NCBI GenBank assembly: GCA_049521735.1 | Contig: JBEKON010000009.1 | Coordinates: 1 to 54,077 of the forward strand | DNA length: 54,077 bases | Direction of reading: 5' to 3' | Source of the DNA: Verrucomicrobiota bacterium | GTDB lineage: Bacteria; Verrucomicrobiota; Verrucomicrobiia; Limisphaerales; UBA11358 | Part shown: piece by piece, positions 1-54,077 of the stretch | How the letters are laid out: the number at the start of each line of letters is the position of its first letter | Position numbering within the stretch: the first letter of the stretch is position 1 | Notes under the pieces: model-generated | Told to the model about the DNA's origin: nothing | Database searches by the model: none | Seen by the model: only the letters and a program-made list of their open reading frames with translations | Position numbers and translations under genes: made by a program

Positions 1-208
1 GCAGCGCAGCCATGCGCCCGGCGTTTAATCCGCCGTCCCACACCACAATCAGATGTGTCGGTTCAATGGCCGCGCGCATTTTCGCCAGCATTTTGACAAA
101 GCCATAAATCGCATTCGTCGGCCGGCCGCCCGGCGAACGCAACCCGCGTATCGCATGAAACGCGCGATACGCATAAGCATGCCCGTCAATAATCAGCAAC
201 CGATCCAT
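1..208 (-). CDS. polA: DNA polymerase I, N-terminal 5'-3' exonuclease region (gene start only; runs off window)
   Basis: Own translation of the minus strand from the ATG at 208 gives MDRLLIIDGHAYAYRAFHAIRGL..PTNAIYGFVKML..THLIVVWDGG, the classic Pol I/FEN N-terminus. It is absent from the ORF track because it has no stop in the window. Confidence 0.8.
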   Translation of the reverse strand, partial: MDRLLIIDGHAYAYRAFHAIRGLRSPGGRPTNAIYGFVKMLAKMRAAIEPTHLIVVWDGGLNAGRMAAL

Positions 209-282
209 AATTTTTTCAGCATTCCAGTCTTGCTGGCTGATTTAAGTCCGGGTTTGCGACCGAGCGCCGACCCTGGATCCGG

Positions 283-945
283 TCATTGTTTGGGCATCGT
301 CACCTTTTTTGTGGTTTCAGTTATCTGCCCCGCCCCCGGCGGCTGCGGCGGAATGGCAATTTGCGCAAACGGCAGTTCGTCGTCCGAATGGACCCGGTTG
401 CCCGCAGGATCCACAATCGTCGCAGTCACAAAAATCATCAGGTTCTTCTTTATGGAAGATTTGGTCGAGCTTTGAAAGAGGCGGCCCAGAAGCGGCAGAT
501 CACCGATCACCGGCACCTTGTCTTTTTCGGTGATAACCTGCGCAGCAATCAACCCGCCAAGAACAACGGTCTGGCCGTCCCAAACATTCACAGTGGTAAG
601 CACCTGTCGCACGGTAAAATCAGGCAGAACGACAGGCAATACCGCCACACCGCTCGAGCTGGTACCTAGTAATGAAGCGGAGATGGTCGGCGGAGTATCA
701 TAACCGCTGAATTCAGTCAGTGACGGAATCAAGGTCAGGTTGAGCGTGTAACCGTCTGATAAAACATAGGGCATCACGTCCAGCACCGGGCCGGTTTCCA
801 GCGATTGTGTCTGCGGTGTAATGGCGGATACGCCGGCTGAGGTGACGACCTGCGCACGAACGACTCCCACAGCTCCAATACCGACTGACAGCAAAAATAC
901 GGAGAGCGCCGGTTTAAGAATTTTATTTGCTTTATGCGTTTTCAT
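283..945 (-). CDS. Secretin-domain protein: C-terminal half of a GspD/PilQ-type secretin domain with its own signal peptide
   Basis: ORF 283..966. The Met at 945 gives MKTHKANKILKPALSVFLLSVGIGAVGVVRAQ, which looks like a signal peptide. Secretin hallmarks present: VNVWDGQTVVLGGL and DKVPVIGDLPLLGRLF..NLMIFVTATIV. Confidence 0.8.
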   Translation of the reverse strand: MKTHKANKILKPALSVFLLSVGIGAVGVVRAQVVTSAGVSAITPQTQSLETGPVLDVMPYVLSDGYTLNLTLIPSLTEFSGYDTPPTISASLLGTSSSGVAVLPVVLPDFTVRQVLTTVNVWDGQTVVLGGLIAAQVITEKDKVPVIGDLPLLGRLFQSSTKSSIKKNLMIFVTATIVDPAGNRVHSDDELPFAQIAIPPQPPGAGQITETTKKVTMPKQ

Positions 946-973
946 TTTTTCCGTTGTCAAAAGCATGTTGTTT

Positions 974-3148
974 TTATGGGGTGGTGCCGGTGGTCGTGGA
1001 GGACGAGCCTTGCTGGAAGGTAAAGCCCGTGATGACCGTGATGACCTGCGTTGCTTTCATTTCGGTCTGCCGCCCGCTGGTGGTGGTGACCTCCGGCGCG
1101 GCCAATTCTTCCGTACCCTGGCGTTGTTCCAAGGCATGGAGCACGACCTGGAAGTTGGGATTGGTCAGGATGCCGGTAATGCTGGCAACGGCCGGAAGAC
1201 CGGAATTGTTGAGACCGCCGGTCAGGCTTTGCACTGTAGCTGGAATGGTCGTGCCGTTGAAAAGATTGCCGGGAAATGTCCCGGAAGGATTCGCAGCAGA
1301 TGTCGGCACATAAAGCGACCCCTGATTGCCGCCACTCGCAACAACAGACTTTCCCATGTTGAATTGCCCCAAATACCAGTCAAAGCCCAATCCTGCTTGG
1401 TCATCTTGATTTACCTGAATGAACCGGGTCTTGATATGAATCTGCGGGGCCACCTGGTTCAAAACCTGAATGGCATTTTCAATGGTGTCCAAGTCCTGCA
1501 GTGTCGCGCGAACAAACAGCAACCCCAATCTGTCATTGAAGAAAATACTCTTGGGATAGGATAAATCCACTCCCAACGTTGTGAAGAAATCCCTGGCGAG
1601 CGTGCTGACACCCGCCATGTTATTCGTGACAGTCACAAAGCTCAATCCACCGTTGCCGGCTCCTTGCCCGCCGCCGCCGCCGCCACCACCGCCGCCGCCG
1701 CCATTTCCACTGGATCGAAGTCCAGCCGAACCCGGCGCCGCATTTACAATTGCAAAAACTCCGCTTGATTGGTTATTATTTCCGCTGCTGCCGCCGCTGC
1801 TTCCGCCGCCACCGCCGCTGCCGCCGTTATTGTTGTTGTTGTAAAAGGCCAACCCACTTACGCTTTCCAAGCCCTGAACGAAAGTATTTGGATCTACTTT
1901 GAACGTCCGCGAATAAAGTTGTGGCGATCGAGGTCCCATGGCTGAAAAAATGACGGCGTAATCTTCAATGGAATATTTGATGGGATGATCGGCGACTTTC
2001 ACGATCGCATCCAACACTTCAGACAAGCGCACATCAGTGAGCGGCGGATTGATTCTGACGCTGACGGAATTGATGTCCACCGATGTTTCCCCGGCCGGTC
2101 CCGTGGAAATTGGCAAGCCGGTCGTGGGATCGATTTGCGTCGCACCGCCGCCACCTCCACGTCCTCCAGAAGCGCCGGTCGTAACAGACGCGGAATTATC
2201 CGCATTGGGATTAATCAGGAAGTTGATGCCTTTTTTTTCCGGGTCACGCAGCTTGGCCTGTTCGCTCAAACTGCGGACAACTTCGTTCAACGGCAAACTG
2301 TCGTACATCACCGAATCAAGCCGGATGCGATCCAGTTTGCTCATGATGGCTTCACGTCCCGGGCCGGTGTGAATGAGAGTGGTGGAAGCATACGGATTGG
2401 GCACAGGCAGGGACAATTGCACGTTCCTTGGCAATTCCCACTCTTTAGCCACCTGCACCACGCGACTTTCGTTGTCAGCCGTTGTAAGATGCTCCTCACG
2501 GGCGTAGGTGCCCTGCTTGACCAGGCTCAAATAATAAAACGCACCCTGATTATTAGGGTCCAATTTCACAGCCTGCTCCAGCTTGGCTTCGGCTTCCTCA
2601 AACTTGCCCATCTCGTAAAGCAGCTTGCCATCGCGCACCAGGGTGTTCGCTTCCATTTTCTCGTCGACTACGATGGGAACTTTTTGCAGAGTCGCTTCAT
2701 CAGGTATTTTGCCGCGCATCGCGGCGATCATCTGGTCGTTTTGTTTTTTGAATGCAAGCACGGTGGGATTAGCCGGGTCCACTCTCAAGGCGCGGTTGAC
2801 CTCCGTGTCGGCTTTTCGCAAATCACCCCGGCGTTGCGCTTCGAGAGCCAATTCGAGCCTCACTGACACGAGTCCGGAAATGGTTTGCGCCGTCTCGGCG
2901 TCAATGCCAGAGCCGATTTGTTGGACGAGCGAATAGGCGTCCTCATACAGTCTGGCGCCGACAACCAAATCTCCGCGAGCGACAGCATCTTTGGCTTGCG
3001 CAAGCTTCTGGCGCAAAACGATGGTGTTGGCCTGCCGCAACACCGCTTCACTGACGGCCATTTCTGCAGGCGTCGTTTGAGCTGGCGACACAAGAGTGGC
3101 CGCCAGCATCAGAATTAAACCGAGAGGAATGGAAACTGCTTTTGTCAT
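974..3148 (-). CDS. Secretin N-terminal protein: signal peptide, TPR-like repeats, Gly/Asn-rich linkers and the first part of a secretin domain
   Basis: 724-aa ORF. It has a signal peptide (MTKAVSIPLGLILMLAATLVSPAQT), TPR-like helices, poly-Gly/Asn tracts and the start of a secretin domain (IKTRFIQVNQDD..GLGFDWYLG..FQVVLHALEQRQGTEELAAPEVTTTSGRQTEMKA). The ORF terminates at 974. Confidence 0.8.
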   Translation of the reverse strand: MTKAVSIPLGLILMLAATLVSPAQTTPAEMAVSEAVLRQANTIVLRQKLAQAKDAVARGDLVVGARLYEDAYSLVQQIGSGIDAETAQTISGLVSVRLELALEAQRRGDLRKADTEVNRALRVDPANPTVLAFKKQNDQMIAAMRGKIPDEATLQKVPIVVDEKMEANTLVRDGKLLYEMGKFEEAEAKLEQAVKLDPNNQGAFYYLSLVKQGTYAREEHLTTADNESRVVQVAKEWELPRNVQLSLPVPNPYASTTLIHTGPGREAIMSKLDRIRLDSVMYDSLPLNEVVRSLSEQAKLRDPEKKGINFLINPNADNSASVTTGASGGRGGGGGATQIDPTTGLPISTGPAGETSVDINSVSVRINPPLTDVRLSEVLDAIVKVADHPIKYSIEDYAVIFSAMGPRSPQLYSRTFKVDPNTFVQGLESVSGLAFYNNNNNGGSGGGGGSSGGSSGNNNQSSGVFAIVNAAPGSAGLRSSGNGGGGGGGGGGGGQGAGNGGLSFVTVTNNMAGVSTLARDFFTTLGVDLSYPKSIFFNDRLGLLFVRATLQDLDTIENAIQVLNQVAPQIHIKTRFIQVNQDDQAGLGFDWYLGQFNMGKSVVASGGNQGSLYVPTSAANPSGTFPGNLFNGTTIPATVQSLTGGLNNSGLPAVASITGILTNPNFQVVLHALEQRQGTEELAAPEVTTTSGRQTEMKATQVITVITGFTFQQGSSSTTTGTTP

Positions 3149-3222
3149 GGTTCGTTTTTAGGTTCGTCGAAATCAGCGCCGCCGGATGCCGGTGTTGTCG
3201 CGTTCGAATATTATTCAACTCT

Positions 3223-4014
3223 TTAGGGATTGTAAGTCAATGTTGTTTTTTTCTGGTTCAATTCGGCGGATAATACCACTTCGTTCTTGCTGATGGCAAC
3301 GATAATGTAATCATCACCCGCAAGTTTCAGAATGTCGTTAACGCGCTGGTCCTGCCAGCTTTTTCCTTCGGGAGCGTATTTCAAATCAGCCATGTAGCCA
3401 TCTACACGACGAAACGGCTTGTCTTTGGACAACATCGCCATCTCGCCAGTGTCTGTCAGCCGCAAAATCAATGGTGTGGGATTGTCGGGCGGGCCCTTCA
3501 CGCTGATAATGGTGAAAGCGTCGTTCTTATCACCAATTGAAGCGTAATGCTGCCGTTTGGCCCGCTGCCCCAATAATGACGCCGCTTGGCGTTCAACACC
3601 AATGATGTAGCGCGCGCCAAATTCATTCGTTTCCACCGAGACCAGCGTGAGTATGAAACACAACGGCGCGGTCTTGGTGATCACCACAGCCTGCGGACCA
3701 ACTTCCCTGCCGCTTTCAATCTTGATGGTAGAGCCATTCTTTGCTTTTTGCCATTCAACGGGATTGAAAAGTCTGTTGGTTGTCTCGAAGTCAAGCTTGT
3801 CGGGCGATTGCAGGCGCTGCATGACGTTGTCCTGCTCCGCCAAGTTCAGCGGCGGAAGCGGTTCGACCGCCCGTGAGGTGATCCCCTTTCGTGTAGCATC
3901 CAAAACATCACGGTCATGCCGTATCCAATACGGTAAAAACACCAACGCGCCGACCAAGCCCAGCAACACAACGCCGAGCAAAATCTTTTCGTAATGTTTT
4001 CTGACGAAATCCAT
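3223..4014 (-). CDS. Membrane-anchored protein of the pilus/secretin cluster (unknown function; PilP/Amuc_1099-like position)
   Basis: 263-aa ORF with an N-terminal TM helix (ILLGVVLLGLVGALVFLPYW). It is co-directional and tightly spaced between the PilO-position gene and the secretin gene. I can name no motif. Confidence 0.6.
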   Translation of the reverse strand: MDFVRKHYEKILLGVVLLGLVGALVFLPYWIRHDRDVLDATRKGITSRAVEPLPPLNLAEQDNVMQRLQSPDKLDFETTNRLFNPVEWQKAKNGSTIKIESGREVGPQAVVITKTAPLCFILTLVSVETNEFGARYIIGVERQAASLLGQRAKRQHYASIGDKNDAFTIISVKGPPDNPTPLILRLTDTGEMAMLSKDKPFRRVDGYMADLKYAPEGKSWQDQRVNDILKLAGDDYIIVAISKNEVVLSAELNQKKTTLTYNP

Positions 4015-4018
4015 GCGT

Positions 4019-4963
4019 TTAAATTCCCGGCAACAGTTCCACGACTTCGATCTTCATGGTGATGCTCAAGATATGTTCATCGAGCACCGTCTGCAATCCG
4101 CCCCGACCGGTGGGCGCGGACGGCGATTGATATGCCGGTTGATTGGGTGGCGCGTAAGGTGGAGGTTGGGTGCCCGTCGTCTCCCCGCCAGGGGGAGAAG
4201 CTGATGACGCAGTAGTTGTCGCCGCCGCCTGCACGCTAATGTCTTTCACGACGAATCCGTGCGGCGACGACGCAAAAATGGACAACGCGTTTGCCAAATC
4301 CTGACTGAAACAGCGGAAAGTCACTTCATATGGCGTAAAAATGGCGAGGTTGTTGGTGACGGTCGGCTCATTAAGATAATCCGATTGCGGGCCACGGGCA
4401 TCGTCATCCGAAACACGCACACGTTGAAGGCCGTCCAAAGAATTGATTTTGGCCGCATAAAGAATTTCTGAAATAGTTTTCACTGCGCCCAGTTGCTCGG
4501 CCAGCGGTCCAAGGCTGCCAGGCGCGAATTTCACCAACGTCCGCTCCGCTTCAAACGAGAAGCCGTATTGAGGCGGCAACGTGACGCTGGCGTTGCCGGC
4601 TTCATGTTGCAACTGGTCAATCGTCCGGCGCAGCGCGGCGGCAAATGCCTCACTGGTCACGACGTTGTTGGTTGGATTCGGAATGGGCGGGATCGGCTTA
4701 AAATATTGCTTCGCCTGCTGAATCCAATCGCGCAGTTGCTGTTCTTGTTCGCGGGCCGTTTGAATGTTATTGACATTATTGTTGCCTGGAGACGGTTTTT
4801 CATTGTTGATCGTTTGTAACGTCTTGTATGTCTTGTTCAATGCGTCCAAGGCCGTTTCATTCCGCTGCCAATTCCTAAATTCATAGACGCCAGCAGCCGC
4901 CAGCAACCCCACAGCCAAAGCGGTGCCGATGAAAAAAAACAAATTTCTCTTAATCCAAGTCAT
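4019..4963 (-). CDS. PilO-position, Amuc_1100-like membrane-anchored pilus-associated protein
   Basis: 314 aa. It has an N-terminal TM anchor (NLFFFIGTALAVGLLAAAGVY), a helical segment, and a Pro/Thr/Ala-rich linker near the C-terminus (TTTASSASPPGGETTGTQPPPYAPPNQPAYQSPSAP). It starts 1 nt after the stop of the PilMN ORF. Confidence 0.6.
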   Translation of the reverse strand: MTWIKRNLFFFIGTALAVGLLAAAGVYEFRNWQRNETALDALNKTYKTLQTINNEKPSPGNNNVNNIQTAREQEQQLRDWIQQAKQYFKPIPPIPNPTNNVVTSEAFAAALRRTIDQLQHEAGNASVTLPPQYGFSFEAERTLVKFAPGSLGPLAEQLGAVKTISEILYAAKINSLDGLQRVRVSDDDARGPQSDYLNEPTVTNNLAIFTPYEVTFRCFSQDLANALSIFASSPHGFVVKDISVQAAATTTASSASPPGGETTGTQPPPYAPPNQPAYQSPSAPTGRGGLQTVLDEHILSITMKIEVVELLPGI

Positions 4964-4964
4964 G

Positions 4965-6752
4965 CTATAGATTCAGGGGGTTTTTAAGCGCAACCAAAAC
5001 TCCGAAGGTGAACGTCCCCGAAGCATCATCCGCCTTGATTTCGCCGGTAAGTTGTGTTGTCTTGGGATCAAAATACGGGCTGGCCTGCAATTCATTTTGC
5101 AACGCGTAAGCGATGTCACTGTTCGCCGATGGGTCCACACTGGATAAACTCATTGCGCGGCAGACCAGGGTGATAACCACTTCCTGACCGGTTTGGCCCG
5201 GGGCATTGGTTGCTGATTGCGTCTCTTCTGGATTAGGTGTGGAAGCACTCCCCCCGCCCGCTGCCGGCGTCATGATGGACATCTGTTCGATCCAAATTCC
5301 AGCCTGCACTCCCGGTTTTTGCGTGGACAATTTTTTCTGGGTTTCGTTCTCGGCGCGAATGAGGACGCGGCGCAATTCAACCAGCACATCGCCCCAATAA
5401 TACCGATCATTCATCCACGTTGCGATATGATTGGCTTCCTGCAGGGTTGCGTCACGGTTCGCATAAACCTTTTTAAACTGGTTGGCCTTCTCCTGCCGTT
5501 GCTGCACGTCCGGCTTCAGCTTGTCAAGTTCGTCCTCCTTCGACTCGCTCAGTTTTTCAAGGAGGAACCCGACTGCGAACGCCACTATCACAAGGCTGAA
5601 TACCGTCGCGATGAAATACGGTTTCTTTTCATTGAAGGCTCGCCGACGCAACGTGCTCGGCGGCATCAAATTCATTTCCACCGGACAGTGCGCCAGATTT
5701 CGCAGCCCCAAACCGACAACTTCGCCAAATGAATGTGCCACGCGCGCGAGTTCCTCCAGATTCACCAACGGGTCAATCCGGACGTTGCGGAATGGATTGA
5801 AGTACTCGACCGGCACGTTGAGTTTTTCGGCGAAAAATTGCGCCGTGTAAGGCATAATGGACGCGCCGCCTGCCAAAAAAAGTCGCTGCGGGGCTGCCCC
5901 GCCCATTTGGCCACGGTAAAATTGCATCGTCTGGTTGACCTGAATGTGCAGTTTCGTCATGAACTGCCGGGCGATTTTGGAAATAGCCGCCTGATTTGGA
6001 CTCTCTGGTTCCTCATACGCGCCACCAAGGCTGACGAACCCCTCGCTCACTTTGAGTTGCTCAGCGACTTCAAATTTTAATTTGGCCGCGTTCGCGAAAT
6101 CCTGCGTGATGGAATTCGCGCCAAGGTTGATGCTGCGGGAAAAAACCTTGCCATTTTCAAAAAATAGCAGGTCGCTCGTCTTGGCGCCGATGTCCAGCAA
6201 TATCGTGCAATCCTCCAAATCGTCGTAGTTGTAGCGAAAAGCATTGCAAAGCGCCGCCGGTGACACGTCGCACAATTGCAGCCGCAACTTCGCCTCCTCC
6301 GCCACGCGGGACAATCCCTCGACGACCTCGGATTTGATTGCCACCAGCAATACTTCCAATTCGCCGGTCGGGGTCGAACCCAAAATTTGATAATCCCACA
6401 CCACCTCCGCCAGCGGAAACGGAACGTTCTGCTGCGCTTCGTATTGAATAATTTGCGTCACCTTGCCCGCGTCCACGGGCGGCAACTTGACGAATTTGGA
6501 AAACACCTGATAACCCGGCGCACAGACATTGATGTTTCTTGCCCCGGCGCCTTTTTCAGCCAGCGCTTCGCGCAGCGCCTCAAGTACAGCTTCCTTGCGT
6601 GTGGCTTCCACCAGGCCTTTTGGCCCGAGCGGCTTGAGAACGAAACCTTTCAGGAGCAGACCGCCGAATTCGCTGAGTTCAAAGTTCGCCAGCTTGAGAC
6701 TGCCCGCCCCAAAATCAACCGCCAAAAATGACTTCACATTCAGCATTGCCAT
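4965..6752 (-). CDS. pilM: Type IV pilus assembly PilM (actin-like ATPase fold) fused to a PilN-like TM/periplasmic region
   Basis: 595 aa. FLAVDFGAGSLKLANFE and ILLDIGAKTSDLLFF are FtsA/PilM-type phosphate-binding motifs. A TM helix (PYFIATVFSLVIVAFAVGFLL) is followed by a coiled-coil and a beta-rich C-terminal region. Confidence 0.85.
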   Translation of the reverse strand: MAMLNVKSFLAVDFGAGSLKLANFELSEFGGLLLKGFVLKPLGPKGLVEATRKEAVLEALREALAEKGAGARNINVCAPGYQVFSKFVKLPPVDAGKVTQIIQYEAQQNVPFPLAEVVWDYQILGSTPTGELEVLLVAIKSEVVEGLSRVAEEAKLRLQLCDVSPAALCNAFRYNYDDLEDCTILLDIGAKTSDLLFFENGKVFSRSINLGANSITQDFANAAKLKFEVAEQLKVSEGFVSLGGAYEEPESPNQAAISKIARQFMTKLHIQVNQTMQFYRGQMGGAAPQRLFLAGGASIMPYTAQFFAEKLNVPVEYFNPFRNVRIDPLVNLEELARVAHSFGEVVGLGLRNLAHCPVEMNLMPPSTLRRRAFNEKKPYFIATVFSLVIVAFAVGFLLEKLSESKEDELDKLKPDVQQRQEKANQFKKVYANRDATLQEANHIATWMNDRYYWGDVLVELRRVLIRAENETQKKLSTQKPGVQAGIWIEQMSIMTPAAGGGSASTPNPEETQSATNAPGQTGQEVVITLVCRAMSLSSVDPSANSDIAYALQNELQASPYFDPKTTQLTGEIKADDASGTFTFGVLVALKNPLNL

Positions 6753-6969
6753 ATTCGCGTCATGCCTGCCGATAAAACACCCGGACTTTCACCGTCCTGT
6801 TTAAGACAATTCGCGCTGGTGTTACTGTAATTTTTTAAGACGGTCAAACATAAAACCTGGAAAAAGAGAAGAATGTTCACAGCAAATCCTGCAATAAAAC
6901 ATTGCGTCTCGCCGCTGGCTCTGGCTTCATCTCGTCGTGCCGGGACAAACGACAGTTATTGCACCCGCC

Positions 6970-7248
6970 ATGAACCGTTGCCGCATGCACATTTTTTATT
7001 CAGGCCATGTGCAGGGTGTCGGTTTTCGTTACATAGCGAAAACCGTCGCCACGGGCTTTGAAGTCAGTGGCACGGTTCGGAATCTGTTCGACAGTCGCGT
7101 CGAATTGATTGCCGAGGGCCCGCGCGAGGAACTCGAAGCATTCCGCACGGCTGTTCGTAATGCCGGGCTTTCCAGTTTTATTCGCGATGAAAATGTAAAC
7201 TGGAGCGAAGCGCAAAACGAATTTCGCGGATTTGAAATTGTCCGATAA
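6970..7248 (+). CDS. acyP: Acylphosphatase
   Basis: ORF 6937..7248. FYSGHVQGVGFRY..VSGTVRNL..RVELIAEG is the acylphosphatase signature. I moved the start to the Met at 6970. Confidence 0.85.
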   Translation: MNRCRMHIFYSGHVQGVGFRYIAKTVATGFEVSGTVRNLFDSRVELIAEGPREELEAFRTAVRNAGLSSFIRDENVNWSEAQNEFRGFEIVR

Positions 7249-7251
7249 AAA

Positions 7252-7974
7252 ATGAAATACGCCATCATTGCTGACATACACGCCAATCTGGAGGCGTTTC
7301 AGGTCGTTTTGGACGATGCTCAAAAGCAGAAGGTCACGCACTATGCCTGCCTCGGCGACGTTGTCGGCTACAACGCCAATCCCAAGGAATGCCTCGACAT
7401 CGTCTGCAAAATGAACATCCCTTGCGTCAAAGGCAACCATGACGAATACTGCTCCACCGACGATCGGCTTGAAGGTTTCAACCCCGCCGCCGCCGAAGCC
7501 GTCCACTGGACGCGCGGACAGCTTTCCGACAAGGAACGCAAATGGCTGTGCGACCTTAAATACACCAAAATGGTCGCCAACTTCACCCTCGTCCACGCCA
7601 CGCTCGACGCGCCGGAACGCTGGGGTTATGTCTTCGATAAGCTTGCCGCAGCAGCCAGTTTTCCATACCAAAACACGCAAGTCTGTTTTTTTGGCCATAC
7701 GCACGTGCCGGTCGCCTTCATGCGCGACACCGTTGTGCGGGGCGGCACCTATTCCAAATTCAAAATTGACCCGGCCAAAAAATATTTCGTCAATGTCGGC
7801 GCCATCGGCCAGCCTCGCGACAATAACCCCAAGGCCGCCTATGTGGTTTATGACATGGACGAAGGCACTATTGAACTGCGCCGGCTTGAATATGACATCC
7901 CCGCCGCCCAGAAAAAAATTCGTGCCGCCGGTCTCCCTGAACGCCTCGCCGAACGGCTCGCTGTGGGAAGATAA
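7252..7974 (+). CDS. Metallophosphoesterase (calcineurin-like phosphoesterase family)
   Basis: Motifs MKYAIIADIHAN, GDVVGYNANP, KGNHD and FFGHTH are present in canonical order. Confidence 0.85.
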   Translation: MKYAIIADIHANLEAFQVVLDDAQKQKVTHYACLGDVVGYNANPKECLDIVCKMNIPCVKGNHDEYCSTDDRLEGFNPAAAEAVHWTRGQLSDKERKWLCDLKYTKMVANFTLVHATLDAPERWGYVFDKLAAAASFPYQNTQVCFFGHTHVPVAFMRDTVVRGGTYSKFKIDPAKKYFVNVGAIGQPRDNNPKAAYVVYDMDEGTIELRRLEYDIPAAQKKIRAAGLPERLAERLAVGR

Positions 7975-8015
7975 ACCAAACTCAATCTCCACAGGTAACG
8001 TCAACTGGCGCGGAA

Positions 8016-9089
8016 TTGAAAAAATGGCGGTATCCGGGTAATCTGGGGCTGAAAAACGAGTCTTTGAAAATTCTCATTCTCAAACCCAGCTCGCTCGGCG
8101 ACGTGGTGCAGGCGCTGTCCGTGCTTCGCCTCATCAAACGCCATCTGCCTGCGAGTGAAATTTTTTGGTGGATTAATTCCAACCTTGCATCACTGATCGA
8201 AGGGGATCCCGATTTGACCGGCATCGTCCGCTTCGAACGCAAACGCTGGGCCGCCCCCCGACACTGGCCGGAAATGTTCCGCAGTGTCCAATGGATGCGC
8301 GCGCAAAACTTCGATTGGGTCATTGACCTCCAATGCCTCGCGCGCAGTGGCGCGTTCGCGTGGCTTGCCAATGGAAAATTTCTCATCGGCCTCGATGAAT
8401 CCCGCGAAGGGGCTCGCGGATTGTACGACCTTGCCGTCCGCCGCCCATCGTTTTACACGCACGCCGTGGATTGGTATCTCGCCGTGCTGCCGCCGCTCGG
8501 TGTGCCAGTCCATAAAAATTTTCAATGGCTGCCCGAACACTCCGAAATCGCCGCCGCCGTCAAAGCCAAATGGCAAACCGACGGAGCGCGGTGGATTGCC
8601 CTTCAACCGGGCGCCCGCTGGGAAAACAAACGCTGGCCGGTTCAAAATTTCGCCGAACTCGTCCGCTTGCTCGCGGCAGGATTTCCAGACGTGCGCTTTG
8701 CCATTCTTGGTAATGACGATGACAAACCGCTCGGCAAAATCATCGCACGCGCCGAGCCGCGACGCTCCTTGAATTTGTGCGGACAGACTTCGTTGCCGGA
8801 AATGGTCGAATGGCTGCGGCTCTGCAAGCTGATGATTACAAACGACACCGGCCCGATGCACGTTGCCGCCGCGCTCGGCAAACCGCTCATTGCATTGTTC
8901 GGCCCGACTGAACCGCGGCGCACCGGTCCTTACGGTCAGCTCGAAAACGTTTTGCGAATCAATCTCCCCTGCTCTCCCTGCCTGAAATCGCATTGCACCT
9001 ACGAAAAGCCGAATGAGTGCCTGAAAGCGATTTCGCCCGCGATGGTTTTTGAAAGCGCATGCGAAAAACTTGCGGCACTGCCGGGTTAA
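8016..9089 (+). CDS. Glycosyltransferase family 9 (LPS heptosyltransferase-like)
   Basis: ILILKPSSLGDVVQALSVL near the N-terminus and ITNDTGPMHVAAALGKPLIALFGPT near the C-terminus are typical of GT9. Confidence 0.85.
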   Translation: MKKWRYPGNLGLKNESLKILILKPSSLGDVVQALSVLRLIKRHLPASEIFWWINSNLASLIEGDPDLTGIVRFERKRWAAPRHWPEMFRSVQWMRAQNFDWVIDLQCLARSGAFAWLANGKFLIGLDESREGARGLYDLAVRRPSFYTHAVDWYLAVLPPLGVPVHKNFQWLPEHSEIAAAVKAKWQTDGARWIALQPGARWENKRWPVQNFAELVRLLAAGFPDVRFAILGNDDDKPLGKIIARAEPRRSLNLCGQTSLPEMVEWLRLCKLMITNDTGPMHVAAALGKPLIALFGPTEPRRTGPYGQLENVLRINLPCSPCLKSHCTYEKPNECLKAISPAMVFESACEKLAALPG

Positions 9090-9110
9090 GCGGGCTTGCG
9101 TTTTGAGTGA

Positions 9111-9817
9111 GTGCGGCATTACGTTTGCGCAGTGGGCACTTCACGTCAAACCGTTCCAGGATCCACTTCGACTGACGGCGAACCGCTGCTCCGGCCCGCA
9201 TTTGTCACAACCCGCTGGTCGGTGGTACTGGCGGCCGGTCGCAGCGACACCCCGCACGCACGCGCGGCGCTGGAGAAACTCTGCCAGGCCTATTGGTATC
9301 CACTCTATGCCTACGTGCGGCGGCGCGGACATTCGCCGGAGGACGCCCAGGACCTGACGCAAACATTTTTCACGCGACTGCTGGAGCGGAATTGGGTGGG
9401 TAATGCCGACCAGCAGAAGGGGCGGTTCCGATCCTTCCTGTTGTCGGCCATGAATCATTTTCTTGCCGACGAATGGGACAAGGCGCGGGCGCAGAAACGC
9501 GGCGGCGGTGTGCCGCCCGTGCCGCTGCAATTCGACACGGCGGAAACCCGTTACGGCCATGAACCGGTTGACAACATCACGCCGGAACAAAGCTACGAAC
9601 GGCGCTGGGTCCCTGTCTGGTCGGTGAGCGCACCGCCCAACCTTACGCCGAATTGGGCGCAAAGCTCGGCGTCAGCGAGGGCACGGTGAAGGCCGCCGTG
9701 CACCGTCTGCGCCAGCGTTACCGCCAGTTGCTGCGGGACGAAATTGCCCAGACGGTGGCCGAACCGGGCGAAGTGGACGAGGAATTGCACCACCTGTTCG
9801 CCGTGCTGGCGGGGTGA
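9111..9817 (+). pseudogene. ECF-type sigma-70 family factor (kinase-associated type), reading frame broken between region 2 and region 4
   Basis: Frame 0 reads TTRWSVVLAAG..YWYPLYAYVRRRGHSPEDAQDLTQTFF..RFRSFLL..QKRGGG..EQSYERRW, then nonsense to a TGA at 9689. Frame +2 from 9602 reads ALGPCLVGERTAQPYAELGAKLGVSEGTVKAAVHRLRQRYRQLLRDEIAQTVAEPGEVDEELHHLFAVLAG* (stop 9815-9817), which is a sigma region-4 HTH. Confidence 0.7.
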
Positions 9818-9936
9818 AAAGTGTTGAATCGTCACATCGGTGGTACACTGCAATCGAAGTTTGTTTAACGGTTTAATAATTTTATGCGCAACCTTTTGCC
9901 GCCGTTTCCTAAGTAAAGAGTGGAAGAACGAATTAT

Positions 9937-12900
9937 ATGGAAACGAAGAAAATTTGTCCGAACTGCCGGAAGCCGTTGCCGCCGGACGTGCCGTTGGGAC
10001 TGTGTCCGGAGTGCCTCATCAAATCCGGCTTCCCCACCGGGACTGAACCGGGAACGGCGGGCGAGGCTGCCGGCACGCGGTTTGTGCCGCCGCCGGTCGC
10101 GGAAATCGCACAGCTTTTTCCACAACTCGAAATCCTTCGCCTCATTGGCCAGGGCGGCATGGGGGCGGTTTACAAGGCCCGGCAGCCGACGCTGGACCGC
10201 TTTGTCGCGTTGAAGGTATTGCCACCGGTGGTGGCCAGCGACCCAGGTTTCGCCGAACGGTTCAACCGCGAGGCGCGCGCCTTGGCGCGTTTGAATCACC
10301 CAAATATCGTGGCCGTGCATGACTTCGGCAAGGCGGGCGCATTGCCTTATCTGCTGATGGAATTTGTGGATGGAGCTAATCTGCGCGAGGTTGAACAGGC
10401 CGGAGAACTGACGCCGGAAAAAGCACTGGCCATTGTGCCGCAAATCTGCGAGGCGCTCCAGTTCGCCCACAACGAAGGCATCGTCCACCGCGACATCAAG
10501 CCGGAAAATCTGCTGCTGGATAAAAAGGGCCGGGTGAAAATCACGGACTTCGGCATCGCGAAAATTGTTGGGGCGCCTGCCGGCAAGGTTTCGCTGACGG
10601 GCGTCAAGGACGTGGTGGGCACGCCGCATTACATGGCGCCGGAACAGATCGAGAAGCCGCAGACGGTGGATCATCGCGCGGACATTTATTCGCTGGGGGT
10701 TGTGTTCTACGAAATGCTCACCGGCGAACTGCCATTGGGAAAATTTCAGCCGCCGTCGAAGAAGGTCCAGATCGATGTGCGGCTGGACGAAGTTGTTTTG
10801 CACACGCTGGAAAAGGAACCTTCGCGCCGTTACCAGCAGGTGAGCCAGGTGAAGACGGACGTGGAGACAATTGCGGGAACGGCGCCGGTGGATACCGAAA
10901 CATTGACTCGGGAAATTCTGTCTCGGGACTATGTTTTAGACATTGGCAGTTGCCTGAGCCGCGGTTGGGCGTTGCTGCAAAATAATTTTTGGCCGGTCGT
11001 GGGCATCACCGCGCTGATCGTGTTGCTGCGGCACGCAGCTGATTCCTCCTTGATAGGCATTGTGGTCGGTGGTCCGCTCATGGGCGGATTGTGGTTGTAT
11101 TACCTGAAGAAGATCCGCGGAGAGCAGGCAGGCTTGGAGACAGTCTTTTCCAGCTTTAGCATCGCCTTTCTGCATCTCTTCCTCGCCGGCCTGATCACCA
11201 TGGTGTTGACGGTGCTTGGAATTATCTGCCTGATATTGCCCGGCATTTATCTGGCGATTGCCTGGCTGTTCACCCTGCCCCTGGTCATTGACAAACGGCT
11301 CGATTTCTGGCCGGCAATGGGGTTAAGCCGCAAGACAATCTCCAAACATTGGTGGAAATTCCTCGGATTCATAATCATCCTGGGCTTGATTAATCTGGCG
11401 GGGCTCCTGGCCTGTTTTGTGGGGCTTCTCATCACCGTTCCCCTTTCCCTGGCCGCGATGATGTATGCCTACGAAGACATCTTCGGCCCGACCAGCCGTA
11501 CAGCCAGCCTGCTGGCATCTGACACCGTCCAAGCCAAGGCGACTGCGTTGGCGGGAACATCGGCAAAATCACCCCGTTCAAACGACGGAACTTGGAAGGT
11601 TGTCGTAATCGCCGCAGCGGCAGCAATGCTGATTCTGGCCATTTTGTTCGGCGCATTGTTCGTGCCCGCATTGAGCAAGGCCCGGCAGCGCGCTGCCATG
11701 CATCAAGCGACCGCCAACTTCATGGTTCGCGGGGTCGTCAGCGACGCCGCTACCGGCAAACCCATTGCCGGCGCACGGGTGGCGGACAACATCTACGGCG
11801 CGCGCACCAACCGAACCCCGCGGGAAGCTTGGACCGATGCAACCGGCCGCTACGAACTGAAGACGTGGTATGAGGAGCACTCCATTGCCGCTTCTGCGCC
11901 CGGTTACGAAACCAAACTGGCCACGCTCTTCACCAAACCTTTGGGCAAAAAGAAAGAAGCACAGATGGATTTCCAGTTGCAACCGGCCCGGGCGAACGCT
12001 CCGGCCACCAATGGGGATTCCAGCATGGCTTTGAACATTTCATCACCGGAACCAACCGCCATTCCCCCAGCGGCGCCAAGACCACCCACGACGCATCCGG
12101 GAAAAGTCATCGGCAATCTTTCGACATCGGACCCTTACCAGCAGGATTTCAACCAGACTCTGCTGCTTTCCGCCAATGGCCGATTGCGCCTCGATAATGT
12201 CAACGGCCGTATCGAAATCTTCGGCTGGGACCGTAATGAAGTCTCCATCAAAGCCCTCAAGCACGGCAAAACCCAGGAAAGCGTCGAAGACACCAAAATC
12301 GTTGTTGATTCGTCACCGGATGAAATTGCCATCCACACGGAACAGCCGTCCAGCCAGAACGGACCTTTCGGGACTTGGTCATGGCTCATGAACGGCGGTA
12401 TCAAAATGGCGACGGTGGATTACGTCATCCAGGTTCCACGAAGCACGCGCCTCAAGGAAATTACCAGTGTCAATGGGCGCATCGCGATTGAAGACGTCAA
12501 CGGCGATATCGAAGCGTCCACTGTCAATGGTGAAATGCAGGTCGCGGGAACAGCGGGCGATTTGGAACTTTCCACCGTCAACGGCCGGATTGCCGCGGAA
12601 CTGGTTTCCCTCGGACGCGGTCAATCGGTTTCGTTCGACAGCGTCAACGGCAAAATCGAGGTCACCTTGCCTGCCAACGCGAACGCCGAAGTTTCGGCCG
12701 ACGTAGTCAACGGCAGCATCACCAGCGAATTTCCCGCCTTGGCGGTTCAAAAGGAATTTCCGTTAGGTAAAAAACTGAAGGGAACACTCGGCAACGGCGG
12801 CGCCAGTGTCAAAGCCAACGCGGTCAATGGCCGCATCAGCTTCCGGATGGGCCAGGATGCGCAAAAATCCGGTGTTAAACAGTCCGAAACGGAAGACGCG

Positions 12901-13242
12901 GGTCAAACCGTCGCCGGGCTGCAGCCGGTTGTCGTCGAAACGCAGCCCGTTTCCGGCGCACGCGACGTGGAACCGGGTGTCACCGAAATTCGAGTGCGGT
13001 TCAGCAAGGAAATGGAGGATGGCTCGTGGAGTTGGTCCACCGCATGGGAAAATTCCGCGCCGGAAATCATCGGCCAGCCATATTACGAATCCGATGGCCG
13101 GACCTGCGTGGCGAAAGTGAAACTGGAACCGGGGCGAACTTACGCCTGGTGGCTGAACAGCGACAAATTCAAGAATTTCACCGACTTGGCCGGTCGGCCG
13201 GCGGTTCCCTATTTGCTGATTTTCCAGACGAAACAAAACTGA
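9937..13242 (+). CDS. Multidomain Ser/Thr protein kinase: zinc ribbon, kinase domain, polytopic membrane region, CarboxypepD_reg-like domain, DUF4097-like beta-helix and a C-terminal Ig-like domain
   Basis: 1101 aa. Features in order: CPNCRK..CPECL; kinase motifs GQGGMGAVYKA, HRDIKPENLLL, DFGIA and GTPHYMAPE; several TM helices; repeated VNG(R/K/D/E/S)I strands; a C-terminal domain paralogous to ORF 13261..13674. Confidence 0.9.
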   Translation: METKKICPNCRKPLPPDVPLGLCPECLIKSGFPTGTEPGTAGEAAGTRFVPPPVAEIAQLFPQLEILRLIGQGGMGAVYKARQPTLDRFVALKVLPPVVASDPGFAERFNREARALARLNHPNIVAVHDFGKAGALPYLLMEFVDGANLREVEQAGELTPEKALAIVPQICEALQFAHNEGIVHRDIKPENLLLDKKGRVKITDFGIAKIVGAPAGKVSLTGVKDVVGTPHYMAPEQIEKPQTVDHRADIYSLGVVFYEMLTGELPLGKFQPPSKKVQIDVRLDEVVLHTLEKEPSRRYQQVSQVKTDVETIAGTAPVDTETLTREILSRDYVLDIGSCLSRGWALLQNNFWPVVGITALIVLLRHAADSSLIGIVVGGPLMGGLWLYYLKKIRGEQAGLETVFSSFSIAFLHLFLAGLITMVLTVLGIICLILPGIYLAIAWLFTLPLVIDKRLDFWPAMGLSRKTISKHWWKFLGFIIILGLINLAGLLACFVGLLITVPLSLAAMMYAYEDIFGPTSRTASLLASDTVQAKATALAGTSAKSPRSNDGTWKVVVIAAAAAMLILAILFGALFVPALSKARQRAAMHQATANFMVRGVVSDAATGKPIAGARVADNIYGARTNRTPREAWTDATGRYELKTWYEEHSIAASAPGYETKLATLFTKPLGKKKEAQMDFQLQPARANAPATNGDSSMALNISSPEPTAIPPAAPRPPTTHPGKVIGNLSTSDPYQQDFNQTLLLSANGRLRLDNVNGRIEIFGWDRNEVSIKALKHGKTQESVEDTKIVVDSSPDEIAIHTEQPSSQNGPFGTWSWLMNGGIKMATVDYVIQVPRSTRLKEITSVNGRIAIEDVNGDIEASTVNGEMQVAGTAGDLELSTVNGRIAAELVSLGRGQSVSFDSVNGKIEVTLPANANAEVSADVVNGSITSEFPALAVQKEFPLGKKLKGTLGNGGASVKANAVNGRISFRMGQDAQKSGVKQSETEDAGQTVAGLQPVVVETQPVSGARDVEPGVTEIRVRFSKEMEDGSWSWSTAWENSAPEIIGQPYYESDGRTCVAKVKLEPGRTYAWWLNSDKFKNFTDLAGRPAVPYLLIFQTKQN

Positions 13243-13260
13243 AAACCAAGAATTAAAAAT

Positions 13261-13674
13261 ATGAAAACGAAAACATTGCTCGCAACCTTCATCGCTGGCG
13301 CCATTTGTCAGTTCGCACCGCAGCTTTGCCGCGCGCAGGACATTGATTCTATCGCGCCGGTGGTTGTGAAAACCGTGCCCGAGGCCGGCAGCAAAAATGT
13401 TTCGCCCGGTGAGGTCGAAATCAAGGTCACGTTCAGCAAGGAAATGACGGACCAATCCTGGAGCTGGTCGTCAGCCTGGAAAGATTCCACGCCGGAAGGT
13501 ACGGAAAAACCGCATTACGAAGCCGACCACAAAACTTGCGTGCTGAAGGTGAAACTGGAACCTAACAAGACATACGGTTACTGGATCAACAGCCAGAATT
13601 TTCACGGTTTCAAGGACCAGCAAGGTCATTCAGCAGTGCCTTACCTTCTCGTCTTTCAGACCAAAGGAAATTAA
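13261..13674 (+). CDS. Secreted single-domain (Ig-like) protein, paralogue of the kinase C-terminal domain
   Basis: 137 aa with signal peptide MKTKTLLATFIAGAICQFAPQLCRAQ. The rest aligns by eye with kinase residues ~990-1101 (PVVVKTVP..VEIKVTFSKEM.DQSWSWS..KVKLEPNKTY.YW.NS..F..F.D..G..AVPYLLVFQTK). Confidence 0.8.
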   Translation: MKTKTLLATFIAGAICQFAPQLCRAQDIDSIAPVVVKTVPEAGSKNVSPGEVEIKVTFSKEMTDQSWSWSSAWKDSTPEGTEKPHYEADHKTCVLKVKLEPNKTYGYWINSQNFHGFKDQQGHSAVPYLLVFQTKGN

Positions 13675-13747
13675 CCCCAGCCAAATAGGGACAGCCGTAG
13701 TCCGTTGTGCTTGATTTGCGGCAACAGCAGCACCATTCTTGGCGGCA

Positions 13748-14416
13748 ATGAAAATCACCTTTGCCCGAATGGTGCTGCTCTGCTTCGCGTTGGGCTCCGC
13801 TAATTCTGCCATCGCGCAGGATTCCAAGCCTGTCATCACGCCGACGAACCACATCGAGCTTTTCAACGGCAAGGATCTTTCGGGCTGGACGTCTTGCATG
13901 AGGACGAACGGCGATTCGTCGCAGACCTGGACCGTCACCAATGGCGTCATTCATTGTACCGGCAAACCCAGCGGCTACCTCCGCACGCTGCAAAATTATC
14001 GCGATTACCAGCTCACCGTCGAATGGCGCTTCGTCAAAATCGCGCCCAAGGCCGACAACACCGGCGTGCTCGTCCATATGCAATTACCCGACAAAGTCTG
14101 GCCGATGTGCATCCAAAACCAGGGAAAATACAACAACCAGGGTGACTTGATATTTATGGCCGGCGCGGAATCCAAGGAGCATCGCGGCATGGACGCCAAT
14201 ACGCCGGTCCCGAAGCAAGGACCCTCGAATGAAAAACCCGTTGGGGAGTGGGACACGATTCTGACGGTTTGCTCCGGCAACGACGTCAAGGCTTACGTCA
14301 ACGGCAAGTTCATGAATGAAGGAACCGAATGCACCCTCTCTTCGGGTTTCATCGGCTTCCAAAGCGAAGGCGGCGAATTCGAAATCCGCAAAGTGTTCTT
14401 GGACCCGCTGAAATAA
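13748..14416 (+). CDS. DUF1080 (3-keto-disaccharide hydrolase-like) secreted protein
   Basis: ORF 13739..14416. It has a signal peptide, then ELFNGKDLSGW..W.V.NGVI.C.GKPSGYL.T...Y.DYQL.VEWRF...GFIGFQSEGGEFEIRKV, the typical DUF1080 pattern. Confidence 0.85.
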   Translation: MKITFARMVLLCFALGSANSAIAQDSKPVITPTNHIELFNGKDLSGWTSCMRTNGDSSQTWTVTNGVIHCTGKPSGYLRTLQNYRDYQLTVEWRFVKIAPKADNTGVLVHMQLPDKVWPMCIQNQGKYNNQGDLIFMAGAESKEHRGMDANTPVPKQGPSNEKPVGEWDTILTVCSGNDVKAYVNGKFMNEGTECTLSSGFIGFQSEGGEFEIRKVFLDPLK

Positions 14417-14465
14417 ATCTCTGTTGCGGCGGTCTATGACCGTCGCCAACGTTCACAAAGCGCCG

Positions 14466-14783
14466 CTACGCCGGACGCAACTGCACGAGGGTCGCGCCCC
14501 AGCCGCCGAATTGCGGATGATCGAGCGTGAAGGACACCACGGCCGGATGTTTGGCCAGAATCGCGTGTACCGTGCGCCGCAGATTGCCGATGCCCTTGCC
14601 GTGAATGATCCGCACCTGGAGGATGCCGCGCGCCTGACACGCGGCCAAATAATCCGACACGAGGTCCTTCACCTCGCGCGGCTGGAACGTGTGCAAATCC
14701 AGCACTCCGTCAATCGGCAGTTGTACCGGTTCGTCAGCCATATGGATAATATTCCTTACTCGACCATCCGGTGAAAGTTCCAT
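14466..14783 (-). CDS. Smr domain protein
   Basis: [21 protein letters not shown]...G...[16 protein letters not shown] is the Smr pattern. The start may instead be the internal Met at 14741. Confidence 0.8.
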
Positions 14784-14805
14784 CCTGTTTTTGAAGAAAG
14801 ATCAG

Positions 14806-14872
14806 CCCCCTCACCCGGCCGGTGGCCACCCTCTCCCCGCCCGGCGGGGAGAGGGACGGGGCGAGGGGCACG
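14806..14872. repeat. REP-like palindromic element, family A (CTCTCCCC...GGGGAGAG hairpin)
   Basis: ccctcacccggcc..ctctccccgcccggcggggagagggacggggcgagggg. Related copies occur at 16868, 17391, 19390, 19442, 29605 and 33951. Confidence 0.85.
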
Positions 14873-14912
14873 AAAATTTTTTCCATCATCCCGACCGGAA
14901 TTTGTAATCTCG

Positions 14913-16259
14913 TTATTCTTTTGGTGTTTGCAGCCGTTTCTTCACCCACGCCCTGGCCTGGCGCGGTGTTAATAGTTCATCCTGCAACTGTTTTTCGCGG
15001 ATTTCCGCGAGCAATGCACCCATCGCCGGACCCGGTTTCACGCCCAGTGCAATCAAATCGTTGCCGGTGAGCAACGGCGGTCGAATCGCCGGTTGCTTCT
15101 CCAATTCCGCCGCCTGCGCCATCAGAAATTCGTAATGATCCAGATTGCCGTGCGAGCCGAGGCAATCGAGCCGGTGCAATTCGAGTTCCAGTGGAAATGT
15201 GTCTCGCATCAACAACCGCCGCAGCGTTGCCTTGCGCATCTGTTTCACGTCCTTGAATTGCATGTGCTGCCGCACGCACGCGACAATTTCCTCGATTTGT
15301 TTTTTTGGGAAACGCAGCCGAAGCAAAATTTTTTCCGCCAGCGCCGCGCCGATCTTTTCGTGTTCGCAAAAATGAATTGCAGCGGTTTGCAGATCACGCT
15401 CCGCCGTCACGGGCTTGCCGATGTCATGCAAAATCACCGCCCACGGCAGTGATTCGTGCGCATCCGGCGGCAGTTTCTCCAGCATCAGCCGGATGTGCCC
15501 GAACACGGTGCCTTCGGGATGATAATCCGGCGATTGTTCGCACGAAATCGTTGCCGCGAGTTCGGGCGAAATCAGCTCCAGCAACCCGCTGTCGCGCAAC
15601 AAGACCAAACCGCGCGCGGCATGCGACGGTGAAAATAATTTGATGAGTTCGTCGCGAACACGCTCGGCGCTGATCAGTTGGATTTTCGGCGCAAGCCCTT
15701 TGATGGCGGCAAATGTTTGCGGCTCGATTTCAAAACCCAGTTGCGCGGCAAATCGCACCGCGCGCAACAGGCGCAAATGGTCCTCGGCAAAGCGTTCTTC
15801 CGGCGAACCGATGGTACGGATGATTTTAGCGCGCAAATCCTTTTCGCCGCCGACCCAGTCGTGAAGTTTTTCGGCGATCGGATCGTAAAAAAGCCCGTTG
15901 ACGGTGAAATCGCGTCGCTGCGCGTCGGCTTGCGCGTCGCCGAACGTGACCTGTTCCGGATGCCGTCCATCCCGGTAATCCGCCTCGGCGCGAAAGGTGG
16001 CGACTTGAAATTGATGTTTGTCTTCGACGACAACCATCACGCCGAATTTGCGTCCGACGGCGATGGTGCGTTTGAACAACTTCTCGATTTGTTCCGGGCG
16101 CGCGTCCGTGGCGATGTCGTAATCCTGCGGTTCGCGTCCGAGCAAAAAATCGCGCACACAACCGCCAACCCAAAACGCGGCAAAGCCGGCGGTTTGCAAG
16201 CGGCGGACAATTTCAGCAGCGGTCTCGCGCAGAGAAAAACTCACGGAATTCATTCTCAC
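14913..16259 (-). CDS. cca: tRNA nucleotidyltransferase (CCA-adding)/poly(A) polymerase family enzyme with HD domain
   Basis: GGCVRDFLLGREPQDYDIAT is the nucleotidyltransferase head. VILHDIGKP.. and the later His/Asp residues indicate an HD domain. 448 aa. Confidence 0.8.
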   Translation of the reverse strand: MRMNSVSFSLRETAAEIVRRLQTAGFAAFWVGGCVRDFLLGREPQDYDIATDARPEQIEKLFKRTIAVGRKFGVMVVVEDKHQFQVATFRAEADYRDGRHPEQVTFGDAQADAQRRDFTVNGLFYDPIAEKLHDWVGGEKDLRAKIIRTIGSPEERFAEDHLRLLRAVRFAAQLGFEIEPQTFAAIKGLAPKIQLISAERVRDELIKLFSPSHAARGLVLLRDSGLLELISPELAATISCEQSPDYHPEGTVFGHIRLMLEKLPPDAHESLPWAVILHDIGKPVTAERDLQTAAIHFCEHEKIGAALAEKILLRLRFPKKQIEEIVACVRQHMQFKDVKQMRKATLRRLLMRDTFPLELELHRLDCLGSHGNLDHYEFLMAQAAELEKQPAIRPPLLTGNDLIALGVKPGPAMGALLAEIREKQLQDELLTPRQARAWVKKRLQTPKE

Positions 16260-16402
16260 GCAAAGGCACGAGGGCGCAAAGTTAATTTGGAGTCTTTCAG
16301 TCCGGCGTATTCAAAACCCGGGTCGCGGATTTCACGCAACATCGCGCGGCCGTCGGTGTGACGGTGGGAATTCCAGCAGGTGGAAAATGAATACATGTTT
16401 TA

Positions 16403-16438
16403 ATTGCCGATTGCCGGTTGGCGATTGCGGATTGGCGG
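16403..16438. repeat. Short degenerate tandem array (7-8-nt period)
   Basis: attgccg attgccgg ttggcg attgcgg attggcgg. Confidence 0.7.
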
Positions 16439-16501
16439 ATAAAACAAGAAACCGAACACGACAAAACCTTTGCCGTACCCGGCCTGGTTGCAATGAAAAA
16501 A

Positions 16502-16699
16502 TTACAAATCCGCGTAGCGGGCGGTGAGCATCGCTGAAAAACGCGCGGCTTTTTCCTTGCGGCGGCGTTTTTCACTCGGCTTTTCAAAATGCCGGTGACT
16601 GCGCACGGTCTTGAGCGTGCCTTCGCGGTCGACTTTTTTCTTCAGTCGCCGCAACGCACGATCCACCGGTTCGCCTTTTTTTAATCTAATCTCGGTCAA
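16502..16699 (-). CDS. rpsU: 30S ribosomal protein S21
   Basis: 65 aa: [50 protein letters not shown], the canonical S21 sequence pattern. Confidence 0.9.
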
Positions 16700-16867
16700 C
16701 GCAACTCACTTCCTTCCTCGGGCGGGAAAACCGCACAGGCGGTTGCCGCAAAATAAACGGACGCGGAGAATAATTTTCCCGCGGACAAAGTCAATGTGCA
16801 AAACGGCTCAACAAAAGCCAATCCCGAAAATTGAACAACAAAGGAACAAAGCAACGAAGGTTGAAAT

Positions 16868-16917
16868 CCCCCCTCTCCGCCAACAAAGTTGGGGGAGAGG
16901 GCCGGGAGAGGTGGCAC
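16868..16917. repeat. REP-like element family A (reverse orientation)
   Basis: The reverse complement gtgccacctctcccggccctctcccccaactttgttggcggagaggggg is nearly identical to 19442-19495 and 33951-33999. Confidence 0.85.
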
Positions 16918-16954
16918 GTTTCAAAGCGGTTCCGGTGGAGACTGAATCAATGCA

Positions 16955-17356
16955 TCAGCCTTCGGCGGAAGAAAGCGATAATTTTGCACTTTCCGCCACT
17001 ACAGCCACACAACCCGTTCGCCGATGCAAAGCGTTCCAGATTTCCAACAACACGCCTTCACGGTTGTTTCGCCATTGATGGTTCCAAAAGCGTAATTCTT
17101 CGACATCCTCTGAGGTTAGAAATTTTTCACGCTCCTCGTCACGCTGGCGTTGCTCCGGAAGCCCATGCTGGAACCCATCCAGTTCGATGGATAACTTTGC
17201 GGTGGGACAATAGAAGTCGAGAAAGTATTTCCCCAACGGATGCTGGCGGCGGAATTTGAATCCCACAAAGCGTCCCGCCCGCAGGGCGCGCCACAATTCC
17301 TTTTCTTCGTCGGTCTGTTCACAACGGAGACGGCGGGCATTGCTTGTGGCATTCAT
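16955..17356 (-). CDS. DUF559 (Vsr-like) endonuclease domain protein
   Basis: RRLR...T.EE..LW..LR......KFRRQHP.G.Y.LDFYC....L.IELDG..H...E.R..D..R...L is the typical DUF559 pattern. Confidence 0.85.
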   Translation of the reverse strand: MNATSNARRLRCEQTDEEKELWRALRAGRFVGFKFRRQHPLGKYFLDFYCPTAKLSIELDGFQHGLPEQRQRDEEREKFLTSEDVEELRFWNHQWRNNREGVLLEIWNALHRRTGCVAVVAESAKLSLSSAEG

Positions 17357-17390
17357 AGACGCAGCGTAGATGATAATTTTTTATAGGCAA

Positions 17391-17440
17391 CCCCTCTCCC
17401 TGGCCCTCTTCCCCGCGCTGCGCTGCGAGGAGAGGGAATG
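17391..17440. repeat. REP-like element family A (forward orientation, diverged loop)
   Basis: cccctctccctggccctcttccccgcgctgcgctgcgaggagagggaatg. Confidence 0.75.
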
Positions 17441-17502
17441 AACTCTTCATTTCGGTTGTTCAACCGCCCGCACTCGACAGCCCGCCTTCCGGTTGTTAGC
17501 GT

Positions 17503-18462
17503 TTGGCCATGAATTTTCTGGTCACCGGCGGCGCGGGCTTTATCGGCTCGCACGTTTGCGAGCGTCTGCTGCGCGACGGCCACGCGGTCTGGGCGTTCGA
17601 CGACCTCAACAACTTTTACGATCCGCAACTCAAGCGCCAGAATCTGCGGGAAATCCAATCGCTCGCCAAACCGTTTGAATTCGTTCATGGCGATTTGACC
17701 AACCGCGCCGCGCTCGACGCCCTGTTTGGCAGCGTGAAGTTCGATCAAGTCATTCACCTCGCCGCGCGCGCCGGGGTGCGGCCGAGCCTCCAAAACCCGG
17801 CCCTTTACCAGCGCGTCAACGTGGAAGGCACGGTCAATGTGCTCGAAGCCGCGCGAAAAAATCGCGTCAAAAAAATCATCATCGCCTCGTCGTCGTCGGT
17901 TTACGGCGTGAATTCCAAAGTGCCGTTCAGCGAAAGCGACCCGGTTTTTTCCGCCATTTCGCCCTATGCCGCGAGCAAGCTTGCCTGCGAAGCGCTCGGC
18001 CATGTTTATCACCACGTTTATGGCATGGACGTGGCGGTGCTCCGTTTGTTCACCGTTTACGGCCCGCGTCAGCGACCCGACCTGGCCATCCGCAAATTCG
18101 CGACGCTCATTCACGCCAGCAAACCGATTCCGGTCTTTGGCGATGGCAGCATGGAGCGCGATTATACCTACATCACCGACACGCTTGACGGCATCATCGC
18201 CTGCACAAAAAAGGAATTCAGCTACGAAATTTTCAACCTCGGCGAATCGCAAACCGTGAAGCTGACCCGCCTCATTGAATTGCTTGAAACCGCGCTCGGC
18301 AAAAAAGCCGTGATTGACCGCCAGCCGGTCCAACCCGGCGATGTGCCCGTCACGTTCGCCGACATCTCGAAGGCGCGCGCCAGACTCGGTTACAATCCGC
18401 AGGTCAAAATCGAGCAGGGCATCCTGCAATTTGTGAATTGGTTTCGCCAGGGCCATTGTTAA
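17503..18462 (+). CDS. NAD-dependent sugar-nucleotide epimerase/dehydratase (UDP-glucuronate 4-epimerase-like)
   Basis: FLVTGGAGFIGSH Rossmann motif and YAASKLACE catalytic YxxxK. 319 aa. Substrate assignment is tentative. Confidence 0.85.
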   Translation: MAMNFLVTGGAGFIGSHVCERLLRDGHAVWAFDDLNNFYDPQLKRQNLREIQSLAKPFEFVHGDLTNRAALDALFGSVKFDQVIHLAARAGVRPSLQNPALYQRVNVEGTVNVLEAARKNRVKKIIIASSSSVYGVNSKVPFSESDPVFSAISPYAASKLACEALGHVYHHVYGMDVAVLRLFTVYGPRQRPDLAIRKFATLIHASKPIPVFGDGSMERDYTYITDTLDGIIACTKKEFSYEIFNLGESQTVKLTRLIELLETALGKKAVIDRQPVQPGDVPVTFADISKARARLGYNPQVKIEQGILQFVNWFRQGHC

Positions 18463-18472
18463 TACTGTCGTC

Positions 18473-19066
18473 ATGAACCCATCCACGCCGCCCAATCGTC
18501 CAACCCTGACCGAAGCTCTTGACGCCTGGAAAAAACTGCTGGCCGAGCGCGGCCTTTCGACCGACCTGCTCTGGATTTTTGAGGAAAACCTTTGCTTCGA
18601 AAAAGAGCGCGGTGCACAGGGCGGTTTTCATTTGGGCTTTCAAACCAAATTCACGACACCCCCCGAGGACGCGCTCGATATCGCGTTCGACCATTTCTCC
18701 GAATCCGGCGCGCGCATTGTGTTTTACCGGCTCGGTCACGCCAGGCGGGATGGCGGCCGATCCGTCTGCGCTTTGCTGTGCGACAGGTGGTTCGACGCAA
18801 AGGACGCAAGCGAAGGCTATCTGCACCGGAACGAATGGCACATGTCATTTCATCCCGGCCTCGACAAGGAAATCGAGGAAATCACCGACTTAAGCCGCTG
18901 GCTGCGGCGAGTCAAACGCGGGCGCGGCTTTCACGACCTTGATTTCTGCATGACGCTCGCCATGATTGACGAAATCAAAACCTACGGCCGCCCGCTTGCG
19001 CCCTACGAACACTTCGCCAAGACGATGCTCAACCGCCTGCGCCGGTTTCTGGGGCAACCCACTTGA
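18473..19066 (+). CDS. Hypothetical protein
   Basis: 197-aa ORF starting 10 nt after the epimerase gene. It has coding-like composition but no motif I recognise. Confidence 0.5.
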   Translation: MNPSTPPNRPTLTEALDAWKKLLAERGLSTDLLWIFEENLCFEKERGAQGGFHLGFQTKFTTPPEDALDIAFDHFSESGARIVFYRLGHARRDGGRSVCALLCDRWFDAKDASEGYLHRNEWHMSFHPGLDKEIEEITDLSRWLRRVKRGRGFHDLDFCMTLAMIDEIKTYGRPLAPYEHFAKTMLNRLRRFLGQPT

Positions 19067-19362
19067 ATCACTTTTCTTTTACCGCAGGCGTGTTGGTTTT
19101 TGTCTCGAATGCCAAACGGAGCAGCCGGTGTTGCACGGGCCTGTCTTAAACCGTATCGCCAGCCGGTTAAAAAGGTTTTTAATCTCACGCCACCGCCTTC
19201 GCGCGAGTGGCGCTATGGCGCGTCAAGAAGACGCCAAGGCGCTGTATCCGCAGACCTGTCCTCCGTAGTCCCGCGCTGCGGGACGAAGGATGGATTGCGC
19301 CGATTGACGCAGATTTCAAATAAGCCATGTAATGGCGGAGAGAAAATAGCCCGCGGTTTTAA

Positions 19363-21684
<2,322 letters not shown>

Positions 21685-21752
21685 CCACAAAGACACAAAG
21701 GCACGAAGATAATTTTCACCGCAGAGACGCAGAGATGTGGAGCATTTTAAAA

Positions 21753-21850
21753 GGTAGGGCTCGCTGTCCCCAGCGAGCCGTGTAATTTGGGAGGGTCGCC
21801 ATGTTGGCGACCCCAATATCAGGGACGGCAACATGCCGTCCTTCCCAATC
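21753..21850. repeat. Family B hairpin cluster downstream of ligA
   Basis: ggtagggctcgctgtccccagcgagcc, gggtcgccatgttggcgaccc and ggacggcaacatgccgtcc are three GC hairpins. The last two recur at 23744-23810 and the first at 31554. Confidence 0.85.
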
Positions 21851-21853
21851 GTT

Positions 21854-22093
21854 TCAGCGCGGGTTAAGGATATCTTCCTTCTGCACACCTTTGACCTCGG
21901 CTACGGAGCGCAAGATGGCATTGAGCGTGCCGATGCGCAACGGGTCGTGAGCGGGAACTGCCAATCGGTGGTGGCGTGGTAAATCTGTTTCCAGAATGAC
22001 ATGACTCCCCTCCTGATTAACCCGGCGGTAACCGTGACGTTTGCAGAGCAGCTTGATTAACTCCGTGCCGCTCAAATCGCGCGGCAGTTTCAT
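21854..22093 (-). CDS. hicA: HicA-family toxin (YcfA-like mRNA interferase)
   Basis: 79 aa. LSGTELIKLLCKRHGYRRVNQEGSHVIL...AVPAHDPLRIGTLNAILRSV is the typical HicA/YcfA pattern. It overlaps hicB by 4 nt. Confidence 0.8.
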   Translation of the reverse strand: MKLPRDLSGTELIKLLCKRHGYRRVNQEGSHVILETDLPRHHRLAVPAHDPLRIGTLNAILRSVAEVKGVQKEDILNPR

Positions 22094-22296
22094 GCGCTGG
22101 CCAGAAGTTCGTCCCGCACCAGATGCAGCCGCACGGTGGTGGGTTTGGGCTGGTCAAAGAAATAGGCCGACACGGCCTCACGCACATTGGAGCGTAATTC
22201 CTCCCACGTGTTGCCTTGCGTAAAAATGTCGTGCGAAAGACATTCGGCAACATAGCCGCCGTCGCTTTCCTGCATCACGCTAAAGACAATTTCCAT
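22090..22296 (-). CDS. hicB: HicB-family antitoxin (UPF0150-type)
   Basis: Internal Met of ORF 22090..22464 gives MEIVFSVMQESDGGYVAECLSHDIFTQGNTWEELRSNVREAVSAYFFD..VRLHLVRDE. The longer ORF N-terminus is antisense to a ligA-tail repeat. Confidence 0.75.
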   Translation of the reverse strand: MEIVFSVMQESDGGYVAECLSHDIFTQGNTWEELRSNVREAVSAYFFDQPKPTTVRLHLVRDELLASA

Positions 22297-22419
22297 GGCA
22301 CAACTATCACCCGGAATCCGGTGAAAAACAAGCCTTTCCTTGCTGGCTCCAGCCGGCTTTTTATCCACAGATTTCACAGATTCACACTGATTTTTCTCTG
22401 CGCCTTTGCGTAAATCTTT

Positions 22420-22497
22420 GCCGCCAAAACTCGACAAGGCCAACAAGCTCGGCGTAAAAATCATCAGCGAAGCGGAGTTTTTGAATATGATTTAACC
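22420..22497 (+). repeat. Diverged extra copy of the ligA 3' end (copy 2)
   Basis: gccgccaaaactcgacaaggccaacaagctcggcgtaaaaatcatcagcgaagcggagtttttgaatatgatttaa would encode ..[22 protein letters not shown]. The ligA end is ..[22 protein letters not shown]. Confidence 0.85.
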
Positions 22498-22584
22498 CGC
22501 AAAGGCGCAATGGTTTGTTTCACGTATTCTTGTGCATCGGTTTTAATACTTGAGCTTTCCGTAAATTTCAGAAATACTCATATC

Positions 22585-23634
22585 ATGGTTAAAAAATCGT
22601 GGCTGCAGGCGCTGTTGCTCTGGGCTTTGCTCTACCCCATCCCAGCAACAGTCAATGCCACGACTTTTTTGCGTTTGCAAAGCACTTATCTTGGTGATGG
22701 CTGGTTTCAATACGAGATGGATGTTTTAAATGACCCGTTCTTTTCAGAAGCGGATATCACTGATTTACGAATTACTTCTTCGAACGAGATCGACCACAGC
22801 ACGGATTCAACGAATTGGGTCAATTATAATTGGGACAATTCCTCTTCGTACTGGCATTTCAATTCCAGCTACCCAACGCGTCCTTATGAGGAGACTTTCC
22901 TGGTTCGAAGTTCCGAAACCTCCTACAAACTGGGCGTTTTTACCAATCTCCAAGGAGCAATTTTCTTTCTGTCATTGTATGGTAGCGACTTTGCCCCGAC
23001 CAACTTCAGCAAAAACATAGTTGGATACGCGTGGGTCCCGTGCCTTATCCCATGCAGTCCTGAAGAGGCGGACAATTCCCCGACCAATTTTGTTTATGAT
23101 TTGAAGCTGCTGCCGGATATTGAAATCAATCAGTTGATTCAAACCAACGGCGAATTCCATGGAGTGGATTTTACATGGGATGATGAATCTACATTTGTGC
23201 TGCAAGGTACTGCCGATTTTCTAAATTGGACAAACATCGCCTACATCTGGAGCTACCCACCCGAAACGGTTTGGACGACTAACATATCTCTGGGTGATTA
23301 TGGCCAATTCTTCCGGATCGCTCTCGTTGCAGGCGGGCACAGTTCATCCCTGCCACCATTGAGTTCGAGCTTGGTACTTGCGCCAAAAACACTGGCAAAA
23401 GCCAACGTCGCTTCAACAACGCCTCGTGTGACAAGTTGCAAGCCAGCCGATAGCAATGTGGTTGTCAGCCTTGCCACGAAACCCAATCAGCCTGTTCAAG
23501 TACAGGCCATAGATGCTCACGGTACAGTCTATCAAACACAATTGATTACACCACAAGGCACTTCAGCAACCGTAAACTTTACCACTGTCGGTCTGCCCAA
23601 TCCTGTCTTCTTTCAAGTCGTTCCCGTCCAGTAA
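22585..23634 (+). CDS. Hypothetical secreted protein (AT-richer cargo gene)
   Basis: The Met at 22585 gives signal peptide MVKKSWLQALLLWALLYPIPATVNA. The protein is Asn/Ser/Thr/Trp-rich with no recognised domain. It is bracketed by copies 2 and 3 of the ligA 3' end. Confidence 0.55.
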   Translation: MVKKSWLQALLLWALLYPIPATVNATTFLRLQSTYLGDGWFQYEMDVLNDPFFSEADITDLRITSSNEIDHSTDSTNWVNYNWDNSSSYWHFNSSYPTRPYEETFLVRSSETSYKLGVFTNLQGAIFFLSLYGSDFAPTNFSKNIVGYAWVPCLIPCSPEEADNSPTNFVYDLKLLPDIEINQLIQTNGEFHGVDFTWDDESTFVLQGTADFLNWTNIAYIWSYPPETVWTTNISLGDYGQFFRIALVAGGHSSSLPPLSSSLVLAPKTLAKANVASTTPRVTSCKPADSNVVVSLATKPNQPVQVQAIDAHGTVYQTQLITPQGTSATVNFTTVGLPNPVFFQVVPVQ

Positions 23635-23637
23635 CAA

Positions 23638-23718
23638 GAAGCCGGCTCAAAACTCGACAAGGCACAAAAGCTCGGCGTAAAAATCATCAGCGAGAAGGAA
23701 TTCCGGGCGATGATTTAA
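23638..23718 (+). repeat. Near-identical extra copy of the ligA 3' end (copy 3)
   Basis: gaagccggctcaaaactcgacaaggcacaaaagctcggcgtaaaaatcatcagcgagaaggaattccgggcgatgatttaa differs from ligA 21601-21684 at only a few positions. Confidence 0.9.
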
Positions 23719-23743
23719 TCACCAAGACGCGAAGGCACGAAGT

Positions 23744-23810
23744 AATTTGGGAGGGTCGCCATGTTGGCGACCCAAATATCAGGGACGGCAACATGCCGTC
23801 CTTCCCAATC
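23744..23810. repeat. Family B hairpin pair (duplicate of 21783-21850)
   Basis: taatttgggagggtcgccatgttggcgacccaaatatcagggacggcaacatgccgtccttcccaatc is nearly identical to 21783-21850. Confidence 0.9.
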
Positions 23811-23894
23811 ACGGCAAACGCCAGACACCGCTGCCCACTTCATGCGTGACAATTGGTTGTTGATTTTGTCAGACGGAAAACGAAGGATGAATCC

Positions 23895-24323
23895 ATGAGA
23901 AGAACAAAAGTTATCCTAAGCTTCGTTTCCATCGCAGTGCTGTTTTGGGTTGTGGGATGCTACACACTGCACAAATCGGATTTGGCCACGCTCCAAGGGA
24001 CATGGAAGGGTCACGAAATTGCCGGCAATACGGAAGGTTCGCGTTACCTTATCATCTCCGGCAACGCGATTGAGTTCCAGGGAGTGAATTCCGATGATTG
24101 GTGCAAGGGAACCTTTACCATTCGGGAAGACACGAATCCGCGACAGATTGTTGGGACGGTTACTGAATGTCACATGCACAAGTATGTTGGCAAAACCGCT
24201 TACGCCATCTACCGGCTGGAGGGGGACACCCTCACCGTCACGGGATATGAGCCCGGTACTCCCAACGTGCCATCCGATTTCGATGCGCCTGGCGCCCGAC
24301 ACTTCGTCCTCAAACGGGACTAG
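23895..24323 (+). CDS. TIGR03067-family lipoprotein
   Basis: MRRTKVILSFVSIAVLFWVVGC contains a lipobox. It continues LATLQGTWKG.E......, GTFTIREDTNPRQI and AIYRLEGDTLTV, the TIGR03067 pattern. Confidence 0.7.
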   Translation: MRRTKVILSFVSIAVLFWVVGCYTLHKSDLATLQGTWKGHEIAGNTEGSRYLIISGNAIEFQGVNSDDWCKGTFTIREDTNPRQIVGTVTECHMHKYVGKTAYAIYRLEGDTLTVTGYEPGTPNVPSDFDAPGARHFVLKRD

Positions 24324-24621
24324 CGCCTGCCGTTCCCAATTCACTTCAGCGCAATAACCCAGATGGGAACGGTGATGGATTCGCGAATCGGTGAGCGCTG
24401 GCTTTTGAGTTGATACCAGAACCCGCACTCGGAGCATGAATAATCACTGGCCGGATGTCCCGGCTCCAGCTAGGTCAGTTTCAGTTGAAGAACGACTCTG
24501 ACCCGTTCCTGATGGGATGTGAATAACTTTTTCTGGACTGAAAAACAGGAAGAAGTAGGGTCGATTTATCAGACAGAGAACGACATTTCCGGTCAATACC
24601 TATTAAGCTAACACACTCATT

Positions 24622-25359
24622 ATGAACGCATCCCTGTATTTAAGTAAAATAGCATTGGTTGCTTCTCTCTCGGCGATACTAATTACTGCGTCAGCTGCCG
24701 ATGTAATCTTCGATTTTAACACAGACGGTGTTTTACCGAGTAGCCAAGGAGCTATATATCGAGGCGAGTCACCTGAGACTTCTGCCTTTTCGGTAAGTAA
24801 CGGATTGCTACACTTGGATACCTTTACCATATTTTCAGCCGCCTACCAAATTCCGGATATCTTTAACAGCGATTGGGGCATTACGCTTGAATGGCGGGCT
24901 AGAGTTGTTCAAACCGTTGGACCTGATTTCGGGCCGGGAATTTCACTTTGTTCAGGCCCATATTCATGGACTTTTGCTATGACAGATACTGGAATATCCG
25001 AATACGCTGGCTATCACTCACCAGATGGAAGTGGGTGGGGATCGTGGCACACTGCTGCTTCGTTTAGTAGTGGTGATTTCCACACGTTCAGACTCGTTAT
25101 TCCAGCAAACAGTCTGGACTACAACCTTTTCGTGGACGATGTTCTTAAGTATTCGGGCACCGCAGCGACCACGGACCCTGGCAAAAATCTCTCGGCTGGA
25201 TCGTTTTATTGGGGAGAAGGATTGACTGATAGCTGGAATCAGAGTCAGTCTGAGTGGGATTACGTTCAGATACAGAACGTGCCTGAACCATCTACTTTCG
25301 CATTGCTTTCAATGGTTGGCGTGACGCTGATTGTTAGGAGAATCAACCGCGCCCACTAA
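24622..25359 (+). CDS. PEP-CTERM-anchored secreted protein
   Basis: It has an N-terminal signal peptide. The C-terminus VPEPSTFALLSMVGVTLIVRRINRAH has the PEP motif, a TM helix and a basic tail. Confidence 0.75.
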   Translation: MNASLYLSKIALVASLSAILITASAADVIFDFNTDGVLPSSQGAIYRGESPETSAFSVSNGLLHLDTFTIFSAAYQIPDIFNSDWGITLEWRARVVQTVGPDFGPGISLCSGPYSWTFAMTDTGISEYAGYHSPDGSGWGSWHTAASFSSGDFHTFRLVIPANSLDYNLFVDDVLKYSGTAATTDPGKNLSAGSFYWGEGLTDSWNQSQSEWDYVQIQNVPEPSTFALLSMVGVTLIVRRINRAH

Positions 25360-25924
25360 AAGTAGCGGCTGACACAATCGAATAAATATTGGAATTTTGC
25401 TTCGACAATTCGTTGAGCAGATTGGCAAACATATATGCGTCGTGCCTGTTCGATTTTTCTTGCGTCATCAACAAGCATGCAAGTTTGTAGAGAAAATCAA
25501 CAGAGTATTCGCCTCGTGTTTCCAACTCTTTGAATTTTTCCAAGTCGCCCACATGTTTGCTGATCGAGGAAAGAAATTCTTCCCGCTCTAAATTTGATTT
25601 CAAGGGTTGCACATCTTTCCACTTTCCCTTGATAAACTCGATGAATTCGATGGTTGTCTCCTTTTTCGTTTGCATTTTGAGAAGTAAGTCCACAGCCCAG
25701 TGGATGTGTTTTGGTGTTCTTGGGCGCGACCATTTATCCTCAATAAATTGCCTGTATTTGATTATGATGTCGAACGGCGAAATACTACCCTCGTAAACAC
25801 CAACAAAAAAATCGCTGCCAACCAGAAAAGTTTTAAGCAGTTTTAGGTCTCTTCCATCCCTGGCAGTAATTACCAACGGAAGATCCGCAGGGTTTTGTGC
25901 TTTATCGGTGTGTTCGATATTCAT
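25343..25924 (-). CDS. Hypothetical protein adjacent to the R-M genes (no recognised domain)
   Basis: 193-aa AT-rich ORF 18 nt downstream of the endonuclease gene. Its 3' end overlaps the convergent PEP-CTERM gene by 17 nt. Confidence 0.5.
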   Translation of the reverse strand: MNIEHTDKAQNPADLPLVITARDGRDLKLLKTFLVGSDFFVGVYEGSISPFDIIIKYRQFIEDKWSRPRTPKHIHWAVDLLLKMQTKKETTIEFIEFIKGKWKDVQPLKSNLEREEFLSSISKHVGDLEKFKELETRGEYSVDFLYKLACLLMTQEKSNRHDAYMFANLLNELSKQNSNIYSIVSAATFSGRG

Positions 25925-25942
25925 TTTTGAACACTCGAACCT

Positions 25943-26482
25943 TTAGGCTGGGTCAGGCAAACCAAGCCACGCGAGTGGCAAGGAACCGAATTTGTAGTGA
26001 CAGTTAACGCTTTGGATGTAATCCAGAACGTCTTTGTAGCGCGGGTCTTTGAACCAATCGCTCAACACGTAAACGTATTCGACTTTCAAACCGAGCGGCG
26101 TGACCAACTTGAGATATTGCTTCCGCTTGAAATCGCACGTCTGCAATTTCTCATCCACCGAACCTTCAACCTGCTGATACTTCACCTCAATGATGAAAAG
26201 CGTTTCGCGCACAATGACAAGCAATGCATCATCTGGTAGTAGCTTCTTTGTAAGCATTGGTTTCCAATTGACGCCTTCCTCGTCCAGAAATTCGTAAAAG
26301 TCGTGCTTGCGGAAACAGCGAGCGACAAGCTGGCCTTTGAAGAAAACTCCTTTACCCGCTTTGCCAGAAACTGGCTTCACTTCGTAGCCAGACTTGGCTG
26401 CAAGCAAGGTTTGGAAATCAACGTGCCTTTCAAAATTCAATCCCGTCAGCGTGTTTGCTCCGCCGAAGCCTTTTTCTTTCAT
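25943..26482 (-). CDS. Putative Type II restriction endonuclease (PD-(D/E)xK fold)
   Basis: 179 aa. LLPDDALLVIVRETLFIIEVKYQQ fits PD...ExK. It overlaps the methyltransferase stop by 4 nt. Specificity is unknown. Confidence 0.6.
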   Translation of the reverse strand: MKEKGFGGANTLTGLNFERHVDFQTLLAAKSGYEVKPVSGKAGKGVFFKGQLVARCFRKHDFYEFLDEEGVNWKPMLTKKLLPDDALLVIVRETLFIIEVKYQQVEGSVDEKLQTCDFKRKQYLKLVTPLGLKVEYVYVLSDWFKDPRYKDVLDYIQSVNCHYKFGSLPLAWLGLPDPA

Positions 26483-27399
26483 TTAAAAAGTTCTCCTTCT
26501 GTTTTTACGATTTCGGCTTTGATGCGTTTCGCCGCGAGCTTCGCGTGCGCTTCGTCCAATTCAATTCCGACGCAGCCACGTTTTAGTTTGATGGAGGCAA
26601 TCGCCGTCGTTCCGCCGCCCAGAAACGGGTCAAGGACGAGGTCGTTTTCGTTTGTTGAAGCCAGCAAACAGCGTTCAACCAGCGCCACGGGTTTTTGCGT
26701 CGGGTGGCGTCCGAATTGTTTTTCATCATTTCCAGGTGCACTGAGTGTCCATATTGAATTGAGCGATAAATCTGCTTTTGCACCCGACAGGCTCGGGGCG
26801 TTAGGCGTCAGGCTTGAGGTTTCCCCCGCGCCTCGCGCCTCGTGCCCCGCGCCTACGCCGCGCCAAACTGTCTTTAATTGTTTTCCAGTAATCGCCTTCA
26901 TCGCGTCGTAATTAAAAACGTGTTTGCTTTTTTCGTTCTTTGCGGCCCACAGAACGGTTTCCGTCGAGTGCGTGAAATAACGGCAGCTTAAGTTGGGCGG
27001 TGGATTGGGTTTTTCCCACGCGATGTCGTTGAGAATTTTATAGCCGAGTTGTTGCATGGCGTAGCCGATGGAGAAAATGACGTGGTGCGTGCCAGTCACC
27101 CAAATTGTGCCGTTCGGTTTCAACACGCGCTGGCAGCGTCGCAACCATTCGACGTTGAATTCGTGGTTCAGTTCCGGTCCGCGCGAGACATCCCAATCGC
27201 CTTTGTCCACCTTGACCATGCGTCCGGCGTGGCAGGTGATGCCGCCGTTGGAGAGGAAATACGGCGGGTCGGCAAAGATGGCGTCGAATCTGCCTTCGGG
27301 ATATTTGGCGGCAATGGCGTCGAGGAGTTCGAGGCAATTGCCGTGGTAAAGACGGAGGAAGGGGTTGTCAGAGGAAAAGATCAACCGTGGGACGGACAT
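26479..27399 (-). CDS. DNA methyltransferase, beta-class N6A/N4C (DPPY before the SAM-binding motif)
   Basis: FADPPYF (motif IV) is followed by FGRHPTQKPVALVERCL..NDLVLDPFLGGGTTAIA (motif I). I set the start at MSVPRLIFSS (27399), because the 83-aa upstream extension of ORF 26479..27648 is built from repeat elements. Confidence 0.85.
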   Translation of the reverse strand: MSVPRLIFSSDNPFLRLYHGNCLELLDAIAAKYPEGRFDAIFADPPYFLSNGGITCHAGRMVKVDKGDWDVSRGPELNHEFNVEWLRRCQRVLKPNGTIWVTGTHHVIFSIGYAMQQLGYKILNDIAWEKPNPPPNLSCRYFTHSTETVLWAAKNEKSKHVFNYDAMKAITGKQLKTVWRGVGAGHEARGAGETSSLTPNAPSLSGAKADLSLNSIWTLSAPGNDEKQFGRHPTQKPVALVERCLLASTNENDLVLDPFLGGGTTAIASIKLKRGCVGIELDEAHAKLAAKRIKAEIVKTEGELFK

Positions 27400-27465
27400 C
27401 TTGTCTGTCTCACTTTTTTCCGATTCAGCAGAAGAATATGGAGACAGGCGGGACGCCTGTCCTAC
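27387..27465. repeat. MITE-like double-hairpin element (family B) overlapping the methyltransferase start codon
   Basis: The right arm gagacaggcgggacgcctgtcctac matches the ligA copy. The degenerate left arm gtgggacggacatcttgtctgtctc contains the MTase ATG (27397-27399, minus strand). Confidence 0.7.
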
Positions 27466-27531
27466 AATCGAACCATCTTCACGAAGTTTGAAATGTGCCG
27501 GGGAAATGGGATGGGCATGGGGCAAGTCAAT

Positions 27532-27585
27532 GGTAGGGACATCTCGCCGAGATGTCCGCGGACGCGTCGGCGACGCGTCCCTACC
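27532..27585. repeat. Family B element bounded by GGTAGGG...CCCTACC
   Basis: ggtagggacatctcgccgagatgtccgcggacgcgtcggcgacgcgtccctacc contains two perfect hairpins between inverted termini. Confidence 0.85.
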
Positions 27586-27730
27586 TTTTGGCGGCGGCTT
27601 ACGATAGAACGGTTTGGGTTTACGTGGCGTTTTGGACTTCTTCGGCACGCCGGGATCAATTGATCAGATCGCGGATCGGGATCAAGGGAATTCCTCCCTC
27701 CTTACCGTTGCTCTCCTGGGAGAATCCGGC

Positions 27731-28168
27731 TCAATCCATCTGCTTTTTCCGATACTGTTTGTGAAGATGTTTGGGAATGGACGGGCTCAAAAATGTGTTC
27801 CCCTTGTGGACTTCCCGAATCGCGTGGCACAGATTGTCAACGGCGGTGTGTTTGATGAGATAGCCCATCGCGCCGGATTTGGCCGCCTCTTCGACATACT
27901 CTTCATCACTATGCGCCGAAAGCATGAGCACTTTGGTGGCAGGGACGGCTTTGAGAATCCGGCGCGTCGCTTGCAAACCACTGAGCAGCGGCATGGCAAT
28001 GTCCATCAGAACCAATGCGGGACGAAGTTTTTTGACCATGGCGACCGCCTGACGGCCGTTTTTCGCTTCGCCGACCACTTCAAGATCGTCTTCGCGTTCC
28101 AGGATCTTTCTAATATCCCTACGCACGAGCGTGTTGTCGTCCGCCAGCAAGACAGTGATTCGCTTCAT
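27731..28168 (-). CDS. Response regulator, receiver domain only (NarL/FixJ-like linker, no HTH)
   Basis: MKRITVLLADDN..LVLMDIAMP..KVLMLSAH...GYLIK is a receiver domain. The protein ends shortly after AIREVHKGNTFLSPSI, where a LuxR-type HTH would normally follow. Confidence 0.8.
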   Translation of the reverse strand: MKRITVLLADDNTLVRRDIRKILEREDDLEVVGEAKNGRQAVAMVKKLRPALVLMDIAMPLLSGLQATRRILKAVPATKVLMLSAHSDEEYVEEAAKSGAMGYLIKHTAVDNLCHAIREVHKGNTFLSPSIPKHLHKQYRKKQMD

Positions 28169-28293
28169 GAAAATAGTGTTACGTCCCTTCGTATCCTTCG
28201 CGCTCTTCGCGCGAAATACCACCACATCAGCGTAAATCTGTGAAATCTACGGCTAAAACTTCGCGCCTTCGTGTCTTGGTGGTTCAAAAACTT

Positions 28294-28842
28294 TTATTTT
28301 TCTCCCTTGTCGTCGGCAAGATAACGTTCGATGTGGCGGTCAAGGTCGGAAAGGCCTCCGGCACAAGTCGCGGCCTGCACTCGCTCCACCATTTCAAGGC
28401 ACCAAGCCTCTTCTTCCACCTGTTCATTGATGAACCACTGCATGAGAAGCTGCGCCGGGTAATCCCTGGCGCCAAGGGCGGCTTCGTAAACCGAATTGAC
28501 GCCTTGTGTGTTGGCCTGCTCCATGGCTTGTGCGTGACGGGCCACTTCGAGGAGCGACTTGAAATCGCACTTGGGCGCAGCGATGGCAGTCGTCTTCGGC
28601 ATTACATCGCGGTCAATAACGTGGGCGATGATTTTCCCCGCGTGAACCTGTTCTTCGGCAGCTTGTTTGGTGAAATAACCCGCAAAGCCTTTCAAGTTCT
28701 GGGTCTCACACCAGATGGACAGGGCGCGATAACTGTGGGCGGCACCGAGTTCCTCATTAAACTGGCGGTTGAGCTCGGCCAGCACTTTTGCGGAGATTTT
28801 AGAGGGATGCATCATGGTTCTTTTGTTGGTTTTCTTAATCAT
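28294..28842 (-). CDS. Ferritin-like protein (non-haem ferritin family)
   Basis: LNRQFNEELGAAHSYRALSIWC....L.GFA.YF..QA.EE..HA.KI......R is the ferritin di-iron pattern. Start is uncertain: Met at 28842 or 28815. Confidence 0.85.
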   Translation of the reverse strand: MIKKTNKRTMMHPSKISAKVLAELNRQFNEELGAAHSYRALSIWCETQNLKGFAGYFTKQAAEEQVHAGKIIAHVIDRDVMPKTTAIAAPKCDFKSLLEVARHAQAMEQANTQGVNSVYEAALGARDYPAQLLMQWFINEQVEEEAWCLEMVERVQAATCAGGLSDLDRHIERYLADDKGEK

Positions 28843-28843
28843 A

Positions 28844-28873
28844 GCAGGGCGGCACATTGCTGCGCCGCCCTGC
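28844..28873 (-). other. GC-rich hairpin between the lipoprotein gene and the ferritin start (terminator or 5'-UTR structure)
   Basis: gcagggcggc / gccgccctgc forms a 10-bp stem with a 10-nt loop and no clear U-tract. It lies directly 5' of the ferritin Met at 28842. Confidence 0.3.
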
Positions 28874-28906
28874 CATTAGAACAATCAGCGGAACCTGCGG
28901 ATTGTT

Positions 28907-29290
28907 TTATTGGGTCTTTTCGACAGCGTTTTTACGGGTGATATCGGCTACAACAACGTGCATCCACCCTTGATCGTATTCTTGAATATAATTGAGGTCA
29001 TAGTTTTTCCAGCCCCTGTTTTTGGCTTCGCTTGCAGCAACAGCCGAGGCCGCTTGTTTCACATAAATGATGCGATCCGTTCCCTTCAAAGCAGTGCCTT
29101 GATGGACGATAACGTGGAAATCTGTGTCATTAACATTCTCAATGGCATAGTTGGGTGAGGTTGGAAGGTTTTGATGGAAATCCTGGTTAAAGGATCCCTC
29201 ATTGGTTGTGGCGCAACCAGTGGCTAAAAGCGCAAGGGTTGCATTCAATAACAGCAGCCGGATTGTCCAGCGGAGTTGATTTATTTTCAT
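28907..29290 (-). CDS. Hypothetical lipoprotein
   Basis: 127 aa with a signal peptide and lipobox (LALLATGC). No recognised domain. Confidence 0.6.
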   Translation of the reverse strand: MKINQLRWTIRLLLLNATLALLATGCATTNEGSFNQDFHQNLPTSPNYAIENVNDTDFHVIVHQGTALKGTDRIIYVKQAASAVAASEAKNRGWKNYDLNYIQEYDQGWMHVVVADITRKNAVEKTQ

Positions 29291-29377
29291 GCCGCCAAAT
29301 TAACAGATTCCGGCTGTGGCTGGCTATGGGGTGAACACCCCATGTGAAACCGTGCAGCGGTGTGTTATCTTACCGGC

Positions 29378-29536
29378 ATGAATATATTATTACTCATGGT
29401 TATTCTTCTTCTCTTGTTCGGCGGCGGCGGGTTTTACTTTGGAGGTCCCGTCATCGGCGGCAGCGGGCTTGGCCTGATTCTGGCGATATGCCTTATCGTC
29501 TATTTCCTGGGCGGATTCCGCACGAAAAACCCGTAG
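29378..29536 (+). CDS. Small hydrophobic Gly-rich membrane protein (DUF3309-like?)
   Basis: Own translation gives MNILLLMVILLLLFGGGGFYFGGPVIGGSGLGLILAICLIVYFLGGFRTKNP* (52 aa, below the track cutoff), with two predicted TM helices. Confidence 0.4.
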   Translation: MNILLLMVILLLLFGGGGFYFGGPVIGGSGLGLILAICLIVYFLGGFRTKNP

Positions 29537-29604
29537 GCTGGCGCGACGCGGGCTTTTGTCACATCTTCCGCGTTTAAAATAGCCGGGATTTGTTTCACGT
29601 CCGT

Positions 29605-29640
29605 CCTCACCCCGGCCCTCTCCTCCAGGAGAGGGAGAAT
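29605..29640. repeat. REP-like element family A (short-loop variant)
   Basis: cctcaccccggccctctcctccaggagagggagaat. A related ttctcctgggggagaagg hairpin lies at 29719-29758. Confidence 0.8.
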
Positions 29641-29821
29641 CGCACGCCGACTTTTTGGAGAGCCCGCGACTGAATTAGCTGAACGGTCTGCCGTAAAACC
29701 AGAAATGCATATTGGCTGTTCCTTCTCCTGGGGGAGAAGGTCAGGTTGAGGGTGAGCGTCAAAACAAACTTCTAAAGCCTTCGCTGAAATTCCGCACAGG
29801 CTTTGGCCATGTCTGCAACTT

Positions 29822-31411
29822 TTATTTCGCGTTAATCCCGTCCAGCACCGGCGAGTTCCGAATCACCACATTTGTGACTGAATCGAGCGTGGCCGCCGGC
29901 ACGCCATCGGCAAGCTGCGCTTTGAAGTTGTCCACTTCGAGTCCGTCCACATCCGAACAAGCCATCGCAGGACGAAAGTCATTGGTTACAAAACTCAGGT
30001 TGATGTTTGCCAGTTCCAGGCCGCGAACGTGGCGGGCAAAAACGCCGTAAGCGGGCATTACCCCAATCCGGCTGGGTTCGGGATAACCGGTGCCGAGTTC
30101 CGGCGCGATGCGCGCGGCATTTTCCTTTGTCCCGCCGCCTTTGAAAATGAGCCGGATGTTGTCCAGACGCACCCCTTCCAGCGGCTGGCCGGGCGTGCCG
30201 GTGATTTGGATGCCGCTCATTGGATCAACACCGGTGGCCACCACATTGGAAATGAGAATGTTCCGGCCTTGGCTGTGAGTGGTGACATTCGGCCCGCGAT
30301 TGCGGTCGCCCAGCGTGATGTAAATGGGATACCCGGCGACATCCATCATGCTAATGTTGTTGATGGTGATGTTTTCCATGATGCCACCGTCCACTTCCTC
30401 CAATGCCAGCCCATGGCAACTGCGGAATGTGCAATTGGCCACGGTGATGTTGCGGAAACCGCCGCTGGCCTCGGTCCCGAACTTGATTCGACCCGTTCCG
30501 CGTCCCGGTTTCATCGTGCCGTCGAGCAGCGTGCCTTCCTTAAAACCGGAGACCTGGCAATTCACAATGGTCAGATTTTCCGTAATGACATTCCGGCCCA
30601 GCGCAAAACTGCTCTTGGGGCACAAGCCGTCGTCGCGCGGCGAATTGATTTTGCAATTGGAAACCGTCGTGTTGCGGCAGCAATCGATGTCAATGCCGTC
30701 GCGCTGGGTGTCAATCGTCACGTTGTCCACGTTCAGATTGTCGCAGCCGGTGGCCAGAATGGCGAAATGGCCGCCGTGAAAAATCGTGAAGTCGCGCAGC
30801 AGCACGTTGCGGCACAGCTTGAGCGCGATGGCCTTGTTGCCAATACGGACGGGCGGCAGATTTGTGGCTGAAGGCCCAGGTGTGCCGTCATGGTTGAAGC
30901 CGCACATCTGGTCGAGCACCTTGGGGTCGCGCACCAGCCCGCCGCCGTTGATCATGCCGGTGCCGGTGATGGAAACGTTCGTGAGATTTTCGCCCCAGAT
31001 GAGGCTGTTGTGGAAATACGTGTGCCCGCCGTCCTGATAGCCACCGCGCGTGTATGGCTCGGTCTCGTCATAGGCGTTCAAGTCCTGCGGCGCGCCGAGA
31101 ATCACCGCGCCGGCGTCCAGATACAAATGGATGTTATTGGTCAGGTGGATGCTGCCGCACAGATACGTGCCTGCCGGAACAAAAACTGTTCCCCCGCCCG
31201 CCGCCGACGCAGCCCGGATCGTCCTGTCAATGGCCGGATTGTCCAATGCCTTGCCGTCGCCAATCGCGCCAAAACTCCGCACGTTGAAAACTGTTTTGTG
31301 CGATGCGGGCGTTAATTCGCAGCCGGTTTGAAAAAATGCTCCCAGCGATACGATGCAAAGCACGGCGATTTTTGACGACAAGCGACAGCGGAAGATGCGT
31401 TGGAATTTCAT
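29822..31411 (-). CDS. Pectin-lyase-fold glycoside hydrolase (GH28-like)
   Basis: FNVRSFGAIGDGKALDNPAIDRTIRAASAAGGGTVFVPAGTYLCGSIHL plus parallel beta-helix repeats. I set the start at MKFQRIF (31411), which gives a lipoprotein-like signal (..FFQTGC). Confidence 0.8.
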   Translation of the reverse strand: MKFQRIFRCRLSSKIAVLCIVSLGAFFQTGCELTPASHKTVFNVRSFGAIGDGKALDNPAIDRTIRAASAAGGGTVFVPAGTYLCGSIHLTNNIHLYLDAGAVILGAPQDLNAYDETEPYTRGGYQDGGHTYFHNSLIWGENLTNVSITGTGMINGGGLVRDPKVLDQMCGFNHDGTPGPSATNLPPVRIGNKAIALKLCRNVLLRDFTIFHGGHFAILATGCDNLNVDNVTIDTQRDGIDIDCCRNTTVSNCKINSPRDDGLCPKSSFALGRNVITENLTIVNCQVSGFKEGTLLDGTMKPGRGTGRIKFGTEASGGFRNITVANCTFRSCHGLALEEVDGGIMENITINNISMMDVAGYPIYITLGDRNRGPNVTTHSQGRNILISNVVATGVDPMSGIQITGTPGQPLEGVRLDNIRLIFKGGGTKENAARIAPELGTGYPEPSRIGVMPAYGVFARHVRGLELANINLSFVTNDFRPAMACSDVDGLEVDNFKAQLADGVPAATLDSVTNVVIRNSPVLDGINAK

Positions 31412-31553
31412 ATTTGGGACGGGCAACTTATAAATTTCGGACTGAAGATGCAACCCCCGGACACGTGGGCCGCCAAAACATCACGTCAACCGGTGTCTGA
31501 ATTCCGCACAGGAATAGCCGCAAAAGGGCGCAAAAGACACAGAGATTTTTTTA

Positions 31554-31626
31554 GGTAGGGCTCGCTGTCCCTAGCGAGCCGATTTTAGACCGGATAAACG
31601 GCGCGATGCGGAGATCGCGCCCTACC
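31554..31626. repeat. Family B element bounded by GGTAGGG...CCCTACC
   Basis: ggtagggctcgctgtccctagcgagcc...ggcgcgatgcggagatcgcgccctacc. Confidence 0.85.
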
Positions 31627-31661
31627 ATTTACCTCTGTGCCTTTGCGTCTTTGCGTGAACT

Positions 31662-32333
31662 TTATTCCAGCCTTTGCCGGAATTCAGCACAGGCCTTCGT
31701 GACATCGGTCGCGTTCAAAATCGCCGACACGACGCAGATGCGTTTTGCTCCTGCTGCCAGCACGTCGCCGAGATTTTCCAAATTGATGCCGCCGATGGCG
31801 AACCACGGAATGTTTACGTTCGCCGCCGCCCAGCGGACGTATTCGAGTGTCACGGGTTTTGCAGTCGGCTTCGTGCCCGTCGTATAGACCGGCCCGATGG
31901 CAATGTAATCCGCACCCGCCGCCAGCGCGCGCCTGGCCTGTTCCGGCGCGTGAGTCGAAAGACCAATTTTCGATTTAGGTAGGGTCGCACCGCCGGGGCG
32001 ACCGACAGAAGTTCCGCCTCCCAATATCGAACGCGCGGGCCGCGCGTCCCTACCAAAAAAATCCTCCTGGCCGAGATGGCAAAAATCCGCGCCGACCTTA
32101 CGCGCGATTTCCAGATGGTCGTTGATGACCAACCCGACATTCGCGCGCCGCGTGACGGGCAGAATTGCCTCGGCCATCCGGCGAATTTCATCCGGCGTGG
32201 ATTTTTTGGCGCGGAGCTGGATTAAATCCGCGCCACCGTCGCAGAGTTGCTGCGCGACAACTTCCGGCGCGCGGCCATGCAAATAGGCCGTGTCAACGAA
32301 CGCGTAAAGCCAGCAGTCCACAAGCAGTTTCAT
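31662..32333 (-). CDS. thiE: Thiamine-phosphate synthase (carries an in-frame repeat-element insertion)
   Basis: LYAFVDT........GADLIQLR.K......LVINDHLEIA..VGADFCHLGQED...IGLSTH....A...GADYIAIGPVY.T.TK....IPWFAIGGI. I set the start at the Met at 32333. Confidence 0.85.
   Translation of the reverse strand: MKLLVDCWLYAFVDTAYLHGRAPEVVAQQLCDGGADLIQLRAKKSTPDEIRRMAEAILPVTRRANVGLVINDHLEIARKVGADFCHLGQEDFFGRDARPARSILGGGTSVGRPGGATLPKSKIGLSTHAPEQARRALAAGADYIAIGPVYTTGTKPTAKPVTLEYVRWAAANVNIPWFAIGGINLENLGDVLAAGAKRICVVSAILNATDVTKACAEFRQRLE
31978..32054. repeat. Family B element bounded by GGTAGGG...CCCTACC inside the thiE coding sequence
   Basis: ggtagggtcgcaccgccggggcgacc...acgcgcgggccgcgcgtccctacc. It is translated (minus strand) as ..GRDARPARSILGGGTSVGRPGGATLP.. 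Confidence 0.8.
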
Positions 32334-32422
32334 GGAAACATTGAACAACAAAGTAACTAAGTAACAAAAGAAAACTTTAAAGAAACACCTATACTTCGTT
32401 CCTTTGTTCCTTTGTTGTTCAT

Positions 32423-32459
32423 AAAAACAAAAACGGCAGCGGGAATTTTCCCGCCGCCG
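32423..32459 (-). terminator. Rho-independent terminator downstream of the PFK gene
   Basis: Minus strand reads cggcggcggg-aaaatt-cccgctgccg (10-bp stem, one G-U pair) followed by TTTTTGTTTTT. It begins 17 nt after the PFK stop. Confidence 0.8.
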
Positions 32460-32476
32460 TGTGAATTCGGAAAATT

Positions 32477-33763
32477 TTACTTCAAACCTGCAAGATAGCC
32501 AAAGCGGGCGCGGAATTGTTCCGACGTCAATTTGACTACGGCGGCGAGCTTGGCGAGTTGTTTTGCGTCCTCAAAATCCCCGCGTTTGAGCCGGGTCATG
32601 TAGGCGCAGGCGCATTCAAATGGCTCGCCGTCCACATTGACGCGGCGGTTTTGCATGCGGCCGGTCTTCGGGTCGAGCATTTTCTCGAACGGCAGCGGAT
32701 TCATTTTGCCGTCCACGAAGCTGATGATGGCGCCGTATTTTTTGGCTTCGGGCGACTGGAGGAATTTCACCGCGGCATAGCCGAGGTCGCGCGTGTATTC
32801 GGCGTCGAATGGAATCGGGTCGGCGCAGCGGAGTTCATAACCGACGTCCTTTGTAATAAAAGCCATTTTGAGGCCGAGCTTTTCGAGGCGGACGGTTAAA
32901 AGGTCTTTCATCAGACGACCGAATTCGATTTCGGCCATGCGCAAATGGCCGTGCTCGTCGTGGGCAATCTTGCCGTAGCGTCCCAATTCGCCTGCGGGCA
33001 TTGCTTTGACCAAGCCTTCCTCGCCCATCGATTCAATCAGGCCTTCGGCGAGAATGACGAGGCCGTGTTGCGTGCCTTCGGCCCGGCGTTTGATAATGGA
33101 ACCGATGATGATGTCGCACACCTCATCCACCGTGACCTGCCGGTTGCGAAATTCCTCCCCGATGACGACGAGCGCGGACGCCGCCGCCTTGCCTATGCCG
33201 AGCGCGAGATGCCCCGCCGCGCGTCCCATGGCGATGACGATATACCAGCGCGACGTGGTGCGCGCGTCCTCCATCAGGTTGCGAACGAGCTGAACGCCGA
33301 TGTGCCGGGCAGTTTCAAATCCGAATGTCGGCGTCACGCCGGGCAGCGGCAAATCGTTGTCAATCGTCTTGGGCACGTGCGCCACTTGGATTTTCCCATT
33401 GCTGCGCTTGGCGACCTGGCTGGCGGAAAACGCCGTGTCATCGCCGCCAATTGTCACCAGCATCGTGATGCCCAGCTGTTCCAAAACCTTGAACACATTC
33501 TGCATGCTGGTCTCGGATTTGGTCGGGTTCGTGCGCGAAGTGCCGAGGATCGAACCGCCGCGCAAATGAATATCCATCACGTCATGAATCGTCAGCGGCC
33601 TGCAATTTTGCGCGTCGCCCGCCGCAAGCCCCTTGAAGCCGTCACGGAAGCCGATGACTTCAAAGCCCTGGTTGATGCCTTCGATGGTGGCCGCGGCGAT
33701 GACGCCGTTGATGCCCGGCGCCGGGCCGCCGCCGACCAGAATTCCCATTTTGCCTTTGCTCAT
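32477..33763 (-). CDS. 6-phosphofructokinase, PfkA family (GGDDT signature suggests PPi dependence)
   Basis: GILVGGGPAPGINGVI, TIGGDDTAFSA and VPKTIDNDL motifs. The Asp in GGDD (versus GGDG in ATP-PFKs) is the reported PPi-type discriminator. Confidence 0.9.
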   Translation of the reverse strand: MSKGKMGILVGGGPAPGINGVIAAATIEGINQGFEVIGFRDGFKGLAAGDAQNCRPLTIHDVMDIHLRGGSILGTSRTNPTKSETSMQNVFKVLEQLGITMLVTIGGDDTAFSASQVAKRSNGKIQVAHVPKTIDNDLPLPGVTPTFGFETARHIGVQLVRNLMEDARTTSRWYIVIAMGRAAGHLALGIGKAAASALVVIGEEFRNRQVTVDEVCDIIIGSIIKRRAEGTQHGLVILAEGLIESMGEEGLVKAMPAGELGRYGKIAHDEHGHLRMAEIEFGRLMKDLLTVRLEKLGLKMAFITKDVGYELRCADPIPFDAEYTRDLGYAAVKFLQSPEAKKYGAIISFVDGKMNPLPFEKMLDPKTGRMQNRRVNVDGEPFECACAYMTRLKRGDFEDAKQLAKLAAVVKLTSEQFRARFGYLAGLK

Positions 33764-33863
33764 GTGTATTTATTGGTTGTTGATGAAAAAATGAAATCGT
33801 AGCAGCTTGCACAAAGATTGGAAAAAATTCAATTCCATTCTTGGTCATGGTAGGTATTTCATT

Positions 33864-33894
33864 GGTAGGGATGCCGCGCCGCGGCGTCCCTATC
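33864..33894. repeat. Family B element, short single-hairpin form
   Basis: ggtagggatgccgcgccgcggcgtccctatc. Confidence 0.75.
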
Positions 33895-33899
33895 TTAAA

Positions 33900-33926
33900 A
33901 ATCTGCGCAATCTGCGTAATCTGCGG
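33900..33926. repeat. Short tandem 'stutter' array (9-nt period x3)
   Basis: aatctgcgc aatctgcgt aatctgcgg. Confidence 0.8.
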
Positions 33927-33950
33927 ATAAAAGAACGGCTTTAAACGAAC

Positions 33951-33999
33951 CACCTCACCCCGGCCCTCTCCCCCAACTTCGTTGGCGGAGAGGGAGAAT
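33951..33999. repeat. REP-like element family A
   Basis: cacctcaccccggccctctcccccaacttcgttggcggagagggagaat, essentially identical to 19447-19495. Confidence 0.9.
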
Positions 34000-34083
34000 C
34001 ATTGTCAGTCGGTCGGCGTTACAAGCATCATTGAATGTTCGTGCCTTGGCGTCTTTGCGTGAAAAATCCGTTCTTATTGAAAG

Positions 34084-34111
34084 CTTGAAACTTGAAACTT
34101 GAAACTTGAAA
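34084..34111. repeat. Short tandem array (7-nt period x4) just upstream of gmhB
   Basis: cttgaaa x4. Confidence 0.9.
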
Positions 34112-34122
34112 CTCAACAGCAA

Positions 34123-34683
34123 ATGAACCGGGCCGTGTTTCTCGACCGCGATGGGACGCTTATCGTGGAAAAAAATTATCTGTGCCGGACGGAGGACGTG
34201 GAAATTTTTCCGTCCACACCAGCCGGCTTGAAACGGCTTTGCGCCGCAGATTGGAAATTGTTCATCATCTCAAATCAATCCGGCATCGGGCGCGGCTACT
34301 TCACGCTTGCGGACGTGGAACGCGTCAACGAGCATCTTTGCCGCGAACTGGCGCGCGACGGCGTGCGTTTTGAGAAAATATACATCGCGCCCGAAGTGCC
34401 CGGCCAGTCGGGCCGCGGGCGCAAACCGTCGCCGCAATTTTTATTCGACGCGCGCGATGAATTTGGCGTGGACCTCGCGCAAAGTTTTGTGATTGGCGAC
34501 AAGCTGGCCGATTTGGAATGCGGCTGGAACGCGGGCGTAAAAAAAAGCATCCTGGTTCGCACCGGCTACGGCGCGGAACTCGAACGGGCGGAACCGGACA
34601 AACTGAAGCGCGCGGTGATTGTGGACGATTTGCGCGGCGCAGCGGAGTGGATTCTAAAAAACGAACTCAGAATTAAGAATTAA
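34123..34683 (+). CDS. gmhB: D-glycero-D-manno-heptose 1,7-bisphosphate phosphatase (HAD-IIIA)
   Basis: AVFLDRDGTLI, FIISNQSGIGRGYF, RKPSPQ and VIGDKLADLECG motifs. I set the start at the ATG at 34123; the track's upstream TTG lies inside a 7-nt tandem repeat. Confidence 0.85.
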   Translation: MNRAVFLDRDGTLIVEKNYLCRTEDVEIFPSTPAGLKRLCAADWKLFIISNQSGIGRGYFTLADVERVNEHLCRELARDGVRFEKIYIAPEVPGQSGRGRKPSPQFLFDARDEFGVDLAQSFVIGDKLADLECGWNAGVKKSILVRTGYGAELERAEPDKLKRAVIVDDLRGAAEWILKNELRIKN

Positions 34684-34701
34684 GAATTCAGAATTTAACA
34701 C

Positions 34702-36567
34702 ATGTGCGGCATCATCGGATACGTCGGCAAAAAAGCGGCCTCGCCCATCCTGCTTGAAGGATTGCGGCGGCTGGAATATCGCGGCTACGACAGCGCGGGC
34801 ATCGCTGTGTTGCACGACGGCGAACTGCTCGTCCGCAAGAAAAAGGGGAAAATCAGCGAAGGCCTCGCGCGCCTTTTGAAAGCCGAACTGGTCGCTGGAA
34901 ACCTCGGCATAGGCCACACACGCTGGGCCACGCATGGCCCGCCGTCCGACCAGAATTCCCATCCGCATCTCGATCAATCCGGCAAAATCGCCGTCGTTCA
35001 CAACGGCGTCATCGAAAATTACGACGCACTCAAACAAAAACTGCTCAAGGCCGGGCACACATTCCGTTCCGACACCGACACCGAAGTGCTGGCGCATTTG
35101 ATTGGCGATTATTATTACGGGAAACGACGCGGGCGGAATGGTAAAGGCAACTCGAATCCGCTGACACTGGCCGTTTGCGATGCGCTGCGTGAAGTCATCG
35201 GCGCTTACGGCATTGCAGTCGTTTGTGCCGACCAGCCCGACACCATCGTCGGCGCACGGCGCGGTTCGCCGCTCATCATCGGCATCGGCAAAGGCGAAAA
35301 TTTTCTCGCCAGCGACGCCAATGCCATCGTCGCCCACACGAAAAAGGTCGTTTACCTGAATGATTACGACGTGGCAACCGTTACGAGCAAGCGGTTTGAC
35401 GTTTTGAATTTGGGCGCCGACACCGCCAACGTGCAGATCAGCAAGCTCGCATTCAGCCAGGAAGACGCCGTGCGCGGCAAGTTTGCACACTTCATGCTCA
35501 AGGAAATTTTCGAACAGCCACGCACCGTGGAAAACGCCCTGCGCGGTCGCGTGGACATCAAAGGTGCGACCGCCAAGTTCGGCGGTTTGAATCTGACGCC
35601 CGCGCAATTGCGCTCAATCAAACGCATCGTTATCGCCGCCAGCGGCACGAGCTGGCACGCGGCGCTGGTGGGCGAGTATTTGATTGAAGAACTCGCGCAG
35701 ATTCCGGTCGAAGTCGAGTTCGCCCATGAATTCTGTTACCGCAACGCGCCGCTCGAACACGACACGGTGCTGCTGGTCATTTCGCAATCCGGCGAGACTG
35801 CCGACACGCTCGCCGCGTTGCGCAAAGCCAGGCATTGCGGCCATCGCGCGCTCGCCATCGTCAATGTTGTCGGCAGCACCATCGCGCGCGAATCCGACGG
35901 CGGCATTTACATGCACGCCGGACCGGAAATCGGCGTCGCCTCGACGAAAGCCTTTGTTTCGACGCTGACCATTTTAGCGCTGCTGGCCGTCCACTTGGGC
36001 CGGATGCGGCAGCTTTCGGCCCATCGCGCATTGGAAATTCTGCGCGCGCTCGAAGCCGCGCCCAAGCAGCTTGAATCCATCCTCGCGCAGAGCGACGCGT
36101 TCAAAAAACTCGCGCTTAAATACGCGAAGGCCGACGATTTCTTTTTCCTCGGACGCGGTTACACATTCCCGATTGCGCTGGAAGGCGCGCTCAAGCTGAA
36201 GGAAATTTCCTACATCCACGCCGAGGGTTATTCAGCGGCGGAAATGAAGCACGGCCCGATTGCGTTGATTGACCCGCAGACGCCGACGGTTTTTGTGGTG
36301 CCGCAGGATTCAATGTATGACAAGACGATGGCGAATCTGGCGATGATTCGTGCGCGCAAAGGTCCCATCATCGCGCTGGCCACCGAAGGCGACAAACAAA
36401 TCGGGAAGGTGGCCGACGACGTGATTTACCTGCCGAAGACACTGGAACCGATTTACCCGATTCTGGCGACTGTGCCGCTGCAACTGTTCGCGTATCACAT
36501 CGCCGTCGCGCGCGGCTGCGACGTGGACAAGCCGAGAAATCTGGCCAAGAGCGTGACGGTGGAGTGA
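34702..36567 (+). CDS. glmS: Glutamine--fructose-6-phosphate aminotransferase
   Basis: MCGIIGYVG at the N-terminus (the nucleophile Cys), two SIS domains, and the C-terminal ..DVDKPRNLAKSVTVE typical of GlmS. Confidence 0.95.
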   Translation: MCGIIGYVGKKAASPILLEGLRRLEYRGYDSAGIAVLHDGELLVRKKKGKISEGLARLLKAELVAGNLGIGHTRWATHGPPSDQNSHPHLDQSGKIAVVHNGVIENYDALKQKLLKAGHTFRSDTDTEVLAHLIGDYYYGKRRGRNGKGNSNPLTLAVCDALREVIGAYGIAVVCADQPDTIVGARRGSPLIIGIGKGENFLASDANAIVAHTKKVVYLNDYDVATVTSKRFDVLNLGADTANVQISKLAFSQEDAVRGKFAHFMLKEIFEQPRTVENALRGRVDIKGATAKFGGLNLTPAQLRSIKRIVIAASGTSWHAALVGEYLIEELAQIPVEVEFAHEFCYRNAPLEHDTVLLVISQSGETADTLAALRKARHCGHRALAIVNVVGSTIARESDGGIYMHAGPEIGVASTKAFVSTLTILALLAVHLGRMRQLSAHRALEILRALEAAPKQLESILAQSDAFKKLALKYAKADDFFFLGRGYTFPIALEGALKLKEISYIHAEGYSAAEMKHGPIALIDPQTPTVFVVPQDSMYDKTMANLAMIRARKGPIIALATEGDKQIGKVADDVIYLPKTLEPIYPILATVPLQLFAYHIAVARGCDVDKPRNLAKSVTVE

Positions 36568-36640
36568 TTGTAGAAGACGCAGGCGGATTACAGTATGAAG
36601 ACGATTGCTTTCCTTGCTGACAGTCTGCTAAAGGAATTTC

Positions 36641-38299
36641 ATGAGATTCGTCATGGAAATTGCGAAGTCCAGCGATTCACTTGAAGCACTCCGGCTCGAA
36701 GCCGAGCAAGGAGATTCCAAGGCGCAAAGTGATTTGGGATTACGCTATTACATGGGCGAGGGCGTAACTAAAGATTTCACGGAAGCTCTAAAATGGTATC
36801 GCAAGGCGGCTGAACAGAACGAAGCGTCAGCACAAAACAGCATAGGTCTCTGTTACGCCAGCGGCCAAGGTGTCAAACAAGACCTGACCCAAGCTGTTCA
36901 ATGGTATCGCTTGTCCGCAGAAAAAGGTAACCGCTGTGGCCAAAACAACCTTGGAACGTGCTATGACGAAGGGCAGGGTATTGCCCAAGATTCGGCTCAA
37001 GCAGTCGAATGGTATCGTCGCGCTGCCGAACAAGGGAACAGCGAAGCCCAAAACAATCTCGCAATTTGTTACGAACAGGGGCGTGGTGTGCAAAAAGATT
37101 TGTCCGAAGCAGCCAGGTATTACCGGCTTGCTGCGGAACAAGGCCACGAATACGCCCAGAGGAATCTCGGCTTGTGCTATCGGGACGGATTGGGTGTTTC
37201 TCGGGATGCAGTCGAGGCCATCAAATGGCTTCGGAAGGCAGCCGATAAAGAATTTGTTCCTGCACAGTTGTCGCTTGTCTTGACTTATAGAAATGGCCGC
37301 GGTGTTCCCAAAGACCAACAAGAAGCACTCAAATGGCTGCGTAAAGCAGCCGAAAATGGAGATGCAAACGCCCAGACTTGGCTGGGGCTCGTGCACTACT
37401 TAGGCCGCGACCTGCCACGCGACTTGGCAGAATCAGCCAAATGGTTTCGGCGGGCGGCTGAAGCCGGAGAGGCTGCTGGCCAATCGAGCTATGGTCGTCT
37501 TTTGTTGACTGGTCAGGGTATCGGCAAAAATCCGATCGAAGCCGTTCAGTGGTTTCGGAAAGCGGCGACTCAAGGAGATGCACACGGAGAATACTGTCTC
37601 GGTGTATGCTACGCTAGCGGACTCGGAACGGACAAAGACTTTGACGAGGCTCGTAGGTGGTTTCAGTTGGCTGCCCGGAAGAATTATTTAGATGCCAAAT
37701 ATCGTCTTCGACTGCTTTTTTTCCAAAAGCATTCGATTTTGAAATGGCGTAACATCGTCATTTCAACTCTTGGTTGCGCACTGCTGATTTTGCATGGAGT
37801 CCGTTTTCCCATTTCAGTCAATGGTTTTGCCATAGCAGCTTTCCTCGGAATTCTTGCCACCAGTGGCGTGGTCTTCATTGCAGCCATGGCATTGATGGAA
37901 AAGTTAGGTGTGAAAGTATTGGATGAAAAGGAGGCAGACGCGATCAATGAGCGGCTTTTTTCTATGTTGAGAAAAGAACCTTGGAGACTTCTGCTCATTC
38001 CAGCAGAGGATGGCGTCTTTCTTTTGCCTCTGCTCTATGTTGGAATTAGCCCCGTCTCGGCTGCCGTGGCAGCTTTCCTTTTTGCGGTGGCTCACTACCC
38101 CGGCTTTCCATGGCGATATTGCATACCCAAGGGCATAGCCTATTTCTTCGTGGCGCTGTTTATTCTTCCCTATGGCATCTGGTCTGTCGTCGTAGCTCAC
38201 CTGATTGTTGATGTCGGCCTATGGGTGGTCATGTTGGTGGTGAAGGTGGAAGGGAAACCGACTTGGCGCCGGCTTCTCCGAGTATTACGAACTGAATGA
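36641..38299 (+). CDS. Sel1-repeat protein fused to a polytopic CPBP-like (CAAX-protease-like) membrane domain
   Basis: About 9 Sel1/SLR repeats (A..WYRKAAEQG...AQ..LG.CY..G.GV..D). These are followed by 5-6 TM helices containing FAVAHY and VVAHLIVD, which resemble CPBP motifs 2 and 3. Confidence 0.75.
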   Translation: MRFVMEIAKSSDSLEALRLEAEQGDSKAQSDLGLRYYMGEGVTKDFTEALKWYRKAAEQNEASAQNSIGLCYASGQGVKQDLTQAVQWYRLSAEKGNRCGQNNLGTCYDEGQGIAQDSAQAVEWYRRAAEQGNSEAQNNLAICYEQGRGVQKDLSEAARYYRLAAEQGHEYAQRNLGLCYRDGLGVSRDAVEAIKWLRKAADKEFVPAQLSLVLTYRNGRGVPKDQQEALKWLRKAAENGDANAQTWLGLVHYLGRDLPRDLAESAKWFRRAAEAGEAAGQSSYGRLLLTGQGIGKNPIEAVQWFRKAATQGDAHGEYCLGVCYASGLGTDKDFDEARRWFQLAARKNYLDAKYRLRLLFFQKHSILKWRNIVISTLGCALLILHGVRFPISVNGFAIAAFLGILATSGVVFIAAMALMEKLGVKVLDEKEADAINERLFSMLRKEPWRLLLIPAEDGVFLLPLLYVGISPVSAAVAAFLFAVAHYPGFPWRYCIPKGIAYFFVALFILPYGIWSVVVAHLIVDVGLWVVMLVVKVEGKPTWRRLLRVLRTE

Positions 38300-38328
38300 A
38301 AAAAGTTCTCCTGAATGTTATCATTCCT

Positions 38329-38386
38329 GCGCGGCTGCGACGTGGACAAGCCGAGAAATCTGGCCAAGAGCGTGACGGTGGAGTAA
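38329..38386 (+). repeat. Extra copy of the glmS 3' end
   Basis: gcgcggctgcgacgtggacaagccgagaaatctggccaagagcgtgacggtggagtaa equals 36510-36567 except for the stop codon (TGA versus TAA). Confidence 0.95.
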
Positions 38387-38420
38387 AAATAGTCCATTCA
38401 TTCGGTTAAACAAAAAGCTT

Positions 38421-39821
38421 ATGAAAACATTTCATGTCCCCGGTAAATTTATGGTTCTGTCTTTCCTGCTGCTTTCAGCCTTCGCCATCGAAGCGGCCAC
38501 CTCCACCGCGTTGTTCAACGTGCGCAACTACGGGGCCTTCGGTGACGGCAAGCATCTGGAAAACTTCGCCATCAACAGGGCCATCGCGGCCTGCGCCAAT
38601 GCCGGGGGCGGCACGGTCTATCTGCCGCCGGGGAAATATCTGTCCGGCACCATCGTGCTGAAGAGCCATGTCACTCTGGATTTGGACGCGGGCGCGACGA
38701 TTCTCGGCAGCGAGAACCCGGAAGATTACCCGACGCTCAAGGATCCCTGGGGCGGCGACCGGGCGGAAATATCCCCGTTGATTTACGCGGAAGATGCAGA
38801 AAACATCACTATTACTGGCCGTGGCACCATCAACGGCCAGGGACAGATTTGGTGGAAACGGCAATGGCTGGCGTTTCCCAAAAAAGGAATGCCCGAGGCG
38901 AAAACTCCCGAGGATTTTGACGAGGTGAAAAAGATTTCCCGCGGCCGGCCCCAGTTGATCCGGCTGGTGCGCTGCAACGACGTGGTGATCGAGCATTTGA
39001 ATTTGACGAATTCGCCGAGCTGGAACGTGCATCCGCTCTTTTGCGAATTCGTGCGCGTGGATGGCCTGACCATTTCCACGCCGGTGCCGTCGCCGAACAC
39101 GGACGGCATCAACCCGGAGAGCTGCCGGAACGTGCAAATCATCAACTGCCGCATTGATACCGGCGACGATTGCGTGACCTTGAAATCGGGCATCAATGAA
39201 ACGGGCCGACGCATGGGCCGGCCGGACGAGAACATCACAATCGCCAACTGCGTGATGAAGAAAGGCCACGGCGGCGTGACCATCGGCAGCGAGATGTCCG
39301 GCGGGGTGCACAATGTCACGGTGGCGAACTGCGTGTTTCAGGGCACGGACATCGGGATTCGCGTCAAGGCGCAGCGCGGTCGCGGCAACGTGGTGGAAGG
39401 CCTGACGGTGGCCAATGTCGTGATGCAGGACGTGCCGCATCCGTTCACCATCACGACGTTTTACCATGGCAGCGACCAGCCGGGTGATGTTTATCCCGTG
39501 GACGAGGGGACGCCGCGTTTCCGCGATTTTCTTTTCAGCAACATCACGGCCCGGGGCGCCAAGGACGCCGGCAGCATCACCGGCCTGCGCGAATTGCCCA
39601 TCGAGAACATCTCGTTCAGCAACGTTCACATCCAGGCCGCCAAAGGGTTCACCTGCACCAATGCCCGGGAAATCTCCTTCCTGGATGTGGTCATCAACAC
39701 CGACGAAGGCCCGGCCCTGATTCTGCGCAATGCCACGGGCATAGATTCCTCGCGCTTGCGGACCCAGACCCCGCACCAGGACGTTCCCTTGGTGGATTCC
39801 GACGCGTCGGCGAGCCAGTAG
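38421..39821 (+). CDS. Glycoside hydrolase family 28 (polygalacturonase-like)
   Basis: Signal peptide, FNVRNYGAFGDGK, then the GH28 catalytic motifs SPNTDGINP, TGDDCVTLKSG, KGHGGVTIGSE and GIRVKA. Confidence 0.85.
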   Translation: MKTFHVPGKFMVLSFLLLSAFAIEAATSTALFNVRNYGAFGDGKHLENFAINRAIAACANAGGGTVYLPPGKYLSGTIVLKSHVTLDLDAGATILGSENPEDYPTLKDPWGGDRAEISPLIYAEDAENITITGRGTINGQGQIWWKRQWLAFPKKGMPEAKTPEDFDEVKKISRGRPQLIRLVRCNDVVIEHLNLTNSPSWNVHPLFCEFVRVDGLTISTPVPSPNTDGINPESCRNVQIINCRIDTGDDCVTLKSGINETGRRMGRPDENITIANCVMKKGHGGVTIGSEMSGGVHNVTVANCVFQGTDIGIRVKAQRGRGNVVEGLTVANVVMQDVPHPFTITTFYHGSDQPGDVYPVDEGTPRFRDFLFSNITARGAKDAGSITGLRELPIENISFSNVHIQAAKGFTCTNAREISFLDVVINTDEGPALILRNATGIDSSRLRTQTPHQDVPLVDSDASASQ

Positions 39822-39927
39822 TTGTCCACGCCGCTTTGTCCGGGTGGAATCCCGCCTTCGCGGCTTGCTTCCGCCTTCATTGCATTTCGGCGTGACGAGT
39901 CGGCGTGGGCTGTGGCTAACTACCCGT

Positions 39928-40230
39928 ATGAACAAGTCCATGCCTTCGCTATTCCAGAGCGTGTGCCTGCGATTGGCGGATGATGTGACCTTTCAATCGC
40001 TGGGACCCGGTGAGGAAACGGTCGTGCTCTCGCTCAACTCCGGCTATCTATATACCTGCAATGAAACTACTGCCGCCTTTTTGCGGGGACTGGACGGCAA
40101 ACAATCACTGGCCGCGGTGATTGACTCGCTCTTTAACGAGTTTCAGGTTTCCCGGGCAACGTTGAGCAAGGACATGACGGCATTAGCAGCAAAGCTGCTG
40201 GAGGAGAAACTCCTCGTTGAAGAACCCTGA
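39928..40230 (+). CDS. PqqD-family RiPP recognition element (lasso B1-like)
   Basis: Internal Met of ORF 39844..40230. ..LADDVTFQSLGPGEETVVLSLNSGYLYTCNETTAAFLRGLDGKQSLAAVIDSLFNEFQVSRATLSKDMTALAAKLLEEKLL is the PqqD pattern. Confidence 0.8.
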   Translation: MNKSMPSLFQSVCLRLADDVTFQSLGPGEETVVLSLNSGYLYTCNETTAAFLRGLDGKQSLAAVIDSLFNEFQVSRATLSKDMTALAAKLLEEKLLVEEP

Positions 40231-40648
40231 ACATACATTTTACGCAGGCCGGCTGCTGTTGCGCGGGCATATCTGGCTGCTGGCAACGCTGATTCCGTTG
40301 CTGGAAAAAATCCTCCCCTTAAAATACTTATTGCGTCTGTTGACACCGCCGCCACGTTTCAAACCCTATGGCGGCATGCTCCCGGAAGAAATCTCCCGGT
40401 GGGTTGCCCACCGATTGCGTCAGCCGCGAAATATGCGCCGGCGCGCCTGCCTGCGGCATGGGCTGACTTTGTTCCACTTCCTAAGGCTGGCGGGCTGCCC
40501 GGCGGTTCTGCACATTGGAGTTTTCCCGCCGCAGTTTGACAGTCGGCGGATGCACGCGCATTGCTGGGTGACCCTCAACGGCGTCTGTTTGATCCCGCCG
40601 CCCGAACAGCCGGCAGCAACTCTCCTGACTTACTGCCCGGCGGAATAA
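40217..40648 (+). CDS. Lasso-peptide B2-type leader protease (transglutaminase-core cysteine protease)
   Basis: 143 aa with a TTG start overlapping the PqqD gene by 14 nt. RRACLRHGLTLFHFLRLAGCPAVLHIGV.......MHAHCWV fits the B2 Cys...His pattern. Confidence 0.8.
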   Translation: MKNPEHTFYAGRLLLRGHIWLLATLIPLLEKILPLKYLLRLLTPPPRFKPYGGMLPEEISRWVAHRLRQPRNMRRRACLRHGLTLFHFLRLAGCPAVLHIGVFPPQFDSRRMHAHCWVTLNGVCLIPPPEQPAATLLTYCPAE

Positions 40649-40766
40649 CATGCGGCAAGAATTGGTACTATGAGCAAATGGTTTGACAGATGCCTGTCAA
40701 ATTGGGACAACACGCACAATTGGATTGGGATTCGAAATTGGCCATCTAAGAACAAGTTTTAATCGT

Positions 40767-40904
40767 GTGAAAACATCAAAAAAACAAACCTTGCCGGAAA
40801 ACAAGAAACAGAAACGCGATTACGTCAAACCGGAGATCAAAAAGCGCGAACAGATCAAGGAAGTCACAGAACAACAAGGCCCCGGGCCCGTCACTGTGGA
40901 GTAG
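40767..40904 (+). CDS. RiPP precursor 1 (leader + core QQGPGPVTVE)
   Basis: GTG start. (M)KTSKKQTLPENKKQKRDYVKPEIKKREQIKEVTE|QQGPGPVTVE. It is the 3' part of track ORF 40683..40904. Confidence 0.7.
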   Translation: MKTSKKQTLPENKKQKRDYVKPEIKKREQIKEVTEQQGPGPVTVE

Positions 40905-40913
40905 AAATGTCAT

Positions 40914-41045
40914 ATGAAAACATCAAAAAAACAAACCCCGCCGGAAAACAAGAAACAGAAACGCGACTACGTTAAACCGGAGATCAAAAAGCGCGAACAA
41001 ATCAAGGAAATCACAGAACAACCAACCCCCGGAACCGTCTTTTGA
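40914..41045 (+). CDS. RiPP precursor 2 (core QPTPGTVF)
   Basis: Own translation: MKTSKKQTPPENKKQKRDYVKPEIKKREQIKEITE|QPTPGTVF*. 43 aa, below the track cutoff. Confidence 0.7.
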   Translation: MKTSKKQTPPENKKQKRDYVKPEIKKREQIKEITEQPTPGTVF

Positions 41046-41059
41046 CATCGAAATACCAT

Positions 41060-41527
41060 ATGAAAACATCAAAAAAACAAACCCCGCCGGAAAACAAGAA
41101 ACAGAAACGCGACTACGCCCCGCCGGAGATCAAAAAGCGCGAACAAATCAAGGAAACCACGGAAGGCACGCCTCCGGTCATCACGCCAGTACTCATATCG
41201 GATCGCAACGCCAAGAAAAACTTCCAATCAGTGGATACCGTGGCCGTGCTGGAAAAGCTGGCTGCCATTCCCGTTGAACGGTGGAATTACAAATGGGAGA
41301 AGGACGGCGATGTGCCGCATCTTGGCCCGATGGCGCAGGATTTCAAAGGCGCGTTTTATCCCGGTCGCGATGACAAGAGCATCAGCACCTTGGAATTCCA
41401 TGGCGTGGAACTGGCGGCGATCCAGGGGTTGAATCAGAAACTGGAAGAAAAGGATGCGGAAATTCAGGCGCTCAAGCAGAGTGTTGCCGAACTCAAACAA
41501 CTGGTTTCGCAGTTGACCCAAAATTAA
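41060..41527 (+). CDS. RiPP precursor 3 fused to a peptidase-S74 intramolecular-chaperone (self-cleaving) domain
   Basis: MKTSKKQTPPENKKQKRDYAPPEIKKREQIKETTE|GTPPVITPVLI|SDRNAKKNFQSVDTVAVLEKLAAIPVERWNYKW....HLGPMAQDFKGAF...LAAIQGLNQKLEEKDAEIQALK. The tail matches the SDxxxK..I...W.YK..GxIAQ.. coiled-coil S74 pattern. Confidence 0.75.
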   Translation: MKTSKKQTPPENKKQKRDYAPPEIKKREQIKETTEGTPPVITPVLISDRNAKKNFQSVDTVAVLEKLAAIPVERWNYKWEKDGDVPHLGPMAQDFKGAFYPGRDDKSISTLEFHGVELAAIQGLNQKLEEKDAEIQALKQSVAELKQLVSQLTQN

Positions 41528-41532
41528 ATTGT

Positions 41533-41670
41533 ATGAAAACATCAAAAAAAGAAACCCTGCCAGAGAATAAAAGGCGGAAGCGGGACTACGCCCAGCCGGA
41601 GATTAAAAAGCGCGAACAGATCAAGGAAGTGACGGAAGGCGGTGGCCCGGTTGTCACAACAAAGGACTGA
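41533..41670 (+). CDS. RiPP precursor 4 (core GGGPVVTTKD)
   Basis: Own translation: MKTSKKETLPENKRRKRDYAQPEIKKREQIKEVTE|GGGPVVTTKD*. Confidence 0.7.
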   Translation: MKTSKKETLPENKRRKRDYAQPEIKKREQIKEVTEGGGPVVTTKD

Positions 41671-41675
41671 ATATA

Positions 41676-41819
41676 ATGAAAACGCCGAAAGAACAAACCC
41701 AGCCGGAGACCGAGAAACAGAAGCGCGACTACGTCAAACCGGACATCAAAAAACGCGAACAAATCAGGGAAGTCACGGAAGGCGACGAAGTGTTTGTCAC
41801 AACAGAGACCAAAAGATAA
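41676..41819 (+). CDS. RiPP precursor 5 (core GDEVFVTTETKR)
   Basis: Own translation: MKTPKEQTQPETEKQKRDYVKPDIKKREQIREVTE|GDEVFVTTETKR*. Confidence 0.7.
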   Translation: MKTPKEQTQPETEKQKRDYVKPDIKKREQIREVTEGDEVFVTTETKR

Positions 41820-41956
41820 TGAAAACATCGGAAAATCAAACCCCGACGGAAAACAAGGAACAGAAGCGCAACTACGTCCAGCCGGAGATCAAAAAGCGCG
41901 AACAGATCAAGGAAATCACGGAAGGCCCGGGCCCAGTCGTCACTGCTACAGGGTAG
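41819..41956 (+). CDS. RiPP precursor 6 (core GPGPVVTATG)
   Basis: The ATG overlaps the stop of precursor 5 (TAATG). MKTSENQTPTENKEQKRNYVQPEIKKREQIKEITE|GPGPVVTATG*. It is the 3' part of track ORF 41642..41956. Confidence 0.7.
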   Translation: MKTSENQTPTENKEQKRNYVQPEIKKREQIKEITEGPGPVVTATG

Positions 41957-41965
41957 AAATATCAT

Positions 41966-42103
41966 ATGAAAACATCCAAAGAACAAACCCAGCCGGAAAT
42001 CAAGAAACAGAAACGCGACTACGCCCCGCCGGAGATCAAAAAGCGCGAACAGATCAAGGAAGTCACAGAATTCCCCTTATTGATCGTTACTCCCGAGAAG
42101 TAA
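41966..42103 (+). CDS. RiPP precursor 7 (core FPLLIVTPEK)
   Basis: Own translation: MKTSKEQTQPEIKKQKRDYAPPEIKKREQIKEVTE|FPLLIVTPEK*. Confidence 0.7.
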   Translation: MKTSKEQTQPEIKKQKRDYAPPEIKKREQIKEVTEFPLLIVTPEK

Positions 42104-42112
42104 AAATACTTC

Positions 42113-42256
42113 ATGAAAACATCCAAAAAACAAACCCAGCCGGAAAACAAGGAACAGAAACGCGACTACGCCCCGCCGGAGATCAAAAAGCGCGAACAAA
42201 TCCGGGAAGTGACGGAAGGCAGTGGCCCAAGCGTCACAACCAAACCGCCGCCGTAA
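42113..42256 (+). CDS. RiPP precursor 8 (core GSGPSVTTKPPP)
   Basis: Own translation: MKTSKKQTQPENKEQKRDYAPPEIKKREQIREVTE|GSGPSVTTKPPP*. Confidence 0.7.
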   Translation: MKTSKKQTQPENKEQKRDYAPPEIKKREQIREVTEGSGPSVTTKPPP

Positions 42257-42381
42257 AGACTTGCAAGCGGTCAACAAAAGACGCTTGTCAGAGCCGTTAG
42301 ATTTCCATCCTTGAGTAGCCGGCTGGTTGCAGCCGGCAAAAACGTTGTTTTCTCGTTCTTGTTTATCCCCTCGAATCAACC

Positions 42382-43371
42382 ATGAGTCCGGCGAAAACAC
42401 ATTACGACTTGCACGGCATGCGAATGACGGTGGAAGCGCCGAGTCAATCGCTGCTGGATGTGATTCATGTGCTTCTGGGCGCTTACGCAGATTCCGGCAA
42501 CGGTGCGGACGGATTCCATGTGAGTCTGGATTACGGGCAGCCACGGCAAAAAGCCGACCCGGGTTTGCATAAATTTTGGACGGGCACACTGCCCAGTGGC
42601 ACCCGGATGATTTGCCGCAGTGGTCCGAACCGGCGGCAGATTGAGATACCGGACCATGTCTGCGCTGACATTGATCTGGCCAAACGCATTGCCAGGATCG
42701 TTGTGAGTCCAGACAACAAAGCCGGCCTGCTGGAAACCTGTTTCCTGCCGTTGCTATGCGATTGTCTCGGGTTGAACGGCCATCATGTGATCCATGCCGC
42801 CAGTCTGTTCGTTCAGGCCGGTGGCCAGCGACGTGCGCTCATCTTCTCGGGCATGAGCGGTCGCGGAAAAACCACACTGGCGCTGGCACTGGCCGGGGCG
42901 GGTCTGGGCATGCTGGCTGACGACATGACTTTTTACCAGGCCGCGACCGCGAACCGGCCGGGACAAATCTGGGGAATCCGAATCCGCTGCAAGGTGCATT
43001 CACGAACGCTTGAGTTGCTCCCCTGGCTGCAAGATTTTCCCATGGGCAGCGTCAGTTCGAATGGCGAGCGGCTTCTGGATATACGGTCATTGAAACCACA
43101 GACAGCCGGTCTGATGGCATCACCGGGATTGATCCTTTTTCTGAATCCGCGAAATGCGGAGTCCCACCAGATTGAGCCGGTGGACAAGGTCACGGCGCTG
43201 ACACGATTGACTCGGGAAAACGTCCGGGCGCTCGATCAGCGCCGCGAGGCCGTGGCAGGCCGGGCCTTTGGAGCGCTGGCGGAGTTGGTGCGTTCCAGCC
43301 GGACTTTCCAAGTCAGCCTCTGCCCGCGTCTGGAAGAATTGCCAGAGCAACTCGCTTCCCTGTGGTCATGA
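42382..43371 (+). CDS. HPr-kinase-like P-loop protein (lasso-cluster-type peptide kinase homologue)
   Basis: HVIHAASLFVQAGGQRRALIFSGMSGRGKTTLALALAGAGLGMLADDMTF matches the HAsav..G.a.lf.G.SG.GKSTLA....G...L.DD pattern of HPrK-related kinases. Confidence 0.7.
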   Translation: MSPAKTHYDLHGMRMTVEAPSQSLLDVIHVLLGAYADSGNGADGFHVSLDYGQPRQKADPGLHKFWTGTLPSGTRMICRSGPNRRQIEIPDHVCADIDLAKRIARIVVSPDNKAGLLETCFLPLLCDCLGLNGHHVIHAASLFVQAGGQRRALIFSGMSGRGKTTLALALAGAGLGMLADDMTFYQAATANRPGQIWGIRIRCKVHSRTLELLPWLQDFPMGSVSSNGERLLDIRSLKPQTAGLMASPGLILFLNPRNAESHQIEPVDKVTALTRLTRENVRALDQRREAVAGRAFGALAELVRSSRTFQVSLCPRLEELPEQLASLWS

Positions 43372-44381
43372 TGTTCCTGAACCAAACCCATTCCCTGCTC
43401 CTGGCGCTGGCGGATCCCCGCGGCCCGGCTGACGCCATTGATTTTGCTCCACCGGCGCCGGTGAAGCTGCGGCGGCTGCTGGAATTGGCGGATCAGCATG
43501 GCGTGCTGGCCATCGTCATGGAAAATCTCAAACAGTTGATAAGCCGGGAAAACGGACAATGGCATTCCTTTCAGCCGGACCCGGCCGTGTGGGAGTGGAC
43601 ACGGCAACGAATGCGGCAGCGGACAGGAATGTCACTCGTGCTGCGCGGGCAGGTCATGGAAATCATCACTCGCATGCAAAAAGCGGGATTGCCGGCAGTC
43701 ATCCTGAAGGGTTGCGATTTTGCCGATCGGCTTTATCCGCATCCGTCGTTGCGCCCGTTCACCGATGTGGACCTGCTGATTCCACAACGGATTCTCCCCG
43801 AAACCCGGCAGGTGTTCAAAGAATTGGGTTATAAGCCGGTCGAGGTGCAAATGAAGCATCAAACCGGTTACGGCGAGGAAAGCTGGCGTCATCCCAATCG
43901 CTCCGGCGGCACGGTGGAGATTCATTGGAACCTGGTGAATTCGCCGTCGCTGCGGCGCGCATTGTCCGTAACGTATGATGACCTGCAACTTGAGACGCAT
44001 CAGAACCAGCCACGCCCCAGCGCTACGGCCACGTTGTTGATCGCGGCGGTGCATGGTGTGGCCAGTCACGGCGTTGACCGGTTGCAAGTGCTTGGCGATG
44101 TGGTCCAGGCTGTTCGCGGGACAGCTGGAACGCTGGACGAAGCCTGGCTTGCTCAAGCCGTTCCCCAAACCGGGACAGACCGTGCACTGGCAACGGCGCT
44201 GGCATTGGCCTATAAAGTGTATGGGGAACCAAACTGTGTGAACCTGATGAAACGCTTGGGGATTGAGCGCCGGGCCTGGCCGGGCAATCTGTTGCTGACC
44301 CGCGGTGTCGTGCTGCGCGCCCACGCTTCGCGCGATTCGTTCCGCCGACAGTTGTTGCGGGAATTGTTAAAACACAAATGA
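43368..44381 (+). CDS. Uncharacterised nucleotidyltransferase family protein (PF14907-like)
   Basis: ..LLELADQHGVLAIV...L.., AGLPAVILKGCDFADRLYPHPSLRPFTDVDLLIPQ. The ATG at 43368 overlaps the kinase stop (ATGA). Confidence 0.7.
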   Translation: MMFLNQTHSLLLALADPRGPADAIDFAPPAPVKLRRLLELADQHGVLAIVMENLKQLISRENGQWHSFQPDPAVWEWTRQRMRQRTGMSLVLRGQVMEIITRMQKAGLPAVILKGCDFADRLYPHPSLRPFTDVDLLIPQRILPETRQVFKELGYKPVEVQMKHQTGYGEESWRHPNRSGGTVEIHWNLVNSPSLRRALSVTYDDLQLETHQNQPRPSATATLLIAAVHGVASHGVDRLQVLGDVVQAVRGTAGTLDEAWLAQAVPQTGTDRALATALALAYKVYGEPNCVNLMKRLGIERRAWPGNLLLTRGVVLRAHASRDSFRRQLLRELLKHK

Positions 44382-45841
44382 ACGTCCTGCTCGTTTATCC
44401 CGCGCCACCGCCTTCGGCCTGGCCCAAGGGCGCTTTTCGTTCCCGCTGGATTCCGTCCGGGCTGGCCTGCATTGCCACCGTGCTGCGCCGGGGCGGGCAT
44501 CGGGTTAAAATCCATCTCTGCGAAGAAACACTGGAACTGAATCATTATGCCCGGGCTGCAGCCCGGGCATCGCTCCAGGCGCAGATGCGGGATTTTCGGC
44601 CCGAGATTGTGGGCTTGTCACTCGTCACCTCCGGTGTGCCCGAGGGTGCAATCGTGGCGGAAGATGCCAAGACATTGCTGGGTCCGCAGACACTGGTGGT
44701 GGCCGGCGGACCGCATCCGACCGTCCTTTCCGAAGAACTGCTGGCTGGTTGCCCGGCCATTGACGCAGCCGTCATCGGCGAAGGCGAACTGACCATGCTG
44801 GAGCTGGCCGATCATGGCCTCTCGCCATCCGTCAGCGGAATCGTGTTGCGCCGCAACGGGACGCTGATGCGCACGCCTCCACGCGCGGCGGTGAAAGACC
44901 TCGACAGCTTGGGGCCTCCCGCCTACGACCTGTTCAACGTGAAACATTTCACGGCGCCAAGCCGGTGGTTGATTCGGTTTCTGAAACTCCCGGCCACCAA
45001 TCTCCGCACGAGCCGCGGCTGTTCTCATCGCTGCAGCTTCTGCGCCGGCCACCTCGTCGCCGGACTGGGCGTGCGCTATCATTCCATCGAATACGTCCTT
45101 GACCAGATGCGCCACGCCGCGACACGCCTCGGCGCAACAGCCATTCGTTTTGAGGACGACACTGTCGGGGCGGATCGTGGAAGATTGTTGGAATTATGCG
45201 CGGCCATCCGCCGGGCCGGTTTGCACAAGCAGCTGAAATGGGAGGCGTGCCTCCGGGTCAATCAGGCCGACGCCGAAATACTAGCCGAGATGAAGGCCGC
45301 CGGCTGCATCCAGGTTGAATACGGTTTTGAAAGCGGCTCGACGGAGTCGCTGCGGCGGCTTGGCAAACAGACGGACATCGAGTTGAACCGGCGCGCCGTT
45401 GAACTGACACGGCGGGCGGGCTTGCGCATTTTCGCGGACATCATGGTGGGTTTGCCAGGCGAGACTCCCGAAGATTTGAAAGCCACAGTGCGGTTCCTGC
45501 GCTGGGCCCGGCCTGAAATTATTTCCGCAGCACGGCTTTGTCCGTTGCCGGGAACACCCATTTACAACAACCTTGATCCCGCCGTGCGGTCAAAGATCGG
45601 TTGGGAAGATTTCAGTTATCCGGACAGCCAGGTGAATCCGGTAAATTTGACAGCCATGCCCGACCGGCAAATCAATGAATTATACCGGAAGTTCATGAAA
45701 TATTCCATTCGTCCGCAAATGACATGGGCATTGCTCCGGGACACACCCGCCGCCGAGCGCCGAAAGCAGTGGCCAATGTGCAAAAACCTGGCCCGATTCG
45801 TCCTGCGCCATCCGCTTAAAGCCATGCGGGTGCCGTGGTAG
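44378..45841 (+). CDS. B12-binding-domain radical SAM enzyme (class B rSAM)
   Basis: N-terminal cobalamin-binding Rossmann region (VLLVYP...GLACIATVLRRGGHRVKI..IVGLSL..VVAGGPHPT) and a CxxxCxxC cluster (SRGCSHRCSFCAG). The ATG overlaps the previous stop (ATGA). Confidence 0.85.
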   Translation: MNVLLVYPAPPPSAWPKGAFRSRWIPSGLACIATVLRRGGHRVKIHLCEETLELNHYARAAARASLQAQMRDFRPEIVGLSLVTSGVPEGAIVAEDAKTLLGPQTLVVAGGPHPTVLSEELLAGCPAIDAAVIGEGELTMLELADHGLSPSVSGIVLRRNGTLMRTPPRAAVKDLDSLGPPAYDLFNVKHFTAPSRWLIRFLKLPATNLRTSRGCSHRCSFCAGHLVAGLGVRYHSIEYVLDQMRHAATRLGATAIRFEDDTVGADRGRLLELCAAIRRAGLHKQLKWEACLRVNQADAEILAEMKAAGCIQVEYGFESGSTESLRRLGKQTDIELNRRAVELTRRAGLRIFADIMVGLPGETPEDLKATVRFLRWARPEIISAARLCPLPGTPIYNNLDPAVRSKIGWEDFSYPDSQVNPVNLTAMPDRQINELYRKFMKYSIRPQMTWALLRDTPAAERRKQWPMCKNLARFVLRHPLKAMRVPW

Positions 45842-45906
45842 GATGAAACCCATGCTGGTAAAAATCTGTGTTTCATCTGTGTTCTATCTGTGGCTAAATA
45901 TGCTGC

Positions 45907-46644
45907 GTGAAAATCGTTGGCATCATTCCCGCCCGCTATGCCTCGACACGGTTCCCCGGCAAACCGCTGGCACTCGTCGCCGGCAAGCCGCTGATTCAAC
46001 GCGTTGTTGAACAATGCCGGAAGGCGAAGTCGTTGAGCGAAGTCATCGTCGCCACGGACGATTCACGTATTGCCAACGCTGTAAAAAAGTTTTGCCGGGC
46101 GGAAATGACGCGCCCGGAGCATCCGAGCGGCACGGATCGAATCGCGGAAGTCGCTGGACGGTGCACCTGCGATGCGGTGGTGAACATCCAGGGCGATGAA
46201 CCGTTGATTGATCCGAAGGTGGTTGATGCCGTCGCCGGGGCGCTGGTGGGAAACGAAATGTCCACCGCTGCGACGCGCATCAAAAATCCCGAGGAACTCG
46301 ACAATCCGAACGTTGTAAAAGTCGTTGTCAATGCCGCCGGTTGTGCGTTATACTTTTCACGGCGCACGATTCCATATTTGCGCGAGGCCGCCAGCCCCGA
46401 AGGCGTTCGGGGACAGTTGGCGGCATTTGTTTTTTTGAAACACCTGGGCATTTACGGTTACCAGCGTGAGACGTTGCTGCGGCTGGTGAAATTCCCGGTG
46501 TCGCCGCTCGAAAAAGCGGAGAAGCTGGAGCAGTTGCGCGCGCTGGAAAACGGCATTCAAATCGCGGTCGTGCAGGTGGATTACGACGGTGTGGGCGTGG
46601 ACACGCCGGAAGACGTGGCACGGGTTGAGAAAATTTTGAAATGA
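45907..46644 (+). CDS. kdsB: 3-deoxy-manno-octulosonate cytidylyltransferase
   Basis: (M)[29 protein letters not shown]......VIVATDD..I...V......M.T...H.SGTDR..E......D.VVN.QGDEP. GTG start. Confidence 0.9.
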
Positions 46645-48254
46645 AATTTATTTTTGTCACGGGCGGTGTGGTGAGTTCGCTGGGCAAGGGCCTGACAGCG
46701 GCGTCGCTGGGCACCCTGCTCGAAAACCGTGGCCTCAAGGTCGCGCTCCAGAAGTTTGATCCCTATCTCAACGTGGACCCCGGCACGATGAATCCGTATC
46801 AGCACGGCGAGGTTTACGTGCTCGACGACGGCGCGGAAACCGACCTGGATCTCGGGCATTATGAGCGGTTCACGAACTGCAAGCTCACACGCCTGAACAA
46901 CCTCACGAGCGGCCAGGTTTATCAGAACGTGCTCAACAACGAGCGTGAAGGGAAATATCTCGGCAATACCGTGCAGGTCATCCCGCATGTCACCGACGAA
47001 ATTAAAAACCGCATTCACGTGCTCGCGGAAAAAAGCAAGGCGGATGTCATCATCACCGAAATCGGCGGCACGACGGGTGACATCGAGGGCCTGCCGTTTT
47101 TGGAAGCGATTCGCGAGTTCGCGCTCGAAGTCGGTTATAACAATGCGATTTTCATGCACGTCACCTACGTGCCGTTCATCAAGGCGGCAGGCGAATTAAA
47201 AACGAAACCGACGCAGCAATCCGTCGCCAAGCTGCGCGAAATCGGCATTGCGCCGCACCTGCTGGTTTGCCGCTGTGAAAAACCGCTGAACAAGGAAGTG
47301 CGCCAGAAAATTTCCCTGTTTTGCAATGTCCCGGTCGAGGCGGTCATTGAGGAAAAGGATGTGGACCATTCGATCTATGAAGTGCCGCTCATGCTCCAAC
47401 GCGAGCGCGCAGATGACCTGGTCTGCCGCCTGTTGCACCTCGACACACCGGCGGCCAACATGACGCACTGGCAGGAAATCATCCGCAAACTCATCGCGCC
47501 GCAGCACCGCGTCCGCATCGGCGTCGTCGGCAAATACATCGGCCTGCAGGACGCCTACAAATCGGTTTATGAGGCGATCATTCACGGCGGCGTCGGCAAC
47601 GATTGCGGCGTGGAAATCGTGCAGGTGGACGCCGAGGAAATTGAAAAAGACGGTGCGGACAAAAAACTGAAGGGTCTTGGCGGCATTCTCGTGCCCGGCG
47701 GTTTTGGTGAACGCGGCATCGAAGGCAAAATCAAGGCGGTGCAATACGCGCGTGAAAACAAAATTCCATACCTCGGCCTCTGCTTGGGAATGCAGATCGC
47801 CACCATCGAGTTTGCGCGCAACGTTTTGAAGCTGGACAAGGCGCATTCGACGGAATTCGATCCGAACACGCCGCATCCGGTCATCGCGATGCTGGACGAA
47901 CAGCGCAAAATCACCAAGAAAGGCGGCACGATGCGGCTCGGCGCGCAGCCGTGCCAGCTGGCGCCCGGCACAAAGGCGGCGGAATTGTACGGTTCGTTCG
48001 TGGTCAACGAACGCCACCGCCACCGCTACGAATTCAACAACGTTTACCGCGACAAATTTGAGAAGGCCGGTTTTGTTTTCAGCGGTCTGTCACCCGACGG
48101 CAAACTTGTCGAAGTCATCGAGCTCAAAGACCATCCGTTTTTTGTGGCGAGCCAGTTCCATCCTGAATTTAAGAGCAAGCCGCACCAGCCGCACCCGCTG
48201 TTCAAGGGTTTCATCGCCGCTGCGCATCAGCACGTTCACCGGAAGCCGTTGTAA
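46641..48254 (+). CDS. pyrG: CTP synthase
   Basis: [40 protein letters not shown], and a glutaminase domain with GLCLGMQ. Confidence 0.95.
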
Positions 48255-48271
48255 GTTGGGTCGAGACACAA

Positions 48272-49570
48272 GTGACTTATCCCGAAGCCATCCAATTTCT
48301 CTACGGCTTGCGGCTTTTGGGCGCGAAGTTTGGTCTGGAAAATACTTACAAACTCGCCGCGCTCGCGGGCAATCCACAAAACCAGCTTCGCTTCATTCAT
48401 GTCGCCGGCACGAATGGCAAAGGTTCGACGTGTGCGATGCTCGAAAGCATTTACCGCGCGGCTGGATTGCGCGTTGGACTTTTCACCTCGCCGCACCTCG
48501 TTTCGTTCCGTGAACGGATTCAGGTGAATCGCCGGCTCATCCCGGAAACTGAAGTTGTCCGGCTCGTCACGAAAATGCGTCCCCTGCTGAAACAATTCCC
48601 GGCAAATCATCATCCGACTTTTTTTGAAGCCGTCACGGTCATGGCGCTGAAATTTTTCGCCGATCAAAAATGCGATCTGGTGATCTGGGAAACCGGCCTC
48701 GGCGGGCGGCTGGACGCCACGAACATCGTCACGCCGCTGGCCAGCGTCATCACGAACATCCAGTTCGATCACCAGCAATGGCTCGGCGACACGCTCGCCA
48801 AAATCGCCGCCGAAAAAGCGGGCATCATCAAACCCGGTGTGCCCGTCATCACGGCGGCGGATGAACCGGAAGCACTGAAAGTAATCGAAGAAGTCGCGCG
48901 TGGGAAAAATGCGTTGCTGGAAATTGTGACCGTGAACGATGCCAATTCACGGCTCGCGGGGACATTCGCCCTCTCCTTGTCCGGCGAACATCAAAAATTG
49001 AACGCCGCACTCGCATTGGCCACGATCAAAGTGCTTCAAAATAAAATTCCGGTGAGCGAAGAAAACATCCGGGCCGGTTTGCAAAGCGTGACCTGGCCTG
49101 GACGGCTGCAATTGGTCACGCGGCCTTCGGGTCAAAAGATTTTGCTCGATGGCGCGCACAATGTTGCCGGTGCAAAAGTTCTGCGCGAGGCCCTGGGAAA
49201 AATTTTCCCCGCAACGAAACGGACGTTGATTCTTGGCGTGCTTCAGGACAAGGATTGGCCACAAATTTGCCGGACGCTTGCGCCGCTGGCGTCGCGCATT
49301 TTTACCGTGCCCGTCTCCAGCGAGCGCACCGCCAATCCGGGTCAATTGGCAGCGGCTTGTCGCACGGCAAATTCGTCAGCCGAAATTTTTGCCTGCGATT
49401 CTTTACGCGACGCGTTGGGGAAAATGACGAATGACGATTTCACTGTCATCACCGGCTCGCTTTATCTGGTCGGCGAAGCATTGGAATTGCTTGGATTGTT
49501 TCCAGTGAACATCAACGAGCGCGGCCTGAATGAATGGACTGCGACGCCATCCGCGCCGGCCAGTCGGTAA
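48272..49570 (+). CDS. folC: Folylpolyglutamate synthase/dihydrofolate synthase
   Basis: FIHVAGTNGKGST P-loop, FTSPHLVSFRERI, and Mur-ligase-type middle and C-terminal domains. Confidence 0.9.
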   Translation: MTYPEAIQFLYGLRLLGAKFGLENTYKLAALAGNPQNQLRFIHVAGTNGKGSTCAMLESIYRAAGLRVGLFTSPHLVSFRERIQVNRRLIPETEVVRLVTKMRPLLKQFPANHHPTFFEAVTVMALKFFADQKCDLVIWETGLGGRLDATNIVTPLASVITNIQFDHQQWLGDTLAKIAAEKAGIIKPGVPVITAADEPEALKVIEEVARGKNALLEIVTVNDANSRLAGTFALSLSGEHQKLNAALALATIKVLQNKIPVSEENIRAGLQSVTWPGRLQLVTRPSGQKILLDGAHNVAGAKVLREALGKIFPATKRTLILGVLQDKDWPQICRTLAPLASRIFTVPVSSERTANPGQLAAACRTANSSAEIFACDSLRDALGKMTNDDFTVITGSLYLVGEALELLGLFPVNINERGLNEWTATPSAPASR

Positions 49571-49692
49571 GTTGCAAGTCTTATCAGCCCGTTCAATAGA
49601 TTTATGGGCGGTTTTTTGCCACCAGGAAAATTTTCATTGGGCATGGGCGGGGAAAAACAAACGGTTCATTTGGAGGATTTCGGAAAGGAACG

Positions 49693-50886
49693 TCACTTCT
49701 GGCCGGGTTCGTTTTTCCGGGCCATTTCATAGGTCAGTCCGAGGACGGGGGTTGTTTCGCGAAATTTTTTGGCCGACATCCCCATGACGCGTTTGAAAGC
49801 GATGCAAAAGCTATTTGCGCTTTGGTAGCCGCACATCCCGGCGATCGTCTCAATTTTATGGTCTGAGCCAATCAGTAATTGTTTGGCCCGGTCAATCCGC
49901 ACGCGCTGAAGTTCCTGTCCGGGCGTCCGCCCGAGGTGTTCCAGAAACGCCATGTGCAGCCCGCGCCGCGACATCGCGGCGACCCCGACCAAGTCTTTGA
50001 CGCAGATGGATTCGTGGCTGTGCTCCCAGATGTAGCGCAGGCTCCGGGCCACGCCCTTGTGCGCGATGGCCAGGATGTCGCTGCTCTTGCGGGCAACGAC
50101 TCCCACGGCAGGAATGCGAATGGGATTGGCGGGCGCAGGTTCGCCGTTCATCAAATTGTCCAGCAGTTCCGCGCCGCGATAACCCAGGGTCTCCAGATTC
50201 GTGCCCACGCTGGAAATGGGCGTGCGCATGGCATCCGGCGCCAGCAGAAAATCTTCCGCGCCGATGATGGCGACCTGTTCGGGAATGGCCAGGCCCACGC
50301 TCTCACAAGATTCGAGCACGTCCAACGCCTGCTGATCATTCGCGGCAAAAACCGCGAGCGGCTTGGGTGCCCTTTTCATTTCCGCTGCGAGCCAGTCGCG
50401 CTTTTGGCTCCATTCATTGCGGCCGGTCGTGAAAACCGCCGACTGGTGCCAGCGGAGCCAGTTGGCGTGGTGTCCGGCGCGTTTCAACGCGTTGATGAAC
50501 CCTTCGCCACGCTCCTCATAAGACCAGTCGTCCATGTCGCTGTAGAAAAGAAAATGGGTGAAGCCGCGGGACAGAAAATGGTCGGCAACCAGTTGCGCTG
50601 CGTGCGCGTGATTTTCCAGCACGCGGGGAAATTTCAATTGCGGACGCCGCAGGCTGAAATCCACCGTCGGCTTGTTGATGGCTTTGACAAATTGCGCGAG
50701 GTCGTCGCCTGCGCCGAGCCAGGCCAGAACGCCATCGCCTTCCCAGCCCCAAGGAATCACCTTTTCACGGGTCAAATTGGCTGAGAGATGCCAATTATGT
50801 TCATGGGCAAATTTCTCTATTCCGCGATGCAGCCGGTAATCATACCAGCCGAGTGCCAGGAGGACGCGCCTTTGTCTTTCGGCCAT
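49693..50886 (-). CDS. XylR-like transcriptional regulator (sugar-binding-like domain + AraC-type HTH)
   Basis: The N-terminal region resembles a periplasmic-binding-protein/LacI-type fold. The C-terminal ..LVGVAAMSRRGLHMAFLEHLGRTPGQELQRVRIDRAKQLL......IETIAGMCGYQSANSFCIAFKR..G is an AraC HTH. Confidence 0.8.
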   Translation of the reverse strand: MAERQRRVLLALGWYDYRLHRGIEKFAHEHNWHLSANLTREKVIPWGWEGDGVLAWLGAGDDLAQFVKAINKPTVDFSLRRPQLKFPRVLENHAHAAQLVADHFLSRGFTHFLFYSDMDDWSYEERGEGFINALKRAGHHANWLRWHQSAVFTTGRNEWSQKRDWLAAEMKRAPKPLAVFAANDQQALDVLESCESVGLAIPEQVAIIGAEDFLLAPDAMRTPISSVGTNLETLGYRGAELLDNLMNGEPAPANPIRIPAVGVVARKSSDILAIAHKGVARSLRYIWEHSHESICVKDLVGVAAMSRRGLHMAFLEHLGRTPGQELQRVRIDRAKQLLIGSDHKIETIAGMCGYQSANSFCIAFKRVMGMSAKKFRETTPVLGLTYEMARKNEPGQK

Positions 50887-51315
50887 GGGTTGAGGGCACG
50901 CTAAAACGGAGCGTCCGTTTTTTCAAGCCCTTCTGCACGTTTGTGCGCTTTTTTCAAATGTTTTTGCAAAACTAACAAAGTGTAATAGCTTTCTTTTGCA
51001 CAACATCGATGCTAGCTTGAACCCGTGGTTCACACTAAATGTGAACGCGCAAGAGTTGTGATGGGTTTTGTTCATGCTTGTGTGCCGTTGTCCGGACTGG
51101 TGATGGATGGCGGCGGCGTTTGTGGTCTCCGCATCATGAACAAAATGAATGTCCTAATATATAAATATAAAGCTAAAAAACAACTTGCAAGTTGGTAAAA
51201 TGTTACATAACATATTATGCATACTATGAAAAGAACCTCTTTAATTCATGATGGCAGTTCCAGCCCGCAAAAGGCCGGAGACAAAGGTCATTCACCCTCA
51301 CCCTATTTAACTTTT

Positions 51316-54077
51316 ATGAAAAAATTACTTAAAAATCAGTGGATAACATTGTCACTTCTCTTGGCCGCTGCACCACTCACAGCGACGGCGGCGGGAAATG
51401 CCTTTAGTTTCATCGACAATTTCAACTCCGGCAGCACTGTTAACAGCGGTGTTGCAGTAGACCCTAGCACCATCACCAGCACTTCCACCAGTTATCAGAC
51501 GTATAATGGTCTCGCTGGCGGTTTTTGGAGCATGAGTGCGAATGACCTTATGTTCGGCACAACCAACACCAGCAGCATGTTGATCGAAGTCCTTGCTTTG
51601 TTCACCAATACACCGGTCCCGCTGACAGCGCCAGGTGATTACATCGCTCTCCAGGTGGTCTTTGTGAACACGAGCAATATCCTTAGCAGCATTGCCGGGG
51701 GCGAGGCGGGTAATGCCAGCCTAAACATCGGCTTGTTCGATTCCGGCGGAGTCCCGCCCAATCTAGGTAACATGACGACGAGCGCAGGCTCCGCAACTGA
51801 TGGAACGCAGAATTGGCTTGGTTACTTTGGCCGAATCTTCTATAACAGCAAGCCGGACTGTCAAGCCCGTTCCGCCCAGACAGCCAACGGGTCGACATCG
51901 CAGAACCAGGATTTGCTCTTCTCGGGTGCCAGCGCCACCCAATCGTTCAACAGTCCCAATGGCACAGTTCTTGGCTCTGCCGATCCGACTAGAGCTGTCA
52001 CCCTTACGAATGGTCAAACTTACACGCTGCTATTTACGATCGCCTACAATTCGCCAGGTGTTCTCAACGTCAGCAATGCTCTTTTCGCCGGGACGGGCAC
52101 TGGCGGCGGAGTGATCTTAGCCCTGACAAATCGTCTGGCAACAAATGCAACCTATGTGACAGGTGGGTTTGATGGTTTTGCCATCGGTTGGCGCAGTGCA
52201 TCCAGTTCGTCACAGTACAGCACGATGGATATTTCTTCCATCCAGATTTCCGGCATAAGCACCCCTGTCACCTCACCCCCACTCATTACTACAGAACCAC
52301 TTTCAGCGACCGTCGGGACCAACGGTTCCTGCGCCTTCTTTGTTACAACCGTCGGTTTCGGTCAGCACTATCAATGGTATCGGAACGGCATCCAGATGGT
52401 TAATGGCGGCAATATTTCGGGTGCCACCAAGAGCATGCTCGTTATTTCCCCGGCGGGAGACAGTGATCAGGCTACGAGCGTCAATGGTTACTCCGTCATA
52501 ATCACCGGCACCGGTGGTTACACCACAAATTCAGTGACCAACTCGCTGGCTTTGGTGGCGGCAACAAATTTAATCTATAATGGGGATGGTGGCCCCACAT
52601 GGGATTTGAATACCACTACCAGTTGGCAGACCGCCGGCAATGCCAATGATCTCGCTTTCAATTTCGGTGACTCCGTCACTTTCAATGATGTCGGGTTCGG
52701 CTCAGGAGGCTTGACATTGACAGGTCCGTATCTTAGCGCTGCTTCCTGTACGGTGGCCGGTCATTTCACTTACGTCTTCGCATCCACGAGCGCCGGCAGC
52801 TTCGCCGGTCCGGGCGGTTTGCTTTACACAGGTACCGGTGGTTTAGAAATAGACAATGCCAATACCTACACCGGTGGCACCGTTATCAGCAATAACACTG
52901 GCACTTTTAAAGTCGGAAATCTCAAGGCTCTTGGCACCGGCCCGGTGACCAATGCCTTGGCGGGCGACTTTATGGAAATTACTGTGGCTGGCAGCGCAAG
53001 CTCAAGCATGCCCAACGATTTCGTTATTGCCACCAACCTCACCATTCAGTTTGATGCCACCGGAACTTACGCCGGAGACTTCAGCGGCAATTTCTACGGC
53101 AACCCTGGCGCAAAACTGACATTTACTGCGCCCGACGCCAACAGCCCTACCAACGAGCGGGTCCGGTTTTATGGCACCAACACAACGTATAATGGGAACT
53201 TGGTGCTTAGTAATTCCTTGATCATCCTAGCTCCCTATGAGGGATCCGGCTTCACCCAAACCTATAACGGCGTCATCTCCGGCCTCGGGGCGATCATCCA
53301 ACGAGGCAGCGGCACTACGATTCTCAACGGCACAAATACCTATTCTGGTGGCACTTCACCTACCGACGGTGCCATTGGATTCGGCATTGATAGTTATCCT
53401 ACCGTGGGGACCGTTATTACTAACGGCCCGATTGGCACTAACGCGTTGCTTCTCACTCCCGAAGTTGGCGAGTTGACCGGCAACGGCCAAGTGTTCGCCT
53501 ACGGCGGCGCCCGCACCATCGGGAATTTAATTCGATATCCGAGTGGAACAAACAACTTAACGTTGATCATCGGTGGCACGAACGACCTGACGTTTTCAGG
53601 TGCGTGCAACCTTGCTGGCCTCGACGGTTTGGGCACCAATAACATCCGGACTCTCCAAGTGACCAATATCGGCGTGACCACCTTCTCGGGTGTCATCAGC
53701 GACACTACTAATGGTAATAGTTCTGGCTGTGGTTTGTCGATAACCGGTACCAGCACCAACATTAGCGGCCCGTTGGTTCTGAGCAACACCGAGACCTACA
53801 CAGGGCCGACGACCATCACCAACCACACCACACTCCGGGTCAACGGCTCGCTTAACGCGGCGAGTGCCGTCACGGTGAACTCGAATGCGACTCTCGCGGG
53901 CACCGGCACCATCAACGGCCCGGTCACCGTCAATGCCGGCGGCACTCTCTCCCCTGGCGCCTCCATCGGCACGATTACCCTCAGCGGCGGTCTCACCTTG
54001 AAGGGCAACCTGTTCTTCGAAATCAACACGTCGGTATCACCGTCCAATGACTACGCGGTGGTCACCGGCACACTGAC
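51316..54077 (+). CDS. Giant surface protein with an Ig-like domain and autotransporter-associated beta-strand (PATR) repeats; 3' end outside window
   Basis: Own translation shows frame 1 open from the ATG at 51316 to the window end (>920 aa). It has signal peptide MKKLLKNQWITLSLLLAAAPLTATAAG and repeated NTYTGGT / NTYSGGT / ETYTGPTTI / G.GTL motifs. It is absent from the track because it has no stop. Confidence 0.8.
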   Translation, partial: MKKLLKNQWITLSLLLAAAPLTATAAGNAFSFIDNFNSGSTVNSGVAVDPSTITSTSTSYQTYNGLAGGFWSMSANDLMFGTTNTSSMLIEVLALFTNTPVPLTAPGDYIALQVVFVNTSNILSSIAGGEAGNASLNIGLFDSGGVPPNLGNMTTSAGSATDGTQNWLGYFGRIFYNSKPDCQARSAQTANGSTSQNQDLLFSGASATQSFNSPNGTVLGSADPTRAVTLTNGQTYTLLFTIAYNSPGVLNVSNALFAGTGTGGGVILALTNRLATNATYVTGGFDGFAIGWRSASSSSQYSTMDISSIQISGISTPVTSPPLITTEPLSATVGTNGSCAFFVTTVGFGQHYQWYRNGIQMVNGGNISGATKSMLVISPAGDSDQATSVNGYSVIITGTGGYTTNSVTNSLALVAATNLIYNGDGGPTWDLNTTTSWQTAGNANDLAFNFGDSVTFNDVGFGSGGLTLTGPYLSAASCTVAGHFTYVFASTSAGSFAGPGGLLYTGTGGLEIDNANTYTGGTVISNNTGTFKVGNLKALGTGPVTNALAGDFMEITVAGSASSSMPNDFVIATNLTIQFDATGTYAGDFSGNFYGNPGAKLTFTAPDANSPTNERVRFYGTNTTYNGNLVLSNSLIILAPYEGSGFTQTYNGVISGLGAIIQRGSGTTILNGTNTYSGGTSPTDGAIGFGIDSYPTVGTVITNGPIGTNALLLTPEVGELTGNGQVFAYGGARTIGNLIRYPSGTNNLTLIIGGTNDLTFSGACNLAGLDGLGTNNIRTLQVTNIGVTTFSGVISDTTNGNSSGCGLSITGTSTNISGPLVLSNTETYTGPTTITNHTTLRVNGSLNAASAVTVNSNATLAGTGTINGPVTVNAGGTLSPGASIGTITLSGGLTLKGNLFFEINTSVSPSNDYAVVTGTL

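Follow-up and report, generated by a model that had tools for sequence, protein, structure and literature searches.

A recombinase-less cassette between two copies of the glmS 3' end in a Verrucomicrobiota genome, and a candidate route of site-directed insertion

Directly behind glmS, the genome of a Verrucomicrobiota bacterium (G000) carries a 1.8-kb segment that is bounded on both sides by the last 58 nt of that gene and is absent from the same position in the closest relative. We propose that it arose by Campbell-type, site-directed insertion of a recombinase-less cassette, most likely through a conservative tyrosine-type recombinase acting in trans, a proposal that we consider evenly poised between right and wrong. 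The locus lies in a window of 54,077 nt (the whole stretch of DNA that was analysed), and the relevant features are:

34702..36567, plus strand: intact glmS (glutamine-fructose-6-phosphate aminotransferase), from the ORF list, with two Pfam SIS domains and GATase_6/7
36501..36526, plus strand: imperfect dyad CGCCGTCGC-GCGCGGCT-GCGACGTGG within glmS, -67 to -42 relative to the last base of the stop codon, read from the sequence
36510..36567, plus strand: proximal glmS-end copy (last 58 nt of glmS), ending in TGA and now completing glmS, from the sequence and the comparison with the relative G165
36568..36640, plus strand: cassette leader, 73 nt, from the sequence
36641..38299, plus strand: cargo gene of 552 aa, with nine Sel1 repeats and a C-terminal multi-pass membrane domain (Pfam)
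38300..38328, plus strand: cassette trailer, 29 nt, with a sharp junction at its end, where ...TCATTCCT abuts GCGCGG
38329..38386, plus strand: distal glmS-end copy (relic), ending in TAA, attR-like, colinear with G165
38421..39821, plus strand: GH28 polygalacturonase-like gene (Pfam Glyco_hydro_28), the original neighbour 3' of glmS
21602-21850, 22413-22519 and 23636-23810, plus strand: three copies of the ligA 3' end, enclosing hicAB on the minus strand and an ORF of 374 aa

A sequence-only reading had claimed that the glmS end is duplicated over 58 bp with a single difference in the stop codon, and this proved correct. Positions 36510-36565 and 38329-38384 agree exactly over 56 nt, after which TGA (36565-36567, the glmS stop) stands against TAA (38384-38386); the copies are 57/58 identical, far beyond chance. 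The sole long ORF between them is 36641-38299, and the insert consists of the 73-nt leader, this ORF and the 29-nt trailer, with a G+C content (about 0.45-0.55) lower than that of its flanks (about 0.57-0.62). Together the copies form attL/attR-like direct repeats of 58 nt that rebuild the target 3' end and leave glmS intact. The insert ends carry no terminal inverted repeats and the cassette ends no attC-like palindrome, the repeated site being the glmS coding end, and to the left of the cassette's right-hand junction similarity to glmS is not above chance. Neither a terminator-like site 3' of glmS nor a promoter-like site in the 73-nt leader was found, which points to read-through from glmS as the likely route of cargo expression.

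The single gene between the copies had been called a Sel1/CPBP-like protein. The Sel1 part of this description stands (Pfam Sel1, E 4e-90), but the Rce1-like/CPBP match of the C-terminal membrane part is sub-threshold (E 0.0017; 19 bits, with the cut-off at 22.4), and a CPBP/Rce1-like domain is therefore plausible on a weak match rather than established. The nearest database proteins are fragments, 80% and 78% identical, and the 46 nt upstream of the cargo start codon recur before a domain-only homologue in the genome G119.

G165, which at about 95% identity is the closest relative, has an empty site of the form glmS-TAA-atagtccattcattcgg-GH28, with no insert, colinear with window positions 36302-36565 plus 38329-39871. 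The source genome has therefore gained 1819 bp, and the suggestion to look for empty sites in relatives was borne out together with the claim of an insertion flanked by the duplicated gene end. The GH28 gene is about 95% identical to the gene directly 3' of glmS in G165, and in another relative, G001, a decayed glmS relic precedes the GH28 gene. The distal TAA copy is the resident glmS end, displaced, and carries the resident stop and flank; of the proximal TGA copy, at least the stop codon and everything beyond it arrived with the insert.

The glmS locus has many counterparts. In the G000 assembly, a 79-contig metagenome bin of 2.08 Mb that is 92% complete, a genome-wide search for duplicated gene ends around cargo found at least 12 loci, in agreement with the earlier suspicion of a capture mechanism shared across the genome. 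At ligA, where the same pattern had been noticed, the gene end is indeed present three times around hicAB and the 374-aa ORF, with a middle copy similar to the end of ligA in a relative, G106. Besides ligA, the duplicated 3' ends include those of two tRNAs, of mnmE, leuS, ahcY and radC, and of an aminotransferase and a kdsD-like gene, all with compact cargo lacking a recombinase. Cases at 3' ends outnumber those at 5' ends by 12 to 1, and several intergenic repeat pairs are also present. The repeats at these other loci are 38-250 nt long and 81-100% identical, and the reach of the repeats beyond the stop codon varies (0 nt at glmS in G000, +29 nt in G008, +92 nt at ligA). The distance from cargo end to relic is 1-100 nt (median about 29 nt), and most cargo is co-oriented with the target gene.

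The pattern also recurs across the genus. Relics of glmS occur in about one fifth of the good genomes, with up to 3 stacked glmS relics and up to 4 mnmE relics per genome; the mnmE relics form arrays, and cassette-plus-relic units are found far from mnmE as well. Some of the "cargo" in relatives looks like housekeeping DNA (recN, aat, a Bat/MoxR operon). The glmS junctions lie at -55 in G046, G115 and G008 (independently), at -54/-55 in an old relic common to six species, at -58 in G000 and G015, and at -66 in the G085 group and G074; few fall elsewhere, with outliers at -44 and -37/-40. These boundaries are clustered and not identical, with a spread of 4-5 nt. At mnmE, seven different cargo-relic junctions lie at -64 (four or five), at -58 (two) or thereabouts, and both tRNA relics begin in the anticodon loop, the classic crossover site of tyrosine integrases. 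The relic junctions are sharp, with no fading similarity.

Most glmS relic boundaries in the genus fall in the spacer or left arm of the dyad at 36501..36526, a candidate for the core of the attachment site. The stem score at the glmS boundary is 6 (p about 0.03 against random genome positions), and when the location of boundaries in short dyads is tested over all 12 loci, p is 0.001, with a marginal p = 0.057 for the protein genes alone. In copies from relatives, relic and working copy differ by 35 synonymous versus 7 nonsynonymous codon changes with stops kept; the copies diverged as working gene ends. A comparison of G085 with G089 shows that alleles have been exchanged between the two glmS-end copies, and RecA therefore acts on these repeats.

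Where, then, would a recombinase come from? None was found in about 15 glmS inserts of 13 genomes, among the cargo ORFs scanned with Pfam at the other G000 loci, or among the ORFs scanned in the mnmE-type arrays of G146 and G011, and no inspected insert holds an integrase fragment or pseudogene. The claim that the cargo travels without a recombinase is thereby upheld. Five well-assembled relatives lack any recombinase gene up to about 90 kb from glmS, and PF07508 has no match near glmS in five relatives. In G160, one integrase sits between mnmE and a decayed mnmE relic; it belongs to a tRNA-Lys island. The proposed search for candidate enzymes showed that G000 encodes just two tyrosine recombinases. 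XerC/XerD is the best-scoring class for both, their scores fall far short of the integron-integrase cut-offs, and neither is on the window contig or tied to these sites. The G000 assembly has no resolvase-domain match (serine recombinase) and, at 92% completeness, no rve match; TniQ also has no match in it, a weak negative given that the TniQ control matched in no control genome. The dyads at the boundaries are GC-rich, unlike the AT-rich dif consensus; IMEX, or dif modules, which use host XerCD, are flanked by dif-like 28-bp XerC/XerD sites.

Sister genomes have 8-31 tyrosine recombinases each. In G165, 4 of the 6 inspected adjoin tRNA genes beside G165-specific DNA, and tRNA-specific integrase-bearing elements exist in both G165 and G160. 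No integrase-bearing element targeting glmS or mnmE was seen in the inserts and relic contexts inspected, which came from about 13 genomes in the case of glmS and 6 in that of mnmE, and among the matches listed for 163 genomes no second glmS- or mnmE-end copy pointed to one. Searches for a circular form or a donor of the cassette found neither. ComEC and DprA are present; Ku for end joining is not.

The explanation that we favour treats the 1.8-kb segment as a compact recombinase-less cassette, one gene with its 73-nt leader and 29-nt trailer, that would have been integrated through one reciprocal exchange of the Campbell type, at a favoured position some 54-66 nt upstream of the glmS end. On the incoming DNA, the final ~58 nt of glmS would have been present as a functional copy; this TGA copy would complete glmS once the exchange had taken place, and the resident TAA end would be pushed 1.8 kb downstream to persist as a silent relic. 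The exchange would most likely be catalysed by a conservative tyrosine-type site-specific recombinase encoded elsewhere; here we infer the circular intermediate, the enzyme class and the action in trans. With such an enzyme supplied in trans, the insert would formally be a cis-mobilizable, integron-like cassette. Its logic may be read as CIME-like or integron-like, and it would be neither a transposon nor the eroded stump of a large island. The interpretation first drawn from the sequence is supported, and the mechanism is narrowed to site-directed Campbell-type insertion of cassettes that carry a working target end. We count in its favour the empty site, the non-random boundaries, the dyads, the 3'-end bias, the synonymous divergence and the compact cassettes, along with the stacked arrays, the units far from their cognate gene, the tyrosine recombinases of the lineage and the precedent of CIMEs and stacked partial-tRNA arrays. 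Against it we count the lack of any recombinase tied to these sites, the glmS boundaries that cluster without being identical, the marginal dyad result for protein genes, the failure to find a circular form or donor, and the roughly 100 nt of non-coding DNA, too short to accommodate an attP of lambda type with its arm sites; the 5'-end case, intergenic repeat pairs and housekeeping-like "cargo" count against it as well.

How does such a cassette relate to known systems? Integron cassettes (attI x attC, with IntI) are recombinase-less and mostly consist of one gene with a short recombination site beside the ORF; their arrays grow at a fixed site, mostly co-oriented and expressed from a resident promoter, with new arrivals nearest the fixed site. 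The cassettes described here are likewise recombinase-less and mostly single-gene, with a short recombination site beside the ORF; they too are arrayed at a fixed site with the newest arrivals closest to it, mostly co-oriented and probably expressed from a resident promoter. An integron, however, comprises intI with an adjacent attI and promoter, and attC sites are imperfect palindromes with RYYYAAC...GTTRRRY; here there is no IntI gene beside the arrays, many different genes serve for docking, the site mimics the coding end of the target rather than a folded attC palindrome, and the inserted cassette's own site lands upstream of its ORF. An integron was rejected, G000 having only XerC/XerD-type enzymes and the cassette ends no attC-like palindrome. 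SCC and pseudo-SCC composite islands of staphylococci dock at the 3' end of rlmH (orfX), with recombinase-less variants relying on Ccr in trans, and the present cassettes share with them the docking in a conserved gene end and the arrays with direct repeats. Ccr, however, is a large serine recombinase and the direct repeats that separate SCC arrays are about 15-18 bp, compared with 40-170 nt here; an SCC-like cassette was rejected for lack of a resolvase-domain match in G000 and of PF07508 near glmS in five relatives. An integrase-bearing integrative element would account for the att-like repeats, but no recombinase gene lies inside the insert.

Elements that keep attL and attR without an integrase (CIMEs), and their tandem accretion, are established (PMC5704250). 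The glmS insert shows one feature that defines a CIME, attL and attR retained without integration or transfer genes, the other being descent from, and mobilisation by, a related element whose integrase has the same site specificity; like CIMEs, the present units are att-bounded cargo repeating the end of a conserved gene or tRNA, leave the target gene intact and form tandem stacks with internal att copies (PMC5704250). CIMEs, however, have been described for streptococcal ICE/IME systems as decay products near related ICEs/IMEs, with one site per family (PMC5704250), whereas the units here are tightly packed, with about 100 nt besides an ORF, and occupy at least 10 target genes in one 2-Mb genome, and no integrase-bearing parent element was seen at glmS or mnmE in the genus sample inspected or listed. 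Stacked partial-tRNA arrays are likewise established (bioRxiv 10.1101/2020.12.28.424599). The tycheposon islands of Prochlorococcus also involve small genomes that direct cargo to few conserved sites, successive integrations that push older material outward and scatter partial target copies, and island material mostly without hallmark genes. The seven sites described there adjoin tRNA genes, and tycheposons encode a recombinase of their own, of the tyrosine or serine type, frequently together with replication genes; here the targets are mostly protein-coding gene ends, and no unit has a recombinase. Finally, in Rhs, CDI and T6SS effector arrays, displaced 3' ends have been attributed to homology-facilitated illegitimate recombination (PMC5361080). 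This "C-terminal displacement" resembles the present case in that an incoming 3' end displaces the old one downstream, leaving arrays of orphan 3' pieces without a recombinase; the pieces displaced there are variable toxin domains with immunity genes (PMC5361080), unlike the conserved housekeeping-gene end found here with its boundary fixed within a few nt.

The last comparison leads to a serious rival, possible though on the unlikely side: homology-driven insertion by host RecA with no dedicated recombinase, in which DNA of a related cell carrying a glmS end and the Sel1 gene would have used conserved genes simply as the best anchors. Entry could be by one crossover, within the ~58-nt homology, of a fragment that had formed a circle, or by one homologous end and one illegitimate join, with break-induced copying followed by end joining as a variant of the second route. 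The mechanism is known and has been proposed for displaced 3'-end arrays in T6SS, Rhs and CDI loci (PMC5361080; PMC2884548). Every inspected insert lacks a recombinase, and the variable reach past the stop codon (0, +29, +92 nt) would follow the extent of donor-recipient homology. The 5'-end case, the intergenic repeat pairs and the neighbouring housekeeping genes that appear as "cargo" in relatives fit as well, as do the activity of RecA on the repeats in G085 versus G089, the presence of ComEC and DprA, and the identity of the duplicated ends as alleles of real genes (the G106-like middle copy at ligA, the synonymous differences). The left glmS junction is invisible, as homology-facilitated illegitimate recombination would have it. 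Illegitimate joins should scatter, however, and usually fall at a microhomology, and the right-hand junctions of independent events pile up within a few nt at mnmE, at glmS and in the tRNA anticodon loops; the donor sequence in which a microhomology would show was not found. In transformation experiments, such recombination reportedly yields insertions with deletions and not duplications, which counts against this rival. Ku is missing for the end joining, and no divergent imported tract is seen in the 3' part of G000 glmS, which is 93-98% identical to that of G165 throughout. Homology also does not predict the 12:1 bias to 3' ends or the compact, co-oriented cassettes, and the cassette-plus-relic units far from their cognate gene speak against it too.

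Could the insert instead be what is left of an ordinary integrative element (an island, IME or prophage) that integrated at an attB in the glmS end with an integrase of its own before losing all but one cargo gene and both att sites? This is doubtful. The inspected inserts hold no trace of an integrase, even as a fragment or pseudogene, non-coding DNA in this insert comes to just 73 + 29 nt, and the same tight packing is seen at about 10 loci and in many genomes, a recurrence that independent internal deletions would not bring about. An intact integrase-bearing glmS or mnmE element is also missing (about 13 and 6 genomes inspected, respectively, and matches listed for 163). What commends the idea is the attL/attR-like repeats, the empty site, the anticodon-loop boundaries, the many integrases in sister genomes and the deletion pressure that a small genome (2.08 Mb) may be under. 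Decay to CIMEs is documented (PMC5704250), and degenerate remnants with extra partial tRNAs have been described in Prochlorococcus islands (bioRxiv 10.1101/2020.12.28.424599). An assembly artefact, in which the assembler would have joined into the contig a circular or strain-variant sequence with a 56-mer in common with glmS, is very unlikely, even though the exact repeat of 56 nt is near a common maximum k-mer (55) and the genome is a 79-contig metagenome bin. No graph path could use the junction with GCGCGG unless real molecules contained it, the repeats at other loci are imperfect and 38-250 nt long, the same architecture appears in 7-10-contig assemblies of other species, and a sister species has the exact empty site; besides, an artefact would still need a real circle bearing a copy of the glmS end, so that the biology would be no different. 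Insertion of a transposon, Tn7-like or other, at the attachment site in glmS is already contradicted and keeps next to no probability, as does a long duplication of the target site through staggered cuts. Tn7 inserts at attTn7, some 25 bp beyond the 3' end of glmS, and is marked by a 5-bp duplication, terminal TnsB-binding repeats and tnsABC(D/E) genes. The likeness is confined to the choice of glmS, the classical Tn7 target, as a safe site: the present join falls within glmS, at -58, the duplication spans 58 nt with no terminal inverted repeats, the single cargo gene is a Sel1 ORF, leaving unambiguously no tns genes in the insert, and neither TniQ nor rve has a match in the assembly, all in line with the earlier judgement that the insert is not Tn7-like. 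A target-site duplication would, moreover, give two decaying copies of the same allele, whereas 35 synonymous versus 7 nonsynonymous changes are seen, and the middle ligA copy is a foreign allele.

If site-directed Campbell-type insertion is the correct explanation, the same process would have filled the ends of at least 10 other conserved genes and tRNAs in G000, and would have built the arrays at glmS and mnmE across the genus. Docking of small cassettes at the ends of conserved genes seems to be a way in which these bacteria acquire genes.

The 3' end of glmS is present twice in the window, with a single long gene between the two copies. Positions 36510-36565 and 38329-38384 are identical at 56 of 56 nucleotides, and are followed by TGA (the glmS stop) in the proximal copy and by TAA in the distal one, exactly the duplication that the sequence-only reading had described. 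The window is the entire contig C9 of a bin (G000) that comprises 2.08 Mb in 79 contigs and is 92% complete. The locus is arranged as follows, with junctions at 36567/36568 and 38328/38329:

34702-36567, glmS, encoding SIS and amidotransferase domains
36510-36567, proximal copy of the glmS end
73-nt leader before the cargo ORF, first bases TGATTGTAGAAG
36641-38299, cargo ORF of 552 aa with nine Sel1 repeats (E 4e-90), the sole long ORF between the copies
29-nt trailer after the cargo ORF, last bases GTTATCATTCCT
38329-38386, distal copy of the glmS end
38421-39821, GH28 gene, downstream of the distal copy

The cargo had been called a Sel1-CPBP gene; the Sel1 part of that label stands, while the C-terminal membrane domain gives a Rce1-like/CPBP match below threshold only (E 0.0017). 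The G+C content of the insert is lower than that of its flanks, and neither a terminator-like site after glmS nor a promoter-like site before the cargo was found.

An empty version of the site, as expected for an insertion, is present in G165, the closest relative in the collection (~95% identical at the locus), where glmS directly adjoins the GH28 gene. The G165 sequence is colinear with 36302-36565 and then 38329-39871 of the window, and its stop codon is TAA, followed by atagtccattcattcgg; G000 has therefore gained 1819 bp. The original end of glmS is the distal TAA copy and the flank that goes with it; what arrived with the cargo is, at a minimum, the proximal TGA and all the sequence after it. 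On contig C131 of another relative, G001, a decayed glmS-end relic (a displaced duplicate of the gene end) of ~35 nt at ~4865-4900 precedes a GH28 homologue, with no glmS in front of it, so that the relic-plus-GH28 unit predates the insertion in G000.

The insertion had been judged unlike those of Tn7, and we agree: the join falls within glmS, 58 nt from its end, the repeat measures 58 nt, the cargo is one gene, the insert has no terminal inverted repeats, and TniQ and rve have no match in the G000 assembly (92% complete). The same assembly gave no match to a resolvase. A diversity-generating retroelement was considered on account of the single G/A difference between the copies and was rejected, since there is only one change and it falls in the stop codon; no reverse transcriptase is encoded in the insert or in the surrounding ORFs looked at.

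The resemblance to ligA noted from the sequence extends across the genome. Self-comparison of G000 uncovered many direct-repeat pairs of 38-250 nt, 0.6-5 kb apart, and in twelve cases a conserved gene is intact and a fragment repeating its 3' end lies beyond a block of cargo. The targets are glmS, ligA (twice), a kdsD-like SIS+CBS gene, radC, an aminotransferase gene, ahcY, leuS, mnmE and an ORF on contig C66, along with tRNA-Arg(TCG) and tRNA-Ala(GGC). Against these twelve 3'-end cases stands a sole 5'-end case, a hisA-like gene on contig C15 whose first 66 nt, including the start codon, are copied 3 kb upstream (26620-26685 and 29658-29723) in a pair that encloses three cargo ORFs; several other pairs lie between genes. 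The cargo has an accessory character, comprising Sel1, ankyrin+thioredoxin, BspA-LRR, PD40, DUF1559 and PEP-CTERM proteins as well as an ABC1 kinase, a subtilase, CHAD and histidine-phosphatase proteins and HicAB, with no recombinase among the cargo ORFs scanned. Most cargo is co-oriented with the target gene, and it ends 1-100 nt (median ~29 nt) before the relic.

Several small repeated elements lie in or near these units. A 74-nt segment at 21709-21781 of the window, which contains the hairpin ATTTTAAAAGGTAGGGCTCGCTGTCCCCAGCGAGCCG, interrupts the first ligA repeat copy and not the third; the hairpin recurs at 31545-31581 with 89% identity over 37 nt. A small element of REP/MITE type appears to have inserted here after the ligA duplication. 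Two GC-rich hairpins within an outer stem, TTGGGAGG...CCTTCCCAA, lie inside the ligA repeat at 21782-21850 and 23742-23810, with a related version on contig C12 of G000 (12237-12369 and 14077-14240), and could represent either a family resembling REPINs or a structured terminator. Finally, a 57-nt element with the hairpin CCCTCTCC...GGAGAGGG occurs at 19439-19495 and 33943-33999 (96% identical), just upstream of the ligA unit and of the HAD-glmS transcription unit, with a weaker copy at 17383-17439.

Relics of glmS were sought in 163 genus genomes using the last 141 nt of the gene as query. In the stricter set of genomes at least 93% complete, 12 of 55 carry a real second copy of the glmS end. 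Relics lie 0.8-10 kb downstream of glmS, with one possible relic 53 kb away, and G114 has three in a row. They also occur in assemblies of only 7-10 contigs (G139, G155, G158 and G160), which argues against an assembly artefact. The cargo differs from one relative to the next.

Cargo at glmS in relatives (G numbers denote genomes of the genus)
G008: MFS transporter, creatininase, enolase-like enzyme, SDR
G015: MerR, VIT-VWA protein
G158: aldehyde dehydrogenase
G160: PspC
G074: carboxypeptidase-regulatory-domain protein
G091: aldo-keto reductase
G085, G089, G105: ~207-aa ORFs
G139, G155: recN, aat, Bat/MoxR operon

The most informative result of the analysis is where the relics start. All glmS ends and relics were aligned and positions were numbered backwards, starting at the final base of the stop codon; in old relics the boundaries are blurred by decay.

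Start points of glmS relics
-58: G000, G015
-55: G046, G115, G008, with three different upstream sequences
-54/-55: an old relic with the same downstream gene in G056, G150, G155, G160, G113 and G114
-66: the G085/G089/G105/G091 group and, separately, G074
-44: one cargo group
-37/-40: two cases

A 5-nt stretch contains most of these starts, and it forms the spacer of an imperfect dyad, CGCCGTCGC-GCGCGGCT-GCGACGTGG. The mnmE gene is a busier site than glmS, with up to five copies per genome among the matches listed (the 163-genome tally for this search includes one unpublished genome, G117), and in seven different cargo-relic junctions there the relic begins at -64 or -58/-59, positions within or next to the dyad CGTCGGC-AAAAC-GGCGACG. 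In G000 the two tRNA relics both begin in the anticodon loop, where tyrosine integrases that target tRNA genes classically cross over. Similarity ends abruptly at the junctions: over the adjoining 8-16 nt on the left, the sequences match no better than shuffled pairs (permutation p ~0.4), and similarity fading to the left, as from similar core arms, was therefore rejected. A test for stems at the boundaries gave p = 0.001 for the twelve G000 loci and a marginal p = 0.057 for the protein genes alone. The words ATCGYCGG.. and CAARAC were seen, by eye only, at the glmS, mnmE, leuS and ligA boundaries, and carry no weight in what follows.

Could the repeats simply be local duplications, or long target-site duplications, that have since decayed? 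Taken together, nine genomes show 35 synonymous and 7 nonsynonymous codon changes between relic and working glmS end, with the stop codon nearly always retained, and the middle ligA copy (22413-22519) encodes a different but plausible C-terminus resembling that of the relative G106. This synonymous bias and the foreign ligA allele rule out local duplication followed by decay. The copies are instead alleles of working genes, which means that with every incoming unit a functional gene end took the place of the resident one.

The units also show signs of movement and exchange. The ~207-aa cassette is common to G085 and G089, the DNA downstream of it differs between them, and alleles are swapped between the two copies, which indicates that recombination between repeats continues. 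A relative of the Sel1 gene in G022 is 72% identical and lies in a different 6.4-kb segment with its own 89-nt repeat. On contig C97 of G119, positions 1435-2025 encode a 196-aa protein consisting of the CPBP-like membrane domain alone; the gene is 90% identical in nucleotides to the 3' third of the cargo and is preceded by the same 46-nt leader, so that the Sel1 block was gained or lost as a module. These two, neither beside glmS, were the only relatives that a search for the cassette's donor turned up in the 163 genus genomes; exact-pattern scans of metagenome contigs gave no match, and the closest protein matches were fragments, 78-80% identical. Between G000 and G165 glmS is 93-98% identical, with no imported divergent tract seen in the 3' part of the G000 gene. 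The same comparison on ligA (19558-21684) found patchy identity of 75-93% among G000, G165 and G106; ligA looks like a mosaic among all three, perhaps from repeated recombination linked to the cassette site.

Relic pairs of mnmE type also surround small ORFs 170-290 kb from mnmE, by lpxB in G146 (C3 331500-336500, adjoined by an AbiGi gene) and between genes for a sigma-54 activator and dus in G011 (C6 41000-45500), each array holding pairs of ~100-aa ORFs; either cassettes use secondary sites or the arrays were relocated by rearrangement. The ~400-aa ORFs beside these arrays, considered as integrases, are LpxB, the sigma-54 activator and Dus. On contig C8 of G153, a unit of two mnmE relics ~450 nt apart occurs twice in inverted orientation (2602-3106 and 15254-15761, ~12 kb apart), which points either to segmental duplication in inverted orientation or to an inversion with its end-point in the array. 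In G160 (C4 91500-103800), a tRNA-Lys gene and an integrase-bearing island lie between mnmE and a decayed mnmE relic, accompanied by a partial tRNA and by 176 nt left over from the 3' end of the integrase, a classical case of tandem accretion set within the mnmE array. The integrase, 8 kb downstream of mnmE, belongs to the tRNA-Lys island and was rejected as the missing recombinase.

Indeed, no recombinase linked to the glmS or mnmE sites was found. The glmS inserts of the relatives inspected encode none, and five well-assembled relatives have no tyrosine or large serine recombinase within ~90 kb of glmS, though each encodes 8-31 tyrosine recombinases. G000 has only two, both of XerC/XerD type and neither on the window contig, versus eight in G165 (20 contigs); considering that G000 is incomplete and that bins can lose mobile DNA, the lack of an integrase there is weak evidence.

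Any model must yield a duplication whose proximal copy is of outside origin. One reciprocal exchange with a circle (Campbell type) leaves that signature, as does copying of donor DNA that is then joined upstream of the break. Four features favour a site-directed enzyme of tyrosine-recombinase type: independent junctions cluster, the tRNA boundaries lie in anticodon loops, 3' ends outnumber 5' ends 12:1, and the units are compact. We regard the site-directed cassette explanation as about evenly poised between right and wrong. Since no unit carries the enzyme, the units would act as cis-mobilizable elements (PMC5704250) or, in logic, as integron cassettes; tycheposon islands likewise contain stacked partial copies of their targets (bioRxiv 10.1101/2020.12.28.424599). 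Against direction by an enzyme stand the absence of a recombinase linked to glmS or mnmE, the XerC/XerD-type pair as the only tyrosine recombinases of G000, the spread of glmS boundaries over several nucleotides and the housekeeping genes in some inserts.

The main rival is that the host's own homologous recombination made the insertions, either alone or combined with an illegitimate join; this known route has also been put forward to explain displaced 3' ends in toxin arrays (PMC5361080, PMC2884548). It would account for the lack of a recombinase in every insert inspected and for repeats that run a variable distance past the stop, and ComEC and DprA are present; however, it does not predict fixed junctions, no imported tract was seen in glmS, and G000 has no detectable Ku, so that Ku-dependent end joining was rejected. 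On balance we consider this route unlikely, and simple decay of a once-complete island more improbable still. The site-directed explanation can be taken further, and we do so only tentatively: the genus may run an undescribed integron-like capture system, in which recombinase-less cassettes, each with a functional mimic of the final ~55-65 nt of a conserved gene, or of a tRNA 3' half, dock at a fixed point in at least 10 housekeeping genes (glmS, mnmE, ligA, leuS, ahcY and radC among them), stack in arrays and are swapped between species. Catalysis would fall to a single recombinase or a small set of them encoded elsewhere, if not to host XerC/XerD itself.

These observations address the source of strain-specific genes in small-genome bacteria with few mobile elements. 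At this locus and its sister loci, accessory genes (repeat proteins of Sel1, ankyrin and LRR type, toxin-antitoxin pairs, an Abi gene and secreted enzymes) are added cassette by cassette at conserved gene ends, leaving the target gene undamaged and travelling without a recombinase. If a trans-acting recombinase is responsible, the loci would make up a new cassette system that offers many natural safe-harbour sites and would be of interest to genome engineers; if host recombination is, the fixed boundaries would point to unrecognised breakage hot spots in gene ends. With either mechanism, duplicated gene ends provide a simple, searchable marker of recent gene gain in metagenome-assembled genomes.

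Follow-up and report, generated by a model that had tools for sequence, protein, structure and literature searches.

What does a lasso-type leader-recognition and cleavage system make when no lasso cyclase is encoded beside it? The cyclase-made macrolactam is what defines lasso peptides, and the question is raised by an operon of thirteen co-directional, tightly packed genes on the + strand of a 54,077-nucleotide stretch of DNA from a Verrucomicrobiota bacterium, referred to here as the window (operon at 39928-45841, ORF coordinates). The operon encodes a PqqD/B1 protein, a lasso-type B2 peptidase, eight tandem precursors, an HPr-kinase/PEPCK-fold kinase, a PF14907 nucleotidyltransferase and a B12-radical SAM enzyme (rSAM). 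Our preferred reading, to which we assign a probability of roughly 55%, is that this is a functional RiPP operon derived from clusters of the phosphorylated lasso type, which has no lasso cyclase and whose product is not a lasso peptide. Its features are as follows.

39928-40230, + strand: PqqD-family RRE (lasso B1-like leader-binding protein), 100 aa; PF05402, E=1.7e-11
40217-40648, + strand: B2 transglutaminase-core Cys protease (leader peptidase), 143 aa, TTG start; PF13471, E=2.8e-9
40767-40904, + strand: precursor 1, GTG start, leader ending ...YVKPEIKKREQIKEVTE, core QQGPGPVTVE; leader tblastn and motif scan
40914-41045, + strand: precursor 2, core QPTPGTVF
41060-41527, + strand: precursor 3, leader, then core GTPPVITPVLI, then SDRNAK..., with Peptidase_S74 (ICA) and a C-terminal coiled coil; PF13884
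41533-41670, + strand: precursor 4, core GGGPVVTTKD
41676-41819, + strand: precursor 5, core GDEVFVTTETKR
41819-41956, + strand: precursor 6, core GPGPVVTATG, start overlapping the precursor 5 stop (TAATG)
41966-42103, + strand: precursor 7, core FPLLIVTPEK
42113-42256, + strand: precursor 8, core GSGPSVTTKPPP
42382-43371, + strand: HPr-kinase/PEPCK-fold P-loop kinase, 329 aa, putative Ser/Thr7 peptide kinase; TIGR04352 HprK_rel_A, weak, 33.6 bits
43362-44381, + strand: PF14907 (NTP_transf_5) nucleotidyltransferase, 339 aa, alternative ATG at 43368; PF14907, E=3.9e-35
44378-45841, + strand: class B (cobalamin-binding) radical SAM enzyme, 487 aa, ATGA overlap with the nucleotidyltransferase gene; PF02310 (E=3.7e-17) and PF04055 (E=2.4e-21)

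The first-pass annotation of this DNA had described thirteen co-directional genes, a 14-nt overlap between the PqqD and B2 genes and two ATGA overlaps; all thirteen do lie on the + strand at the coordinates it gave, the overlaps are consistent with the ORF coordinates, and every ORF (13/13) is intact and translationally coupled. Each of its domain calls was verified in Pfam and NCBIfam profile searches, the kinase by weak NCBIfam matches only and without a Pfam match. The start of precursor 1 had to be corrected to the GTG at 40767. For the nucleotidyltransferase, GTG 43362 and ATG 43368 are both possible starts, and the one at 43368 gives the ATGA overlap with the kinase stop. Precursor 3, which had been counted among the short peptides, is 155 aa long, its leader and core being fused to Peptidase_S74 (PF13884, E=7.5e-12) and a coiled coil. 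This fusion had been overlooked, as had the Ser/Thr at core position 7, the YxxPx[L/I]...T(-2) leader motif and the optional status of the rSAM.

The assignment of the first two genes to an RRE and a B2 protease with catalytic Cys and His is borne out by the PF05402 and PF13471 matches, by a score of 49.2 bits for B2 against NCBIfam NF033537 lasso_biosyn_B2 (cutoff 33), and by the invariance of B2 Cys78 (RRACLR) and His115 (HAHCWV) in an alignment of 17 homologues; the third residue of the triad, an Asp, is not conserved. The PqqD protein has weak NCBIfam matches to lasso PqqD models and is 43-89% identical to its counterparts in related loci, and among PDB structures it comes closest to two lasso B1 proteins, TfuB1 (6jx3, E=0.0064) and TbiB1 (E=0.39), both of them weak matches. 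The AlphaFold model of B2 (pLDDT 82.6) returned only weak, non-significant transglutaminase-like matches in Foldseek.

The eight precursor genes form a 147-bp tandem gene array in which divergence per nucleotide is 0.14 in the leaders and 0.59 in the cores, and changes in the leaders fall disproportionately at third codon positions; judged from these sequences alone, the leader is under purifying selection and the core is diversifying. All eight leaders carry the motif Y(-17)xxP(-14)x[L/I](-12)...T(-2), and across the wider family nearly all 59 precursors have these four residues, with A, I or M in place of T(-2) in some. At the sequence level this motif matches the canonical recognition residues of lasso B1/B2 pairs, defined as YxxPxL (-17 to -12) plus Thr(-2) (PMC10368454).

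Does the operon stand alone? A survey of related loci showed that the module of PqqD, B2, precursors, kinase and nucleotidyltransferase is conserved at about 35 loci with differing flanks in Verrucomicrobiota, Planctomycetota and metagenomes (loci L005-L008, L011-L019, L021, L023, L025-L028, L031-L045, L057 and L058). It persists to about 27% kinase identity, and B2 identity falls from about 92% at the closest loci to 35-47% at the most distant; precursor arrays reach 11 copies, and the kinase and nucleotidyltransferase genes are always adjacent. The rSAM is missing beside the nucleotidyltransferase in L021, L026 and L028; L025 also has none there, its only copy (47% identical) lying some 8 kb from the module and on the other strand, and in L057 a formyltransferase takes its place. 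Because the rSAM is absent or replaced in some loci, the invariant catalytic set consists of B1, B2, the kinase and the nucleotidyltransferase, and the rSAM is an addition that is common yet dispensable. We found no published description of a cyclase-less B1/B2/kinase/nucleotidyltransferase family, and this conserved module of Verrucomicrobiota and Planctomycetota is apparently undescribed.

The claim that the window lacks a cyclase holds: no Asn_synthase domain (PF00733) was found among its large ORFs and the further ORFs scanned with Pfam, and the PP-loop motif SGGxDS occurs nowhere in the 54 kb. Of 58 other loci examined by the same combination of Pfam and motif searches, with up to 10 kb of flank at each, 57 gave no sign of an Asn-synthetase-like cyclase. 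The only locus with one is L030, the canonical Paenibacillus cellulosilyticus lasso cluster (NTP5, Asn_synthase, HprK, PqqD, B2, ABC), which served as a positive control and in which these checks reveal both the cyclase and an ABC exporter. The absence of an exporter, also claimed earlier, is less firm than that of the cyclase; none was found among the scanned window ORFs, and not every window ORF was scanned with Pfam. No exporter or immunity gene is linked to the operon, and linkage to an ABC exporter is not conserved in the family either, where an ABC-membrane ORF beside the module of L019 is the sole case seen.

The cores are short. They span 7-23 residues across the family, mostly 8-13 and in several cases only 7-8, with Gly1 in 32 of 59 and Pro4 in 38 of 59. 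Ser or Thr is found at positions 6-8 in 57/59 cores, and at position 7 in 30 of the 32 that begin with Gly. Asp or Glu at positions 7-9 is found in only 10/59; in the window two of the eight cores have Glu9 and the other six have no acid at these positions, as the first-pass annotation had stated for most of the cores. In the window the cores carry Thr7 internally and none ends in Ser; the cores of some relatives do end in Ser, which is then residue 7 or 8 (GEPVVIS, GPLPLVS, GTPSRVS). Since every rSAM-less locus retains the Ser/Thr, this residue is tied to the kinase/nucleotidyltransferase pair and not to the rSAM.

Two other explanations have to be set against these data. The operon could make ordinary lasso peptides, with the genes for the cyclase and the exporter at another site in the genome. 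B1, B2 and the leader motif are canonical for lasso pathways, ten family cores (two of them in the window) do have the acid at 7-9, and the cyclase search was limited to the window and the locus flanks and did not cover whole genomes. We nevertheless regard this as quite improbable: the remaining 49 of 59 cores have no acceptor at 7-9, several are too short for threading, a lasso cyclase is normally linked to the B genes, and both PF00733 (in the ORFs scanned) and SGGxDS are absent from the window and the other loci, with the control locus possessing both. It is hardly credible that the operon is instead the decaying, non-functional remains of a lasso cluster after loss of the cyclase. Frameshifted kinase or rSAM matches in L017, L019 and L026 and the existence of orphan B2 genes without partners would fit such decay, but the thirteen intact, coupled ORFs, the conservation of the module in two phyla over the full range of B2 divergence, the expanded precursor arrays, the selection on leader and core and the maintenance of the Ser/Thr7 motif do not. 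The comparative data, namely the conservation of the module, the behavior of the L030 control and the scarcity of acid-bearing cores, support the proposal that the B1/B2 machinery of lasso pathways was recruited here for a short-peptide product other than a lasso.

The AlphaFold model of the kinase (pLDDT 89.3) has PEPCK as its top Foldseek matches (E~1e-8), and no HprK structure is among the 50 matches listed; PEPCK is a P-loop phosphotransferase with a fold common to HPr kinase. Residue H138, the Walker A motif SGxSGxGKTT and ADD are invariant in the alignment, and we take them to be catalytic following the HprK/P signature. In the nucleotidyltransferase KG and DxD are invariant and E/H nearly so, in an alignment that includes the enzymes of a Paenibacillus lasso cluster and a cyclase-less Deinococcus locus. 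As the kinase and nucleotidyltransferase are only 24-39% identical to these counterparts, over partial length, substrate and regiochemistry cannot be transferred with confidence. The rSAM has an N-terminal cobalamin-binding domain and the CxxxCxxC motif CSHRCSFC; it falls under the cutoffs of all named NCBIfam subfamilies, HpnJ (the best, 143 bits), BchE, ApyD and PhpK, and its PDB relatives are AprD4, TokK and TsrM. Methyl transfer to a peptide carbon is only inferred, from the enzyme family and the Val/Ile/Thr/Pro-rich cores.

These enzymes could also build a new macrocycle, in which the kinase and nucleotidyltransferase would activate Ser/Thr7 and the Gly1 amine freed by B2 would attack directly, or after elimination to a dehydro-amino acid, to give a seven-residue ring from the N-terminus to a side chain that is not an isopeptide. 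The Ser/Thr at position 7 (6-8 overall) falls in the 7-9 range where lasso peptides have their Asp/Glu acceptor, the preference for Gly1 is a trait in common with them, Gly8 is frequent (15/57), and the kinase/nucleotidyltransferase pair is invariant where the cyclase is missing. The module has no conserved lyase-like gene, however, cores with a C-terminal Ser7/8 suit plain phosphorylation of that Ser as in paeninodin, and no HprK-like or PF14907 enzyme is known to us to drive elimination or cyclization; we consider this ring unlikely. Also rather unlikely is the idea that Ser/Thr7, activated by the kinase/nucleotidyltransferase pair, functionally replaces the lasso acid acceptor, with the B2-freed Gly1 amine closing a seven-residue non-amide ring and so giving a new class of macrocyclic RiPP joined from N-terminus to side chain. 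An alternative to it is that the nucleotidyltransferase leaves its nucleotide on phospho-Ser/Thr to yield heptapeptide-nucleotide conjugates, microcin C-like in concept.

Under the preferred reading of a functional operon with a non-lasso product, PqqD would bind the YxxPx[L/I] leader motif and hand the precursor to the other enzymes. The HPr-kinase-like enzyme would phosphorylate Ser/Thr7 of the core, or the C-terminal Ser in some relatives. Lasso HprK homologues phosphorylate a C-terminal Ser (PMC8498205), and one such homologue, BsfK, is able to act on an internal Ser/Thr with dependence on B1 (PMC10368454); the C-terminal-Ser specificity, which is the best characterized, is not directly applicable because the window cores do not end in Ser. 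The PF14907 enzyme may then add a glycosyl or nucleotidyl group to this phosphate or hydroxyl, as PsmN does in pseudomycoidin, where the cluster nucleotidyltransferase attaches a hexose to the phosphate (PMC8498205). The rSAM may C-methylate the Val/Ile/Thr/Pro-rich core; beta-methylation of short cores of this composition by a B12-rSAM is known from clavusporin (bioRxiv 10.1101/2024.01.23.576971). Cleavage by B2 after T(-2)-E(-1) would release a small library of modified linear peptides of 8-12 residues. All of these chemical steps, their order and their biological role are inferred; the probable products of the family are very short peptides, phosphorylated and methylated, that would be of a new kind, a chemistry for which there are no experimental or mass-spectrometric data. 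Against this reading stand the position of the rSAM outside characterized subfamilies, the lack of a linked exporter or immunity gene, and the possibility of an unlinked cyclase elsewhere in the genomes.

The family shares with phosphorylated and phosphoglycosylated lasso clusters (paeninodin, pseudomycoidin and the Bradymonas Bsf type) the split B1/B2 pair, the HPr-kinase-like kinase, the PF14907 nucleotidyltransferase, the leader residues Y(-17)xxP(-14)xL(-12) and T(-2), and a core beginning with Gly1. It departs from them in lacking both an Asn-synthetase-like cyclase and a conserved ABC exporter linked to the module. It has Ser/Thr at the ring-acceptor site where they have Asp/Glu, its cores of 7-13 residues are not long enough to thread a lasso, its precursors come in multi-copy arrays, a B12-rSAM or a formyltransferase joins the module, and its hosts belong to Verrucomicrobiota and Planctomycetota. 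The hydroxyl acceptor is the C-terminal Ser in paeninodin and pseudomycoidin and the internal Ser3 in Bsf; in the window cores the internal Thr7 is only a putative acceptor. The order of an N-terminal B12 domain followed by the rSAM core is that of the class B C-methyltransferases of RiPPs (clavusporin MpcB, polytheonamide PoyC, the bottromycin methylases and ApyD), and the substrates resemble the clavusporin core KPSVGITITVPFR in being rich in Val, Ile, Thr and Pro. In contrast, the cysteine motif is CxxxCxxC where MpcB has Cx7Cx2C, and the partner genes differ entirely, with no S9 peptidase, DUF5825 or MFS transporter and an rSAM that part of the family dispenses with.

The lasso leader-recognition and cleavage half, together with the kinase/nucleotidyltransferase pair, has been kept for a long time in evolution without a cyclase, with the acceptor changed from an acid to a hydroxyl. 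If its products are confirmed they would represent a new RiPP class from poorly explored, largely uncultured producers (peat-bog Verrucomicrobiota, Phycisphaerae and Brocadiaceae), and would provide B1/B2 pairs able to free very short peptides as well as a kinase/nucleotidyltransferase pair that works on an internal Thr. Mining rules that call any B1+B2 pair 'lasso' mis-annotate this family, whose B2 proteins already bear the NCBI name 'lasso peptide biosynthesis B2 protein'.

Precursor 3 adds a further variation. Its PF13884 match covers aa 53-104 of the ORF starting at 41042; the S74 part begins at 41198, SDRNAK occupies residues 47-52 of precursor 3, and the C-terminus has weak matches to coiled-coil families. 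As in other S74/ICA self-cleaving proteins, the domain carries a Ser-x4-Lys dyad and is followed by a coiled coil of the type used for trimerization. Unlike the fibre proteins of this group, in which a long triple beta-helix fibre precedes the domain, precursor 3 has no upstream trimeric beta-helix or fibre for S74 to chaperone, only the 46-residue RiPP leader and core. The domain would serve as a self-removing follower peptide; we know of no earlier RiPP precursor that carries a self-cleaving follower domain. The Ser-x4-Lys spacing equals that of S587/K592 in MyRF, a dyad that directs cleavage just N-terminal of the Ser (PMC8326128), and by analogy cleavage in precursor 3 is expected directly before its Ser, so that S74 would excise itself and leave an 11-residue core. 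The leader-core-S74 architecture has only one other representative cluster among 1.84 billion proteins, and the fusion is also found in L011, L006 and P0166.

Pfam and NCBIfam scans, together with an ORF listing, gave the following assignments for the operon.

39928-45841: thirteen co-directional genes, the first encoding a PqqD protein (B1) of 100 aa; ORF listing and PF05402
Second gene, overlapping the PqqD gene by 14 nt: B2 protein, 143 aa; PF13471 and NF033537 lasso_biosyn_B2 (49 bits, cutoff 33)
Tandem repeat array at 40768-42240: eight short precursor genes with near-identical N-terminal halves; ORF listing
Kinase gene, coupled by an ATGA overlap: HprK-like kinase, 329 aa; weak matches to HprK_rel_A and HprK_rel_B
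NTase gene, coupled by an ATGA overlap: nucleotidyltransferase (NTase), 339 aa; PF14907 NTP_transf_5, E=3.9e-35
rSAM gene, coupled by an ATGA overlap: B12-radical SAM enzyme (rSAM), 487 aa; PF02310 and PF04055

The packing of the thirteen genes described in the first-pass annotation, with its 14-nt PqqD/B2 overlap and ATGA overlaps, was reproduced in the ORF listing, and the PqqD, B2, NTase and B12-rSAM assignments made there were supported by the Pfam and NCBIfam scans. For the HPr-kinase-like call, the Pfam scan of the 329-aa protein returned no match and the NCBIfam matches are weak, but a His, the Walker A sequence SGxSGxGKTT and an ADD motif are all invariant in an alignment of 23 homologues, and these we take to be the catalytic elements of the HPr kinase/phosphorylase signature. 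The AlphaFold model of the kinase (pLDDT 89.3) matched PEPCK structures at E~1e-8; PEPCK and HPr kinase have a P-loop fold in common, and no HprK structure appears among the 50 matches listed for the model. The NTase retains the KG...DxD and E/H motifs common to its Paenibacillus and Deinococcus counterparts. A Foldseek search of the PDB with the B2 model gave no significant match, only weak transglutaminase-like ones (E>0.2), and PDB sequence searches with the kinase, NTase and B2 yielded nothing useful. Promoter and terminator scans performed no better than on shuffled sequence, and Rfam gave no match.

No Asn synthase was found among the large window ORFs scanned with Pfam, and none of the six reading frames of the 54 kb contains the PP-loop motif SGGxDS, which bears out the earlier claim that no asparagine-synthetase-like cyclase is present. 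The accompanying claim that there is no exporter is less firmly supported; no ABC exporter was present among the large ORFs scanned, but the Pfam scan did not take in every window ORF. These Pfam and motif checks are able to pick up a cyclase, as a positive control shows: a locus of Paenibacillus cellulosilyticus, reached via its NTase, displays NTP5, Asn_synthase (SGGLDS), HprK-like, PqqD, B2 and ABC exporter genes, in that order, and is a canonical paeninodin-type cluster.

Homologues of B2 fall into 110 clusters, which carry NCBI names as lasso B2 proteins of Verrucomicrobiota, Phycisphaerae and Planctomycetia MAGs. A neighbourhood survey of the kind proposed by the first-pass annotation covered the gene neighbourhoods of B2 homologues, 18 reference-genome loci and 26 metagenome loci retrieved with a kinase profile, with tblastn run on all. 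We found the arrangement PqqD-B2-[precursors]-kinase-NTase again in ~35 distinct loci whose flanks are unrelated, and it persists down to ~27% kinase identity (L040, L044 and L057). The PP-loop motif occurs in none of these ~35 loci, and Pfam scans of ~20 large flanking ORFs of related loci revealed no Asn_synthase. The operon limits set earlier also hold: the upstream GH28 gene and the downstream kdsB-pyrG-folC genes lie outside the module, and the flanks of the related locus L006 are wholly different from those in the window.

A B12-rSAM gene adjoins the NTase gene on its 3' side in the loci from Verrucomicrobiota and in many of those from Planctomycetota and metagenomes. L021, L026 and L028 have none next to the NTase; nor does L025, where a 47%-identical copy is encoded on the other strand at a distance of ~8 kb. 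In the family member that diverges most (L057, 406-4097; kinase 27-28% identical), PqqD-B2-kinase-NTase is followed by a Formyl_trans_N gene in place of the B12-rSAM, which suggests that tailoring enzymes are exchangeable and that the N-terminus is perhaps formylated. As the rSAM is missing or replaced in some loci, only B1, B2, kinase and NTase make up the invariant enzyme set, and tailoring by the rSAM is optional.

Three kinds of locus were noted beside the survey. The kinase tblastn matches in the L017, L019 and L026 MAGs are split over frames, as is the rSAM match in L017, reflecting either frameshifts (pseudogenes) or assembly errors. Orphan B2 homologues (L001/L002 10001-10444, L004 10001-10423, L009/L010 10001-10414) are 57-66% identical to the window B2 with catalytic Cys and His intact; they stand alone between aldehyde dehydrogenase and Amidase_3 genes in conserved housekeeping surroundings, with no PqqD, precursor, kinase or NTase gene within 10 kb. 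A Deinococcus psychrotolerans plasmid (NZ_CP034185.1, 111128-125331) encodes an HprK-like protein, PqqD, a 63-aa precursor (YSSPRLEKAGQWQALTL/ARSFPIGVGSLNF...) and an NTase-B2 fusion; a gene for an ExeM/NucH nuclease lies among them. Neither a cyclase nor the PP-loop motif was found within 7 kb of this locus; cyclase-less kinase/NTase/B1/B2 sets may therefore exist beyond Verrucomicrobiota and Planctomycetota.

The eight precursor genes are arranged as a tandem array with a 147-bp repeat, in which the insertion of a Peptidase_S74 domain interrupts copy 3 and the stop of precursor 5 overlaps the start of precursor 6 (TAATG, 41817-41821). Per-site DNA divergence is 0.59 in the core and 0.14 in the leader, where third-position changes are in excess; a conserved leader set against a divergent core is the classic RiPP pattern. 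We compared 59 family precursors, with ~20 more from metagenomes; none was recognisable in the most divergent loci (L039, L040, L043-L045). Counted back from the conserved ...TE/G junction, every leader has Tyr at -17, Pro at -14 and Leu/Ile at -12, and almost all have Thr at -2, with Ala, Ile or Met in some. Residues at these positions are reported to be necessary for lasso B1 binding and B2 cleavage (PMC10368454), and this match fixes the cleavage site. The resulting cores are 7-23 residues long, mostly 8-13, with Gly at position 1 (32/59), Pro at position 4 (38/59) and commonly Val/Ile at positions 5-6. Ser/Thr occupies position 7 in 30 of the 32 Gly1 cores and falls within positions 6-8 in 57 of all 59. 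Asp/Glu is found at positions 7-9 in just 10/59 family cores, in agreement with the earlier remark that most cores lack it there.

Of the known systems, phosphorylated and phosphoglycosylated lasso clusters come closest: they share with the operon the B1 and B2 proteins, the kinase/NTase pair and the leader motif, and the operon almost certainly handles its leaders as a lasso cluster does. However, our tests for the class-defining cyclase, in the window and the related loci, and for the acid acceptor were both negative, so the locus ought not to be classified as a lasso cluster. Its enzymes are only 24-39% identical, over parts of their length, to their counterparts in the Paenibacillus lasso cluster and the cyclase-less Deinococcus locus. 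Full-text literature searches yielded only reviews and papers on canonical phosphorylated lasso peptides, and no family of B1, B2, kinase and NTase without a cyclase is described in them. We regard the operon as a RiPP pathway made of lasso parts, one that probably defines a new RiPP class.

The Ser/Thr of the core is retained in loci without an rSAM, which ties this residue to the kinase/NTase pair. In several relatives it is the last residue of a 7-8-residue core (GEPVVIS, GPLPLVS, GAPPIVLS, GTPSRVS). A correspondence between rSAM presence and cores with a tail past Ser/Thr7 was considered and rejected, as L038 and L058 combine an rSAM with Ser-ending cores. HprK homologues of lasso clusters act on the linear precursor, phosphorylating its C-terminal Ser, and the NTase of the pseudomycoidin cluster adds a hexose to the phosphate (PMC8498205); the Bsf kinase needs B1 and phosphorylates an internal residue, Ser3, with Thr also accepted (PMC10368454). 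From these precedents and the conserved NTase motifs we infer a four-step pathway, in which B1-guided phosphorylation of Ser/Thr7 would be followed by its NTase-dependent elaboration, rSAM-dependent C-methylation of the Val/Ile/Thr/Pro-rich core and B2 cleavage. The methylation step is proposed by analogy with clavusporin, a 13-mer (KPSVGITITVPFR) with 7-8 beta-methylations (bioRxiv 10.1101/2024.01.23.576971). All of this chemistry, including the regiochemistry of the kinase, NTase and rSAM, is inferred by analogy and has no experimental data behind it. We claim no homology between the rSAM and MpcB; the rSAM match on a Streptomyces clavuligerus megaplasmid (30% identity) is not the clavusporin mpcB locus, as it lacks an MpcA core and carries a CxxxCxxC motif.

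In precursor 3 (41060-41527) the core GTPPVITPVLI runs into SDRNAKKNF..., which belongs to a Peptidase_S74 domain with a coiled coil after it (S74 part, 41198-41527). In MyRF and endoNF a Ser-x4-Lys dyad cuts directly before the Ser (PMC8326128); self-cleavage of precursor 3 would therefore release the leader and an 11-residue core. Cleavage leaving a C-terminal Ser for the kinase was rejected, as the MyRF structure places the cut before the catalytic Ser (PMC8326128). The same fusion, with other cores, occurs in L011 (10864-11331), L006/L016 (L006 10671-11135) and the protein P0166. When 1.84 billion representative proteins were searched, 14,726 matched at E up to 0.001. Among the best 150 of these, residues 45-153 of precursor 3 typically share 62-84% identity with the C-terminal ends of proteins up to ~1700 aa long, most of 300-1300 aa; only one other representative among the matches listed has the leader-core-S74 layout. 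The high identity to the ends of long proteins and the rarity of the layout indicate that a resident family of fibre-like genes was probably the source from which the domain was captured, the fusion being retained in one Verrucomicrobiota lineage, and the level of identity suggests a recent capture.

A gene two positions upstream of the operon (36641-38299) encodes nine Sel1 repeats and a hydrophobic C-terminal region with weak likeness to a CPBP/Rce1-like intramembrane protease (16.6 bits). An immunity role was rejected because this score is below cutoff and the gene is not conserved beside the module in other genomes. The window contains no tRNA genes, and its region 22000-29000 is of lower GC (0.45-0.52, against ~0.55-0.59 elsewhere); several ORFs of this region have no Pfam match, and it may be a restriction-modification or mobile island.

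25943-26482, minus strand: PD-(D/E)XK nuclease, weak match, in the low-GC island
26479-27648, minus strand: N6_N4 DNA methylase, in the low-GC island
29822-31453, minus strand: GH28 / pectate-lyase-fold gene
38421-39821: GH28 / pectate-lyase-fold gene

The two GH28 / pectate-lyase-fold genes lie within 10 kb of each other with 32% mutual identity, and point to a pectin-degrading lifestyle; neither gene has any relation to the operon.

Follow-up and report, generated by a model that had tools for sequence, protein, structure and literature searches.

The described systems closest to the locus reported here are the split-B lasso peptide systems of paeninodin (PadeK), pseudomycoidin (PsmK/PsmN) and Bradymonas (BsfK/BsfB1/BsfB2). 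Lasso leaders carry a YxxPxL motif at positions -17 to -12 and a penultimate Thr at -2 (PMC10368454). BsfK phosphorylates an internal Ser (Ser3) of its lasso precursor in a reaction that BsfB1 speeds (PMC10368454), and PsmK and PsmN together place a phospho-hexose on Ser, for which a DxD motif in PsmN is required (PMC6993621; PMC9266682). A second point of reference is the family of S74, or intramolecular-chaperone autoprocessing (ICA), domains, which undergo trimerisation-dependent autoproteolysis via a Ser and a Lys (PMC11058221).

The window analysed here, a stretch of 54,077 nucleotides from a Verrucomicrobiota contig (JBEKON010000009.1), holds an operon in which genes for a PqqD/B1 protein and a B2 protease are followed by the precursors, an HprK/PEPCK-fold kinase, an NTP_transf_5 protein and a B12-radical-SAM enzyme (Table 1). 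We suggest that this cassette most likely makes a widespread and undescribed kind of modified linear peptide, since the operon is without a lasso cyclase. The literature that we searched gave no description of the cassette or of S74-fused RiPP precursors.

Table 1. Features of the cassette, with positions in the window.
Feature	Positions	Strand	Description
B1, PqqD-family RRE (putative leader-binding chaperone)	39844..40230	+	Pfam PF05402, 43.8 bits vs cut-off 23.4
B2, lasso-type transglutaminase-like Cys protease (putative leader peptidase)	40217..40648	+	NCBIfam NF033537 lasso_biosyn_B2, 49.2 bits vs cut-off 33; Pfam Transglut_core3
Precursor 1	40767..40904	+	45 aa; GTG start; core QQGPGPVTVE; profile match P0012
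Precursor 2	40914..41045	+	43 aa; core QPTPGTVF; profile match P0010
Precursor 3	41060..41527	+	155 aa; leader + core GTPPVITPVLI + C-terminal Peptidase_S74 / intramolecular-chaperone autoprocessing domain
S74 domain of precursor 3 (residues 47-155)	41198..41527	+	PF13884, 45.7 bits vs cut-off 22; residues 47-98 = profile positions 1-52
Precursor 4	41533..41670	+	45 aa; core GGGPVVTTKD; profile match P0002
Precursor 5	41676..41819	+	47 aa; core GDEVFVTTETKR; profile match P0013
Precursor 6	41819..41956	+	45 aa; core GPGPVVTATG; profile match P0004
Precursor 7	41966..42103	+	45 aa; core FPLLIVTPEK; profile match P0006
Precursor 8	42113..42256	+	47 aa; core GSGPSVTTKPPP; profile match P0001
HprK/PEPCK-superfamily P-loop kinase-like protein (predicted peptide Ser/Thr kinase)	42382..43371	+	329 aa; weak TIGR04352 match
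NTP_transf_5 nucleotidyltransferase-fold protein	43362..44381	+	339 aa; PF14907, 122 bits vs cut-off 31.2
Class B (B12-binding) radical SAM enzyme	44378..45841	+	487 aa; PF02310 + PF04055, above cut-offs

The precursor array and its peptide grammar

All eight ORFs of the tandem array stand up as genuine, conserved coding sequences. The original prediction had described their recurrence, their lengths, the GTG start of the first copy and an overlap of the fifth and sixth, and all of these hold; the overlap is a single base, with stop and start read from TAATG, and an orthologue of precursor 1 (P0015) has ATG at the position equivalent to its GTG. Tandem Repeats Finder gives the array a period of 147 nt with 77-89% matches and scores of 612-814, a periodicity far beyond chance expectation. 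The leader profile search that had been proposed, run with a profile built from the eight precursors, recovered 108 proteins, with E values from 2e-23 to 3e-9, and unique Verrucomicrobiota homologues of 41-47 aa number about 130. Loss of the reading frame at homologous loci had been named as grounds for abandoning the prediction; the frame is kept in every one examined. The expectation that standard annotation would overlook such ORFs proved largely wrong, as many homologues are called as hypothetical proteins by NCBI and JGI; some do escape annotation, among them two of the three precursor ORFs at locus L009. Scans of the window against Rfam and for tRNAs returned no match, and the promoter/terminator scan was uninformative because its counts were the same as in shuffled controls. 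A GC hairpin 3' of precursor 8 folds no better than its shuffles (z = -1.05), and PADLOC found no defence system, its sole match being a generic radical SAM protein.

With the leader/core junction set directly 3' of the conserved T-E, Tyr(-17) and Pro(-14) are present in 132/132 unique leader/core pairs, fusions included, while Ile/Leu/Val(-12) is found in 129/132 and Thr(-2) in 128/132; leaders of the distant clade have Leu at -12. These leaders hence have what is found in lasso clusters, where YxxPxL spans -17 to -12 and position -2 is Thr or, rarely, Ile/Val, and the Tyr -17/Pro -14/Ile -12/Thr -2 spacing first read from the window stands, in agreement with the published motif (PMC10368454). 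The same reading had taken the leader as invariant. In the window, 19 of its 35 columns are, and amino acid identity averages 80% with a minimum of 63%. The contrast between leader and core is nonetheless clear in the substitution comparison that had been proposed: pN/pS is 0.28 in the leader vs 0.87 in the core, so that purifying selection acts on the leader but not on the core, which upholds the notion of a conserved leader with a diversified core. We considered positive selection on the core and dropped it, because core pS (0.65) is near saturation and pN/pS is below 1.

It is therefore extremely improbable, in our view, that the units are repeats without coding function or the decayed N-terminal remains of a duplicated S74 gene. 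Their shortness, their A-rich composition (AT skew about 0.6) and spacers of 0-14 nt with no visible Shine-Dalgarno sequence would fit such an origin, but more than 130 unique homologues, some of them from S74-free loci, share the frame, the stop position and the leader motif, and leader pN/pS is low (0.28).

The cores had been described as completely divergent, a view that overlooked a shared scaffold, G-x-x-P-(V/I)-V-(T/S), with a strong V/T/P/G bias and a conserved Ser/Thr near position 7. Pro4 is present in 55% of cores and Ser/Thr at position 7 in about 75-79%; in the Lys-rich clade, Gly1 reaches 61% and Ser/Thr7 79%, and in the distant clade, Ser/Thr occurs at positions 6-8 in 27/28 and Gly1 in 22/28. 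Core length is 8-13 residues, with a stand-alone mode of 10-11 aa, and the C-termini are V, G, T, D and others, with no conserved C-terminal Ser. Asp/Glu at positions 7-9 is confined to 12/98 unique cores, 2/8 window cores and 4/28 distant-clade cores, and the lasso core pattern of a small residue 1, Asp/Glu at 7/8/9 and a threadable tail is not what these peptides have. What they do have is the make-up of a multi-precursor library: 98 unique cores sit behind a near-fixed leader, several genes share an enzyme set, and the arrangement is kept in relatives, in arrays of 1, 2, 3, 5, 8, 8, 8 and 9 copies across loci. The same peptide grammar recurs with the cassette in Phycisphaerae, Planctomycetota and a deltaproteobacterial MAG.

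A precursor fused to an S74 domain

The third copy had been noted as carrying an additional domain. The domain is present, and by profile match and conservation it appears to be a recurrent, conserved Peptidase_S74 fusion, not an incidental one. It scores above the PF13884 gathering threshold and starts at SDRNAK, with a Ser-x4-Lys dyad (Ser47/Lys52) at the domain start and a coiled coil at its end; across 50 sequences, Lys52 is invariant and Ser47 at least 90% conserved. About 45 full-length homologues of the fusion were found. Forty-two fusions hold 18 different cores, 14 of them 11 aa long, comparable to the stand-alone mode of 10-11 aa, and in five loci there is exactly one fusion per array. 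No S74 gene of any kind is present at loci L001, L007 and L009-L019.

Residues 1-47 of precursor 3 are predicted to be disordered, and in place of an upstream trimeric beta-helix or fibre there are 46 residues of predicted-disordered leader and core. YadA/beta-helix-like repeats are present in the non-RiPP S74 paralogues, and the S74 domains of Verrucomicrobiota beta-helix proteins annotated as "tail fiber domain-containing" are 65-83% identical to that of precursor 3. The S74 monomer model has a mean pLDDT of 64; its top PDB match is the MyRF ICA domain at E=2.3, comparison with a library of viral structures gave no significant match, and a profile search of the PDB with the S74 domain found nothing. 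Since these fold searches were not significant, the assignment rests on Pfam and the conserved dyad.

Leader-processing and tailoring enzymes

The precursor genes lie directly downstream of genes for the two proteins that process leaders in lasso clusters, a PqqD-type RRE (B1) and a transglutaminase-like Cys protease (B2), whose reading frames here overlap by 14 nt. B1 resembles characterised BsfB1 (E=3e-10, BLASTP), and lasso-specific PqqD NCBIfam models match it weakly, below their cut-offs; judging by its homologues, which have 96-98 aa, translation probably begins at the ATG at 39928 or 39940. In B2, Cys and His of the catalytic site are invariant across 12 family members and BsfB2, and the third catalytic position is Asn/Asp-like, not a strictly conserved Asp.

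The third lasso component, the ATP-dependent Asn-synthetase-like cyclase (C protein), is missing from the operon. No Asn_synthase domain was found in the large ORFs of the window, nor in the 8-10 kb around the cassette at about 20 related loci from several phyla: the cassette occurs without one at L001-L010, L037 and L038 and, among the matches listed, also at L012-L019 (Phycisphaerae, Planctomycetota, other Verrucomicrobiota and a deltaproteobacterial MAG). The genome-collection scan showed no close Verrucomicrobiota relatives among the matches listed (best 49% identity), and those matches are not a measure of the species distribution of the family. The original prediction of RiPP precursors with a lasso-type leader hence survives, but not beyond that: the lasso resemblance ends at leader recognition and cleavage, because there is no cyclase and most cores are without a ring acceptor. 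One could still suppose that these are genuine lasso peptides whose cyclase gene lies elsewhere in the genome, given that leader motif, B1 and B2 are all lasso-type and that the window is just 54 kb of that genome. We regard this as very unlikely. The scarcity of Asp/Glu at core positions 7-9 (12/98, and 2/8 in the window) argues against it, as do the absence of an Asn_synthase gene within 8-10 kb of the cassette at about 20 independent loci in several phyla and the 8-12-residue cores, which would leave little or no threadable tail.

Downstream of the array, the kinase is confidently modelled (AlphaFold2 pLDDT 89) and its model matches PEPCK in Foldseek (E=6.5e-9, probability 1.0). Its P-loop (GMSGRGKTT, at 157) and its LADD motif (at 178) are invariant, and a local BLASTP match over 71 residues to characterised BsfK (E=3e-6) points to homology, though a distant one, of this HprK/PEPCK-fold P-loop kinase with the PadeK/PsmK/BsfK group. 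Against TIGR04352 and TIGR04355 it scores 33.6 and 22.9 bits, far under their cut-offs of 200, as do its relatives at L012 (38.1 bits) and L018 (26.4 bits). By these scores the window kinase belongs to a clade separate from HprK-related kinases A/B, which are named but, to our knowledge, functionally uncharacterised. At E<=1e-30 the clade numbers 230 clusters (50% identity), none of which has a name; they come from little-studied phyla such as Verrucomicrobiota and Planctomycetota/Phycisphaerae. The candidate phosphate acceptor is the conserved internal Ser/Thr7, and phospho-modification of the cores at this residue is probable.

The gene for the NTP_transf_5 protein, which contains a KG...DVD motif, overlaps the kinase gene by 10 nt. 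A published mention of PF14907 (in phosphonate clusters) and a fosfazinomycin preprint proved to concern unrelated systems. The radical SAM enzyme is of class B, with an N-terminal B12-binding domain and a radical SAM domain whose CxxxCxxC motif reads CSHRCSFC at residue 215, and it falls under the cut-off of every NCBIfam equivalog. Its closest solved structures are AprD4, a diol dehydratase, TokK and TsrM, and its best family matches (HpnJ, BchE, ApyD, PhpK and AprD4) catalyse reactions that differ from one another. Single-sequence PDB searches with the S74 fusion, kinase, B2 and nucleotidyltransferase returned chance matches only.

B1 and B2 might process peptides that remain linear and unmodified while the kinase-like protein, the NTP_transf_5 protein and the radical SAM enzyme act on another substrate, for instance a sugar or envelope component; in the window the cassette adjoins kdsB, CTP synthase, glmS and GH28 genes, and the best matches of the radical SAM enzyme include the sugar-/lipid-modifying HpnJ and AprD4. 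We consider this unlikely, however. The five enzyme genes and the precursors co-occur across phyla in unrelated neighbourhoods, their flanking genes differing between loci, the enzyme reading frames overlap, and kinase and nucleotidyltransferase modify peptides in lasso clusters (PMC10368454; PMC6993621; PMC9266682). The cassette has no conserved gene for export or immunity. A variant that lacks the radical SAM enzyme is present in the cultured Mesorhizobium sp. ANAO-SY3R2 (NZ_CP159955).

A proposed pathway and its relation to known systems

On balance we favour the reading that this is a RiPP operon that has kept the leader-recognition and leader-removal half of a lasso system, the ring-forming half having been lost or never present. 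The pathway that we infer for it, from its individual reactions and their sequence to the residue modified, self-cleavage of the S74 domain here and the role of the product, would run as follows. B1 (PqqD/RRE) would bind Y(-17)xxP(-14)x[I/L](-12) of all eight precursors and present the disordered core to the HprK-like kinase, which would O-phosphorylate the conserved Ser/Thr near core position 7. The NTP_transf_5 enzyme may then extend this phosphate with a sugar or nucleotidyl group. For the B12-radical-SAM step, C-methylation of the Val/Ile/Thr/Pro-rich core seems the most likely outcome, the alternative being radical chemistry on the appended sugar. B2 would finally cut after T(-2)-E(-1), and the product set free would be short, linear and modified, with 8-12 residues. 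In precursor 3, the S74 domain would trimerise and cleave itself at the Ser47/Lys52 dyad, so that an 11-residue core of similar length is reached by another route. The tandem array would thus amount to a natural core library served by one enzyme set, and as the arrays are built around one anchor residue, the enzymes are likely tolerant of varied substrates.

A different fate for Ser/Thr7 also deserves mention, namely a macrocycle between the N-terminus and residue 7 that forms with no lasso cyclase involved. Ser/Thr7 would be activated by the kinase and/or the nucleotidyltransferase for elimination to Dha/Dhb or for direct side-chain displacement, and the residue-1 amine freed by B2 would attack, giving a 7-residue ring closed by a secondary amine instead of the lasso isopeptide. 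In its favour, the hydroxyl conserved at core position 7 (6-8) lies within the 7-9 range of the lasso Asp/Glu acceptor, residue 1 is commonly Gly in both clades (61% of the Lys-rich clade and 22/28 distant precursors), and the machinery is otherwise lasso-derived, with the cyclase alone missing. We nevertheless judge such a ring improbable: the chemistry has no precedent that we are aware of, the cassette is without a lyase or cyclase candidate, bulky side chains (F, V, Q, Y, R) are frequent at residue 1, and the known kinase and nucleotidyltransferase pair decorates its residue rather than activating it (PMC9266682; PMC6993621).

Beyond the operon itself, we give slightly less than even weight to the proposal that the cassette defines a new, phylogenetically broad RiPP class, with B1, B2, a kinase and a nucleotidyltransferase (and a B12-radical-SAM enzyme), no cyclase, a modification at Ser/Thr7 and, in Verrucomicrobiota, an S74 follower; the class-defining modification could be either a phospho-linked decoration or the cyclase-independent ring to residue 7. 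If the linear-peptide pathway is true, the B1/B2 parts of lasso systems are modular and have been re-used beyond lasso peptides, the cassette offers a new gene set for genome mining, and its enzymes, likely tolerant of varied substrates, could serve peptide engineering. The S74-fused precursor, if true, would be a new way of defining a peptide C-terminus, would give S74, familiar from phage fibres and MYRF, a new cellular role and would be the first case of an autoproteolytic trimerising domain in the maturation of a RiPP precursor.

Set beside known systems, the cassette shares with the split-B lasso systems a YxxPx(L/I) leader with Thr at -2, a PqqD-type B1 and a transglutaminase-like B2 with its Cys and His, and with their phosphorylated/glycosylated subgroup the pairing of an HprK-family kinase with an uncharacterised nucleotidyltransferase. 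It differs from them in having no Asn-synthetase-like cyclase (C) or conserved ABC exporter (D), in an additional B12-radical-SAM enzyme, in a kinase of a distinct clade, and in its up to nine precursors per operon, where lasso clusters usually have one. Its cores are mostly without an Asp/Glu acceptor and not long enough to thread a tail. The Ser at the C-terminus that most known lasso kinases phosphorylate is not conserved in them. The HprK-related kinase A/B systems likewise place an HprK-like P-loop kinase gene next to a PqqD-family gene.

Prochlorosins and other class II lanthipeptides, as well as cyanobactin cassettes, combine one conserved leader and hypervariable cores with one enzyme set, and like the present array such libraries show purifying selection on the leader and a relaxed or diversifying core. 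In contrast to them, the array has unrelated enzymology, sits in tight tandem inside its operon and has cores anchored by Ser/Thr7. Class B radical SAM enzymes are known RiPP tailoring enzymes, the C-methyltransferases of proteusins and bottromycins among them. The window enzyme shares with such enzymes (e.g. ApyD) the B12-binding and radical SAM domains and the CxxxCxxC motif, and the Val, Ile, Thr and Pro in which the cores are rich are typical substrates of C-methylation, but it lies below the cut-offs of all curated equivalogs and has AprD4 as its nearest structure. Finally, the S74/ICA domains of phage endosialidases, tail fibres and MYRF are, like that of precursor 3, C-terminal, with the S-x4-K dyad first and a coiled coil last. 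Their cargo is normally a trimeric beta-helix, after whose folding self-cleavage normally comes, whereas the cargo of precursor 3 is a predicted-disordered RiPP leader and core.

Precursor array, leader and core

The tandem array of eight precursor genes that had been read from the sequence alone holds up. Eight ORFs of 45, 43, 155, 45, 47, 45, 45 and 47 aa lie head to tail with spacers of 0-14 nt, copy 1 starting with GTG and copies 5 and 6 having one base in common (TAATG), and Tandem Repeats Finder detects a 147-nt repeat unit with 77-89% matches over the array. Its GC content is 47-51%, against about 54-64% for adjacent genes, and A strongly exceeds T, because the leader is rich in Lys, Glu and Gln. 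By Nei-Gojobori counts on the 28 possible pairs of window copies, the leader has pS 0.33 and pN 0.09 (ratio 0.28) and the first eight core codons have pS 0.65 and pN 0.57 (ratio 0.87), the contrast between conserved leader and variable core that the original prediction had anticipated. A profile built from the eight copies matched 108 proteins (E 2e-23 to 3e-9), mostly of 41-47 aa, with about ten longer (50-82 aa, an upstream start being called) and two truncated. Frame and stop position are thus conserved, which speaks against a non-coding repeat; judged on sequence, the precursor ORFs are coding and under selection. The taxon-named members come from Verrucomicrobiota MAGs. Contrary to what had been expected, such ORFs do not generally escape standard annotation, many of the 108 being already labelled 'hypothetical protein' by NCBI or JGI (two of three precursors are uncalled in the related locus L009). 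No Shine-Dalgarno-like sequence is present in the spacers between window precursors, several of which carry AAATRTCAT before the ATG, a pattern that suggests coupled or SD-independent translation initiation.

The 35-residue leader is conserved as claimed, but it is not invariant: 19 of its 35 columns are fixed across the eight window copies (mean identity 80%), and its second half, DYxxPEIKKREQIKExTE, nearly so. Counting back from a junction set after the conserved T-E, the unique precursors carry Tyr(-17) in 132/132, Pro(-14) in 132/132, Ile/Leu/Val(-12) in 129/132, Thr(-2) in 128/132 and Glu(-1) in 131/132. The proposed lasso spacing is thereby borne out, and agrees with the YxxPxL at -17 to -12 and the penultimate Thr of lasso precursors (PMC10368454). 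We infer the leader/core junction after T-E because of this spacing rule and the sharp drop in conservation beyond it.

That the cores diverge completely was an overstatement. In length the 98 unique cores range from 8 to 13 residues (mode 10-11), and they follow a pattern of Gly1 (61%), Pro4 (55%), Val/Ile/Thr at positions 5-6 and Thr or Ser at position 7 (75%), with Val, Thr, Pro and Gly making up 64% of core residues. Asp or Glu occurs at positions 7-9 in 12 of the 98 and, within the window, only in cores 5 and 7. In distant precursors the leader is shorter and has the canonical Leu in position -12 (leader/core, e.g. MKTKKPYSPPTLQKRDKLSDMTQ/GDPPITSGARDGNA and KKPYVEPTLEKCEKLIEITE/GRAVVVSGVAPQV); their cores carry Ser/Thr at positions 6-8 in 27/28 cases and Asp/Glu at 7-9 in only 4/28. 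Of all core features, this conserved hydroxyl residue tells us most.

Between precursor 8 and the kinase gene is a GC-rich hairpin, GCCGGCUG-GUUG-CAGCCGGC (window 42318-42337), with a T-rich stretch after it. The hairpin could attenuate read-through; its predicted folding is no more stable than that of shuffled controls (z = -1.05), and a terminator scan of the window did not call it.

The Peptidase_S74 fusion

In copy 3, the core-length segment GTPPVITPVLI runs on into a 109-residue Peptidase_S74 domain (45.7 bits, cut-off 22) whose first residues are exactly SDRNAK; the 46 residues of cargo upstream of the domain are predicted to be disordered. There are about 45 full-length homologues. Across 42 fusions the domain is nearly identical and the preceding cores comprise 18 different sequences, of which 14 are 11 residues long, the mode of stand-alone cores. 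In five independent loci the array contains exactly one fusion beside short precursors; loci with one or two precursors have none, nor do any of the distant clades. In endosialidase, cleavage falls immediately N-terminal to the catalytic Ser. Of the S74 dyad, Lys52 never varies and Ser47 is kept in at least 90% of sequences, and S74/ICA domains undergo autoproteolysis that depends on trimerisation and on a conserved Ser and Lys (PMC11058221). The predicted cut before Ser47 would free a leader-core of normal length from copy 3. Structural modelling brought no confirmation of the domain, the monomer model being weak and its top match, the ICA domain of MyRF, not significant.

Outside RiPP precursors, the domain is closest (65-83% identity) to that of Verrucomicrobiota 'tail fiber domain' proteins, whose beta-helix or YadA-like repeats end in ...TSWxx[ILV] before SDRNAKKN, and it is from this family that the domain was probably captured. 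We also note a large paralogous S74-domain family in Verrucomicrobiota (proteins P0155-P0228), with a C-terminal domain 65-83% identical to that of copy 3 and with diverse, beta-helix or YadA-like N-termini; in P0172 and P0181, Cys replaces the nucleophilic Ser (CDRNAKKN).

Cassette enzymes and related loci

Cassette features in the window
Feature	Position	Strand	Evidence
PqqD/RRE leader-binding protein (B1)	39844-40230		aligns with BsfB1, E=3e-10
Lasso-type leader protease (B2)	40217-40648		NCBIfam lasso B2 model, 49.2 bits (cut-off 33)
Eight precursors	40767-42256	+	between B2 and kinase
Kinase-like protein, 329 aa	42382-43371		PEP carboxykinase fold match
NTP_transf_5 (NTase)	43362-44381		KG...DVD motif
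B12-binding radical SAM (B12-rSAM)	44378-45841		CxxxCxxC at residue 215

Reading frames overlap by 4-14 nt at B1/B2, kinase/NTase and NTase/rSAM, and the genes that border the cassette have housekeeping or carbohydrate functions (GH28, glmS, kdsB, CTP synthase). No exporter adjoins the cassette in the window, and no Asn-synthase was detected, either as a domain in the other large window ORFs scanned or as a gene within the 8-10 kb examined around the cassette in related loci. B2 retains the catalytic Cys and His, as does the characterised BsfB2; the third residue of its triad is Asn/Asp-like. The kinase-like protein has no Pfam match and scores well short of the cut-offs for the named HprK-related families A and B. 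Its confident model (pLDDT 89) matches PEP carboxykinases in Foldseek (E=6.5e-9, probability 1.0), and these share a fold superfamily with HprK. The P-loop GxSGxGKTT and the LADD motif do not vary among 33 relatives, and the characterised precursor kinase BsfK aligns over this core (E=3e-6). The NTase motif resembles the DxD required by PsmN, a lasso-cluster nucleotidyltransferase. The nearest solved relatives of the rSAM are AprD4, TokK and TsrM, and it reaches no equivalog cut-off. On these motifs and matches, the cassette enzymes look functional.

Sizeable window ORFs without a Pfam match lie at 51211-54075 (+), 17353-18495 (-), 3223-4963 (-) and 7000-9119 (-); one of them is a frame that stays open for at least 955 aa and leaves the window at its end.

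The order B1, B2, precursors, kinase, NTase, B12-rSAM recurs in close relatives (loci L001-L008, L037 and L038; 1-9 precursors) and in L009 and L010, where kinase identity is 42-47%. Among the matches listed from GTDB genomes, L012 from Phycisphaerae and L017 from a deltaproteobacterial MAG show it too, with 8 and 3 precursors respectively, as do L014 and L016 from other Verrucomicrobiota. On Planctomycetota contigs the cassette is partial, with B1, B2, 8 precursors and the kinase start in L019, and 3 precursors, kinase and radical SAM but no NTase in L013. Some variant loci retain B1, B2, kinase and NTase and differ in the extra enzyme. In L011, L018, L020, L022 and L023 the genes for B1, B2, kinase and NTP_transf_5 are contiguous and the cassette includes no B12-rSAM; L011 has a formyltransferase instead. 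In Acidobacteriota, L024 and L025 combine a SPASM radical SAM with a 24-aa peptide whose last residues are FSF. The cassette of Mesorhizobium sp. KR2-14 and ANAO-SY3R2 (L018, L020) lacks a radical SAM, and these cultured strains offer an experimentally accessible entry point to the B12-rSAM-less variant. An exhaustive profile search with the kinase returned 230 cluster representatives (50% identity) at E<=1e-30 and 1,463 at E<=1e-10.

Several loci have features of their own. A candidate 32-aa precursor lies downstream of the L018 cassette (12279-12377). The 24-aa peptide, MKKTYRKPSLRRLGLLRQITR/FSF (L024 8789-8863, L025 7469-7543; Acidobacteriota/Thermoanaerobaculia MAGs), has the leader grammar of the family and a core of only three residues. 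In both loci the genes for B1, B2 and the kinase come immediately after it; L024 continues with an NTP_transf_5 gene, has its SPASM radical SAM gene on the upstream side and revealed no cyclase. In two distant loci (L009 13716-15851 (-), L012 13554-15695 (-)), the rSAM gene is closely followed, on the opposite strand, by a gene for a fused ABC_membrane+ABC_tran transporter of about 711 aa. This possible exporter is missing in the window and in close relatives. The distant Verrucomicrobiota loci L014 and L016 each have a second B12-binding radical SAM gene (15647-17323 and 15948-17027) and a sigma-54 activator, both some kb downstream of the cassette. An IS (DDE transposase) interrupts the B12-rSAM gene of L001 (12255-15104), and the kinase and rSAM genes of L006 are fragmented (10510-13972); to judge by their sequences, some cassette copies are decaying.

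Proposed pathway and relation to lasso peptides

Leader, B1 and B2 are all of lasso type. Of two features that define lasso peptides, however, a cyclase was not found in the loci examined, and an acidic ring acceptor is lacking in most cores; we therefore do not file the products under that class. The best-supported reading is a cyclase-less RiPP pathway, all of whose chemical steps we infer. B1 would bind the leader and present the core, and the HprK-like kinase would phosphorylate Ser/Thr7, much as BsfK acts on an internal Ser with the aid of BsfB1. The NTase would then extend the phosphate, for which the PsmN-dependent hexose on phospho-Ser is a precedent, the B12-rSAM would add a further modification, and B2 would remove the leader. 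A tempting and more novel alternative is that the new N-terminus captures the activated Ser/Thr7, so that a ring of lasso size would form with no cyclase involved; where the conserved Ser/Thr sits fits such a ring, but apart from that position nothing speaks in its favour.

For the cyclase-less pathway as a whole, the full-text literature searched, which leaves most subscription journals outside, holds no description of this cassette, of like cyclase-less B1/B2 clusters or of S74-fused RiPP precursors. We rate the RiPP logic and the lasso-derived parts as known, and the class-level architecture and the precursor format as probably new.

Follow-up and report, generated by a model that had tools for sequence, protein, structure and literature searches.

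A conserved Val/Ile-Thr pair in the cores of a lasso-like precursor array of Verrucomicrobiota: a candidate acceptor site for an HprK-like kinase

The window analyzed here, a 54,077-nucleotide stretch of DNA from a Verrucomicrobiota bacterium, carries on its plus strand a compact six-part operon (39844-45841) that was recognized by domain scans of its open reading frames. A RiPP recognition element (RRE) and a leader peptidase precede an array of eight small precursor genes, which is followed by genes for a P-loop kinase, a PF14907 protein and a B12-binding radical SAM enzyme (Table 1). Glycoside hydrolase and Sel1-repeat genes lie upstream, and kdsB, pyrG and a Mur-ligase-family (folC-like) gene lie downstream; these flanks vary among related genomes while the six parts are kept together, and it is on this basis that the boundaries of the operon were set. 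Domain scans detected no transporter gene between 39844 and 45841, and no match to a signal peptidase family among the operon genes. A lasso cyclase was likewise missing, with no Asn_synthase (PF00733) match in the whole genome (92% complete) and none among the flanking ORFs scanned at related loci.

Table 1. Features of the operon, its precursor genes and the hydrophobic-hydroxyl pair of each core
Feature	Position	Strand	Remarks
PqqD-family RiPP recognition element (RRE), lasso B1 type	39844..40230	+	PF05402 3.3e-11
Lasso-type B2 leader peptidase, transglutaminase-like Cys protease	40217..40648	+	NF033537 lasso_biosyn_B2, 49 bits
Eight-gene precursor array	40767..42256	+	35-residue leaders, cores 8-12 residues
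Precursor 1	40767-40904	+	GTG start; core from 40872
Core 1 Val7-Thr8 (GTC ACT)	40890..40895	+	one residue late
Precursor 2	40914-41045	+	
Core 2 Thr6-Val7 (ACC GTC)	41034..41039	+	hydroxyl at 6 after Gly
Precursor 3	41060-41527	+	runs on into Peptidase_S74 domain from 41198
Core 3 Ile6-Thr7 (ATC ACG)	41180..41185	+	
Precursor 4	41533-41670	+	
Core 4 Val6-Thr7 (GTC ACA)	41653..41658	+	
Precursor 5	41676-41819	+	
Core 5 Val6-Thr7 (GTC ACA)	41796..41801	+	
Precursor 6	41819-41956	+	
Core 6 Val6-Thr7 (GTC ACT)	41939..41944	+	
Precursor 7	41966-42103	+	
Core 7 Val6-Thr7 (GTT ACT)	42086..42091	+	
Precursor 8	42113-42256	+	
Core 8 Val6-Thr7 (GTC ACA)	42233..42238	+	
HprK/PEPCK-fold P-loop kinase	42382..43371	+	TIGR04352 2e-8, far under cut-off
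PF14907 (NTP_transf_5) nucleotidyltransferase-fold protein	43362..44381	+	PF14907 3.9e-35
B12-binding radical SAM enzyme	44378..45841	+	PF02310 + PF04055

On translation, all eight precursors display a leader of 35 residues that ends in Thr-Glu, with 19 positions invariant across the array. Counted from this end, Tyr(-17), Pro(-14), Ile(-12) and Thr(-2) occur at exactly the same spacing in 8/8 precursors, which corresponds to the Tyr/Pro/Leu-or-Ile/Thr spacing of the leaders that B1 and B2 read in lasso systems (PMC10368454). The original prediction had assumed cleavage after Thr-Glu, and this is therefore the best-founded assumption for the start of the cores, a B1/B2 pair being encoded in the same operon.

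With the cores so delimited, Val or Ile at position 6 followed by Thr at position 7 is found in six of the eight, as had been claimed, and the two departures are those already described, a shift by one residue in core 1 and a reversed Thr-Val in core 2. Within-core shuffling (20,000 shuffles) placed the dipeptide in register in a mean of 0.30 of eight cores, with a maximum of 4 (p <= 5e-5), although this value overstates independence because the paralogues of the array share ancestry. The earlier statement that no core ends in Ser (0/8) also held; the hydroxyl residue is internal in each case, with one to five residues following it.

The original prediction looked to homologous arrays for the same dipeptide, and it is conserved there. 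A profile of the eight precursors retrieved 108 small homologous proteins from public data, the named ones among them being from Verrucomicrobiota MAGs, and from these 98 distinct cores were derived. The (V/I)6-T7 pair is present in 53 of the 98, against 4.4 +/- 2.0 in shuffles (maximum 12). Position 7 is occupied by Thr in 66/97 cores and by Ser in a further 7/97, and position 6 by Val or Ile in 59/97, within a family consensus of G-x-x-P-(V/I)-V-T-(T)-x-P-(V). The accompanying claim that nothing else in the cores is conserved was too strong, since Gly1 (60/98), Pro4 (53/97) and Val/Ile5 (52/97) recur among the homologues. When cores taken from DNA loci were added to those of the profile homologues, 102 close cores were available, of which 96 have Ser or Thr at position 6 or 7 (shuffle mean 42 +/- 4.7, maximum 58) and all 102 have one of these residues within positions 5-8; as related cores share ancestry, the shuffle figures given for them are descriptive and are not probabilities. 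The register of the motif depends on the subfamily. In Gly-initiated cores the hydroxyl lies at position 7 (49/60), in the (A/S/T)-Pro subfamily at position 6 (14/18), and in Q-type cores it is mostly preceded by Gly and lacks the hydrophobic residue in front of it. Many cores contain several Thr or Ser residues, Thr7-Thr8 being common, and a C-terminal Ser occurs in 3/102.

The same operon was found at six MAG loci, with kinases 73-86% identical to that of the window; five of these loci carry the label Verrucomicrobiota or Verrucomicrobiae, and the sixth is labeled Limisphaerales. A peatland origin of the related MAGs is suggested by their SPRUCE and bog isolate names. No match to the precursor profile was obtained in 36 genomes of the same genus and 24 of the same order.

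A metagenome search by kinase alignment extended the family to 33 further loci, from which precursors were extracted by an iterated leader HMM, none being picked by eye, to give 33 distinct cores. At loci L019-L029 (kinase identity 35-55%) the operon is recognizable, whole or in part according to the extent of the contig. Among the distant cores, (V/I/L)-(S/T) occurs in 30 of 33, its hydroxyl falling within positions 5-9, and 26 have Ser or Thr at 6 or 7, compared to 10.6 +/- 2.5 in shuffles. Gly is the most frequent residue after the motif; in five of the 33 the motif forms the end of the core, and C-terminal Ser is found in 7/33 overall. Some distant leaders contain no other Ser or Thr within their last 22 residues. 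Three loci (L036, L037 and L046) encode an RRE, B2 and kinase, and a radical SAM gene is missing from the contig stretch examined, absence at such short-contig loci meaning absence from that stretch only; the PF14907 gene was seen at L036 and L037, and the L046 stretch ends inside the kinase gene. No lasso cyclase was present among the scanned ORFs of these three loci, and their cores have Ile/Val-Ser-Pro at positions 3-5. The occurrence of the hydrophobic-hydroxyl pair at these loci in stretches without the radical SAM gene argues that the pair travels with the kinase module.

Assignment of the enzymes themselves varies in firmness. The RRE gave weak matches to lasso PqqD models and adjoins B2 in all related loci, and the match of B2 to NF033537 exceeds the 33-bit cut-off, with Cys and His invariant in 14 homologues. 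The kinase scored 33.6 bits against TIGR04352 (HprK-related kinase A), for which the cut-off is 200 bits, and five relatives scored 28-43 bits; it is far under the cut-offs of both TIGR04352 and TIGR04355. Judged by these profile scores, it falls outside any curated family, and its relation to TIGR04352 is one at the superfamily level only. Nevertheless, 16 homologues, the most distant at 27% identity, all retain a His, the S-G-x-G-K-T-T loop, an Asp-Asp pair and a Lys, in agreement with the His-Lys-Asp-Asp residues of lasso kinases (PMC9266682). A kinase homologue modeled by AF2 (pLDDT 90) resembled ATP-dependent PEP carboxykinases (Foldseek E 2e-8), which belong to the same structural superfamily as HPr kinase. 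A search of 400 genomes of the phylum with the kinase gave only two weak matches, and PDB sequence searches with the kinase and the PF14907 protein gave no significant match. The PF14907 protein, which is of PsmN/LppN type by annotation alone, carries an Asp-x-Asp motif comparable to the catalytic Asp pair mutated in PsmN (PMC6993621). For the radical SAM enzyme, the best NCBIfam matches (HpnJ, BchE, ApyD and PhpK) are all far under their cut-offs, and in the PDB it matches AprD4 and TokK best.

Overall, we lean towards Thr7 as the acceptor of the HprK-like kinase in what would be a ring-less, lasso-derived RiPP pathway. Formation of a lasso ring appears impossible here in view of the gene content and the cores, since no cyclase was found in the 92%-complete genome and Asp or Glu is rare at core positions 7-9 (12/102 close and 3/33 distant cores); a ring closed through Asp/Glu was rejected on the same two grounds. 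The prediction that Thr is the acceptor is supported by comparison to the extent that the motif hydroxyl is the only one kept across the kinase-bearing family, and from this, by analogy with lasso-type kinases, we infer its role as acceptor. The chemical steps and their order would then be as follows. The PqqD-type RRE would bind the Y-x-x-P-x-I motif of the leader and present the precursor to the kinase, which would place one or more phosphates on the Thr/Ser hydroxyl at core position 6-7, with the preceding beta-branched residue forming part of kinase recognition. The PF14907 enzyme may decorate the phosphate in the manner of PsmN, which is required for addition of a hexose to a phosphorylated peptide (PMC6993621), and a further modification would come from the B12 radical SAM enzyme. 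Finally, the B2 protease would cut after Thr-Glu to yield a linear peptide of 8-13 residues.

Two features bear on how literally position 7 should be read. Because many cores have several Thr or Ser residues, as in the common Thr7-Thr8 arrangement, the exact acceptor could be a neighboring residue. In addition, the published internal-site kinases are documented on Ser. In the linear polyphosphorylated peptides (LPP) of Bacillota, encoded by cyclase-less lppA-K-B-S-D-N clusters (Popov et al., Nat Commun 2026, PMC13381572), it is Ser3, conserved in the core, that LppK polyphosphorylates, and Thr was not accepted in its place (PMC13381572), so that a Thr-preferring enzyme of the same fold would be an extrapolation; on the other hand, BsfK of Bradymonas sediminis, whose phosphorylation of a conserved internal Ser3 is faster with B1, does accept Thr (PMC10368454). 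Counted from published motifs, the hydroxyl of the present family lies 20 residues past the RRE-binding Pro, versus 15-16 in LPP and Bsf. A more elaborate scheme can be imagined, and we regard it as a long shot, in which the product is an ultrashort linear peptide of a new kind and phosphorylation of Thr7 merely opens the pathway, the PF14907 and B12 enzymes going on to build at Val-Thr a phosphate-linked or C-alkylated group without precedent, so that the arrays would act as a natural library in which the tails vary and the modified pharmacophore stays fixed; or else the hydroxyl might enter a cyclase-independent linkage to the amine of Gly1, as could be supposed from its position (6-8), which is the same as that of the ring-forming acid of lasso peptides.

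Other explanations of the conserved pair must be weighed against phosphorylation of Thr7. The B12 radical SAM enzyme could act on Thr7 or on the preceding Val/Ile, for instance in a beta or gamma C-methylation, with the kinase acting elsewhere or on a different hydroxyl. Methylation of unactivated carbons in side chains is common among B12 radical SAM enzymes of RiPP pathways, as in the beta-methyltyrosine formed by ApyD (PMC10635010), and an enzyme whose gene occurs at all close loci as well as at the distant L019-L029 would be expected to act on a conserved feature of the core, such features being Val, Ile and Thr. However, the pair persists at the three distant loci in stretches without a radical SAM gene, which tells in particular against the original suggestion of Val/Ile6 as target, and with all family matches under their cut-offs the methyltransferase function is itself only putative. 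We consider this explanation unlikely, although it is compatible with action of the kinase, as both enzymes could share the dipeptide. Cross-linking at Val/Ile, also suggested earlier, finds no obvious partner in cores that are without Cys and almost without aromatics; for the same reason, thioether or aromatic cross-links formed by the radical SAM enzyme are unlikely.

It is also conceivable that the dipeptide is not modified at all, and that it serves as a recognition or structural element, perhaps a beta-strand read by B2, by RRE-enzyme complexes or by the target of the peptide, while other, variable residues are modified. The whole G-x-x-P-(V/I)-V-T stretch is conserved along with the Thr, and Val, Thr, Pro and Gly account for 65% of residues in the homologous cores, as would be expected of an extended segment. 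Yet a kinase needs a hydroxyl, and that of the motif is the only one present in every member of the family, some distant precursors having no other Ser or Thr near the core. Moreover, it is Ser, rather than Val or Ala, that replaces Thr in several subfamilies, implying that the hydroxyl is kept and not the shape, and some distant cores end at the motif Ser. A purely structural role thus seems quite unlikely. Shared ancestry or gene conversion among recent duplicates might, finally, conserve the pair in the complete absence of function, and the leaders of the window array, 86% identical at the nucleotide level, do indicate copies that are young or homogenized; the Val codon, too, is GTC in 13/17 sequenced motif copies. 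The flanking core positions have nonetheless diverged freely while the dipeptide was kept. In the window the Thr codon varies (ACT, ACG, ACA) as the residue stays constant, and across the 17 copies the hydroxyl codons are ACA, ACT, ACC, ACG and TCA, which argues for selection on the residue. The motif further recurs in arrays associated with enzymes only 27-55% identical and with cores otherwise unrelated. Ancestry by itself is hardly credible as an explanation and appears to be largely refuted by the distant arrays.

Lasso-derived phosphopeptides without a ring have been known only since 2026, and only from Bacillota (PMC13381572); the Verrucomicrobiota family would carry the idea to another phylum, with another leader peptidase and an added B12 enzyme. 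Cores of 8-13 residues with a single fixed hydroxyl offer an unusually simple system in which the roles of the kinase, the PF14907 protein and the B12 enzyme could be separated. The PF14907 "nucleotidyltransferase" family is widespread yet unexplained, and the cluster provides a way into its role. The prediction is a testable one, the Val-Thr site designating exactly which residue to mutate and which mass shift to look for.

In comparison with known systems, the cluster combines elements that have been described separately. A literature search of limited depth found no description of a cyclase-less, lasso-like cluster containing both a kinase and a radical SAM enzyme. With lasso peptides it shares the leader motif, the B1 RRE and the B2 protease, whereas the cyclase and the Asp/Glu acceptor are absent. 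The paeninodin and pseudomycoidin systems (PadeK, ThcoK, PsmK, PsmN) have in common with it a tailoring module of kinase and nucleotidyltransferase; these are, however, true lasso peptides in which the acceptor is a C-terminal Ser, phosphorylated on the precursor before leader removal (PMC9266682), in contrast to the internal hydroxyl of the window cores. The distinction that the original prediction drew from paeninodin-type kinases is accordingly sound for the window array, none of whose cores ends in Ser, but it is less sharp than supposed, as kinases acting on an internal Ser3 (BsfK, LppK) are already known and seven distant cores of the family end in Ser at the motif position, like the substrates of paeninodin-type kinases. 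The likeness of the window kinase to PadeK, BsfK and LppK was drawn from published descriptions and residues. The Bsf system (BsfK/BsfB1/BsfB2) is similar in its split B1/B2, a Y-x-x-P-x-L-type leader, Gly1 and a HprK-type kinase; it differs in having a cyclase, an Asp8 ring acceptor and a phosphosite at position 3 within the ring region, and in the lack of a radical SAM enzyme. ApyD resembles the B12 enzyme in its combination of B12-binding and radical SAM domains and in its occurrence in a RiPP operon, although the window enzyme scored 123 bits on the ApyD model, for which the cut-off is 750 bits, and no fused RRE was seen in the domain scan.

The closest parallel is with LPP. Both systems have a discrete RRE, a Y-x-x-P leader, an HprK-like kinase and an NTP transferase in lasso-related clusters without a macrolactam cyclase, and in both the core contains one conserved hydroxyl residue a few positions past the cleavage site, which in LPP is the modified Ser3. 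They diverge in the leader peptidase, a lasso B2 Cys protease here and a SipW-like, archaeal-type signal peptidase I (LppS) in LPP, where leader removal is inefficient without LppK (PMC13381572). An MsbA-like exporter belongs to the core set of LPP, whereas none is found in the conserved gene set here, which has a B12 radical SAM enzyme in addition. In place of Ser3, the site predicted here is for the most part a Thr at position 6-7, and the cores comprise 8-13 residues compared to about 45 in LPP, with up to eight precursors per operon. The hosts also differ, being Verrucomicrobiota here and Bacillota in LPP; the authors of that work regard LPP as restricted to Bacillota, with radical SAM enzymes and Verrucomicrobia unmentioned (PMC13381572). 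The cluster thus shares the core logic of LPP, to which it adds a B2 protease, a B12 enzyme, short cores and a predicted Thr site as new features.

One precursor in the array of the window, and one in each of the arrays of two related genomes (L009 and L011), is fused to a self-cleaving Peptidase_S74 (endosialidase chaperone) domain, which begins with a Ser-Asp-x-x-x-Lys motif directly after a core of 11-12 residues. The cores of the two further fusions differ, and Ile-Thr is kept in both. Self-cleavage at the Ser of this domain would yield a precursor of the usual length. Within the window array, precursor genes 5 and 6 overlap at their stop and start codons, respectively (A-TAA-TG, 41817-41821), and the remaining precursor genes are separated by gaps of 5-13 bases.

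Features of the precursor fusions, the upstream gene and the second cassette
Feature	Location	Detail
Precursor-Peptidase_S74 fusion	window 41060-41527	PF13884, 8e-12
Precursor-Peptidase_S74 fusion, related genome	L009:10313-10777	
Precursor-Peptidase_S74 fusion, related genome	L011:10001-10465	
About nine Sel1 repeats in fusion with a membrane domain weakly similar to Rce1/CAAX proteases	window 36641-38299	
PqqD-like ORF, weak	within L052:7295-12019	
Second HprK-like kinase	L052 7609-8715	
Two family-2 glycosyltransferases	L052 8712-10516	
Second PF14907 protein	L052 10937-12019	minus strand

The B2 protease (window 40217-40648) and its homologues share an invariant Cys and His; the position after the His at which the third catalytic Asp is expected varies (Gly, Asp or Glu), and is less well conserved than a more distal Pro-Pro-x-Glu/Asp segment.

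Among the distant relatives, some loci (L021, L025, L028 and L029) encode cores of just 6-8 residues, of which the conserved Ser/Thr is the last; in L021, the radical SAM gene lies directly 3' of the kinase gene, with no PF14907 gene in between. Three loci with no cyclase among their scanned ORFs (L036, L037 and L046) combine RRE, B2 protease and kinase; a PF14907 gene was also seen in the first two, and no radical SAM gene was found in the stretches fetched for them. Their Pro-rich cores carry Ile/Val-Ser-Pro close to the N-terminus, and both precursor genes of L037 are located on the opposite strand, several kilobases from the enzymes.

The Sel1-repeat/Rce1-like fusion gene, 1.5 kb upstream of the operon, is not assigned to the cluster, since tblastn detected no counterpart in the related loci. 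Elsewhere in the same genome, contig C32 (locus L052) carries a second cassette of a different kind, with its own HprK-like kinase, PF14907 protein and glycosyltransferases; neither a B2 protease nor a radical SAM enzyme was detected in it, and no precursor could be recognised.

Follow-up and report, generated by a model that had tools for sequence, protein, structure and literature searches.

We describe here a small protein, encoded by a Verrucomicrobial biosynthetic cluster from a peat bog, in which the leader and core of a putative RiPP precursor are continued into a C-terminal Peptidase_S74 domain (intramolecular chaperone autocleavage, or ICA, domain) and a long helix. Judged by its conservation, the fused gene truly belongs to the precursor family of the cluster and is kept there by selection. 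Reasoning by analogy with ICA domains already described, we lean, by a modest degree, towards the view that the C-terminus of the leader-core peptide is made by this built-in, trimerisation-dependent S74 autoprotease, which would act as a self-removing follower. The interest of the fusion lies mainly in its being conserved, cleanly delimited and contained in one small protein. The features of the stretch of DNA analysed (54,077 nt, referred to below as the window) are collected in Table 1.

Table 1. Features of the fused precursor gene, the precursor array and the surrounding cluster
Feature	Position	Strand	Evidence or remarks
PqqD-family RiPP recognition element (lasso B1-like)	39844..40230	+	PF05402, E 3e-11; weak lasso PqqD NCBIfam matches
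Lasso B2-type transglutaminase-like leader peptidase	40217..40648	+	PF13471; NF033537 lasso_biosyn_B2, 49.2 bits vs cut-off 33
Array of eight tandem precursor genes	40767..42256	+	Regex and six-frame scan, alignment
Array genes 1-4	40767-40904, 40914-41045, 41060-41527 (fused), 41533-41670	+	
Array genes 5-8	41676-41819, 41819-41956, 41966-42103, 42113-42256	+	
Fused precursor gene, 155 aa	41060..41527	+	ORF from ATG to TAA; leader, core, Peptidase_S74 domain, coiled coil
Leader peptide, aa 1-35 (MKTSKKQTPPENKKQKRDYAPPEIKKREQIKETTE), with YxxP motif and Thr at -2	41060..41164	+	Alignment, AF2, dN/dS
Core peptide, aa 36-46 (GTPPVITPVLI)	41165..41197	+	Length and pattern as in unfused cores
Predicted cleavage/catalytic motif S47-D-R-N-A-K52; predicted scissile bond Ile46/Ser47	41198..41215	+	Pfam, MyRF alignment, invariance
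Peptidase_S74 (intramolecular chaperone autocleavage) domain match, aa 47-98	41198..41353	+	PF13884, PHROG tail-fibre C-termini
C-terminal long helix, aa 111-154, presumed trimeric coiled coil	41390..41521	+	AF2 monomer model; 3-4 hydrophobic spacing
HprK-related kinase	42382..43371	+	TIGR04352 HprK_rel_A, E 2e-8, below curated cut-off
NTP_transf_5 nucleotidyltransferase	43362..44381	+	PF14907, E 4e-35
B12-binding radical SAM enzyme	44378..45841	+	PF02310 and PF04055

Domain structure of the fused precursor

The sequence-only reading had assigned the portion of the protein beyond the core to the Peptidase S74 family, and a Pfam search bore this out: PF13884 matched the fused protein with E 8.2e-12 and 45.7 bits against a gathering cut-off of 22, such that residues 47-98 corresponded to profile positions 1-52 of 58 and Ser47 to profile position 1. 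The 3 motifs named in that reading, SDRNAK, WNYKW and GPMAQDF, were all found. We also observed that, in PHROGs, residues 45-154 correspond to the very C-terminal ends of several tail-fibre families of phages, among them phrog_8003 (positions 287-382 of 389, E 4e-9) and phrog_5481 (positions 914-1039 of 1043). A profile of the S74 part only, compared with the PDB, placed S47-D-R-N-A-K52 onto A(S587A)-D-L-R-A-K592 of the MyRF ICA chain 7dc3_A, the register being right at an E value (0.18) that is not significant alone; a profile made from 88 homologues gave mostly coiled-coil noise, with MyRF at E 0.52. A sequence search of the PDB with the whole fused protein returned one spurious match and nothing else, and the NCBIfam search of the fused protein gave no relevant family.

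The AF2 monomer model of the fused protein is poor (pLDDT 61.8), which we have counted against the self-cleavage reading. Residues 1-41 of this model have pLDDT values below 50 and are predicted to be disordered, and a helix is modelled from residue 111 through residue 154, with block-mean pLDDT values of 83-93 over residues 121-155; hydrophobic positions spaced 3-4 residues apart along this helix can be read from the sequence. A Foldseek search of the monomer against the PDB and BFVD gave no match with E ≤0.001, and S74 and endosialidase-chaperone entries appeared only at E 3.6-3.8, which we do not count as evidence. What lies upstream of the S74 domain is a 46-aa peptide and no trimeric fibrous or beta-helical passenger. 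Taken together, the S74 match, the PHROGs alignments, the MyRF register and the helix model indicate that the original observation of the domain was correct in every detail of the sequence.

The translation of the gene agrees exactly with the one given in the sequence-only reading. The reading frame runs for 109 residues past the core, at the end of which the unfused precursors of the family stop. The identical protein occurs on 9 contigs and 44 distinct fused relatives were recovered from JGI, ENA, NCBI and Logan, and therefore the fused gene is no assembly artefact.

The precursor family and the surrounding cluster

The fused gene is the third of 8 in the array, and its 7 siblings are unfused. 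The leader of the array members is nearly invariant over 35 aa, of the form MKTSKKQT..(D/N)Y..P(E/D)IKKREQI(K/R)E.TE, and is followed by a short variable tail. Of the leader positions at which 15 aligned unfused precursors show no variation, the fused protein retains 17/17, and its leader carries the family features YxxP, KKREQIKE, Thr at -2 and Glu at -1. A search with the leader profile found 133 unfused family members of 38-82 aa; there were no other fusion types among the 120 matches listed.

Unfused cores are 8-14 aa in length with a mode of 11 (42/99), and fused cores are 11 aa in 15/20 unique cases, including the window's GTPPVITPVLI. The pattern G-x-x-P-x-V-T is common to fused and unfused cores, the window core fitting it as G-x-x-P-x-V/I-T, and Thr or Ser occupies core position 7 in 19/20 fused and 75/99 unfused cores (Thr in the fused core of the window). 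Near-identical cores were also found in both forms: fused SPAPITTTVPTP may be compared with unfused SPAPITTTVTG and TPAPITTTVPG, and fused GGAPIVTHVVV with unfused GNAPIVTHTPV. The Ser/Lys motif begins exactly at the end of the core, as had been claimed, and the S74 Ser sits where the siblings have a stop codon; a cut before Ser47 would yield an ordinary family precursor, consisting of the leader and a core of the modal 11 aa. It should be noted that the last three residues of the fused cores are unusually hydrophobic and beta-branched (VVV, VLI and VVI are examples). The reason could be either a constraint imposed by the cleavage site or a product in need of a partner that solubilises or gates it.

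The genes for the RiPP recognition element (RRE) and the B2 protease are located upstream of the array, and those for the kinase, the NTP transferase and the B12-radical SAM enzyme downstream of it. The best NCBIfam matches of the radical SAM enzyme are to B12-rSAM methyltransferase-type families, all of them below their respective cut-offs, and the HprK-related kinase is kept in all of the related clusters. No asparagine-synthetase-like lasso cyclase (C protein) was found, either within the cluster or among the window's large ORFs, and none is present in the gene tables of the related loci. An Asp or Glu residue at core position 7-9, as would be used for ring closure, occurs in 12/99 unfused cores and is absent from the fused core of the window. 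A canonical lasso peptide cluster was rejected as an identification, since there is neither a cyclase nor an acidic ring-closing residue. No transporter gene was found in the cluster of the window. We infer from homology that the cluster is a RiPP pathway, lasso-derived and without a cyclase. The literature searched contained nothing on this cluster type as a Verrucomicrobial RiPP with a B12-rSAM enzyme. The related loci come from Verrucomicrobiota and Limisphaerales MAGs, 2 of which are named SPRUCE and one of which is from a bog.

Selection, distribution and origin of the fusion

Clustered at 90%, the 44 fused relatives are distinct proteins of 153-177 aa from many metagenomes, and those examined are 72-90% identical to the window protein over its full length. 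Among them the leader and the S74 part are conserved and the core is variable. All 44 have the sequence SD[RK]N[AV]KK, and the 17 fused sequences that make up alignment A2 show no variation at Ser47, Asp48, Lys52 or Lys53. We estimated dN/dS by the Nei-Gojobori method over 7 fused genes. The S74/coiled-coil part (aa 47-155) gave values of 0.07-0.19 at dS of 0.26-0.85, the leader 0.04-0.46, and the core, which is hypervariable between orthologues, 0.18-2.0. As read from these sequences, the profile is the classic RiPP pattern with the addition of a strongly constrained follower.

Exactly one fused copy is present in each of 6 distinct clusters, namely those of the window, L001 (GCA_049510395.1), L004/L006, L005, L010 and L011. 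These clusters have 5 enzymes in common and differ in their genomic neighbourhoods. In the window and in L001, L004, L005, L006, L010 and L011 the fused gene lies in a tandem array that has the B2 protease gene on one side and the kinase gene on the other, and its place in the array varies across the 6 clusters (3rd of 8, 1st of 2, 3rd of 6, 2nd of 3, 1st of 9 and 1st of about 5). The check on whether orthologous clusters conserve the fusion thus came out positive for these 6, with one copy each, and negative for L007-L009 and L012-L014. In L007, L008 and L009, whose kinases are 76-85% identical to that of the window, only unfused precursors were found. Neighbour-joining trees of the kinase, the NTP transferase and the rSAM enzyme nest these 3 clusters inside fusion-bearing clades, which implies at least 2 losses, or relocation of the gene; the same nesting of sister clusters without the fused gene indicates that the pathway does not need it. 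No S74 sequence was found in the distant clusters L012-L014 (kinases 42-51% identical), which have from one to 3 unfused precursors each and keep the enzyme order, the L012 contig ending inside the fifth gene. From the absence of the fusion in both close and distant clusters, we therefore regard it as an accessory innovation of one subclade. A scan of contigs with the window kinase gave 4 close loci, a single-sequence query of this kind reaching close relatives only.

Over the S74/coiled-coil part, identity to the C-termini of many Verrucomicrobial proteins annotated as 'tail fiber domain-containing' is 65-83%, and the closest S74 relatives are these cellular proteins and not those of phages. 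Only 2 positions, G97 and A117, distinguish the fused from the native S74 domains. The module was probably recruited within the lineage, from among the abundant S74-terminated Verrucomicrobial proteins. We have dropped the idea that peptide-S74 fusions constitute a general device: 2 other S74 proteins with short passengers were checked and neither lies in a RiPP cluster, P0115 being the tail end of what is probably a split GH2/LamG gene (1718 aa), and P0104 standing alone in a non-RiPP neighbourhood.

Proposed maturation and likeness to known systems

RiPP precursors are normally trimmed by separate proteases. For the fused precursor we propose instead that the C-terminal helix would drive trimerisation and that, within the trimer, a Ser47/Lys52 dyad would cut the Ile46/Ser47 bond. 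What the cut would free is a leader-core peptide of 46 aa, built in the same way as the 7 unfused precursors, and this peptide would presumably be handled by the shared machinery, that is, by the PqqD recognition element, the B2 protease (which would cut after Thr-Glu), the kinase, the NTP transferase and the B12-radical SAM enzyme. The S74 trimer would be a follower that removes itself and forms no part of the product. Such an arrangement might be of benefit by gating the release of the peptide, by shielding its very hydrophobic, beta-branched C-terminus, or by presenting it to the enzymes in trimeric form; the sequence-only reading had suggested a scaffold, an immunity device or a delivery device as possible roles.

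In the case of MyRF, the ICA domain cleaves by means of a Ser-Lys dyad and does so only as a trimer; trimerisation is driven by the C-terminal coiled coil, and neither it nor cleavage depends on how the sequence upstream is folded (PMC8326128). This makes a passenger that is short and unstructured plausible. In contrast, cleavage of phage endosialidase needs a folded upstream triple beta-helix (PMC8326128), and the absence of such a helix from the fused precursor was counted against cleavage. The residues next to the predicted site point both ways. P1 is Val or Ile in 14/20 fused cores and Ile, Leu or Val in 67/69 native homologues, which we counted for cleavage, and Pro at P1 in 5/20 fused cores was counted against it. 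So was the absence from the fused proteins of the motif T-[SA]-W-x-x-[ILV], which the native homologues conserve immediately ahead of the Ser (65/69 have Trp at P4), and so was the lack of the fused gene in the sister clusters L007-L009. The retained dyad, the exact boundary, the purifying selection and the P1 preference are points in favour of self-cleavage.

A different possibility, which we consider rather unlikely, is that the S74 part serves as a trimerisation handle that is uncleaved or inefficiently cut. The fused protein would then be a trimeric scaffold, decoy or regulator showing 3 leader-core tails, or else the product itself would be a small protein, trimeric and modified in its N-terminal tail, from which B2 had removed the leader. 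That each cluster has exactly one fused copy suggests a special role and not simply another substrate; the missing upstream T-[SA]-W motif of the native self-cleaving homologues and the occurrence of Pro at P1 would also fit with a handle, as would the existence of precursors of up to 200 aa in the cyclase-less, lasso-related LPP (linear polyphosphorylated peptide) clusters (PMC13381572). However, the catalytic Ser and Lys are invariant in all of the fused sequences, and pure oligomerisation would not require them. Also, the core evolves as a product-encoding segment would, being hypervariable with the family pattern kept, and the boundary of the domain coincides with the point at which a core normally ends.

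Two further readings are considerably less probable than this. Serine-type cis-autoproteolysis would pass through an ester, and the S74 chemistry might be put to use at that stage: upon trimerisation, attack of Ser47 on the Ile46 carbonyl would give an activated acyl intermediate, and its capture by the core N-terminal amine that B2 had freed, or by another nucleophile, would give a head-to-tail cyclic or C-terminally derivatised peptide. The lack of a cyclase in the cluster or elsewhere in the window and the presence of the S74 module on only one of the precursors would accord with such a role. We nevertheless judge it very unlikely, since it has no direct evidence in its favour, since the 7 unfused precursors and the fusion-free clusters must mature without S74, and since the chemical mechanism is not described in PMC8326128. 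Hardly credible at all is an accident, that is, a fusion that inactivated this copy (which the sequence-only reading had allowed for) or a functionless remnant of a prophage tail fibre. In its favour, the fusion is missing from some sister clusters, and the S74 domain is one that phage tail fibres typically carry; the conservation and selection data nevertheless refute it, in that the fusion is found as 44 distinct sequences and in 6 clusters, with intact reading frames, dN/dS of about 0.1 for the S74 part and the 4 motif residues invariant, and its nearest S74 relatives are cellular Verrucomicrobial proteins. The cluster is flanked by the housekeeping genes kdsB, pyrG, folC, glmS, pfk and ligA, with no phage genes nearby, and because the window is thus ordinary housekeeping chromosome we reject a prophage or tail-fibre remnant.

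Self-cleavage by the S74 domain, if it does take place, would have several implications. A conserved RiPP precursor with a C-terminal autoprotease of its own would represent a new maturation logic, in which the follower is removed only after it has oligomerised. After eukaryotic MYRF, it would also be the second case in which a cell has put the phage tail-fibre ICA domain to a new use, and the one with, to our knowledge, the smallest and least structured passenger. It bears in this way on whether a folded trimer has to precede the ICA domain for cleavage to occur. As a module of 109 aa that would detach without trace from a short peptide, the S74 part could also serve as a self-removing expression tag for hydrophobic peptides. 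The S74 domain and the RiPP precursor are both known; their combination is not described in the literature searched, where we found no S74, PF13884 or intramolecular chaperone domain fused to a RiPP precursor, and no self-cleaving follower. The earlier statement that no described RiPP precursor with a built-in self-removing trimerisation module was known agrees with this result.

With regard to the cluster as a whole, the closest described relatives are the LPP clusters of Bacillota and the paeninodin-type phosphorylated lasso clusters (PMC13381572). LPP clusters encode an RRE, an HprK-like kinase and an NTP transferase and no cyclase, and their precursors are 35-200 aa in length with variable C-termini (PMC13381572). 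Features in common with the window cluster are the discrete RRE, the HprK-like kinase, the NTP transferase and a leader motif of the YxxP type; the LPP clusters have no macrolactam synthase, as here, and the lasso clusters have the B2 cysteine leader peptidase and Thr at -2, also as here. The LPP clusters differ in having an SpI-like (SipW-type) leader peptidase and an MsbA-like exporter, whereas the window has the B2 transglutaminase type and no transporter. Relative to both described types, the window cluster belongs to a different phylum and adds the B12-radical SAM enzyme and very short cores of 8-14 aa in multi-copy arrays. No mention of an S74 fusion was found in the passages of PMC13381572 consulted.

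With regard to the fused module, the likely donors are the 'tail fiber domain-containing' proteins of Verrucomicrobiota and Limisphaerales, which have the same invariant S74 residues. These proteins differ from the fused precursor in their N-termini, which are repeat-rich, YadA-head-like passengers ending in T-[SA]-W-x-x-[ILV]/S; some of them use a Cys nucleophile, and the 2 genomic contexts that were checked are not RiPP clusters. More generally, the Peptidase S74/ICA/CIMCD domains of phage endosialidases, tail fibres and MYRF have in common with the fused protein the PF13884 match, an S-x4-K motif at the start of the domain, the WxYK and GxxAQ motifs, a C-terminal coiled-coil helix (presumed in our case) and a C-terminal place in the protein. 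MYRF is likewise a cellular use of the ICA module, which here would release an N-terminal cargo that is not a fibre. In contrast to those systems, the passenger of the fused precursor is a 46-aa leader and core, predicted to be disordered, and not a trimeric beta-helix, fibre or DNA-binding domain, and the gene sits in the precursor array of a biosynthetic cluster.

Among RiPP precursors with protein-sized appendages or followers are the enzyme-core fusions of the borosins, the Nif11 and NHLP leaders, and the bottromycin follower. In these, too, a short core is contained in a larger protein that has to be trimmed, and either the protease is a separate protein or the fused part is the modifying enzyme; the appendage described here differs from them in being a predicted autoprotease that would make the C-terminus of the core.

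S74 domains outside the precursor family

We aligned S74 domains of fused precursors with those of native Verrucomicrobial homologues, that is, S74-terminated proteins outside the precursor family (P0047-P0120; alignment A2), and observed that a T-[SA]-W-x-x-[ILV] motif is conserved in the latter directly upstream of the cleavage Ser. Position P4 is Trp in 65 of 69 native homologues, and the nucleophile Ser is replaced by Cys in about 6-8 of about 70. One S74/coiled-coil ORF with a short passenger, P0115 (128 aa, locus L015), overlaps by 4 nt the 3' end of a 1718-aa GH2/Laminin_G_3 gene. The two ORFs are probably a single gene broken by a frameshift, in which case a large glycoside hydrolase would carry the S74 module.

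Core peptides and precursor array

Cores in this cluster family are 8-14 aa long. Ser or Thr occurs at core positions 6-8 in every unfused core (99/99), and an acidic residue at positions 7-9 in only 12 of the 99. Within the array, the start codon of precursor 6 overlaps the stop codon of precursor 5 (TAATG), and this sequence arrangement suggests translational coupling.

Genomic neighbourhood

Features of the cluster, its flanks and related loci
Locus	Coordinates	Feature
Window	29822-31453	GH28 polygalacturonase-like beta-helix protein
Window	36641-38299	Nine-Sel1-repeat protein, weak C-terminal match to Rce1/CPBP-like intramembrane protease; two genes upstream of cluster
Window	38421-39821	GH28 polygalacturonase-like beta-helix protein
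Window	39844-45841	RRE, B2 protease, HprK-like kinase, NTP_transf_5, B12-rSAM
Window	41817-41821	Precursor 5/6 overlap
L004	13081-14544	rSAM: 430 aa, then 48-aa ORF (likewise L006)
L011	11373-12364	Kinase, seemingly two ORFs
L011	13370-14835	B12-rSAM, seemingly two ORFs
L015	848-6387	GH2/Laminin_G_3 gene with the overlapping S74/coiled-coil ORF (P0115)

A plant-polysaccharide-degrading lifestyle fits the GH28 pair in the window, together with the fucosidase, rhamnosidase, GH2 and sugar-transporter genes that flank other loci. Related loci derive from MAGs of bogs and peat. CPBP proteases are associated in some cases with bacteriocin immunity; in the other loci, the Sel1/CPBP-like gene is not conserved beside the cluster.

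Biosynthetic cluster type

The seemingly split kinase and rSAM genes of L011 and the shortened rSAM gene of L004/L006, which are related clusters with one fused gene each, could be assembly errors or signs of decaying clusters. In the distant clusters L012-L014, which carry 1-3 precursors each and a kinase 42-51% identical, gene order is kept, as far as the L012 contig extends (it stops within the fifth gene). The cluster in the window appears to be a RiPP pathway of a kind not yet described, derived from lasso peptide biosynthesis and lacking a cyclase.
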